In this document: piece after piece, positions 1 through 64,000 of the stretch
Layout of the letters: every line of letters begins with the position of its first letter
Numbering within the stretch: the first letter of the stretch is position 1
From: Tubulanus polymorphus
Lineage: Eukaryota > Animalia > Nemertea
DNA: 64,000 bases
NCBI RefSeq assembly: GCF_964204645.1
Contig: NC_134032.1
Span: 16,294,275 to 16,358,274 of the forward strand
Reading direction: 5' to 3'
Made by a program: the position numbers and the translations under genes
Notes under the pieces: generated by a model
The model's database searches: none
Seen by the model: only the letters and a program-made list of their open reading frames with translations
What the model was told of the DNA's origin: nothing

Positions 1-1371
1 GGGCAGGATATGGTGTGGTTGACATGTTAGGGGAGGATAGGACATTGTGATGAGGTAAGGTCAGGTTGAATGATGCTGGGTTATTTGATGTGGTTGGATT
101 CGATGATCAGTTTAATATAGAACTGTTTTGGGGTAAGTGATGTATGTGGTAGTGTACGGTGTGTATGTTCAGGAGGATGTATAACGGATTGAAAGGTTAC
201 TGGTAGAGGGCGGTACAGTAGTGACACTGGTTTGGTTTATGTAGGGTAGGGGCTGGTGTACAGGGTTAAGGATAGGGTAATGCATGGGTGGAGTGATGGG
301 AGAGGAAAAGTGTGGGTAATGTGAGGAAGGGTATTTTGGTGTTGTTGAGGTGAGGATGATTTTGGTAGAATTGTTCAGATATCTGCACAGATGTTGGGGT
401 GGGGCTAGGACAGTTGAGGTACGATGAGTGATAGTAGTGCTTCCCTTTAGACATCTCAATGTCTCTAATCCTTTCAAATCAATCCCTTATTCCTTACAGC
501 TATTCACATTTTGAAATAAGATAATAATTACTGGCTTTCGATTGAAATCAGCCAGATTTTCAAGATTTACCTGAGGATGAAAATATATCGACATCTACTT
601 TGACAGATTCCATCATAAACAGCATCATTGGATAGGATTGGATTGTACATTCACGAGTAGTGGAAGGAGCTATGGATGTGACGTCTAAGGCCTATAATGA
701 ACTACTAGTTGCAAAGTAGTCGAGGATGTAAATACCACTAGAATCAGATGATCTGGAATAAGCTATGAATGTGATTCATTTGAGATAAAATCTATAGGAA
801 CAACAGACATAAAGAATTATAGACTAAAATCAATCAGATGATCTCAAACTAAAGCTAAAACAAGTTAGATATTTTAGTCCTATCTCTCCATGCCTCCCAT
901 TCACTCAAACTACTCCTCCGTTCCATGAAATACTAGGAGATGATACCTGGAAGATATTGAATATCAAGACACCATCAAAACAATGATAAATCAGTAACAA
1001 TATTTTGAATGTGTGTCACATTTTAACAAGTGAATGATTCATGAAGCAAATGACAACAAATCTTCAGGGATGGGTTTCATAGTTGTGGAACATTAAAATA
1101 ATCCCTGGGAAAATTTTTAACCATGGTTTTAACTTTGTCTTCTTAGTCAATAAAACTGAGCCCAAATCTCAGATAGGATAGTTTTTACCCTACTACCAGC
1201 TTGGAAACAGCAAACTGTTGAAAAATAAACTCTGAACCCACAATAGTTTGTAAATTCAAGGTTTACCGTAAAATATTTCTTATATTTATCACTTTACGTC
1301 CAGTGGTACTTGAAACTCACCGCCTCCTCTCTCTCTCTCTCACTAGCCATTTTTTGTGAGCATTTTTAAGC

Positions 1372-1640
1372 ACATGAGGTAGGTATAGACCACTGCCCGC
1401 TCTCTAAGCCAGCAGGGGACTACCCTTCGGACCCCACTTTTGTGCTTGGTGGCTTTAAGCTCACCTTTTCTTGAGTCGAGGTAGGAATAGACCACTGCCT
1501 ACCCGCTAGGCGGACAGTGGACTAAACCTTCGAATTGCTCTCGGACCCCACTCTTTATATATTTTTTTCTTTTCTTTTTGAGTCGAGGTAGTAATAGACC
1601 ACTGCCTACCCGCTAGGGGGACAGTGGAATAAACCCTCCA
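1372..1640. repeat. Three imperfect units of about 105 bp
   Basis: GAGGTAGGAATAGACCACTGCC-like block near 1377, 1478 and 1585. Confidence 0.7.
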
Positions 1641-2081
1641 CTCTTCATGTTCATTCTTTTTCTTATGGCTGTCTCTCCTGGCTATGGTATCAGTACCACC
1701 CAGCAGTAAGTGTATATATAGGAAATATAGTAATTGAACTGGGTTTAAATCTATCTCAATCAGTGCTTTTAAAGCCAGTAGTAGGGCAGCAGTTCACTGT
1801 AATCAGTCAGGATCATTGTTTGATGATATTGTTTATTTGCAGTGCCATTTGTTCCATGAAACAAGCTTCAATTCCTAAATGAATCGATGAATTCAATCTT
1901 CAATTGCATCATTCTCAAAGTATCTCATGAAGAGATTTTGGAATAGCTAGCGCGGGAAGGAGGTCGGGAAGGTAAGGCTAGGTACGATACTGAAACCTGG
2001 CAGTTACCTAAATAATGTTTTTATTTACCCTTGTGTCCTAACCAAGGATATGTAAGGATTAAGAGGTGACATTGAAATTAC

Positions 2082-2157
2082 GCGCACTCACCGGGGATCA
2101 AACCCAGGTCTCGTTCATAGAAAGCAAACGTGCTAACCAGTAGATCAATAGTCCACT
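2082..2157 (-). mobile_element. Degenerate tRNA-like SINE head
   Basis: Minus strand TACTGGTTAGCACG...CCTGGGTTTGATCCCCGG resembles A/B boxes; decayed cloverleaf. Confidence 0.35.
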
Positions 2158-3824
2158 TGACCAGCGTTTTTTTTATATCTAATTTGTCTTATACACATAA
2201 CACGGTTACTTCGAAGCGCAACAGAACTGCTGAATATGCATATATTTTCTAATAAGACCTGTGCAGTCAATAGGACAGGCTGTCTATACGGGCTTAGAAA
2301 CATTTAAATATCGAAATTTGAAATATGTCAGAAATGTGTGCTTAAGAAAATACAAATACAAGTGAGTATTTTCAGTATACATGTATTTTGAGTGAAACCA
2401 ATTTCAAAATGATGGGCTATTCCACACGCGCTTGTATTGAATAAAATAACTGTGTCACTCCAACTCCAACTCCAACTCCAACTACTCGTGAACTTTAAAT
2501 AGATGAATCTTTACAACTATTTATATCAGAAATGTGTCCGTAATTTGTCTCAATTTTCTCATCTTGTCCGCAATAGTCCACAATAGATTTCGCCTATTCA
2601 AAAGTAAAAAATCACTGGCACTCAAAAAAAAAAAATCACTCAACAGCACCAGGTTATAGACTCAACAGCACCAGGCTATAGACTCAACAGCACCAGGCTA
2701 TAGACTCAGTGTATCAACTCACAGGACCGGCAGAATTGGTCAGACAAACTTCGCTCATTAAGTTCTGTGTTTTAATCGATTTCAAAAATTTCCAAAAACG
2801 AAGTAAAAAATACCAAAGTGATGAGAAACTATCGAGTTGATCATCAGGATAACTGTATTCCGTTTGCTGACGGACGGACAATGGATGAGAAGTTGCTGGG
2901 ACTTAAAGCCCAAGTGGACTGAGAACCAAAACACCCTTTCCTACATTACGCACACTTTTCCTCTCCCATCACTCTGACCATGCATTACCCTATCATTAAC
3001 CCTGTACACCAGCCCCTACCCTACATAAACCAAACCAGCATCACTGCTGTACCGCCCTCTACCAGCAACCTTTCAATCCGCTATCATCATACACCCTCCC
3101 TAACTATACATCGTACACTACCACATACACCAACCTCGACCAGTTCTATATCGAACTCATCATCTAATACAACCACATCAAACAACCCTGCATCATCCAA
3201 CCTGGCCTTACCTCATCACATTACCCTATCCTACCCTAACTGTCAACTACACCATACCCTGCCCCATTCCATACCCAAACCTCATACTACTCATTCCCTC
3301 TATGATTGAAGTAGAAATGTTACGATGTTGTAGTTGGACGGATGGCAATGATTCTTATCGCTAATGAAGATGAGAGAACATTCTTCCAACTGAGGAGGAA
3401 TAAGTGAATAAATGACTGCAGTGTTACACAGTCAATGTTACATGTACATCAGTTATATCTCTATTAGACTGAAACAATGAGTGAAACTTCTACAGTAACA
3501 ATCTGACATAAATTAGATTGTGTCGTAGGCCTAAAACATTTTTACAATAGAAAACATTCTACAGCTTTTCTATTTTCTATATTTCAAATGCTACTTATCT
3601 TGTTTCTTCTACTTGTGATGCTGCTCCTGAATTACTCCTGTGATGCTGCTCTTGTTACTCCTATGATGCTCCTACTGCTCTGGCACTACTCATGCTGCTC
3701 CTAAAAATGCTCCACCGTTGCCCGAATGGTATTTCAAGCCGTGATGATAGAACTACATAATGCCTGAAACAGAGAATATAATTTGATTTCACATCTGTTG
3801 ATTGTAGACTCTTCACACATCACG

Positions 3825-4157
3825 GACACGAGGTATTTCTGTGATATTTTGAATTTATTGACTGTTCATATTTTAGCGTGATCGACTAGCTACGAAAGTT
3901 GGCCCAGGCCGCAAACCCCACATTGGTCTATATCATTGTCCATAATTTCTGTTCAGCACCCACTAGCCAATCAGAAATCATAGGTGATGTAATAAACCAA
4001 TGAAGGGTTTGTGTTGGTGTGAGCTTCAGCGGGAGGAAATTCACAGGGCCTCGTAAACTGGCTTGGATTCTATTTCCGGGTTGTTGATAATTTCGCAAGG
4101 ATGGCACTAAAATATGAACGGTCAATAAATTCAAAATATAACAGAAATACCTTGTGT
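3825..4157. mobile_element. MITE-like inverted-repeat element
   Basis: About 55-bp arms AGGTATTTCTGTGATATTTTGAATTTATTGACTGTTCATATTTTAG and CTAAAATATGAACGGTCAATAAATTCAAAATATAACAGAAATACCT. Confidence 0.6.
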
Positions 4158-4187
4158 TGATATTGTTCGTTTATCCACTATGTCCGA

Positions 4188-4537
4188 CGTTTCGATAAAC
4201 AATTAGTAGTCAAGGATCAGTATCAGTCGGGCATGACGCCTTACTTAAAAATAACAAGGGATGAAAGGGATTCGTTTTTGCCGCTAATTTCTGAAGTTAA
4301 ATTCAGCTTCAATTTATTTCTCTCAAAAACATCTGTCAATTGACACAGACATACTGTAGTATGTGCTCTGATTGACAGCTCACTGGTGCTCAGAATTAGC
4401 CGCGCATGTGCAATGGTCTCCACCGCATCAATACGGTCACAGGCAAAAAACGATGCCGTTTTATCCCTTGTTATTTCTATAGTAAGGCGTCACGACTGCC
4501 TGATAATGATACTTGACAACTAATTGTTCATCGGAAC
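4188..4537. mobile_element. Fold-back element with about 100-bp arms
   Basis: 4190-4290 is the imperfect reverse complement of 4440-4536. Confidence 0.55.
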
Positions 4538-5456
4538 TTTAGGCCATTGCGGATGCGGGCAATAAAACGCTGGCTAGCAAGGATGCCTATACTTGGATTA
4601 AAGTTAGGCCAGTTTGCTGATTAAATGTACTTTCATTTTGCTTGTCACAGATTTTCATTTTTATGTCTTGTTATTTTCATCTCTTGGTGGACAGATCGAC
4701 TTCCACGATCTTCACACAACAGTCCGTCGGGAGTGATGGTACGAGATTTCATATTTGAATTGAATTTGCTCGAATAACACATTTGAACGGCTTTAATTTC
4801 TATTTTCGAGTAGATTTGATAAACAAACCGTAACTAAATGAGGCTTTTTTCACTTACAGTTGCAATTGTGTTCAGAAATCTCAAATTGAACTTGAGAAAG
4901 CGCTGATGTGGTCCAAAATAGTTGGTTATTTATTCATTTATTTATTAACGATCAATCAATCAATAGCCGCCATCTTGAAAATATATGCAAATGAGGAATG
5001 AGGCATATAAAGGCGGATCCGGACGTATATTCGGACGATCTGTCTCCCTCGAAGAAAACCGCACAAAGTCTAAGATTTCTTCTCCAGCGCTGTGCCAAAT
5101 TTATATTAAACTTTTTACGATGTGCTAAATCTGATCAACCATCGAACATGATATCGACTGGACATCAGAAAACTAGGTCCACCACATCTTAACACGTCAA
5201 GGGATTCGAACTCACTAGGCTAAAGCCGTCCCCCTGATGTAGACTGGTTGCCGGTCTCTGACTGCGAATGCAGGTGGCGCAGAATTGGACAGGCGACCAG
5301 TCTACCCCTGGTGGAGAACGAGTTCCGGAGCGATACCGAGCCCCTGGCAAGCGAGGATGAGTCCACCAGCGATCGTAACCGTCAAGTGGTTCGAACTCAC
5401 TAGGCTAAAAGCCGTTCAAGCAACTTCGGGAGCGATACCGGACCCCCTGCAACCTG

Positions 5457-5625
5457 GGCCAAATTCGGTTTTCGTAATTAGTCGACCTATAGTCGGAACT
5501 AATAACCGAATGCACTTATTTCCAAACTATTTCCGGACTATAGTTCCGACTAACTTTGGAGTAATCAGTCTGATTATTCCAAGGACTAAATGACATGCGA
5601 CCAACTCCGATAACTGTAGTTGGCC
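5457..5625. mobile_element. Harbinger/PIF-like MITE
   Basis: GGCC termini, CTG 3-bp target duplication, empty site of the same host sequence at 5327-5358, related copy at 43538-43686. Confidence 0.65.
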
Positions 5626-6279
5626 CTGGCAAGCGAGGATGGCCAATCGTAATGAGGGTTAGATAATTATAGAGGTCCTAGATATGGAGTATAGTAAAAT
5701 GAACGTTAATCAAAAAGCCAACTTAAATTCCTGATATCCCACAGTCATTTAGAAAAAAGGTCGATAGTATCAACCTTAATTTCCTCCAATCACTTTTTGT
5801 AATCCTCATGAAAAGTGTGTGGTTCATCTGTCAAAGATATTGTGAAGAAAAGGCATGTCACGAGGGAATGGGTGTCGTCTTGCTTAAAAAAGTGAAGGGC
5901 CCAGGATTTTGGGCCAGGGACCAGTGGAGCTTGGATCTTGAACTGTGGAAGTAACTGCAGGTGTCCTGAAACCGTGTCCAAAGAACTGAGGAACTGTGTG
6001 CTGAAAGTGAAATTCTTAAAATCTGGAACCTGAAAAATCCCTTCATCGAAAACAAAACATTTAAGAAATTCAATAATCATTTATTCAAGAGCCTTTTACA
6101 ATATTTTTTCACTGAGGTATTTTCACTCAAATAAGAATTGAGACATGACATTCTTTACAATAAACCATTGTTTTGTATATTTAACATGAATTAATTCAAC
6201 TTATGCACAGAAACAAATTACTGCTTTGATCAATTGAACATGTCACCTAAAAACAGAAATCCTACCAATTCATGAATCA

Positions 6280-6940
6280 AAACAACTTGTAACTTACCTA
6301 AACCTAAAGTGATCCAGAAGTAAAAACCTATTGATTTAATCTCTGAAACCCAGAAATTAAAACATCAGATTTATACTTGTGAATCACCTTGAAACAGTTC
6401 TTAATAATCGTGGATTAAGTTCAACGGTTATGAATTATAACTGCCGAACTTGATCGCGGATTATTAACGAAAAACCTGATTCAAATTATTAATTTGAATC
6501 AAGTTTTTCCACCCTTTAATTAGTCTTAACAGAACACAATAGCAACAACTTACAACTTATCAAAACCCGAAGTGATTCAGAAGTAAAAACCTATTGATTT
6601 AATCTCTGAAAACCAGAGAAAAATAAAATAATTCTGACCGAGTTCAACAGTTATGAATTATAACTGCCGAACTTGATCAGAGATTATCAATGGAAAACTT
6701 GATTCAAATTATTAATTTGAATCAAGTTTTTCCACCCTTTAATCAGTCTTAACAGAACACAATAGGAACCACTTTTAACTTACCTAAACCTAAAGTGATC
6801 CAGAAGTAAAAACCTAATGATTTGATCTCTGGAACCCAGAGATTAAAACATCAGATTTTCACTTCTGAATCACCTTAAACTCTTAAAAATCTCTGACCGA
6901 GTTCAACAGTTATGAATTATAACTGTTGAACCTGATCTGT
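6280..6940. repeat. Imperfect tandem repeat of 220-265 bp, about 3 units
   Basis: AAGTGATCCAGAAGTAAAAACC-like block near 6307, 6570 and 6793. Confidence 0.75.
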
Positions 6941-7196
6941 AAATCAGTCGACACACAACATTTTTTTTCTATTTTTCATCCATTAATTATAAATTAAACG
7001 CATCTCATTATTTTCTCATTACAACCTAAACTCAATTCATTTACATTCAATCATTTTTCTAGTCTTTGTTGATTCTGTTGGATGCGAACGAACGAAAGTC
7101 ACCAATTATACTTAAACAGTTTCAACACCTTTAAACTCCTTCCACTTGATCCATTACGCGATTACACAACACTATTACAACTTCCAACCATTATGA

Positions 7197-8087
7197 AATT
7201 GCGGTTCTCAACATGAATTACACTGGTCCGGTTCATCGTTTAATTGTGATTCTTGACACTGAATTACACTGGTCCGGTTCATCGTTTAATTGCGGTTCTC
7301 GACACTGAATTACACTGGTTCGGTTCATCGTTTAATTGCGGTTCTCGACACTGAATTACACTGGTCCGGTTCATCGTTTAATTGCGGTTCTGGACACTGA
7401 ATTACACTGGTCCGGTTCATCGTTTAATTGCGGTTCTCAACACTGAATTACACTAGTCCGGTTCATCGTTTGATTGTGGTTCTCGACACTGAATTACACT
7501 GGTCCGGTTCATCGTTTAATTGCGGTTCTCGACACTGAATTACACTGGTCCGGTTCATCGTTTAATTGCGGTTCTCAACACTGAATTACACTGGTCCGGT
7601 TCATCGTTTAATTGTGATTCTTGACACTGAATTACACTGGTCCGGTTCATCGTCTAATTGCGGTTCTGGACACTGAATTACACTGGTCCGGTTCATCGTT
7701 TAATTGTTGGTCTCGACACTGAATTACACTGGTCCGGTTCATCCTTTAATTGTGGTTCTCGACACTGAATTACACTGGTCCGGTTCATCCTTTAATTGTG
7801 GTTCTCGACACTGAATTACACTGGTCCGGTTCATCGTTTAATTGCGGTTCTGGACACTGAATTACACTGGTCCGGTTCATCGTTTAATTACGGTTCTCGA
7901 CACTGAATTACACTGGTCCGGTTTATCGTTTAATTGTGGTTCTCGACACTTAATTACACTGGTCCGGTTCATCGTTTAATTGTGGTTCTCGACACTGAAT
8001 TACACTGGTCCGGTTCATCGTTTAATTGCGGTTCTCAACACTGAATTACACTGGTCCGGTTCATTGCAGTTCTCGGCACTGAATTAC
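7197..8087. repeat. 46-bp minisatellite, about 19 copies
   Basis: CTGAATTACACTGGTCCGGTTCATCGTTTAATTGCGGTTCTCGACA. Confidence 0.95.
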
Positions 8088-9379
8088 GTGAAGTTCAGCC
8101 GAGTAATCACTGCGCATTGGTTTGCATAGAACCAAATTGTTTTGAACGGAACTGCACTGCATTGGTTCACACGGAATTCTACTGGTGTGAACAGAACTGT
8201 TTTCATGGTTTCAATCACATTGGTTCGATCTCAATCACTATCCTATAGATGCAAAGTGTTGGTTCAATGAAATCGCAGACTCTCAATTTCTGCTGCATGT
8301 GAATCTCAACAAATGACAAACTGAAAAGACAAAAAATAAACAACAAATAAATAAAGATGTCAAAGTCAACTCACTTATTTTAAAAAAAGAGAAGATTTTA
8401 GAATTTCATAGAAAAATATAAGATAATTACCTGATTTTTTTGGGTGATGATTTCTAAGCTGCAACTTGTGAACAATTCGTATCTGGTTATATCAGGAAGT
8501 CGCAATGAGATTTTCTTCAATCTACGCCGAATTAAGTCTTCAATATCTTAAGTAACATTGTAACAGTTTCTGACTATAACTGATCACAGCTAATTGAAAA
8601 CTGAAAAGACAAAAAATAAACAACAAATGGATAAGATTTCAAAGTTAACTCATTTAATCGGAAAAACAACAGATAAATTATAGGCGATTTCATACAGAAA
8701 TATAAGATAAATACCTGATTTGCTTGTCAGATGAATTCTATGTTGTTAGTTGTACGGACAATTTGTGAATATATCCGCAATAACTCTTTATAAACCTCTT
8801 TATATCAAAAAACCGCAATAAGATTTCTAACCACCGAGTAATGTATTCGTTATCTTAACTACTGGTACCATCGTAACAGCAAATTGAGAACTAAAAAGAC
8901 AAAATAAATGACAAATGAATAAAGATTTCAGAGTAAACTCATTAAATTTTAAAAAGAAACGGGTAAAATTAGCGTTTCATACAACATAAAATAATTACCT
9001 GATTTGCTTGTGAGATGAACTGCAAGTCACCAGATGTTTAAAGTCTGCTGAAGCTGAGTATGGTTGGTATGTGAGTAGTGGATTTCATTCAGGAGCTGAT
9101 TAATTATTGATTACTGCTTCCTCTGATGTTGTTGTTGTTGTCGCTGATTCTGTCGTCTTTCTGTCGTCTTGTTGATTTACAATATATTTTTTTCTTACAA
9201 TATTTGTTTTTTTCTTACATCATTTTTCTTTTCTTTCAAACAATAATTATTCTTCCTTTTGAATTTAAAAAATACCTTTTTTTATCAAACAATTTTTTTT
9301 AAATCGTTATTTTGATTATTTAGAAACTAGGAATTACTAAATTGAGACAATCAAATCTTGACAATTAGAGGTTTCGTTT

Positions 9380-9703
9380 CTGATATTCAAATCAAAGATT
9401 TTCTAATCTTCATAATTAACAGGTTTGATTCCTGATATTCAAATCAAAGATTTTCTAATCTTCATAATTAACAGGTTTGATTCCTGATATTCAAATCTAA
9501 GATTTTCTAATCTTCACAATTAACAGGTTTGATTCCTGATATTCAAATCAAAGATTTTCTAATCTTCATAATTAACAGGTTTGATTCCTGATATTCAAAT
9601 CTAAGATTTTCTAATCTTCATAATTAACAGGTTTGATTCCTGATATTCAAATCAAAGATTTTCTAATCTTCATAATTAACAGGTTTGGTTCCTGATATTC
9701 AAA
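9380..9703. repeat. 52-bp minisatellite, about 6 copies
   Basis: CTGATATTCAAATCAAAGATTTTCTAATCTTCATAATTAACAGGTTTGATTC. Confidence 0.95.
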
Positions 9704-9884
9704 AAACTTTTCATTCAAAATTCTTTTAATGTTCATAATTAGAAGTTTAGCTCCTGATTTTTCAATCAAGGCATTTAAATCTGACAATTGACAATTGACA
9801 GGTTTGATTCCTGATTTTTAACCGACACAGTTTTTTCAAATGTGTCTTGAGACAAAGTAGATTTAACTGCAGCCTCGAGTCAAT

Positions 9885-10620
9885 GATGAACTTTGGTAAG
9901 TTCTTTCAAACACGTCTTACGATGAACAAAGAACTTTGAGAAGTTCTTTCAAATACGTCTTACGATGAACAAAGAACTTTGAGAAGTTCTTTTAAATACG
10001 TCTTGCGATGAACCAAGAACTTTGAGAAGTTCTTTCAAATACGTCTTACGATGAACAAAGAACTTTGAGAAGTTCCTTTAAAATATGTCTTGCGATGAAC
10101 CAAGAACTTTGAGAAGTTCTTTCAAATATGTCTCACGCTGAACAAAGAACTTTGAGAAGTTCTTTTAAATACGGCTCTAGTTTAAGTAGATTAAACTATG
10201 GCTTGAGTCAAATCAAAACCTTCATACGAATACATCTTATGATGAACAAAGAACTTTGAGAAGTTCATACAAATATGTCTTATGACAAATGAAGAACTTT
10301 GAGAAGTTCTTTCGAGTCTGACTTTAGTCAAAGTAGATTTAAATGTGGCGCGAGTCAAATAATGAACTTTGAGATGTTAATTCATGTCTTATGACAAAGA
10401 ACTTTGAGAAGGTCTATCAAATCAGACTTCAGTCGAAGTAGATTTAAATGCAGGCGCGAGTCAAATAATGAACTTTAAAAAGTTCATTCAACTTTATCTT
10501 ACAACAACTTTCAGAAGTTCTTTCAAATCCAACTGCAGATCGACTTCAGTAATAAACTTTGAGAAGTTCATTCAAGTATGTTGTGGGCTGCTCGAGTCAA
10601 ATAAAGAACTTTCAGGTGTT
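9885..10620. repeat. 43-bp minisatellite decaying rightwards
   Basis: GATGAACAAAGAACTTTGAGAAGTTCTTTCAAATACGTCTTAC; related units at 13755-13910. Confidence 0.85.
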
Positions 10621-11008
10621 CATCTTTTAAGAATTTCTTCCAAATCAACGAACTAAGAACTTACGCGAGTCAAATTTTGACTAAGTTCTTTCCAAATGTA
10701 GTCCGAGACAAATTTCTCCCAAGATTTTCAAACACTTGGTAAAATGACTTTTTTTCCTATATGTATGGCTTCAATTAAATGATCCAATATTTCATCTTAT
10801 ATCATATCATCCTCAGGTGGAATAACTGTTGCAAGGTTCCCAAAATCTCATCTACATCTAGATTTTTCAATAAGCAATAACATTTCAATCTACCTGAGAA
10901 CTCATCTGGAAGTGGCTGACATATGCCAGAAAACACTTCTTAATCTGATAAACACAGCAAGTTAAGCAAAAACATACATGGCTTCCAATAAACTTTTGAG
11001 TTTCAGAT

Positions 11009-12208
11009 AAGTTTCAGATTCAACAGCTCGATGTTTAAGTTTCAGATTCAACAGCTCGATGTTTAAGTTTCAGATTCAACAGCTCGATGTTTAAGTTTCA
11101 GATTCAACAGATCGATGTTTAAGTTTCAGATTCAACAGATCGATGTTTAAGTTTCAGATTCAACAGATCGATGTTTAAGTTTCAGATTCAACAGATCGAT
11201 GTTTAAGTTTCAGATTCAACAGATCGATGTTTAAGTTTCAGATTCAACAGATCGATGTTTAAGTTTCAGATTCAACAGATCGATGTTTAAGTTTCAGATT
11301 CAACAGATCGATGTTTAAGTTTCAGATTCAACAGCTCGATGTTTAAGTTTCAGATTCAACAGCTCGATGTTTAAGTTTCAGATTCAACAGATCGATGTTT
11401 AAGTTTCAGATTCAACAGATCGATGTTTAAGTTTCAGATTCAACAGATCGATGTTTAAGTTTCAGATTCAACAGATCGATGTTTAAGTTTCAGATTCAAC
11501 AGCTCGATGTTTAAGTTTCAGATTCAACAGCTCGATGTTTAAGTTTCAGATTCAACAGATCGATGTTTAAGTTTCAGATTCAACAGATCGATGTTTAAGT
11601 TTCAGATTCAACAGATCGATGTTTAAGTTTCAGATTCAACAGATCGATGTTTAAGTTTCAGATTCAACAGATCGATGTTTAAGTTTCAGATTCAACAGAT
11701 CGATGGTTAAGTTTCAGATTCAACAGATCGATGTTTAAGTTTCAGATTCAACAGATCGATGTTTAAGTTTCAGATTCAACAGCTCGATGTTTAAGTTTCA
11801 GATTCAACAGCTCGATGTTTAAGTTTCAGATTCAACAGCTCGATGTTTAAGTTTCAGATTCAACAGATCGATGTTTAAGTTTCAGATTCAACAGATCGAT
11901 GTTTAAGTTTCAGATTCAACAGATCGATGTTTAAGTTTCAGATTCAACAGATCGATGTTTAAGTTTCAGATTCAACAGATCGATGGTTAAGTTTCAGATT
12001 CAACAGATCGATGTTTAAGTTTCAGATTCAACAGATCGATGTTTAAGTTTCAGATTCAACAGATCGATGTTTAAGTTTCAGATTCAACAGATCGATGTTT
12101 AAGTTTCAGATTCAACAGATCGATGTTTAAGTTTCAGATTCAACAGATCGATGTTTAAGTTTCAGATTCAACAGCTCGATGTTTAAGTTTCAGATTCAAC
12201 AGATCGAT
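11009..12208. repeat. 28-bp minisatellite, about 43 copies
   Basis: AAGTTTCAGATTCAACAGMTCGATGTTT. Confidence 0.97.
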
Positions 12209-12689
12209 TTAGAACTGATGTTTAATTAATTTCAAATTTTCAAACAGATGCCAGAATTAATTGATAAAGATGCAGAAGTGGTGAAGTGTGAATGGTGAAG
12301 TGCTGGTGCAAGTCGGCGCCTTGTGCAATAAATGTGCAAAGTGAAGATGTGCATGAATTAACTTTCTTCTGGCATCTTTCCAACAGCAGTATCTGCCAAA
12401 TTATAGATCACCTAATCAATATTAAGAGGACGAGCAATTTCTAACACAAAAATCTCTTACAATATTTTTAAATCGCTTTTAAACCCTTGAAATTCATAAT
12501 TAGTAATAATCTCTTTATATCGTGGTAACGATAATGAATCCTAACTTTCCTTGCAACAATTATATTCCTAGAACAATTGAATTGAATTTGATGTATATAC
12601 CAATAGATATGCAATTGATTCAAGGTGGAAACAATTGATCTCGTTTAACACCAATGGGGTGTAGGTTTTCACCAGCTAATAGCTGTTTT

Positions 12690-12987
12690 GTAGCAGCATT
12701 TGAGAGTTGATGTTTGGCAGTCTCGGAGCAGCATTTTGAGAGTTGATATTTGGCAGTCTCGTAGCAGCATTTTGAGAGTTGATATTTTGCAGTCTCGGAG
12801 CAGCATTTTGAAAGTTGATATTTGGCAGTCTCGGAGCAGCATTTTGAGAGTCGATATTTGGCAGTCTCGGAGCAGCATTTTGAGAGTTGATATTTGGCAG
12901 TCTCGTAGCAGCATTTTGAGAGTTGATGGTTGGCAGTCTCGGAGCAGCATTTTGAGAGTTGATATTTGGCAGTCTCGGAGCAGCATT
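12690..12987. repeat. 36-bp minisatellite, about 8 copies
   Basis: GCAGCATTTTGAGAGTTGATATTTGGCAGTCTCGGA. Confidence 0.95.
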
Positions 12988-13219
12988 AACAAAACCGACC
13001 CTGCGCCACATGGTTATTCTTTGTTGTATGTTAGATGTATTTCGATAGTTGCGATTACACACAATGATCTGCGTAAATATAAAACTGAAACGACAAAGAA
13101 AATGACAAATGAATAACAATGTCAAAGTAAATTTATTTAATCGTAAAAACAAATATGTAAATGTAATTTCATACAGTAACAGCATAATTACCTGATTTGC
13201 ATTGATTCGATCTGATGAG

Positions 13220-13642
13220 AAGCTGTTGATGTTCAACAAGGAGCTGTTGATGGATGACAGTGAGGAGCTGTTGACAAGGAGTTGTTGATGTTTAACAAGA
13301 AGCTGTTGTGTGACGAGGAGCTGTTGATTTCCGATGAGGAGCTGTTGTGTGACGAGGAGCTGTTGTGTGACGAGGAGCTGTTGATTTCCGATGAGGAGCT
13401 GTTGTGTGATGAGGAGCTGTTGATTTCTGATGAGGAGCTGTTGTGTGACGAGGAGCAGTTGATTTTCGATGAGGAGCTGTTGTGTGACGAGGAGCTGTTG
13501 ATTTTCGATGAGGAGCTGTAGTGTGACGAGGAGCAGTTGATTTCTGATGAGGAGTTGTAGTGTGACGAGGAGCAGTTGATTTTCGATGAGGAGCTGTTGT
13601 GTGACGAGGAGCTGTTGTGTGACGAGTAGCTGTTGATTTTCA
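13220..13642. repeat. Composite 18/21-bp minisatellite
   Basis: GAGGAGCTGTTGTGTGAC mixed with GAGGAGCTGTTGATTTTCGAT. Confidence 0.9.
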
Positions 13643-14576
13643 TTCTTAGTCGTTGCAAAAGTTCTTCAAAAACATGCATAACGGGCGACCAATATGTGAC
13701 CAAAGTTTAATTTGTATATTATTTATCAATTATTTTATATTCTAATTTTTCAGTTTGAGAATTTTTAGAAGTTCTTTTTTCAAATGCAACAGTTTGAGAA
13801 CTTTAAGAAGTTCTTTTTTCAAATGCATCTTACGACAATTTGCGAACTTTAAGAAGTTCTTTTATCAAATGCATCTTATTACAGATTGAGAACTTTAACA
13901 AGTTCTTTCAATTACACCATAAACTAAGAACTTAAAGGATTCTATATTTTTCTAATTTTTCAATTTTTTTTTTGATGAATGCCATGAATCGTTGCGATAG
14001 GAATCGCACCCGCAAATAAATTGGATGAAATGAGATCAGATTTTTAAAGATTTTATAATGTTTTGTTTTGTTTTTAATTTTTTAATTTTTTTTGGATGAA
14101 TGACATGAATGGGTGCGATAGGAAACATAAACAGAAGGAACCAGGCCCAATTCCCGGCCACCTTCATACTGGACGTTGACTCAAAAACGTCCTTAAAAGA
14201 AAATTTAAAATGAGGGCAGTTTAAAGTCATACCCAGGACAAATTTCAAAAGCGAAGTCGAATTAACCCTTTAAAGCCCAGACACTCTAGGAAACTTATCA
14301 AAGGTGAGTGTGTGATGGCACCTTTCCCATCACCTGCCTTTGATAAGCTCCCAGAGCGAGCACCTTTAGGAGCCAACGCCCAGTATGCTGGGCGGGAAAC
14401 AGAAACGGGAAGGAAACAGGCCCAATTCCCGGCCACCTTCATACTGGACGTTGAGTCAAAAAGGTGCTTTGGGCTTTAAAGAGTTAAATCGACACGCCTT
14501 AGAAATGAGTTAAAATCAGGGCAGTTTAAAGTCGTACCCAGGACGAATTCACCAGCCAAATCAAACCCATACAACA

Positions 14577-14872
14577 ATGTACAGTTAAAACTATGTACAG
14601 TTAAAACTATATACAATTGAAACTATGTACAGTTAAAACTATGTACAGTTAAAATTATATACAGTTAAAACTATGTACAATTAAAACTATGTACAGTTAA
14701 AACTATGTACAATTAAAACTATGTACAATTAAAACTATGTACAGTTAAAACTATATACAATTAAAACTATGTACAATTTAAACTATGTACAGTTAAAACT
14801 ATGTACAATTAAAACTATGTACAATTAAAACTATGTACAGTTAAAACTATGTACAATTAAAACTATGTACAA
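14577..14872. repeat. 16-bp minisatellite
   Basis: TGTACARTTAAAACTA; the same family recurs at 17010-17460. Confidence 0.95.
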
Positions 14873-15334
14873 GTCAGGGCAGTTTAACGTCATACCCCAG
14901 GACAAATTCACCCGTAGAACTGGTCCCAGAGTCAAAGCAAACCCAAACAACTGTGTGATTGGATCCAGACTCAAATCGAAACCAGAGAGAGTTAGTCACA
15001 ACCAGAAAACTGTGGAACTGAATCCCGACACAGGCAGCCAGTAACAACAGAACCATCGCGTCCTGTAAGCTACAAACTAATAAAAGTTTCCAATAAAAAA
15101 TCACTCAAGTCGGTTAAAAGCTTACTCCAGACTAGATAAGCCTTCGAGATAGAAAGTGAAGACCAACTCAGAATTAAAATCTGAGTTTAAAGAATGCCTC
15201 AAACACGTGCGATCAATTGATCTAACAAAAAGCCAGGGTTATACCATAGTTAACATAGACAGTAATATCACCTCACCCATGTGCAGGATGATATCTGTCC
15301 ACCTGTACAGTGTTCACCTGTACAGTGTTCTACA

Positions 15335-16414
15335 GTAATACCGGTCCGAACTAACAACTACGTTCAATCATCTAGTAATACCGGTCCGAACTAACTACCA
15401 CGTTCAATCATCTAGTTATACCGGTCCGAACTAACTACCACGTTCAATCATCTAGTAATACCGGTCCGAACTAACAACCACGTTCAATCATCTAGTAATA
15501 CCGGTACGAACTAACTACTACGTTCAATCATCTAGTAATACCGGTCCGAACTAACAACCACGTTCAATCATCTAGTAATACCGGTACGAACTAACTACCA
15601 CGTTCAATCATCTAGTAATACCGGTCCGAACTAACTACCACGTTCAATCATCTAGTAATACCGGTCCGAACTAACTACCACGTTCAATCATCTAGTAATA
15701 CCGGTCCGAACTAACTACCACGTTCAATCATCTAGTTATACCGGTCCGAACTAACTACCACGTTCAATCATCTAGTAATACCGGTCCGAACTAACAACCA
15801 CGTTCAATCATCTAGTAATACCGGTACGAACTAACTACTACGTTCAATCATCTAGTAATACCGGTCCGAACTAACAACCACGTTCAATCATCTAGTAATA
15901 CCGGTACGAACTAACTACCACGTTCAATCATCTAGTAATACCGGTCCGAACTAACTACCACGTTCAATCATCTAGTAATACCGGTCCGAACTAACTACCA
16001 CGTTCAATCATCTAGTAATACCGGTCCGAACTAACTACCACGTACAATCATCTAGTAATACCGGTACGAACTAACTACCACGTTCAATCATCTAGTAATA
16101 CTGGTCCGAACTAACTACTACGTTCAATCATCTAGTAATACCGGTCCGAACTAACAACTACGTTCAACCATCTAGTAATACCGGTCCGAACTAACTACCA
16201 CGTTCAATCATCTAGTAATACCGGTCCGAACTAACTACTACGTTCAATCATCTAGTAATACCGGTCCGAACTAACTACCACGTTCAATCATCTAGTAATA
16301 CCGGTACGTACTAACTACCACGTTAAATCATCTAGTAATACCGGTCCGAACTAACTACTACGTTCAATCATCTAGTAATACCGGTCCGAACTAACTACCA
16401 CGTACAATCATCTA
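15335..16414. repeat. 40-bp minisatellite, about 27 copies
   Basis: GTAATACCGGTCCGAACTAACTACCACGTTCAATCATCTA. Confidence 0.97.
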
Positions 16415-16544
16415 TCAGCCATAGAAATACAACCAGACAACGAGCGGCGAACGGGTTAAACAAGCAGGCTTAACGAACAGCCTTCACGAGTGGGCTTAAT
16501 GAGTGAGCATAACCAGCCGGCTTAATGAACAGGCTTAACGAGCC

Positions 16545-16793
<249 letters not shown>

Positions 16794-17009
16794 AGTGGGT
16801 TAGAGAAAGAGGGAGAGTTAGTGGGTTAGAGAAAGAGGGAGAGAAAGAGAGAGGTAGAAAAAGAGAGAGAGAGGAAGAAAAAAGAAAAAGAGAAAGAGAG
16901 ATGTAGAAAAAGAGAGGGGGACCTGTATGTATATATATACATATATATGTTCATTAAGATGGTCACCATAGACACAAAGTGGAGGGAGAATTAAAAAGAA
17001 CCTATATAC

Positions 17010-17460
17010 ACTATACAACTAAAACTATATACAACTAAAACTATATACAACTAAAACTATATACAACTAACACTATATACAGTTAAAACTATGTACAGTT
17101 AAAACTATATACAACTAAAACTATGTACAACTAAAACTATGTACAACTAAAACTATATACAGTTGAAACTATATACAATTAATACTATCTACAGTTAAAA
17201 CTATGTACAACTAAAACTATATACAATTGAAACTATATACAATTAAAACTATGTACAGTTAAAACTATGTACAATTAAAACTATATACAATTAAAACTAT
17301 ATACAATTAAAATTATATACAATTAAAACTATATACAATTAAAACTATGTACAGTTAAAACTATGTACAGTTAAAACTATATACAATTAAAACTTTGTAC
17401 AGTTTAAACTTTGTACAATTAAAACTTTGTACAATTAAAATTATATACAATCAAAACTAT
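17010..17460. repeat. 16-bp minisatellite, about 28 copies
   Basis: TATACAAYTAAAACTA variants. Confidence 0.95.
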
Positions 17461-18966
17461 TAAACGCACCGAACTGTGGAACTGAGTCCAAGTGTAATTA
17501 AACGCACCGAACTGTGGAACTGAGTCCAGGTGTAATCAAACGCATCGAACTGTGGAACTGGATCCAGGTGTAATTAAACGCACCGAACTGTGGAACTGAG
17601 TCCAGGTGTAATTAAACGCACCGAACTGTGGAACTGAGTCCACGTGTAATTAAACGCACCGAACTGTGGAACTGAGTCCAAGTGTAATTAAACGCACCGA
17701 ACTGTGGAACTGAGTCCAGGTGTAATTAAACGCACCGAACTGTGGAACTGAGTCCACGTGTAATTAAACGCACCGAACTGTGGATCTGAGTCCAGGTGTA
17801 ATTAAACGCAACGAACTGTGGAACTGAGTCCATGTGTAATTAAACGCACCGAACTGTGGAACTGAGTCCAGGTGTAATCAAACGCATCGAACTGTGGAAC
17901 TGGATCCAGGTGTAATTAAACGCACCGAACTGTGGAACTGAGTCCAGGTGTAATTAAACGCATCGAACTGTGGAACTGAGTCCACGTGTAATTAAACGCA
18001 CCGAACTGTGGAACTGAGTCCAGGTGTAATTAAACGCATCGAACTGTGGAACTGAGTCCAGGTGTAATTAAACGCATCGAACTGTGGAACTGGATCCAGG
18101 TGTAATTAAACGCACCAAACTGTGGAACTGAGTCCAGCTGAAATTAAACGCATCGAACTGTGGAACTGAGTCCACGTGTAATTAAACGCATCAAACTGTG
18201 GAACTGGGTCCACGTGTAATTAAACGCACCAAACTGTGGAACTGAGTCCAGGTGTAATTAAACGCATCGAACTGTGGAACTGAGTCCAGGTGTAATTAAA
18301 CGCACCGAACTGTGGAACTGAGTCCAGGTATAATTAAACGCATCGAACTGTGGAACTGAGTCCAGCTGAAATTAAACGCATCGAACTGTGGAACTGAGTC
18401 CACGTGTAATTAAACGCATCAAACTGTGGAACTGAGTCCACGTGTAATTAAACGCATCGAACTGTGGAACTGAGTCCAGCTGAAATTAAACGCATCGAAC
18501 TGTGGAACTGAGTCCACGTGTAATTAAACGCATCCAACTGTGGAACTGAGTCCACGTGTAATTAAACGCACCGAACTGTGGAACTGAGTCCAGGTGTAAT
18601 TAAACGCACCGAACTGTGGAACTGAGTCCAGGTGTAATTAAACGCACCGAACTGTGGAACTGAGTCCAGGTGTAATTAAACGCACCGAACTGTGGAACTG
18701 GATCCAGGTGTAATTAAACGCATCGAACTGTGGAACTGAGTCCACGTGTAATTAAACGCATCAAACTGTGGAACTGAGTCCACGTGTAATTAAACGCATC
18801 GAACTGTGGAACTGAGTCCAGCTGAAATTAAACGCATCGAACTGTGGAACTGAGTCCACGTGTAATTAAACGCATCCAACTGTGGAACTGAGTCCAGGTA
18901 TAATTAAACGCACCGAACTGTGGAACTGAGTCCACGTGTAATTAAACGCACTGAACTGTGGAACTG
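17459..18966. repeat. 38/39-bp minisatellite, about 39 copies, containing a MITE TIR
   Basis: GTGTAATTAAACGCACCGAACTGTGGAACTGAGTCCAG. Confidence 0.97.
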
Positions 18967-19076
18967 TAGAACGCTGTTGAAGCTGTTGTGTTATTCATTT
19001 GGGTATATGTTATAATTGATTTTTTTTCAGTGAAGGCATATTAGGTGCACATGAACGTCTCATGCGTTCAAGGCAC

Positions 19077-19463
19077 CTAATATCCCTTCACTGAAAGAAT
19101 ATTTTTCAAATCAGTCAACAAATCCGGAATTGTCCCAGAACGCAGCCGCTCCTCCCACATTCCATCCGTATGCCGGGCCACCACCTCTACCTCTCGGGCC
19201 ACTCGATCACTCGCCAGCTTTTTGGCGAGTGACCGAGTGACCGCCCGAGATACGGATGGAGGAGCAGGAGGAGCAGGACCCGCACCATCCCCAGCCCCAC
19301 CACCATCCCTCCTCGGCCTCTTCCTATTTATTCTTACCCCTTCCTCCTGATTGCCTTGATCAGCCACACCATCCGCAGGGGCAACTCTTGCCTCCCCTCC
19401 CTGAGGAGCCACGACGACCGCAACTTTTCTTTTTCTTTTAGTTTTTTTGGGCGGTGGTCGTGT
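19077..19463 (-). CDS. Orphan gene last exon TRPPPKKTKRKRKV...LSVKGY*
   Basis: tttacAG acceptor, phase 0, 387 nt to TAG; includes ORF 19077-19412. Confidence 0.75.
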   Translation of the reverse strand, partial: TRPPPKKTKRKRKVAVVVAPQGGEARVAPADGVADQGNQEEGVRINRKRPRRDGGGAGDGAGPAPPAPPSVSRAVTRSLAKKLASDRVAREVEVVARHTDGMWEERLRSGTIPDLLTDLKNILSVKGY

Positions 19464-21047
19464 CTGTAAAGAGAAAAAATAAAAAATTTGTTTAGCATAA
19501 AATTAAATATCAGTATTAAAAATCAAAATGAGAAAACCAGCGATTCAACAAATAAACACCTATACGTAATTAAGATATTTGGCAATTGGCCGGGGGGGGA
19601 GAGGTGCGGGGAGGTGGGGAGTTTTAATACTGGGCTGTCATGTGATACAAATATCAGAAGTCTACAGCCTTCTTGTAAAAGTCGGCCTCTGCACACGGGC
19701 CACGGTGCCGAACTCATCAACCGAGTTGCCCCGATGACAAAATCGGATTTTGTTTGTCAGGAAATATTGGAAATCATATTCAGAGACGTGTCATGCATGC
19801 AATCTTCATTGAGAGGCTAGAGGAGTATTTCAGCCAATCACCAGTCGGACGGCATGACTCCGCAGATGGCGCTGATCGGCGAAAATATCCGTTATTCGAA
19901 AAAAAATTACTCGGATCGAAACGGTTTTACGTGGAAATCTATAATTCCATTAATAGGTTTTTGTTGAATTTGTTGCTAACTAGACGTATAGGATTATAGA
20001 ATATTTACTGAACAACTGAATTCTGAGTTGAGTGATAACTGTGCAGACTCAAAACATTGAATTCAATTCATCTTACAAACTCTAATAGAATATGATAAAA
20101 TAAATTCAGATTCTTACCTCCGTCAGATCTCCTTCAGACAGCCGTCCCCGGACTCTATCCGACCATCTTTTGGCACCCGGGGGCGGCTGTCTGATAGGCC
20201 GCTGCTGAGGCGAATTCCCGGGACGTTGTGGGGGAGGGGCAGCAGCGGGCAACAAAGGATTCACCGGTGGTGGGATCCTATCTGGTACCAAGTTTCGCGC
20301 AAAATCCTCGACAGGCCCCCTAAAGGGGCACTCCTGTAGAATATCTACGACTGTAAAATAGAAAGAGAGAAATACATTAAACAACGAGTCGAAGGGTTTC
20401 AAACGCTGTAAATATGAATATTATCCCACCAGGGGGCGTCTGACACTATTAAAATGTTATATCAATAGTTATTGCGTTGATTTAGCCGCAATCGCTGATC
20501 AGATTGTTTATTGTTTTTGGAATAACTAGGAAAAGATCAGTAATTTAAACGGTTTTACTTTGTTGTAAGGTTGCATGATTAATATTGGTTCATAATGATT
20601 CAACGAAAAATGTAGTTTTTCTAACTGAAACGTGAATTGTTTGTCTCGCTACGAGCAAATTGAGTATCAGAGATTCTGAACTTTGTGGGGCTAATAATTG
20701 GTTGAATATTTTGACTAGATTTTGAGATATCAGGTGACACTCTTATAGCTGCCCTTAAGGATATTGTATGAAAATAGTTGAACTACTTACACTCAGGTAG
20801 AAATAATCTGACGAACTCCTCTCGCCGGAACGCACGTCGAATACGAAATGCAAGTGCTGTAAAAACAATAATACAATTCATTAAAATCACATACATTGAT
20901 TACAAAACTAGTTTGAATTCTAAAGCAGTTTGTCATAGGTGAACTGTGGATCCTGAAACAGAACCCCGCCGGGTCCAGTGCCGGAACAACGATTCTGTTC
21001 TTCTAACTCTATCGAGGAGGTTGCCCCAAAACAGAGCAGATCCATCG

Positions 21048-21094
<47 letters not shown>

Positions 21095-24000
21095 CGACCT
21101 GAGATCTGTCTGTAATTAGCTGTAAATTTGTCATTTATTTATCCGTCACTCCGTGCATATAGTTCACATACAACCCGTGCGGTGGCGCTATTTATGATGT
21201 TATCTATGACAATCAACACAAGCACGTGTGCGCGCTAGTACATGGAGCCTATGCATAATTGATAAAATAAACATTGATTGTTCACTGTATTCACAGACCT
21301 ACGGCACTATTATTTTTAAGATTTCGTTAGCAATTCACTACTTTTCTAAAAATCACTATTTTTGATTTAATGGTTTAAATTCTCTCTCTTATCATCAGAG
21401 CATCAGAAAATTGACTATTTTTTTACTAAAAATCATTATTTTTGATTTAACAGTTTAAATTCTCTCTCTTTTCATCAGAGCATCAGAAAATTCACTATTT
21501 TTTTACTAAAAATTATTATTTTTGATTTATCGGTTTAAATTCTCTCTCTCTTTACAGAGAATCAGAAAATTCACTATTTTTTACTAAAAATTATTATTTT
21601 TGATTTATCGGTTTAAATTCTCTCTCTTTTCATCAGAGCATCAGAAAATTCACTATTTTTTACTAAAAATTATTATTTTTGATTTATCGGTTTCAATTCT
21701 CTCTCTTTTCATCAGAGCATCAGAAAATTAACTATTTTTCTAAAAAGCACTATTTTTGATTTAACGGTTTAAATTCACTATTTTTTTTAACTAAAATTCA
21801 CTATTTTTGATTTAATGGTTTAAATTCTCTCTCTTTTCATCAGAGCATCAGAAAATTCACTATTTTTTTACAAAAAATTATTATTTTTGATTTATCGGTT
21901 TCAATTCTCTCTCTTTTCATCAGAGCATCAGAAAATTCACTATTTTTTTACTAAAAATTATTATTTTTGATTTAACAGTTTAAATTCTCTCTCTTTTCAT
22001 CAGAGCATCAGAAAATTCACTATTTTTTTACTAAAAATTATTATTTTTGATTTATCGGTTTCAATTCTCTCTCTTTTCATCAGAGCATCAGAAAATTCAC
22101 TATTTTTTTACTAAAAATTATTATTTTTGATTTAACAGTTTAAATTCTCTCTCTTTTCATCAGAGCATCAGAAAATTCACTATTTTTTTACTAAAAATTA
22201 TTATTTTTGATTTATCGGTTTCAATTCTCTCTCTTTTCATCAGAGCATCAGAAAATTCACTATTTTTTTACTAAAAATTATTATTTTTGATTTATCGGTT
22301 TAAATTCTCTCTCTCTTTACAGAGAATCAGAAAATTCACTATTTTTTACTAAAAATTATTATTTTTGATTTATCGGTTTAAATTCTCTCTCTTTTCATCA
22401 GAGCATCAGAAAATTCACTATTTTTTACTAAAAATTATTATTTTTGATTTATCGGTTTAAATTCTCTCTCTTTTCATCAGAGCATCAGAAAATTCACTAT
22501 TTTTTTACTAAAAATTATTATTTTTGATTTATCGGTTTCAATTCTCTCTCTTTTCATCAGAGCATCAGAAAATTCACTATTTTTTTACTAAAAATTATTA
22601 TTTTTGATTTAACAGTTTAAATTCTCTCTCTTTTCATCAGAGCATCAGAAAATTCACTATTTTTTTACTAAAAATTATTATTTTTGATTTAACGGTTTAA
22701 ATTCTCTCTCTTTTCATCAGAGCATCAGAAAATTCACTATTTTTTTACTAAAAATTATTATTTTTGATTTAACGGTTTAAATTCTCTCTCTTTTCATCAG
22801 AGCATCAGAAAATTCACTATTTTTTTACTAAAAATTATTATTTTTGATTTAACGGTTTAAATTCTCTCTCTTTTCATCATGTTCTTCTAGTTCTTTTAAG
22901 GTTGCAGCAAAACAGAGCAAATTAATCAGGTTAATTCTGAATGTTTAAAACTCAAGGAAATTTGGGAATTTAATGGCAGTAAATGGTATTTCGGGCCATC
23001 CTATTGTAATTGATATTGCTCCCCTGCCAGTGGTGGTTCACCTGCCAGTTAAAATAAGTGTCATTTGAAAAAGTTGATAATTATTTAACTGGTCCAAGCA
23101 AATACCGGCAAATAAAAATCTAAACAAGAACAAATTGACTAAAATGGACTAAATTTTGGTCAGTGTCAATTTGTAATGAAATGTCTTTTATTAGAACATT
23201 CTTTAAAACTCAACAAATGATTTCAGGGATGAGATGAGGCACATTTTTTTCATATTGCTATTTCTACCTTTTGGCATTTCTTCACACATAACACAAAAAT
23301 ATTTCATGCAAGAATTGCATAGTTAAACATGTTTATGACAAAGTTACAATTATGACCTGTAATTAGGGTACTATAAAAATCAGTGACTGACACTAACCTA
23401 CGAACACATGTACATGAACTACAAACATGTACATGTACTCCAAACATGTGCATGTACTATGAACATGTACCTGTACTATGAACTTTCTTGGGTCAAATCA
23501 GAGATAGATAAATACATACAGCCTGTGAGGAAAACTATGTAGGAAACACAAGACTTTTCAAAAATCAAAGTTTCCAAAATTTTCAGATTTTTCAATCAAA
23601 ACTACTGTTCAGATATGTTCATGTTTTTTTTCATATTTTTCCCAGGAATCTCCTCATCGCTGTGATTTTGATAGATCCTGAGCAAGTGTATCAAAGCCAG
23701 TTACAATCTAGCGTGAAGGCCGCCTCAACAACTACACCGCGACAATTCATTGGTTACGCCAGAAACTTTACCCAACTATTAGATATCGGCATCAAAGCCT
23801 AAAAATCTCACAATGAAAATGAGATTAAACAGACCAGTGTTACGTGTAAAAGCCGGCCGGCCACAACGTCAAAGCCACTCTTAAGCTAAAGCTAGGGGCA
23901 CACGAGCTATAAAGCTTAAGCCAGGGGCACACGAGCTATAAAGCTAAAGCTAGGGGCACACGAGCTATAAAGCTTAAGCTAGGGGCACACGAGCTTTAAA

Positions 24001-27000
24001 GCTAAAGCTAGGGGCACACGAGCTATAAAGCTAAAGCTAGGGGCACACGAGCTATAAAGCTTAAGCTAGGGGCACACGAGCTATAAAGCTAAAGCTAGGG
24101 GCACACGAGCTATAAAGCTAAAGCTAGGGGCACACGAGCTATAAAGCTAAAGCTAGGGGCACACGAGCTATAAAGCTTAAGCTAGGGGCACACGAGCTTT
24201 AAAGCTAAAGCTAGGGGCACACGAGCTATAAAGCTTAAGCTAGGGGCACACGAGCTATAAAGCTAAAGCTAGGGGCACACGAGCTATAAAGCTTAAGCTA
24301 GGGGCACACAGCTATAAAGCTAAAGCTAGGGGCACACAGCTATAAAGCTAAAGCTAGGGGCACACAGCTATAAAGCTTAGGCTAGGGGCACACGAGCTAT
24401 AAAGCTAAAGCTAGGGGCACACGAGCTATAAAGCTTAAGCTAGGGGCACACGAGCTTTAAAGCTAAAGCTAGGGGCACACGAGCTATAAAGCTTAAGCTA
24501 GGGGCACACGAGCTATAAAGCTAAAGCTAGGGGCACACGAGCTATAAAGCTTAAGCTAGGGGCACACAGCTATAAAGCTAAAGCTAGGGGCACACAGCTA
24601 TAAAGCTAAAGCTAGGGGCACACGAGCTATAAAGCTTAGGCTAGGGGCACACGAGCTATAAAGCTAAAGCTAGGGGCACATGAGCTATGAAGCTTAAGGT
24701 AGGGGCACACAGCTATAAAGCTAAAGCTAGGGGCACACAGCTATAAAGCTAAAGCTAGGGGCACACGAGCTATAAAGCTTAGGCTAGGGGCACACGAGCT
24801 ATAAAGCTAAAGCTAGGGGCACATGAGCTATGAAGCTTAAGGTAGGGGCACACAGCTATAAAGCTAAAGCTAGGGGCACACAGCTATAAAGCTAAAGCTA
24901 GGGGCACATGAGCTACGATTAACAATCTTCAAGTTGTTTGTAGTCCAACTGACTAACTTTACTCACAAATGACGCCGTGCATCAAGATGGGATTTTTGAC
25001 ACCGTAGAACATCCTTATCATTTTTCTTTTTAAGTTTAGTCGATGTTAATCGGATGAGAATTTTATCTAGTTCATAACTTTTAAAGAGGGCAATAATACA
25101 TTCGACGATGAACCGGTTTACTCAACTGAAAGACGCTAGCTGCCTACGCGCTTGAATAAGTGCCAGTCTTATCGCTAAGCCTCGTATTATAACCAACAAT
25201 GAAAGGAACCGAGATTTTCTAAGATTTTAAATTTTTTAACGTTATTACGAAAAATAAACCTACGAAAGTGATGTAATTTCGTTGACAAGAAGTTAAGCAA
25301 GAAAGCTAGCGACGATGAAAATGAACTCTAATGATTCCATAAAAATTTGATGGATTAAAGCTAAAAAATGATATCGTACATTGTCTTTACCAAGCCTGTC
25401 ATAGAGTTATGATAACTGGTCATTTTAACAAAATAAAAATAGATTGAATGCTATGAAATTGAATTTAAAGAATGAACTTACTACGAGCTTGAAGTGCTGG
25501 AGGCGTCTCCGGCGGGAGGAGTGGTCCACTGTCGTCGAAACTCTGTAAATAGTAATAATTTAATAATTAAAATTGGAAAAGCGGCCGCTAACTACAGCAG
25601 TAGTTCACAGAAATACTGAAATGAACAAGGTCTGAGAAATAAATCATATTAAGATCATCATACAATTTGTCGGGGCATTGGCACCTACACTGTGGCGCAT
25701 GTTACCTATAACTGATAGTGGACGCCACCTACACCGTGGCGCGTGTTATCTATAACTGATAGTGAACGCCACCTACACTGTGGCGCGTGTTATCTAAAAC
25801 TGATAGTGAACGCCACCTACACTGTGGCGCGTGTTATCTATAACTGATAGTGAACGCCACCTACACTGTGGCGCGTGTTATCTAAAACTGATAGTGAACG
25901 CCACCTACACCGTGGCGCGTGTTATCTAAAACTGATAGTGAACGCCACCTACACTGTGGCGCGTGTTATCTAAAACTGATAGTAAACGCCACCTACACCA
26001 TGGCGCGTGTTATCTATATCTGATAGTGAACGCCACCTACACCGTGGCGCGTGTTATCTATAACTGATAGTGAACGCCACCTACACTGTGACGCGTGTTA
26101 TCTATAACTGATAGTGAACGCCACCTACACTGTGGCGCGTGTTATCTATAACTGATAATGAACGCCACCTACACTGTGGCGCGTGTTATCTATAACTGAT
26201 AGTGAACGCCACCTACACTGTGGCGCGTGTTATCTATAACTGATAGTGAACGCCACCTACACTGTGGCGCGTGTTATCTATAACTGATAGTGAACGCCAC
26301 CTACACCGTGGCGCGTGTTATCTATAACTGATAGTGAACGCCACCTACACTGTGGCGCGTGTTATCTATAACTGATAGTGAACGCCACCTACACCATGGC
26401 GCGTGTTATCTATAACTGATAGTGAACGCCACCTACACCGTGGCGCGTGTTATCTATAACTGATAGTGAACGCCACCTACACTGTGACGCGTGTTATCTA
26501 TAACTGATAGTGAACGCCACCTACACTGTGGCGCGTGTTATCTATAACTGATAGTGAACGCCACCTACACCGTGGCGCGTGTTATCTATAACTGATAGTG
26601 AACGCCACCTACACTGTGACGCGTGTTATCTATAACTGATAGTGAACGCCACCTACACCGTGGCGCGTGTTATCTATAACTGATAGTGAACGCCACCTAC
26701 ACTGTGACGCGTATTATCTATAACTGATAGTGAACGCCACCTACACCGTGGCGCGTGTTATCTATAACTGATAGTGAACGCCACCTACACCGTGACGCGT
26801 GTTATCTATAACTGATAGTGAACGCCACCTACACTGTGGCACGTGTTATCTATAACTGATAGTGAACGCCACCTACACCGTGGCGCGTGTTATCTATAAC
26901 TGATAGTGAACGCCACCTACACTGTGACGCGTGTTATCTATAACTGATAGTGAACGCCACCTACACCGTGGCGCGTGTTATCTATAACTGATAGTGAACG

Positions 27001-30000
27001 CCACCTACACTGTGACGCGTGTTATCTATAACTGATAGTGAACGCCACCTACACCGTGGCGCGTGTTATCTATAACTGATAGTGAACGCCACCTACACTG
27101 TGACGCGTGTTATCTATAACTGATAGTGAACGCCACCTACACTGTGGCGCGTGTTATCTATAACTGATAGTGAACGCCACCTACACTGTGGCACGTGTTA
27201 TCTATAACTGATAGTGAACGCCACCTACACTGTGGCGCGTGTTATCTATAACTGATAGTGAACGCCACCTACACTGTGGCGCGTGTTATCTATAACTGAT
27301 AGTGAACGCCACCTACACCGTGGCGCGTGTTATCTATAACTGATAGTGAACGCCACCTACACTGTGACGCGTGTTATCTATAACTGATAGTGAACGCCAC
27401 CTACACTGTGGCACGTGTTATCTATAACTGATAGTGAACGCCACCTACACCGTGGCGCGTGTTATCTATAACTGATAGTGAACGCCACCTACACTGTGAC
27501 GCGTGTTATCTATAACTGATAGTGAACGCCACCTACACTGTGGCACGTGTTATCTATAACTGATAGTGAACGCCACCTACACTGTGGCGCGTGTTATCTA
27601 TAACTGATAGTGAACGCCACCTACACTGTGACGCGTGTTATCTATAACTGATAGTGAACGCCACATACACCGTGGCGCGTGTTATCTATAACTGATAGTG
27701 AACGCCACCTACACCGTGGCGCGTGTTATCTATAACTGATAATGAACGCCACCTACACCGTGGCGCGTGTTATCTATCACTGATAGTGAACGCCACCTAC
27801 ACCGTGGCGCGTGATATCTATAACTGAGTGAACGCCACCTACACCGTGGAGCGTGTTATCTATAACTGATAGTGAACGCCACCTACACCGTGACGCGTGT
27901 TATCTATAACTGATAGTGAACGCCACCTACACTGTGGCGCGTGTTATCTAAAACTGATAATGAACGCCACCTACACCGTGGCGCGTGTTATCTATCACTG
28001 ATAGTGAACGCCACCTACACCGTGGCGCGTATTATCTATAACTGATAGTGAACGCCACCTACACTGTGGCGTGTGTTATCTATAACTGAAAGTGAACGCC
28101 ACCTACACCGTGGCGCGTGTTATCTATAACTGATAATGAACGCCACCTACACCGTGGCGCGTGTTATCTATAACTGATAGTGAACGCCACCTACACCGTG
28201 GCGCGTATTATCTATAACTGATAGTGAACGCCACCTACACGTGTAGCGTGGCGTGCGGGGAGGCGTGTGGGGAGGGGTGTGGCGAGGCGTGTAGGGAGGC
28301 GTGTGGGGAGGGGTGTAGCGAGGCGTGATGCGCTTATACTCTAAAACGCTCAGGAGTCGCAGGTACCCATTTACCGCTGGGTGGAGAGAGGTGATGAGGA
28401 TAAGTGTCTCGCGCGAGGACACTACGGTAATGTACGGGGTTCGAATCCACGACCTGGATTCCCAGAGCCGCACCGCTCCACACAGAACAAATACACACAG
28501 AAAACATCAAACTAGAATTATAACTTACCGGTCGTACGGGCGACAGCGGCACGGTAGAGTCTAATGTGGTGTTCTAGAAAAATAAAATGATTTTAAAGAT
28601 TAAATCATGCATTTTCACTGCCAGAAACTGAATTCATCAAATCTATTAAATATTTCAGTGAGATGAACTGTAAAGAGCCCCCCCGGGTATTAGGGTAATT
28701 AACAGACCCTTCAGGACCCTGTTTACAATACTCCACACAATTTGATGCAGTAAACCCGATTAGAGAGATTTCTCTATTATTTGTCGTCATGCGCTGATAT
28801 AGAATATTTTGTTTGTTACACAATATCCGGCCGGAACTAATAACCGAACGCACTATAGTTCGGTCTTAACGTATTTCACGGTGTCGGCCATCTTGGAAAT
28901 GGGTTGAAAACTACAGCGACCGGCGGCCGGGCAGCAGACACACTGATAGGTAACTTGTCGAATGTTCAGATTTTGGCAGCACGCGCTGAAGCTGCCCGTA
29001 AATTACCCCGGACATATAAGAGGGAATGGGAGTTTAGGATACTGACTGATTGAAATATTTATACTTACAGGCGTCAGCCGCGGCGACTGCCTCTGATGAG
29101 GAGGAGCTCTACCCTAGAAACAACAATAATATAAACATAATTAGTCAAATTCATTAAGGGTTGAATTTTCAAACATTTCTTATGCAATGTTTTTTATTTC
29201 AAAATCAATGATTGAAAAGTTGTTTTTTAAAGAAAAATTTGATGCACAATTTTTACATGATGTTAAATGTTCCTTAATAACACATACATTGGTGAAACAA
29301 TGCGACATTTGGCCACAAGGCGTCAAATTTGTCTTTAAAAAACAACTTTTCAATCGTTGATTCTGGAAAAAATGACTTTGAAATCACCATCAAAGAGGCA
29401 TTTTTTATTTCAACTTGTCGGTTTTAATCATTTTAAGTGAACAAAAAGTATTCCGGGATGGAATCCACGAATCAAGGTCCCCAGCGATGTGGCGCCGGTA
29501 TCGGGTCCCCAGCGATGTGGCGCCGGTATCGGGTACCCAGCGATGTGGCGCCGGTATCGGGTACCCAGCGATGTGGCGCCGGTATCGGGTACCCAGCGAT
29601 GTGGCGCCGGTATCGGGTCCCCAGCGATGTGGCGCCGGTATCGGGTCCCCAGCGATGAAGGGTTTATTCAGTTTCTTCATTTAATTAATTAGATCTTCGT
29701 TATTTCAACAAGAATCGTTTAGAGACCATTTATTTATTTGAGCATCTTTAAATTTTTCAATCAATGGAGCCTTGGATCCAGCCAGATTAAAAACCGACCC
29801 CTTACATACTCATCAACCTAACAGGTGCAACAAACAGTAAAGGTTTTCAATATAAGGGATCGTTCAATCAATATGCACACACCTCTCCGTGCCTTGTGCG
29901 ACGAGCTGTCAGGGGACGAGGGTAATGAGCTGTCAGGGGACGAGGGTAACAGCTGTCAGGGGATGAGGGTAACCAGCTGTCAGGGGACGAGGGTAACGAG

Positions 30001-31867
30001 TTGTCAGGGGACGAGGGTAATGAGCTGTCAGGGGACGAGGGTAACAGCTGTCAGGGGACGAGGGTAACGAGCTGTCAGGGGACGAGGGTAACGAGCTGTC
30101 AGGGGACGAGGGTAACAGCTGTCAGGGGACAAGGGTAACAGCTGTCAGGGGACGAGGGTAACAGCTGTCAGGGGACGAGGGTAACAGCTGTCAGGGGACG
30201 GCAGTAATGAGCTGTCACGGGACTTCCTAAGAAAACTAGATTTTATCTACAGACAGACGAAAAGTGAACGCAATAGCGCAATAACTTAAGTCCCCAGTGG
30301 GATAAAAAAAGCATGAATTAGTTTGGACTTAAATGCAAGATGTTTGTTTAATCACTTACAGCTGACGGTCCTGGTATTGGTGACAAATTCTGTAAAGATA
30401 AAATGAAACAAAATATTAGATTGATATTCATGAATACATGTATCACTGATTCTTCAGTAGTTCTATAACCAATCTAAAAATTCAACACCAGTCTAAACTC
30501 ATTTTAGTTCTATAACCAATCTAACAACTTAAGACCAATCTAAGCTCATTTTAATTCTAAAACTATTCTATCAACTTGAGACCAGTCTAAGCTCATTTTA
30601 GTTCTATAACCAATCTAACAACTTAAGACCAGTCTAAGCTTATTTTAGTTCTATAACCAATCTAACAACTTCAGACCAGTCTAAACTCATTTTAGTTCTA
30701 TAACCAATCTAACAACTTAAGACCAGTCTAAACTCATTTTAGTTCTATAACCAATCTAACAACTTGAGACCAGTCTAAACTCATTCTAGTTCTATAACCA
30801 ATCTAACAACTTGAGACCAGCCTAAACTCATTTTAGTTCTATAAACAGAGAGAACACATGTAGTTGTTACTTACAGGGGTCGGCGGCGGCGGTGGCGCCA
30901 CTTGTCCCGGCGTCGGAGGTACGATCTGTAAATACAATAAAAAAATACACAATTTAAAACAAGAACTGATTTTAGTTTTAAGGTTGGAGGGAAGTCTATC
31001 AGTTTTGGGGTTGGAGGGAAGTCGATCAGTTTTGGGGTTGGAGGGAAGTCGATCAGTTTTTGGGTTGGAGGGAAGTCTATCAGTTTTGGGGTTGGAGGGA
31101 AGTCTATCAGTTTTGGGGTTGGAGGGAAGTCGATCAGTTTTGGGGTTGGAGGGAAGTCTATCAGTTTTGGGGTTGGAGGGAAGTCTATCAGTTTTGGGGT
31201 TGGAGGGAAGTCTATCAGTTTTCTTGTTGATTGTATTTATTTCTGGAGTAGCATCAGAAACATGGTTCAAAGTTCCCCCTCCCCCCAGCTGCTTCAGACT
31301 CACTACATGTGTTTATTGTAGTTATAACTTACCGACTCGCCGAGTTGTTGTTGCTGCTGTTGCTGCTGCTGTTGATGCTGGAAAAGAAAAATATTCATGC
31401 AATGACAATTGAGCTTTAGTGATAATTATGATAGATATGGATATAGGAAGGACACAGCTGTGAAATTACACTTTCAAATACGATAATAAAATAGAATAAA
31501 TGTATCGCCATGGGAACGACCAATAATCGGTGCCAAATATCGTTATTTAAATGTTACCATGGTTACTATAAATAAAAACCAGTTCACGATAGCATTTTTC
31601 ACAGAATAAATTTGCTCAATCGACCTCAAATTCAATTCAAATACCGTTTTATTCAAAACGTTGCCAAATTCGTTCATGTTTATCATTGGTCTCATTAACG
31701 GTGTTATTTAACAGAACACTTTGACTCTACCTGTTTTTACACTTGTTTTCTAATATAGTATGAATAAATTAGCATGAAAGCAGTAAATTTGAACTTACCG
31801 AAGGACTTGACGTAAGCGGCCCGGGCCGCCCGCGCGCGCCAATTGATTTTTTTGTTGCTTTTGGCAT
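19077..31867 (-). CDS. Orphan Pro-rich, probably nuclear protein (about 343 aa), 10 coding exons including five consecutive phase-0 micro-exons
   Basis: Exons 31799-31867 (ATG), 31333-31377, 30875-30925, 30360-30389, 29069-29113, 28529-28573, 25482-25542, 20791-20856, 20118-20350, 19077-19463 total 1032 nt in one open frame. Eight of nine donors are GTAAGT (one GTAAGA) and all acceptors are YAG. Paralogous exon copies at 37-41 kb show synonymous changes and an in-frame indel. Confidence 0.75.
20118..20350 (-). CDS. Orphan gene exon 9 FVDILQECPF...EGDLTE
   Basis: 233 nt, acAG/GTAAGA, phase 1-0; inside ORF 20106-20402. Confidence 0.75.
20791..20856 (-). CDS. Orphan gene exon 8 TLAFRIRRAFRREEFVRLFLPE
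   Basis: 66 nt, acAG/GTAAGT, phase 1-1. Confidence 0.75.
21050..21093. repeat. (TA)n microsatellite
   Basis: Directly visible. Confidence 0.95.
21335..22878. repeat. About 80-bp AT-rich minisatellite, about 19 copies
   Basis: Unit contains TTCTCTCTCTTTTCATCAGAGCATCAGAAAATTCACTATTTTTTTACTAAAAATT. Confidence 0.95.
23885..24915. repeat. 29-bp (27-bp variant) minisatellite, about 36 copies
   Basis: GCTAAAGCTAGGGGCACACGAGCTATAAA. Confidence 0.97.
25482..25542 (-). CDS. Orphan gene exon 7 SFDDSGPLLPPETPPALQAR
   Basis: 61 nt, acAG/GTAAGT, phase 0-1. Confidence 0.7.
25684..28240. repeat. 44-bp minisatellite, about 58 copies
   Basis: GTGAACGCCACCTACACYGTGGCGCGTGTTATCTATAACTGATA. Confidence 0.97.
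28325..28481 (-). mobile_element. Truncated tRNA-derived SINE
   Basis: Minus strand reads GGATTCGAACCCC (B box), GTGTCCTCGCGCGAGACACTT, CTCTCCACCCAGCGGTAAATGGGTACC; absent from the paralogous intron copies at 37531 and 40296. Confidence 0.65.
28529..28573 (-). CDS. Orphan gene exon 6 NTTLDSTVPLSPVRP
   Basis: 45 nt, ctAG/GTAAGT, phase 0-0; copy at 40222-40266 differs by three synonymous changes only. Confidence 0.75.
29069..29113 (-). CDS. Orphan gene exon 5 GRAPPHQRQSPRLTP
   Basis: 45 nt, ctAG/GTAAGT, phase 0-0. Confidence 0.7.
29477..29656. repeat. 28-bp GC-rich minisatellite, about 6 copies
   Basis: GGTMCCCAGCGATGTGGCGCCGGTATCG. Confidence 0.95.
29900..30222. repeat. 22/24-bp minisatellite, about 14 copies
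   Basis: AGCTGTCAGGGGACGAGGGTAA core. Confidence 0.95.
30360..30389 (-). CDS. Orphan gene exon 4 NLSPIPGPSA
   Basis: 30 nt, acAG/GTAAGT, phase 0-0. Confidence 0.7.
30459..30843. repeat. 47-bp minisatellite, about 8 copies
   Basis: AGTTCTATAACCAATCTAACAACTTAAGACCAGTCTAAACTCATTTT. Confidence 0.93.
30875..30925 (-). CDS. Orphan gene exon 3 IVPPTPGQVAPPPPPTP
   Basis: 51 nt, acAG/GTAAGT, phase 0-0. Confidence 0.7.
30982..31221. repeat. 27-bp minisatellite, about 9 copies
   Basis: GGTTGGAGGGAAGTCTATCAGTTTTGG. Confidence 0.95.
31333..31377 (-). CDS. Orphan gene exon 2 HQQQQQQQQQQLGES
   Basis: 45 nt, ccAG/GTAAGT, phase 0-0. Confidence 0.7.
31799..31867 (-). CDS. Orphan gene exon 1 MPKATKKSIGARGRPGPLTSSPS
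   Basis: tctAG acceptor at 31871-31872, ATG 31865-31867, GTAAGT donor. Confidence 0.7.
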
Positions 31868-33395
31868 ATTCTAGAAAAATAAATAAAACAATTAAATCAT
31901 ATGAAAATAGATTATTATATCAGACATGAATCATGCACAGTTTAGTCAATTATTCCTGTATATGGTTCACTCAGTAGAGTACTGAACATAAAGTAACTAA
32001 TAAACAGGTGAATCTAGTAACAATCGCTCAACAGAATGTAGAGTACAAGTCAGACACCTCGGCTACTAATGGATTTCTCTTCAAAAATGTGAATTAAGCT
32101 ATTTCAATCACAAGGTTGACCATTTCCCGACTTAAGCTCCCACTAACTGACAATCGGTTCCACATGTCGACTATCTGTAACCCATGATTTATCATATTAT
32201 ATCAAAAATTAATGCTATTTAACCTTGGCCTGACTCAAAAATGGCGTTGGAACAGCAGCAGTGAAACCACGCCAATAATTTACTAAATGACCTTTTTTTC
32301 TATTCTATACTGTTTTTGAAAATTGACGTAAATTCACTGCAGCAAAATAAAACCTGTCAAAAATTGGCAATTTGCTGCGACAATCAAAAATTGCTTCAGT
32401 GGCGTTGGAAGTGTAGAGACTGCAGCGGCGATAATTAACTGAATGACGTTTGTTTTTCTTTGAATACCACATTTTTGAAGAAATTAAGTAAATTTGCCGC
32501 AGCAATATTTAGAACCTGTCCAAAATCGGCGTTTGGCTGCGGCAATAAAAATTGCTTCCAACACCCCTGCTCAATATGGCCGCCAATTTGACCTTGACTT
32601 CACTGTAAATATGGCCGCCGGCTAGGAAAAATTTTCCACCAGCAAAAATGCTTTAAAATGATAAATCATGACCGATGTATATGTGATATCTAATAATTAC
32701 TAACTGGAGCTAGGAACTGATCTGATGTGTTTATCATCAGTTTATCATTCACTAAGGCCTTCAATACATGTGTATAATATTTACGCTGATTTAACGAAAA
32801 GTTGAAAAGTTGTTGCACTCACTTTAATGTCTGTGAAACGAATGATTCGATCAACTGACCGCTGGTCATCGTTCAGTGACCCGCACCATCCTCAACCAAT
32901 CAACACGCGTCTTCGTGCATTTCATATTCAAATAAGCTCCGCCTCCACGATTCAAACCATATGTTCAACGCAAAATAAGGCTAATGTTGAGATGAGTTCA
33001 TGTTCATGCACAAAACGGAAGTAATACCGAAAAACAAAAAGGCAGCTTCTGAATCGAAGGAGGGTTCTTCAGGTGGTTCAACTGAACTAACCATCTCGCA
33101 TAAATCGGTGTTCATTGATTTAAAAACCGATATTAAAGTTTGAATCAGAATTATTACTGATATATTCAAAATGTGGTAAATGTTATGAAATAATTCAAAA
33201 TATAATGTAAAATGAATATTTCCGGTCATTATTTTTCAGCAATGAATTTTCAATGTAGACTCTGCTGCACGAGGAGTACTCCGACTCACTTACCAGGCAA
33301 CGGAATAACGCCAGTCCGGAGTTCGCCTGCCAGGGTATGGAACAGCGGCCGCGCGCGATTTGACAGACCCCGGTATGATCCTAATGCGACAAGCA

Positions 33396-33503
33396 GGACC
33401 CAGCTCCACACTCTGAGTTAGAGTTAACTCTGGGTTAAAATTAGTTTATTCCAATTACTTAACTCTGAGTCAAATCTTCACTCACAACTGTGGAACTGGG
33501 TCC
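33396..33503. mobile_element. MITE with GGACCCAGTTCCACA-type TIRs
   Basis: GGACCCAGCTCCACA ... TGTGGAACTGGGTCC, 14/15 inverted match, 108 bp. Confidence 0.65.
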
Positions 33504-35169
33504 GGCAGTATAAGTTAGTTCACAGATTTACCGCTATTGATTAGTATTGGGGCAGCACCCGACGGTCAAGAATTGACGAACTGATACACCTCAACATCTT
33601 ACTGTGGCATGCGAGGTTCAACATCATAGTATTCCATAGTACTAGTTTTACCTCGAAAGTTAATCAAAGTATCACCATCAATCAAACTCACACTTTGATT
33701 AAGAGCTGTAGAACTTTATCGTTATAAGCATACTGTATACAGAAATGCTTGTTATCGATGGAATATTCTAAATTCCCGAAAAAATACAATTATGCAAAAT
33801 CGTTCAATAAAATTTGTTTTAAGAGTTGAATCCGTTTTCTATTTCTTCAATCATTTCCTGAAGGTCGAGTTGCGCAGTGTGGGTCATGATAAGACTGGTC
33901 TGTCTTAAAGTTGTTACGATTTGCTAGTGAACTTAAGATGGTCTAAAAGAGACTGGGTCTTAATTACATCAATGAGTAAATTCCACCATTCTCTGCTAAG
34001 AGTAATAAGATGTGAGCTCAGATGAATCCCACAGAAAACATTACAACCAGAAAAAACAACTTTAAAATGAAGAAGCAATGTATATGATCGACAAACTAGT
34101 TTTATTAGAAGGCTTACGTTGGATCACATTTTTTTTAAAGACATGATCATGTAATATAAACATTACAGAAAATGATTTTAAAGTATGTTATAGACTTAAC
34201 ATTAGACAACTATAAATTAACTTTTGCTCAAAAAAAATAATATTTACATTTTGATTTATTTCAGAAATGAACAACAATTTCTCAATAAAAATGACATTAA
34301 TTTTAGAAGATGACTACACAATTTGTTTATTTCAATTAACACGAGAGCCTTATAATCATGATGTAATAATAAGAACAAGAAAAACTGGTATAAAATCGAC
34401 ACAAATCATGTCCAGAAACAAAACAGTTAAACCTCCTTAAGTCATTCTAGTTGTGACAATCATTGTTTCAACAACTTATCTGAATTGCAAATAAAATTGG
34501 GCGCCAAAAATAGAGATGACTTCAGTAATGTGACGACTTATCCAAATTATGACTTACACTTAGTGAATAGAATTAGAAATACAAATTGTGACTCAAAAAT
34601 AGAGATGACTTCAGTAATGTGACAATTCAATCAAGTTTGATTTTATAACATAAATTGTAAATGATTATGTTCAGGTTTTGCTCTGAATAGTTTTGTTGTA
34701 TCATACTGAATATTGTCCCTTAATGAAATATCACCCACAAAGTCTCATCCACTTTCGGAATATTGTCCATTTCTTTGATGTATATCTTCATTTCTCTTTC
34801 ATTTGAGTTATTAACATTTCCCTGAAAATACATTAAAATTGAAAATATCACTGCAGCTGTATCTTACGAGAATAAAACTTGCATGAACTAGAAACATTTG
34901 GTTTCAGTCTCTGGGTCCAGTTTCACAAAATGAAACAAATAACTTCTAAGAGTTAGACTTTTTAGAGAATTGGAACCCATGGCCCTAATTCACAAAACAA
35001 AGGAAAACTCTAAATTCTATTTAATTTCGTCAATTCCTTTCTGTGAAACTTTGCCCAGTTTTAAGGTGGATATTGTTATCAGAGCACATTGTAAATACCT
35101 TTTGAGCAGCGGATGTAAATATTCTCAGACGGATTGGTTCCATTAAACGCACCCAGCATAGCACGGACT

Positions 35170-35462
35170 CAATGCTGATTTCATCCCAGTCTCAATGCCG
35201 ATTTCATCCCAGTATCAATGCTGATTTCATCCCAGTATCAATGCTGATTTCATCCCAGTATCAATGCTGATTTCATCCCAGTATCAATGCTGATTTCATC
35301 CCAGTATCAATGCTGATTTAATCCCAGTATCAATGCTGATTTCATCCCAGTATCAATGCTGATTTAATCCCAGTCTCAATGCTGATTTAATCCCAGTATC
35401 AATGCTGATTTAATCCCAGTCTCAATGCTGATTTCATCCCAGTCTCAATGCTGATTTCATCC
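35170..35462. repeat. 23-bp minisatellite, about 13 copies
   Basis: CAATGCTGATTTCATCCCAGTAT. Confidence 0.95.
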
Positions 35463-35640
35463 CTGTGTCACTAAAATTAGAATAATGAAATCATAGATGG
35501 TGAAAATATACAAAGAGAAGAACAGACACTATGTGTAATAAATGAAACATGTGACCTGAGCTAGTAACAGCAACGGTTAGCGGACTAGTGGAGAATAAGA
35601 CACACAGGGGTACCACTAAATCAGGGAAAACAGGCCTCAG

Positions 35641-38600
35641 TCAGTGAGAACTATGTATGAGCGGACTGACGGATCGTCTCTCGATCTGCATGCATAAACC
35701 ACCTACATCCAGTCCGAAACGAAAAAAGACAAATGACAACAAGGCAAAGTGGCGCAAAAAATAACTAGACTGCAGTAGTGAGGTGGTTATGGTGCAGGGG
35801 TTGTTTGCAATCATACAGATCCTGGATCGATCGCCCAAAGAGCTCTCGATCTGCGTGCTTAAAATACCTCTCAATCCAGTCCAAATGACAAGTAGTGAAG
35901 TAGTGCAGAAAATAATGTGACCTTAGCAACAAGAAGGTGGTTATGGTGTTGGGGGGGGGGGGGTAAAGTTGCTCATGCTGCAGCTACCAACAAACTTCTC
36001 AAATCGGAAATGACTTTTAAAACGCAGGAACAATAATCAGTATGGATGTACAATCTGTAGATGGACTGTCCTTAGAGATCCACAATATCCAATAATAGTA
36101 TGGAATGAATATTCTCTAGTTCTACACAGTGCAGTCGTTATTCAGGAATTGTATATTTTCTTCACTTGAAAAAAAAGTGTTCTGCAAGAGATGAAGCTGC
36201 CAGTCACGAAGCAACTCTTAACTGAAAGCACAATGTGGGACTGCTCCTGCCAACATTCTGAGCAGTCCTCAGCATCTCCTGGAGCTCCACCATCGTGATG
36301 ACCAACCACCAAACTAAAACAACCAGGTACATCAGATGATCTGGCGGGGCTATACGGGCAATAACACAGCAGGACCTCGCCTGAAAGTATTGCCATTGAA
36401 TTGGCTAAGCAACAAGGAGAGTCTGAACAAGGCTACGAGGCAGCTACCCAACTATGGGAATCAGTAATCAGGTGCGCGAAAAAAATTAATCCCACCCCAA
36501 AGCTGTCTCAACAGCCTGAGGAGCTAGCTCCACGAACCCCTGAGTTGGCTCCTCCGCAGGTGGTGGACCCTGTTTCGCCGGTGCAGGTGGTTGCGCCCAC
36601 CGTATCTTCGGATACGGAGGTCGCGCCGCCTGTTGCCCCGGAGCAGGAAGTTGCCCCTGCCGTGGTAGCCCCGACAGAGGCGCCACAGGTTCAGGCTCCT
36701 GGCCCGCGCAGATCGCCCCAGAAAAAATCGAAAGGAGGTCGATTATACAGGAGGTTCGGGGCGATCTACTCCTAAAAAAAGAAAACGTGCGGCTCCTCCC
36801 CAACAGCCAGATACATCGGAGGAGTCGAGTGATGAGGAGTTACCTACAGCTCCTAGAGCCTCACCGCCAGGGTCCTCACCACCAGCGTGACGACCAACAC
36901 CACCAAAAACAACAACCGCTCCGGCGGGGGTAGAACCCTCCCCCGTCGTAGAGCTCGTCGCGCGGGGCCCTGGCTGGTCAAGGATAATTGAGTTCGACGA
37001 CCCAATTACCTTGCTCCGCGACGTCGAAGGGGCATTCCATGGGGAATACAAATTTATAAAGCGGAGGAGAACACGTTGATTCTCCTCACCCCTTCACTCG
37101 CCGTCACTCCGTGGGCATCAAGATCAGCCCACACAGCACGTCTGCAGATCGACACTTCAAGAGTTGTCCCTGTGGATGGTGCGGCTTATGAAAGCAATCA
37201 GGAGGAAGGGGTAAGAGTAAATAGGAAGCAGCCGAGCTGATGGTGGTGGGGCTGGCGAGTGATCGAGTGGCCCGAGAGGTAGAGGTGGTGGCCTGGCATA
37301 CCGATGGAGAGTGGGAGGAGCGTTAATTACCCTAATACCTGGGGGGCTCCTTACAGTTCATCTCACTGGAATATTTAATAGATTTGATGAATTCAGTTTC
37401 TCGCAGTGAAAATGCATGATTTAATCTTTAAAATCATTTTATTTTTCTAGAACACGACATTTGACTCGGACGAAACCGTGCAGCTGTCGCCCGTACGACC
37501 GGTAAGTTATAATTCTAGTTTGATGTTTTTCAGTACTGTAAGATGACATAAATTCCGGATTTTTTCTTATATTTTACTAATTGTTGAAATTCAAAACAAA
37601 TGCTATATTCTATTTTATCATCGTATTTGAAAGTGTAATTTCACAGCTGTGTCCTTCCTATATCTATATCTATCATAATTATCACTAAAGCTCAATTGTC
37701 ATTGCATGAATATTTTTTTTTTCTTTTCCAGCATCAACAGCAGCAGCAACAGCAGCAACAACAACTCGGCGAGTCGGTAAGTTATAACTACAATAAACAC
37801 ATGTAGTGAGTCTGAAGCAGCTGGGGGAGGGGAGGGGGAGGGGGGAACGTTGAACCATGTTTCTGCTGCTACTGCTGACACGTAATGATCCCCCCTCATA
37901 TACAACACCTCATACTACAGTAATGTATTGTAGTATTTGATTACTACTCCAGGTGGTTCGCCAGTTCTTTACAGACACGACCACCTCCAAAAAAGAAAAA
38001 CAAACGTGGTTCACCAGTGAGGGGAAGCAAGAGTCATCACCAGTGGTTGATGAGCTTATTGAAGGTAATCAGGAGGAAGGGGTAGGGTTAGATAGGGGGA
38101 AGAGGCCAAGGCGGGATGATGGTGGGTCCTGAATCTATAGATCTCTCAATCTGCATGCTTAAACCACCAGCAAAATACATCTACATCCAGTCCGAAAGAA
38201 AGAAGAGACAAATGACAACAAAGCAAAGTGGTGCAAAAAATAACTAGACCGCAGCAATGAGGTGGTTGTGGTGCAGGGGTTGTTTGCAATCAAACAGATC
38301 CTGGATCGATCACCTATTAAGCTCTCGATCTGCGTGCTCAAATTACCTCTAAATCCAGTCCAAAATAACAACAAGGTGAAATAATGCAGAAAATAACTAG
38401 ACCGCAGTAATGAGAAGGTTATCGTGGGTTGAGGGGGGTAAAGTTGCTCATGCTGCTGCTACCAACAAACTTCTCACATATCAAAGGGTAGCCATGCCAT
38501 GCCGTGGTAGCCCCGACAGAGGCGCCACAGGTTCAGGCTCCTGGCCCGTGCAGATCGCCCCGGAAAAATCGAAAGGAAGCTGACTCACGGGAGGTTTGGG

Positions 38601-41424
38601 GCGATCGGGTATCAAGATCAGCCCACACAGCACGTCTGCAGATCGACACTTCTAGAGTTGTCCCTGTGGATGGTGCGGCTGATGAAAGCAATCGGGAGGA
38701 AGGGGTAAGAGTAAATAGGAAGCAGCCGAGGAGGGATGGTGGTGGGGCAGGTGCGGGTCCTGCTGCACCTCCTCTATCAGAAATTAGTCAGAAAGAGTCC
38801 GGGGACGGCTGTCTGAAGGAGATCTGACGGAGGTAAGAATCTTTATTTGTTTTGTCTTATTCTATTTGAGTTTGAAAGATGAATTGAATTCAATGTTTTG
38901 AGTCTGCACAGTTATCACTCAACTCAGAATTCAGTTGTTCAGTAAATATTCTATAATCCTATACGTCTAGTTAGCAACAAATTCAACAAAAACCTATTAA
39001 TGGAATTATAGATTTCCACGTAAAACCGTTTCGATCCGAGTAATTTTTTTTCGAATAACGGATATTTTCGCCGATCAGCGCCATCTGCGGAGTCATGCCG
39101 TCTGACTGTTGATTGTCATAGATAACATCATAAATATAAAATAAAAAAGTTAAATTTAAAAAAAAATTAAATTAAATTAAAAAAAAAAAAAATAAAATAA
39201 AATAAATTTGTATTCGTTAAGAAATTGCGGAAAGTACAATTTTGACAGCATTTGCCCTTTAATCCGATTGATCTGCTCTGTTTTGGGGCAACCTCCTCGA
39301 TAGAGTTAGAAGAACAGAATCGTTGTTCCGGCACTGGACCCGGCGGGGTTCTGTTTCAGGATCCACAGTTCACCTATGACAAACTGCTTTAGAATTCAAA
39401 CTAGTTTTGTAATTAATGTATGTGATTTTAATGAATTGTATTATTGTTTTTACAGCACTTGCATTCCGTATTCGACGTGCGTTCCGGCGAGAGGAGTTCG
39501 TCAGATTATTTCTACCTGAGTGTAAGTAGTTCAACTATTTTCATACAATATCCTTAAGGGCAGCTATAAGAGTGTCACCTGATATCTCAAAATCTAGTCA
39601 AAATATTCAACCAATTATTAGCCCCACAAAGTTTAGAATCTCTGATACTCAATTTGCTCGTAGCGAGACAAACAATTCACGTTTCAGTTAGAAAAACTAC
39701 ATTTTTCGTTGAATCATTAAGAAATTGTAATGTGACAAATAATCATGCAACCTTACAACAAAGTAAAACTGTTTAAATTACTGATCTTTTCCTAGTTATT
39801 CCAAAAACAATAAACAATCTGATCAGCGATTGCGGCTAAATCAACGCAATAACTATTGATATAACATTCTAATAGTGTCAGGCGCCCCCTGGTGGGATAA
39901 TATTCATATTTACAGCGTTTGAAACCCTTCGACTCGTTGTTTAATGTATTTCTCTCTTTCTATTTTACAGTCATAGATATTCTACAGGAGTGCCCCTTTA
40001 GGGGGCCCATTGAGGATTTTGCGCAAAACTTGGTACCAGATAGGATCCCACCACCGGTGGCCCGGCATACCGATGGAGAGTGGGAGGAGCGTTAATTACC
40101 CCTTATACCCGGGGGGGCTCTTTACAGTTCATCTCACTGGAATATTTAATAGATTTGATGAATTCAGTTTGTCGCAGTGAAAATGCACGATTTAATCTTT
40201 AAAATGATTTTATTTTTCTAGAACACGACATTAGACTCCACCGTCCCGCTGTCGCCCGTACGACCGGTAAGTTATAATTCTAGTTTGATGTTTTTCAGTA
40301 CTATAAGATGACAATGATGTATATCCCAAATAAATGTCTCATATTCGTCATCCTTAATAATTTTTCTTTTCATTTCAGCTGAAAGTATTGCCATTGAATT
40401 TGCTAAACAACAAGGAGAGGCTGAACAAGGCTACGAGGCAGCTACCCAACTATGGGAATCAGTAATAAGGTGTGGCAAAAAAAATAATCCCACCCCAAAG
40501 CTGTCTCAACAGCCTGAGGAGCCAGCTCCACGAACCCCTGAGTTGGCTCCTCCGCAGGTGGTGGACCCTGTTTCGCCGGTGCAGGTGTTTATAGGTGTTT
40601 ATTTGCTGAATCGCTGGTTTTCTCATTTTGATTTTTAATACTGATATTTAATTCTATGCTAAACAAATTTTTTATTTTTTCTCTTTACAAACACGACCAC
40701 CGCCTAAAAAAACCAAAAGAAAAAGTTGCGGTCGTCGTGGCTCCTCAGGGAGGGGAGGCAAGAGTTGCCCCTGCGGATGGTGCGGCTGATCAAGGCAATC
40801 AGGAGGAAGGGGTAAGAATAAATAGGAAGAGGCCGAGGAGAGATGGTGGTGGGGCTGGGGCTGGTGCGGGTCCTGCTCCTCCTGCTCCTCCATCCGTATC
40901 TCGGGCGGTCACTCGTTCACTCGCCAGACAATGTTGTTCCAGCACTACAGCATTGATCAGAAAGAGTCCGAGGGCGGCTGTATGGTGAAAAATTTTTAGC
41001 CTGACCGATGAGGAATCACCTGACCAGGCGGGGAATCACCTGACCTAATTTACATTTTTGAGGAGAAATCCATTAGTAGCCGAGGTGTCTGACTTGTACT
41101 TTACATTCTGTTGAGCGATTGTTACTAGATTCACCTGTTTATTAGTTACTTTATGTTCAGTACTCTACTGAGTGAACCATATACAGGAATAATTGACTAA
41201 ACTGTGCATGATTCATGTCTGATATAATAATCTATTTTCATATGATTTAATTGTTTTATTTATTTTTCTAGAAAATGCCAAAAGCTATAAAAAAATCTGT
41301 TCGCGGGCGCGGGCGGCCCGGGCCGCTTACGTCAAGTCCTTCGGTAAGTTCAAATTTACTGCTTTCATGCTAATTTATTCATACTATATTAGAAAACAAG
41401 TGTAAAAACAGGTAGAGTCAAAGT
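35641..41424 (+). pseudogene. Scrambled, inverted mosaic of orphan-gene-family exons and intron flanks
   Basis: Segments match reverse complements of parts of 19.1-32.1 kb in non-colinear order. Exon copies at 37451-37501, 37732-37776, 39456-39521, 39971-40059, 40222-40266, 40691-40926 (acceptor AG mutated to AA) and 41272-41343. Confidence 0.8.
36230..37079 (+). pseudogene. Intronless, disrupted distant paralog of the orphan gene (Pro/Ala/Glu-rich)
   Basis: ORF 36401-36775 plus a frameshifted continuation ending VELVARGPGWSRIIEFDDPITLLRDVEGAFHGEYKFIKRRRTR* (TGA 37077-37079); internal stops; 36381-36586 matches the intron-flanked exon at 40379-40584. Confidence 0.55.
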
Positions 41425-41934
41425 CCCTGCTTGCAGAGATTTAATATTTCTACCCTGCATGATTTTTGTAATTCTTTTTATTGTTGATGGTGAAATAATT
41501 ATCATTATTCTCTTTCTATTCGCTTTAAATCAAACTTTTATAAATAATATTTTGCAAAAATCTACGCGAAGAAAGTTGGATATAGGTGGCGCTGTTTAAC
41601 ATGTACAGGTCGAGCTGCTATACGCGTCCCATGGAAAGTGAAAATAAATTTGTATTCATATTTATTTAAGAAGGATCTAAGATTCATCAGAGTGAGAAAT
41701 ACAAGCAGTGAAGAACCAATTAATTTAATGCACAATCATATATTTATATATAAACTATAGGAGTTTAAACCTTAATTTTCATATTTTTTCCTAAGTCCCT
41801 ATTTTTCTTGCAATCATAAAAAGACAGCAGAAACAGCTGAACAGAAAAACATTGAAAACATTGGAAACAGCTGAACAGATAACATTGGAAACAGCTGAAC
41901 AGATAACATTGGAAACAGATGAAAAGATAACAAA

Positions 41935-42190
41935 AATCACCTGACCGGGCGGGGAATCACCTGACCGGGCGGGGAATGACCTGACCGGGCGGGGAATCAC
42001 CTGACCGGGCGGGGAATGACCTGACCGGGCGGGGAATCACCTGACCGGGCGAGGAATCACCTGACCGGGCGGGGAATCACCTGACCGGGCGGGGAATCAC
42101 CTGACCGGGCGGGGAATCACCTGACCGGGCGGGAAATCACCTGACCGGGCGGGGAATCACCTGACCGGGCGGGGAATCACCTGACCGGGC
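41935..42190. repeat. 20-bp minisatellite, about 13 copies
   Basis: TCACCTGACCGGGCGGGGAA; a short related seed at 41000-41046. Confidence 0.95.
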
Positions 42191-42291
42191 TGGGAGGCGG
42201 GGAGTTTTGAAAACTTGCATCTTTATTTCCTATACACTGAAAAAATTCTTAAGGCTTAAAGATTGAAATATTTCTACTTATCTTTTCTTTC

Positions 42292-42921
42292 ATGCTGCTC
42301 CTGCGAGTGTGGTGGTCTCAGTGGATGCTGCTCCTGCGAGTGTGGTGGTCTCAGTGGATGCTGCTCGTGAGAGTGTGGTGGTCTCAGTGGATGCTGCTCC
42401 TGCGAGTGTGGTGGTCTCAGTGGATGCTGCTCCTGCGAGTGTGGTGGTCTCAGTGGATGCTGCTCCTGCGAGTGTGGTGGTCTCAGTGGATGCTGCTCCT
42501 GCGAGTGTGGTGGTCTCAGTGGATGCTGCTCCTGCGAGTGTGGTGGTCTCAGTGGATGCTGCTCCTGCGAGTGTGGTGGTCTCAGTGGATGCTGCTCCTG
42601 AGAGTGTGGTGGTCCCAGTGGATGCTGCTCCTGCGAGTGTGGTGGTCCCAGTGGATGCTGCTCCTGCGAGTGTGGTGGTCTCAGTGGATGCTGCTCGTGA
42701 GAGTGTGGTGGTCTCAGTGGATGCTGCTCCTGCGAGTGTGGTGGTCCCAGTGGATGCTGCTCCTGCGAGTGTGGTGGTCTCAGTGGATGCTGCTCGTGAG
42801 AGTGTGGAGGTCTCAGTGGATGCTGCTCCTGCGAGTGTGGAGGTCTCAGTGGATGCTGCTCGTGAGAGTGTGGTGGTCTCAGTGGATGCTGCTCCTGCGA
42901 GTGTGGTGGTCTCAGTGGATG
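42292..42921. repeat. 33-bp minisatellite, about 19 copies
   Basis: GATGCTGCTCCTGCGAGTGTGGTGGTCTCAGTG. Confidence 0.96.
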
Positions 42922-43537
42922 TTCCATGTTCTCAAGAGGAATGCCTGAAATCATAAAATTCAAATGTTATAAAAACCAGTTTGATTGATCTGAAAATTAT
43001 GAAGCAAAGGTGGTCACAGGGGCGCGGTCCTAGTATTGTGTGACACTAAGGTAACGATTGAAACAGCAGCAGCAGAAGCTGCAGCAGCAACATCAATGGT
43101 TAGAGACTTTGATGGGTGTAATGCTGGTGGTGGCGGTATCAGTCAGTGGAGAGTTGTAAAACCCTAAACTAACAACATTTCACGGATTTGGTAACTTGTG
43201 ACCTGTACGTGTTTTTTAGATGACATCATATCGGGTCTGTTCATTCTCATGTTGTGCAATAAATGTTTTTAATCATCTTTGGTGATAACCTCTTTCGACT
43301 GGGCTTATAAATATAACTGGTTTAGTTTGTGATAGAGACCACACACTGGTTACAGACAGTGATACCGGCTGAAGCGCACACGTGTCACTACAGTCGTATT
43401 AGTGAAATGCTGAAGAGGAAGTGACTGGATTGCGGGGATTCCCCTGCAGAAATTCATCGCGCATTAAACTCTTTTGCTGCAGGTGTAACGATTATATTGG
43501 AGAGCGGAAGGAGGTAGATGCAATCCTCGCTTGCCAG

Positions 43538-43686
43538 GGCCACCTTCGGTTATCTGAGTTAGTCGAACTAAGTGAAACCGAATGTCCGTTAGTCGGAACT
43601 ATAGTCCGGAAATAGTTCGAAAATCAAGCGCATTCGATTATTTGTTCCGACCACTAGTCGACTAGATACGAAAACCGAATTTGGCC
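43538..43686. mobile_element. Harbinger/PIF-like MITE, same family as 5457-5625
   Basis: TIRs GGCCACCTTCGGTT / AACCGAATTTGGCC, CAG target duplication. Confidence 0.7.
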
Positions 43687-45188
43687 CAGGGGTCTGGTAT
43701 CGCTCAACGACTGACGTCATATATCAACTTGCGGAATACTTCCTTTCGCTGATCGCCGATTGGTCCATTTAACGGAATATCCAACTGACGGTTGTTACAA
43801 GCGCTGTGATTGGCCCGGTTCGAGAACAGATCAAAGCGCAGTGGGTTCGAATCCCTAGTGGGTGTCAAGATGAACTGAGGGTGGGACAACTTATAAAACA
43901 ATGGCATAATCCACGACAAATTTTGGTGGTGATTGCAAATTTACTTCCTTTGTGCAACTTCTAAGCAAAGTCCTGATGCTTTCTAGAACATTAACTGCAT
44001 TGAGATTTCCAGACAATAAATATGAATGGTGCCCTTTTGTTTATAGAATTATCAGCCTCGTCTTGTGAAAATGTGTGCCCCCTTTCTACCTATGGGATCA
44101 GACTATTATGAAAAGGGGCAGGAAATTTTGAAGACAGTAGCACATGCGCGTGGAGCATCATACCGTCTGAATCCGGAGCCAGCCTAGTTTCGTTGAATGT
44201 CAAACCACTTGCTTCCAGATAGGAAATTGCGCAACAAGTTTTCAACACCTTTCATTGAGCAAGAAACAAACGGTTTTCAGGAATCCTAATGAATATATGA
44301 TTTAAATAACTTACTCTTGTCTGTTTTATCCGACCAAAAGGCGCTCATCGAGACATTCTTTCATTATAGTGCTTTTAACTGTTTTTTAGATACCTACAAA
44401 AGAATACAAAATATTGTACATTTCTAAATGAAATAAATGGAGCTTAAAACGACAAGAATTAAACAGTACCAATTAGTTCAATTGTAATTTGAAACAATTG
44501 GCCGAGACAGTTTTGTGAACAAATTTAAACCTAGATATTAACTGTTTAATTATGTGACCAATCCCAATTAAACTGAAAAGTTTAACAATTCACATTTCGA
44601 AAATGAACTTTTTGTTTTTAACTATTCGAGTCAAACTAAACCGATAACAGTTGAACCGGGTTCAGAAAAATGTAGTTAAAATGAAAAAGAGTTCGTGAAG
44701 CTTTTCTAAAATATATTTCTATCGGTTTGAACACTTACAGTTGAACCAAATGTAGAAGTTCCTGAGTTTCGGGAGCATTTTTCGCAGACGTGTTTGCTGT
44801 CTGGCGTCCTGTGGTCGAAAGGAATGTTGGATCAGGGTCGCGGTCCATCCATGCGTCCGTTGAACAATACCTCTCATATCCAATGGTAGCGTCGGAAATG
44901 GAATGCGCGCCGAGACCATTGTGAAAAAAGTCGATTAGAATCGAACTGACCTGAACCTACATCCGGATACAATGGCAACAGTGGACCCAACATACGAAAT
45001 ATATAGGTTATAATGGGTGATAGATCCACTTACATGCTGTATGCTATTTTATAAACAGATGCTGTACTTTCTAGATAGAATAAATCAATTTCAAACATTT
45101 TTCAAATTCAGCATCTTTCTTAAGTCGATTTAATGAAAATGCGATGTGGAGGTGAAAAATTATTTTATACAAGACAAAACGTGAGACA

Positions 45189-45638
45189 CTGTGGAACTGA
45201 GTCCAGGTGGAACTGGCTCCATAACTGTGGAACTGAGTCCAGGTGGAACTGGCTCCATAACTGTGGAACTGAGTCCATGTGGAACTGGCTCCAGAACTGT
45301 GGAACTGAGTCCAAGTGGAACTGGCTCCAGAACTGTGGAACTGGGTCCAGGTGGAACTGGCTCCAGAACTGTGGAACTGAGTCCATGTGGAACTGGCTCC
45401 AGAACTGTGGAACTGGGTCCAGGTGGAACTGGCTCCAGAACTGTGGAACTGAGTCCAAGTGGAACTGGCTCCAGAACTGTGGAACTGGGTCCAGGTGGAA
45501 CTGGCTCCAGAACTGTGGAACTGAGTCCATGTGGAACTGGCTCCAGAACTGTGGAACTGGGTCCAGGTGGAACTGGCTCCAGAACTGTGGAACTGAGTCC
45601 AAGTGGAACTGGCTCCAGAACTGTGGAACTGGATCCAG
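45189..45638. repeat. 36-bp minisatellite, about 12 copies, containing a MITE TIR
   Basis: AACTGTGGAACTGRGTCCAGGTGGAACTGGCTCCAG. Confidence 0.95.
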
Positions 45639-45886
45639 AATTAGTCCATGTTTTAGTTCCGCTTTCTATTGGACATCCCTGTACATCTTTTTTTCAGTAT
45701 CAGGACCACTCTGAATCAGTAATTACTGGGCTCGAACCCGGGACACCCATGTACTCCTCTATTCAGCGTCAGGACGTCTTTGAATCAGTATCAGTAATTA
45801 CGGGGTTTGAACCCGGGACACCCCTGTACATCCCCTATTCAGTATTCAGTATCAGTACTTACTTTTGTTAAGATATCAACATTTTA

Positions 45887-46062
45887 CCGTACGGTGCTGC
45901 CGCTATGCTCATTGTTAGCGGGATTTTCATACACTAACGTAAGTCAACTCTGGCAAGCTAGGGTGAGGGAGTATAACTGGACAGCACGTCGATTGCCAGA
46001 GTTGGCTTTAGTTAGTGTATGAAAATCCCGCTAACGATGAGCTTAGAAGCAGCACCGTACGG
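45887..46062. mobile_element. Fold-back MITE-like palindrome
   Basis: About 70-bp arms CCGTACGGTGCTGC...CAACTCTGGCAA and TTGCCAGAGTTG...GCAGCACCGTACGG. Confidence 0.7.
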
Positions 46063-49000
46063 CTGGATTTATCGGATATTGACCTGAAATATATAGTTCA
46101 CTAAAAATCTAATAGATGGCGATCATATAGGAATTCACAATGAGTGTTTAATTTCAATCAATTAGGTATCTACATTAATAGACTTGGGTTTGAACCCGGG
46201 ACGCACTCCGAGTGGGACAGCATTTAATGCATAATAGCAAAATCACTTAAAATCAAATTGATTGCAGAAAAATCCATACTTTTTTATTCTTCAAACAAAT
46301 GATTATAAATTTCAATTCGAAATCAACAAAAACTATACCAGGATCGCTGATACCAGGATCGCTGATACCAGGATCGCTGGAATCAGGAATCACTGATACC
46401 AGGATCGCTGATACCAGGATCGCTGGAATCAGGAATCACAGATACCAGGATCGCTGGAATCAGGAATCACTGATACCAGGATCGCTGATTTCAGGAATCA
46501 CTGATACCAGGATCGCTGAAAATCACTTCAAACACCTTTCACAATTTATTTATTTATACAAGAAAAAGTATCAAAACGTAGCGAAAAATTGGGTTAATTT
46601 TGAAAGTTAAGAATCCTCGTTTTAAAATCTATTCACAAATTTACACAGCATTATTTGGGTTCGCATGAGAAAATGCGATCAAGTTTCGCACATTCAGCAG
46701 TATTCGATTTCAGATTTTTTTAAACTCATCACCGAGTTAAAAATGAGTTCCTGGGTCCAGAGGGCGCTGCATATGCTCAATAGTTAGTTAGAGTTAACCA
46801 GTGGATGGTTGATATAGTAACAATTAAAACTTAATTGTAATCATGTTATCTTTCAGCAGGTTATACATATGTAACTCACGTTTGAGGAACTGCAGCGCCC
46901 TCTAAATATTGTAGAGTGCAACTAGGTCCAAGATTTCCTTCAAATCGAAAAAAAAACATTCTAAATAGGATAAAACATGTATATTGATTATAAATATGGA
47001 ATAAATTATGAATATGTGCCATAAAAGTTACCAGCATCTCGGCTTCACGAGGTGACCTTGAACCTTGACCTTGCAATGACAAGGTCAAGGTACTAAGCGT
47101 ACCGTACTTGTATTACTGAACCGGAACTCGACCGGAAATGAGTGACGTGTGATATTGAGATTGATAGAACGTCGCCCTTAATTACAATAAGCACTCTGTT
47201 AAACACAGAAACCCTAGGGCTGATCTCATCCTCGCGAGCCCTAGGGCTTCACGTCCTCACTAGCCCTAGAGCTTCTCGTCCCTCACTAGCCCTAAGGCTT
47301 CACATGCTCGTGAGCCATTTAATGCTTATACAATCGTGTAGATATATCTATGAAAGTGACTTCTAATTATCATTTTACTAGATATATTATATAAATTAAC
47401 AAATATCTCTTTGACTCAGTAATAAACAATGACTAGACAGCTGTAGGTTAGACAGCTGCTAAATAGACAGCCGCTAAATAGACAGCCGATAGATAGACAG
47501 CCGCTAACTATCATTTCATCACAACGAAATATTCACTATTTCTGTTTTTCCTATTTTTAAGATTCGTCAGAAAATTCGCGGACGAAATAAATTCTCTTTC
47601 GACTATAGACCCTTAAAGAGTAATGACGTCATAGTGGGGATGCAAGTAAGCGGCCATCTTTTTTCGGAAGGATCTATAGTATTAATAGACGAAATAAAAC
47701 GAATATAATTCTACGTTCTAATTCATACATCTGACATTCCTATGACGTCATCATCGACGACGTTAGATGACGTCATAACGTACTTCGAACACGCAACACA
47801 AAAAACCGTTAGCGGGATTTTCATACACTAACGTAAGTCAACTCTGGCAAGCTAGGGTGAGGGAGTATAACTGGACAGCACGTCGATTGCCAGAGTTGGC
47901 TTTAGTTAGTGTATGAAAATCCCGCTAACGATGAGCTTAGCAGCAGCACCGTACGGCTGGATTTATCGGATATTGACCTGAAATATATAGTTCACTAAAA
48001 ATCTAATAGATGGCGATCATATAGGAATTCACAATGAGTGTTTAATTTCAATCAATTAGGTATCTACATTAATAGACTTGGGTTTGAACCCGGGACGCAC
48101 TCCGAGTGGGACAGCATTTAATGCATAATAGCAAAATCACTTAAAATCAAATTGATTGCAGAAAAATCCATACTTTTTTATTCTTCAAACAAATGATTAT
48201 AAATTTCAATTCGAAATCAACAAAAACTATACCAGGATCGCTGATACCAGGATCGCTGATACCAGGATCGCTGGAATCAGGAATCACTGATACCAGGATC
48301 GCTGATACCAGGATCGCTGGAATCAGGAATCACAGATACCAGGATCGCTGGAATCAGGAATCACTGATACCAGGATCGCTGATTTCAGGAATCACTGATA
48401 CCAGGATCGCTGAAAATCACTTCAAACACCTTTCACAATTTATTTATTTATACAAGAAAAAGTATCAAAACGTAGCGAAAAATTGGGTTAATTTTGAAAG
48501 TTAAGAATCCTCGTTTTAAAATCTATTCACAAATTTACACAGCATTATTTGGGTTCGCATGAGAAAATGCGATCAAGTTTCGCACATTCAGCAGTATTCG
48601 ATTTCAGATTTTTTAAAACTCATCACCGAGTTAAAAATGAGTTCCTGGGTCCAGAGGGCGCTGCATATGCTCAATAGTTAGTTAGAGTTAACCAGTGGAT
48701 GGTTGATATAGTAACAATTAAAACTTAATTGTAATCATGTTATCTTTCAGCAGGTTATACATATGTAACTCACGTTTGAGGAACTGCAGCGCCCTCTAAA
48801 TATTGTAGAGTGCAACTAGGTCCAAGATTTCCTTCAAATCGAAAAAAAAACATTCTAAATAGGATAAAACATGTATATTGATTATAAATATGGAATAAAT
48901 TATGAATATGTGCCATAAAAGTTACCAGCATCTCGGCTTCACGAGGTGACCTTGAACCTTGACCTTGCAATGACAAGGTCAAGGTACTAAGCGTACCGTA

Positions 49001-49706
49001 CTTGTATTACTGAACCGGAACTCGACCGGAAATGAGTGACGTGTGATATTGAGATTGATAGAACGTCGCCCTTAATTACAATAAGCACTCTGTTAAACAC
49101 AGAAACCCTAGGGCTGATCTCATCCTCGCGAGCCCTAGGGCTTCACGTCCTCACTAGCCCTAGAGCTTCTCGTCCCTCACTAGCCCTAAGGCTTCACATG
49201 CTCGTGAGCCATTTAATGCTTATACAATCGTGTAGATATATCTATGAAAGTGACTTCTAATTATCATTTTACTAGATATATTATATAAATTAACAAATAT
49301 CTCTTTGACTCAGTAATAAACAATGACTAGACAGCTGTAGGTTAGACAGCTGCTAAATAGACAGCCGCTAAATAGACAGCCGATAGATAGACAGCCGCTA
49401 ACTATCATTTCATCACAACGAAATATTCACTATTTCTGTTTTTCCTATTTTTAAGATTCGTCAGAAAATTCGCGGACGAAATAAATTCTCTTTCGACTAT
49501 AGACCCTTAAAGAGTAATGACGTCATAGTGGGGATGCAAGTAAGCGGCCATCTTTTTTCGGAAGGATCTATAGTATTAATAGACGAAATAAAACGAATAT
49601 AATTCTACGTTCTAATTCATACATCTGACATTCCTATGACGTCATCATCGACGACGTTAGATGACGTCATAACGTACTTCGAACACGCAACACAAAAAAC
49701 CGTTAG
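45914..49706. repeat. 1,894-bp direct tandem duplication (45914-47807, 47808-49701)
   Basis: Identical ORF pairs offset by 1894; GTTAG at 45914, 47808 and 49702; only about two differences noticed. Confidence 0.95.
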
Positions 49707-50333
49707 GTTTTAAATTTCGGTGAAGTTTTTACATCACCAATAGAAACAGAAACTAGAGACTCGTTACGCAAACAATAAACTATCATTACTAATCATAATT
49801 ATAATTATAATCATTTTAAATCGTTAATATAATTTACTATAACTTATAAATCAAGCCATGCTATAATAAAAACGAAAACAGAATTTCACATTTCAAATAT
49901 AGACCCTTCTGTTCCAGAGTCTGATTGTGTTTGTATCTGTGACGGAATCAGAGCCCTCTGTCGTCCAATATGTGTAACTATAACCATCACGTTGAAACCG
50001 AGCGAGCGACAATTCAGCGGGAATAGTGCTAGCACCTGAAATAGCAGCTACTGCTGCTGCTGCTGCTGCAATCGCAGCTAGTAAACAAGGACCTGGTACA
50101 CCTAGTGGACGTATGCATGTCACCTCTTGCCTCATACAGGGAAACCACGTGACATCTCGTATCGGTTCACGTGACCTCGTCCTCACACAGGGGTCACCCT
50201 CCACTGAAAATATAAACATAATATCTTCATCAGTATGTGATTGAAATAAGTAGCGCGATGAACGTAATTGTTTTTGGGGTCTCTGAAATCAGCAAACACA
50301 TAAATAATGTGATCTATCAGTTTACCGACTAGA

Positions 50334-63468
<13,135 letters not shown>

Positions 63469-64000
63469 CTGCGGAGAGAAATCGATTACACGTAGTAACA
63501 CTCTACTGGACTGACTTCTTCTACGAATCGGGTTCAAATGTCAGAGAAGATAAACAAATTATTATTATTATTATTATTATTAAGATCTAAGACGAATATA
63601 AAATGAAAGATTCTGGGTGCTGTGGTGGCATTATTGACGGCACCAATTGATCGACCATGAGATTCGTGTTAATTGTACTGCCATGATATCTTCTACTAAC
63701 TCTCCATTAAACTCGACCTTATTTGATTGAACATCTTATTCACTGCTATTATTCATAAGAACTTATCGATTATCAAGTACATAGTTATCCATTATCATTA
63801 TGTATTTAATATTTTTCCGAAGGCACCTGAACGTCCTCAGAGATTGTAACAGCCTTTATGGCTCTGTTTCAAGCTCTTTTAATCAATTTCCTATTTCTAT
63901 CATTTTTACCATGGTATTATATAGACAGTACCAATGTTACTATAGATGGTACCGTGGTATCATGAGCAATACCACTGTAATTATAGATGGTACCGTGGTA

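Follow-up and report, generated by a model that had tools for sequence, protein, structure and literature searches.

An inverted mosaic of orphan-gene fragments in Tubulanus polymorphus, best read as a tandem array formed by error-prone replication and repair

Beside an intact orphan gene of Tubulanus polymorphus lies a block in which pieces of that gene recur inverted and out of order, and the question is what such a structure represents. In the window (the whole stretch of 64,000 nucleotides that was analysed), the initial annotation had seen exon shuffling caught in progress, through template switching or Helitron/Pack-type capture, or else a possible source of antisense or double-stranded RNA against the intact gene.

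19077-31869, minus strand: intact parent gene, ten exons

Exon 1 of this gene holds 69 nt of coding sequence, the next six exons measure 45, 51, 30, 45, 45 and 25 nt, and the last three are exon 8 (66 nt), exon 9 (233 nt, 20118-20350) and exon 10 (387 nt, 19077-19463). Strong splice signals mark exons 2-6, which are micro-exons of 30-51 nt with symmetric 0-0 phases, and minisatellites fill the introns. Upstream of each of the eight sense-strand GTAAGT donors lie a pyrimidine-rich AG acceptor and an open frame. The orphan gene family is genuine and multi-copy: more than 40 copies were found, 13 of 14 distinct copies have an unbroken exon-10 ORF, and exon 10 has a dN/dS of 0.07-0.22 among them. 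No relatives of this amplified, lineage-specific family were detectable; its product is basic with NLS-like runs. Schistosome micro-exon genes (MEGs) also have symmetric micro-exons and encode secreted products. The parent gene, though not the block, resembles them in its runs of short, frame-neutral exons with strong splice sites, but its product looks nuclear and basic, its last exon is large, conserved and under purifying selection, and there is no sequence relationship between the two.

When the block was mapped against the gene by self-BLASTN, E-values ranged from 1e-7 to 0, and the matches are therefore far beyond chance. All those listed in the initial annotation were reproduced within a few bases and in reverse complement, so that the mosaic is real and inverted relative to its parent. 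The block had been delimited as 35641-41424; pieces of the gene, at 71-97% identity (3-29% divergence from source) and in non-colinear order, make up 36381-41424, which is C8:16330655-16335698, while 35647-36380 is a spacer common to a paralogous locus. The features are as follows.

35647-36380, strand not assigned: spacer unrelated to the gene, 94.6% identical to and colinear with C8:15152666-15153382; diverged internal duplicate at 38142-38479 (82%)
36381-37156, plus strand: type-B long exon copy of unit alpha; 124-aa ORF, then frameshifted
37158-37322, plus strand: exon-10 core and tail (37251-37322 = 19218-19147, 94.4%); 2-bp deletion; 69-bp deletion bounded by GCTGG; ends at the codon for ...WEER
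37322-37548, plus strand: exon-6 module of unit alpha (37322-37529 = 28703-28501, 92.8%); splice sites intact; 6-bp in-frame insertion
37606-37873, plus strand: exon-2 (polyQ) module with flanks (= 31498-31247, 94-96.5%); exon and splice sites 74/74
37966-38126, plus strand: old diverged exon-10 relic, 71-76% to exon 10; acceptor context still visible
38142-38774, plus strand: start of unit beta, with spacer duplicate, type-B middle piece (38497-38606) and exon-10 core (38607-38774); colinear with unit alpha at 82-94%
38775-40055, plus strand: 1.27-kb templated insertion in the exon-10 copy of unit beta, in the window only and missing from the paralogous mosaic; about 12 nt of filler, exon 9 end and intron 9 (38787-39115 = 20163-19835, 96.7%), intron 7 (39107-39136 = 21218-21189, 30/30), an A-rich stretch, then exon 8, intron 8 and exon 9 start (39264-40059 = 21048-20262, 96.9%)
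40056-40313, plus strand: exon-10 tail (40056-40091 = 19182-19147) and exon-6 module of unit beta (40091-40294 = 28703-28501, 95.1%); same junction as at 37322
40304-40587, plus strand: 5' part of type-B exon with acceptor; 93.7% to C8:15016533-15016816, 95.7% to 36381-36589
40590-40926, plus strand: intron 9 end and exon-10 copy (= 19564-19223, 95.9%); acceptor AG changed to AA at 40689-40690; 5-bp frameshift deletion; truncated at the hairpin
40927-41045, plus strand: mixed piece with 61 nt of no assigned source (recurring in the paralogous units), a few bases from upstream of the gene and two 20-bp units belonging to the repeat of 41935-42195
41046-41424, plus strand: exon-1 module ending the mosaic (= 32096-31718, 97.4%); ATG and GTAAGT donor intact

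The pieces are exon-centred, as had been claimed: seven of nine independent fragments include exon sequence, an excess over random locus sampling (P = 0.05 without and 0.002 with repeat-dominated placements), which hints at selection or an exon bias. Their order is indeed scrambled relative to the gene, but the block has an internal order of its own, consisting of about 2.5 degenerate direct repeats of one mosaic unit: alpha (35677-37548) and beta (38142-40313) are colinear, and a third, gamma (40379-41424), is partial. At C8:15.12-15.18 Mb, 1.18 Mb away, lies a paralogous segmental duplication that shares the flanks and the chimeric junctions of the block. It holds six 2687-bp units, 98.7% alike, and at their end an exon-1 module (C8:15172575-15172956), cut at the same base as the copy in the window. 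On both sides of the mosaic the flanks are colinear (35649 = C8:15152610; 41425 = C8:15172958), yet they stand 5.8 kb apart in the window but 20.3 kb apart at the paralogous locus. If the 1.27-kb insertion is left aside, 38497-41424 and one paralogous unit are colinear. At both loci the mosaic exon-1 copy is nearest to the local gene (2.6% and 2.2-2.4%, whereas the two genes differ by 4.1%), which indicates gene conversion.

Short microhomology of 1-9 bp was found at the junctions, with filler in places, in agreement with the initial annotation. The junction between the exon-10 tail and exon 6 (1 bp shared) is identical base for base at 37322 and 40091 and occurs six more times at the paralogous locus, bearing out the view that chimeric junctions were themselves re-duplicated. 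The reported fusion of exon 9 with the exon-10 tail through GGTG (4 bp, 40056-40059) was also recovered, with an ORF that runs through the junction and ends ...DRIPPPVARHTDGEWEER-stop. The 69-bp deletion, at about 37254, is flanked by the 5-bp GCTGG, and TGATTG (6 of 9 bp) links intron 9 with intron 7 at 39107-39115. Two breakpoints, 19223 and 19218, flank the 6-nt loop of a hairpin in the parent gene that none of 200 shuffled sequences matched in folding.

19192-19248, minus strand: strong hairpin in exon 10, -25.1 kcal/mol, z = -7.8 (DNA fold)

Microhomology, filler and breakpoints at the hairpin loop make template switching, one of the mechanisms first proposed, the best fit. Complex rearrangements by replication-based template switching are known as FoSTeS/MMBIR (Hastings et al. 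2009, PMC2621351), and switching also occurs between diverged repeats (Anand et al. 2014, PMC4215184). The mosaic resembles them in its clustered breakpoints with microhomology and short fillers, in inverted templated insertions copied from within about 20 kb, in switches between diverged paralogues (type-B exon to exon 10) and in the involvement of a hairpin-forming palindrome. It differs in being a layered evolutionary end product with at least 14 distinct junctions instead of a single observed event, in its later tandem amplification and segmental duplication, and in that the mechanism is deduced from junction signatures alone.

The age of the structure argues against shuffling caught in progress. 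On contig C6, distant copies of a macro-repeat of about 34 kb have at the corresponding position, following the homologue of a 23-bp repeat, a simple fragment of exon 10 in inverted orientation, so that the seed is old. Constraint on this copy is relaxed (dN/dS 0.72 versus 0.1-0.2 in real exon 10s), and a Met-to-Glu change (DGEW) is common to it, to the tails in the window and to those at the paralogous locus. The flanks of the segmental duplication differ by 4-7%, and the outer boundaries of the mosaic are older than that duplication.

The block is best read as the product of error-prone DNA replication and repair, and neither as a working shuffled gene nor as transposon cargo. It is probably a tandem array in decay, made up of non-coding gene-fragment units, head-to-head with the parent gene and differing in copy number between loci; since the six paralogous units are so alike, the array there is young or homogenised and not simply decaying. 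From the observed structure, junctions, shared boundaries, defects and restricted distribution, and from a comparison of three locus types, we infer the following order of events and mode of repair. Upstream of the gene, the ancestor of the 34-kb macro-repeat would have had an inverted copy of part of exon 10, together with the 3' flanking sequence of that exon and short pieces of exon 1. To this seed, in the C8 lineage, fragments centred on exons 1, 2, 5 and 6 and on the long exon of the second (type-B) paralogue may have been added through microhomology-mediated template switching and deletion, with recurrent breaks at the exon-10 hairpin. A unit of about 2.7 kb would then have been amplified head-to-tail through unequal exchange, and the whole region copied in a segmental duplication exceeding 50 kb. 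The copy in the window was presumably reduced to its 2.5 degenerate units and gained, after that duplication, the 1.27-kb insertion templated by exons 8-9 of the adjacent gene, while the other copy came to hold six. Gene conversion with the adjacent gene may preserve the similarity of some modules.

Productive exon shuffling, in which the units are or recently were expressed chimeric genes mixing micro-exons with alternative 3' exons, would draw on the symmetric micro-exons and on module copies that retain splice sites and carry in-frame indels, but at 3-5% divergence retained splice sites, and the ATG kept by the exon-1 copy, are expected by chance. The exon said to be missing from the intact gene is not novel, being the 5' part of a type-B paralogue (40304-40587). 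The long exon copy at 36381-37156 is 96% identical to C8:15016608-15017378 and C8:15898887-15899658 and 82% to C4:2736732-2737107, where the type-B ORF is intact (251 aa) and relative to which the window copy is frameshifted. The phases of the exon at 40304-40587, 1-0 like those of exon 9, had been formally correctly given, and a GT donor is created at its junction; but here this phase-1 exon is preceded by exon 6, which ends in phase 0, and it therefore reads into a stop, after 27 codons in that frame. Judged by their sequence, the copies in the window are disabled: the exon-10 acceptor is gone, a 5-bp deletion shifts the frame, exon 9 is split and neighbouring pieces are frame-incompatible. 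The copy at 40590-40926, cut at the hairpin, lacks the conserved C-terminal 43 residues, the fusion of exons 9 and 10 terminates after 11 codons, and the exon-1 module comes last, with no family exon downstream. At the paralogous locus each unit bears an exon-1 module with ATG and upstream sequence, but neither of the two units examined has the C-terminal domain, and in one of them a TAG interrupts the frame; a partial plus-strand copy there retains a complete, intact exon 10, which appears recently copied, so that its low dN/dS is inherited. The modules of exons 1, 5 and 6 are limited to the two loci, the only two that are complex, whose exon orders share a common descent and would have diverged through tandem duplication, deletion and a single templated insertion, contrary to an active shuffling system with many orders. 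New working genes thus seem very doubtful. Even less probable is that a Helitron, Pack-MULE or CACTA element captured the fragments and brought them here. Pack-MULEs and Helitrons do capture gene fragments, and the block likewise is a chimera of exon-plus-intron fragments of at least two genes in one orientation, with short dispersed SINE/MITE-like repeats nearby. Capture is nevertheless largely refuted by the confinement of modules and chimeric junctions to the same position in two copies of one segmental duplication, by the lack of terminal inverted repeats bounding the block or its units, of target-site duplications and of transposase (no Pfam domain in any ORF of at least 85 aa within 32-50 kb, where long ORFs are repeat-derived), by head-to-tail amplification instead of dispersal, and by junction signatures that match replication and repair. 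To a chimeric joining of repeat-family reads during assembly we give hardly any credence. The region is about 30% minisatellite and part of a multi-copy family, and three junctions, at 38775-38787, 39107-39115 and 40056-40059, are window-only, but copies 3-29% away from their sources are not misplaced source reads, which excludes such a chimera, and most junctions, as well as both colinear flanks, recur at an independently assembled, diverged locus.

That the inverted array might be an antisense, hairpin or small-RNA source (hpRNA, endo-siRNA or piRNA-like) silencing the amplified orphan family is a reading of function, compatible with a structural origin by template switching and tandem amplification, and on present evidence we consider it unlikely. 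Gene conversion and fresh exon capture would, on this reading, hold the array similar to its targets. Every gene-derived piece runs opposite to the adjacent gene, about 2.6 kb matches it at 93-97%, with long stretches free of mismatches (exon 2, 74/74; exon 9 end, 49/49), the fragments are exon-biased, and the mosaic copies follow the local gene; but pieces within the mosaic share one orientation, so that it forms no hairpin by itself, a hairpin would need 10-22 kb of minus-strand read-through into the gene or separate antisense transcription, with no promoter known, and close inverted repeats gene-convert regardless. The inverted exon-10 fragment retained at the same place in the distant macro-repeat units may persist merely through co-amplification with its unit. 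Substitutions are in local excess in exon 1 of the gene (13.0% between the two C8 genes versus 4.3% in flanks; 8.7% between parent and mosaic copy versus 0.4%), but these substitutions fall within a run of GC dinucleotides, which may be no more than a mutable stretch, and the other micro-exons have no such excess. An amplified, lineage-specific, basic family with NLS-like runs recalls the Dox family of Drosophila simulans and the Nmy/Tmy hpRNAs, where suppressors arose from inverted copies of amplified young genes (PMC10292708, PMC10317233, bioRxiv 10.1101/2021.08.05.454923). Like such hpRNA/Su(Ste)-type loci, the family here has inverted, partly chimeric, tandem self-fragments, but the block has no intrinsic inverted repeat inside one plausible transcript, and of the two arms one would be the gene and the other an array at a distance of 3.5-22 kb.

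To our knowledge, no structure like the block, read as a tandem array of repair-derived fragments, has been reported from a nemertean. Near chromosome ends, gene fragments are found in macrosatellite arrays and in mosaic segmental duplications, both subtelomeric and pericentromeric. The block shares with them a position within about 0.3-1.5 Mb of a contig end, the juxtaposition of modules from more than one source gene, concerted evolution with its neighbours and a copy number that varies between paralogous copies (about 2.5 versus 6 units). It differs from them in that its units are small (2.7 kb) and consist almost entirely of exon-centred pieces of the adjacent orphan gene and a paralogue.

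The block at 35641-41424 (plus strand), built of inverted exon pieces of the minus-strand orphan gene at 19077-31869 (the parent gene), is a real and well structured mosaic. Most likely it is a tandem array of gene fragments in decay that template switching, unequal exchange and gene conversion would have produced, which adds a case to a class of structure already known. When we compared 35-42 kb with the window by self-BLASTN, the gene-derived pieces of this mosaic were 71-97% identical to their source (E-values down to 0), and every one of them was reverse-complementary to 19-32 kb. The initial annotation had listed these matches together with their inverted orientation, short microhomology at the junctions and a chimeric exon 10-exon 6 junction present twice; this description is confirmed, because self-BLASTN reproduces each match, mostly within a few bases, and the junctions could be read straight from the sequence.

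Microhomology at the mosaic junctions measures 1-9 bp, with filler in some. The junction of the exon-10 tail with exon 6 is identical at 37322 and 40091 (shared base G, 1 bp), GCTGG (5 bp) stands at the borders of a 69-bp deletion at about 37254, TGATTG (6 of 9) at 39107-39115 links intron 9 to intron 7, and about 12 nt of filler lie at 38775-38786. At 40056-40059, GGTG (4 bp) links exon 9 to the exon-10 tail, and the resulting ORF stops 11 codons on. Assembly error is unlikely as the source of the mosaic, since all the pieces have diverged from their sources and most of the junctions are found again at a second locus.

The parent gene itself is real. Within 13 kb, the minus strand holds exactly eight GTAAGT donors. 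Upstream of every one lie an AG acceptor rich in pyrimidines and an open reading frame, and the gene has ten exons:

Exons 1-8, minus strand: 69 (coding), 45, 51, 30, 45, 45, 25 and 66 nt, from GTAAGT donors, acceptors and frames
20118-20350, minus strand: exon 9, with donor GTAAGA
19077-19463, minus strand: exon 10, the last exon

Of these, exons 2-6 are symmetric (phase 0-0). Among the 14 distinct family copies retrieved, 13 had an unbroken exon-10 ORF, with dN/dS of 0.07-0.22, and a genome search found more than 40 copies of exon 10, mostly within tandem macro-repeats whose unit is a whole segment of about 30 kb matching window 6-34 kb (the orphan gene and its upstream neighbour region). 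On C6, another contig of the same genome, such an array at 1.07-1.75 Mb comprises at least 17 units that recur about every 30-35 kb; neighbouring units were 99.4-99.7% identical among those examined, and one is colinear with window 6-34 kb. Contig C3 carries at least 10 units, with an array at 0.42-0.74 Mb (period about 45 kb) and three more copies at 1.25-1.33 Mb, spaced by about 30-45 kb. Protein queries for the parent gene were made exon by exon: phmmer returned 0 matches for exon 10 against 1.84 billion representatives, Pfam gave nothing significant for exon 9, exon 10, the mosaic ORFs or the ORF of a second paralogue (type B), and ESM Atlas held no usable match for the family. Rfam (gathering thresholds) and a tRNA scan found no RNA gene in the window, which has 40% GC, is 30% masked as minisatellites by TRF and lies on a 16.7-Mb contig, about 0.3 Mb short of its end (genome 268 Mb, 77 contigs). 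Short dispersed repeats of about 135-175 bp occur at 28344-28478, 32397-32569 and 43523-43690 (also 5453-5554), and copies at 83-93% identity are found by the dozen across all large contigs; the first three are likely SINE/MITE-type elements, one lying in intron 6 and another directly upstream of the parent gene.

The piece at 40304-40587, which contains the exon listed before as absent from the intact gene (the 'novel exon'), was traced to the second orphan paralogue, type B, as was 36381-37156. An intact type-B ORF was found on contig C4:

C4:2736643-2737398 (L039:6643-7398 in the retrieved locus), plus strand: intact type-B ORF of 251 aa, its C-terminus resembling that of exon 10

This ORF is Pro-rich with KKRKR-type runs; it had no Pfam or ESM Atlas relatives, and a word-indexed sequence search gave 0 matches. 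Two further type-B copies, 96% identical, lie on the window's contig (C8, NC_134032.1) within their own duplicated segment. A promoter region common to the window and the C4 type-B locus was considered and dropped, because the common piece, 32397-32569, is one of the dispersed SINE/MITE-like repeats.

The second locus that shares the mosaic lies 1.18 Mb away, at C8:15.12-15.18 Mb. Window 5-35.6 kb is colinear with C8:15.120-15.1526 Mb (92-99%) and window 41425-45180 with C8:15172958-15176564 (93%), so that flanks common to both loci enclose the mosaic, and the segmental duplication as a whole exceeds 50 kb. The mosaic interval itself spans 5.8 kb in the window as against 20.3 kb at the paralogous locus, which holds in turn a partial plus-strand gene copy, a 38-bp satellite and six head-to-tail units of 2687 bp (C8:15156241-15172340) that are 98.7% alike (2.5 units compared; units 4-6 from coordinates only). 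The order within a unit is a 68-nt upstream piece, exon-1 module (a module being an exon piece with its flanks), exon-5 module, type-B middle piece, exon-10 core and tail, exon-6 module, type-B 5' exon and truncated exon 10, and the terminal exon-1 module of the array is cut at the exact base where the window block ends. The partial copy is compact:

C8:15154173-15155687, plus strand: upstream sequence, exon 6 with its natural flanks, type-B 5' exon (the 'novel exon') and a complete intact exon 10 with 3' flank

This copy would be the best candidate for an expressed chimera, even though its exon 6 and type-B exon are out of phase.

Set beside these six units, the window block resolves into two degenerate units and a partial third:

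35677-37548, plus strand: unit alpha, degenerate, colinear with beta
38142-40313, plus strand: unit beta, degenerate, colinear with alpha
40379-41424, plus strand: unit gamma, partial third unit

Head-to-tail units whose copy number differs between paralogous loci give the block a macrosatellite-like character. Window positions 38497-41424 run colinear with a single unit of the paralogous locus and continue into the beginning of the following one, except at 38775-40055, where a 1.27-kb insertion replaces 80 bp of beta's exon-10 copy. This insertion was drawn, inverted and permuted, from at least two templates in 19835-21218 of the neighbouring gene, 18 kb off. Much of the scrambling reported by the initial annotation thus comes down to tandem duplication, deletion and one templated insertion. 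Apparent exon shuffling can therefore come from tandem duplication and templated insertion without a dedicated system.

The insertion joins several templated nearby segments non-colinearly, as in MMBIR/FoSTeS, and the mosaic junctions show microhomology within the 1-10 bp associated with such events, as well as short filler. Exon 10 also contains a very stable hairpin (19192-19248, minus strand; 23-bp stem, -25.1 kcal/mol as DNA, z = -7.8) that overlaps the codons for ...TRSLAKKLASDRV.... Two independent rearrangement breakpoints, the truncation at 40926 and the tail start at 37251, fall on opposite sides of its loop, and both recur in the units of the paralogous locus. At 37156/37158, where type-B exon sequence gives way to exon 10, the changeover lies in homologous sequence that has diverged. 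Features of this kind have been described for replication-based template switching (PMC2621351, PMC4215184), and we infer this mechanism from the sequence. The locus offers a cleanly resolved natural example of how gene fragments are put together, multiplied and worn down next to a gene with many copies, with junctions at the nucleotide level and a hairpin-associated breakpoint.

In the C6 macro-repeat unit, the place that corresponds to the mosaic, directly after a homologue of the 23-bp repeat (35169-35470), is taken by an inverted copy of exon 10 together with its 3' flank and small parts of exon 1. This copy has a dN/dS of 0.72 against its own gene, and it shares a Met-to-Glu change (DGEW) with the exon-10 tails of the window and of the other C8 locus. 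From this shared position and shared DGEW, the mosaic seed must predate the split of the C6 and C8 copies (dS about 0.2); the suggestion of a rearrangement 'caught in progress' is thus not supported. In distance matrices, the exon-1 module was closest to the local gene at each locus (window 2.6%, other locus 2.2-2.4%, versus 4.1% gene to gene), and the exon-6 and exon-10 modules of the window were also nearest to the window gene. Since the outer boundaries of the mosaic are common to both loci, gene conversion after duplication is the simplest reading of this local likeness. Three evolutionary stages are visible: on C6 the simple seed, at the paralogous locus an array of six units, and in the window a copy in decay.

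A new chimeric gene would call for an uninterrupted splice-compatible frame across the mosaic modules, and we found none in the window. The exon-10 copy there has its acceptor changed from AG to AA (40689-40690), a 5-bp frameshift deletion and no conserved C-terminal 43 residues, while that of alpha has 2-bp and 69-bp deletions; the type-B copy is frameshifted, exon 9 is split, and the exon-1 module closes the block, no family exon lying beyond it. The 'novel exon', whose phases were noted before as matching those of exon 9, clashes with its neighbour: it requires phase 1, exon 6 ahead of it ends in phase 0, and in that frame a stop comes after 27 codons. At the other locus, the C-terminal domain is absent from both units examined, one of which has an in-frame TAG. 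The micro-exon copies of the mosaic do retain their splice sites, as is expected by chance because divergence is only 3-5%. Capture by a Helitron or Pack-type transposon, the other source proposed, was rejected. No terminal inverted repeats of Pack-MULE or CACTA type enclose either the block or any unit (the pairs that came closest, of 16-25 nt, are AT-rich or inside exon 10), and 32-50 kb contains neither transposon-like ORFs or Pfam domains nor a Rep/helicase-like ORF. A genome search, which scores only its best candidates and may overlook highly diverged copies, placed the modules of exons 1, 5 and 6 and the chimeric junctions only at the window and its segmental-duplication partner, in the same position, and found no module copies at non-homologous sites; the sole dispersed matches were the three short SINE/MITE-like elements, which bear no relation to the mosaic. 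An active shuffling system with many exon orders is likewise disfavoured by the two loci found, whose orders are related.

The exon bias, the exon-1 excess, the inverted orientation and the old seed together leave room for a silencing-RNA role. About 2.6 kb of the mosaic is reverse-complementary to the adjoining gene at 93-97%, an extended inverted homology such as marks hpRNA and endo-siRNA loci. hpRNA loci (PMC10292708) are the likeness for such a role, although the mosaic, all of whose pieces share one orientation, has no internal inverted repeat. Of nine independent fragments, seven contain exon sequence, which is an excess of borderline significance (P = 0.05 to 0.002, according to the null model). 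In every comparison, substitutions are locally more frequent in exon 1 than in its flanks, 13.0% versus 4.3% between the two C8 genes and 8.7% versus 0.4% between gene and mosaic copy, with ATG, frame and donor preserved despite the differences, and the excess may reflect a mutable GC-dinucleotide run or diversifying change. A short GC-rich stretch at 31829-31856 (exon 1 codons 4-12), with its copy at 41286-41313, holds most of the between-copy differences. A general rule of exons evolving faster than introns was rejected for the two C8 genes, exon 1 (and weakly exon 8) being the only such case and exons 2-7 not. It is conceivable, though we consider it improbable, that the inverted arrays would be the suppressor side of an intragenomic conflict, supplying antisense or small RNAs against a lineage-specific nuclear-protein family of more than 40 copies, with exons (at least exon 1) outpacing introns to escape and the arrays tracking them by gene conversion and fresh templated exon capture. 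Such a reading would liken the ribbon-worm arrays to the Dox/hpRNA and Stellate/Su(Ste) arms race and, if true, would make them a rare non-insect case of coevolution between a gene family and its suppressor.

Beyond the mosaic, a 1,899-bp segment without recognisable coding content is present as a direct tandem duplicate at 45914-49706 (45914-47812 and 47808-49706), and its 99.9% identity belongs to a very recent duplication. Further on, 50675-52366 (minus strand) holds a 563-aa open exon, Ser/Thr-rich with a Lys/Glu-repeat segment and without a Pfam match, which is probably part of an unrelated gene.
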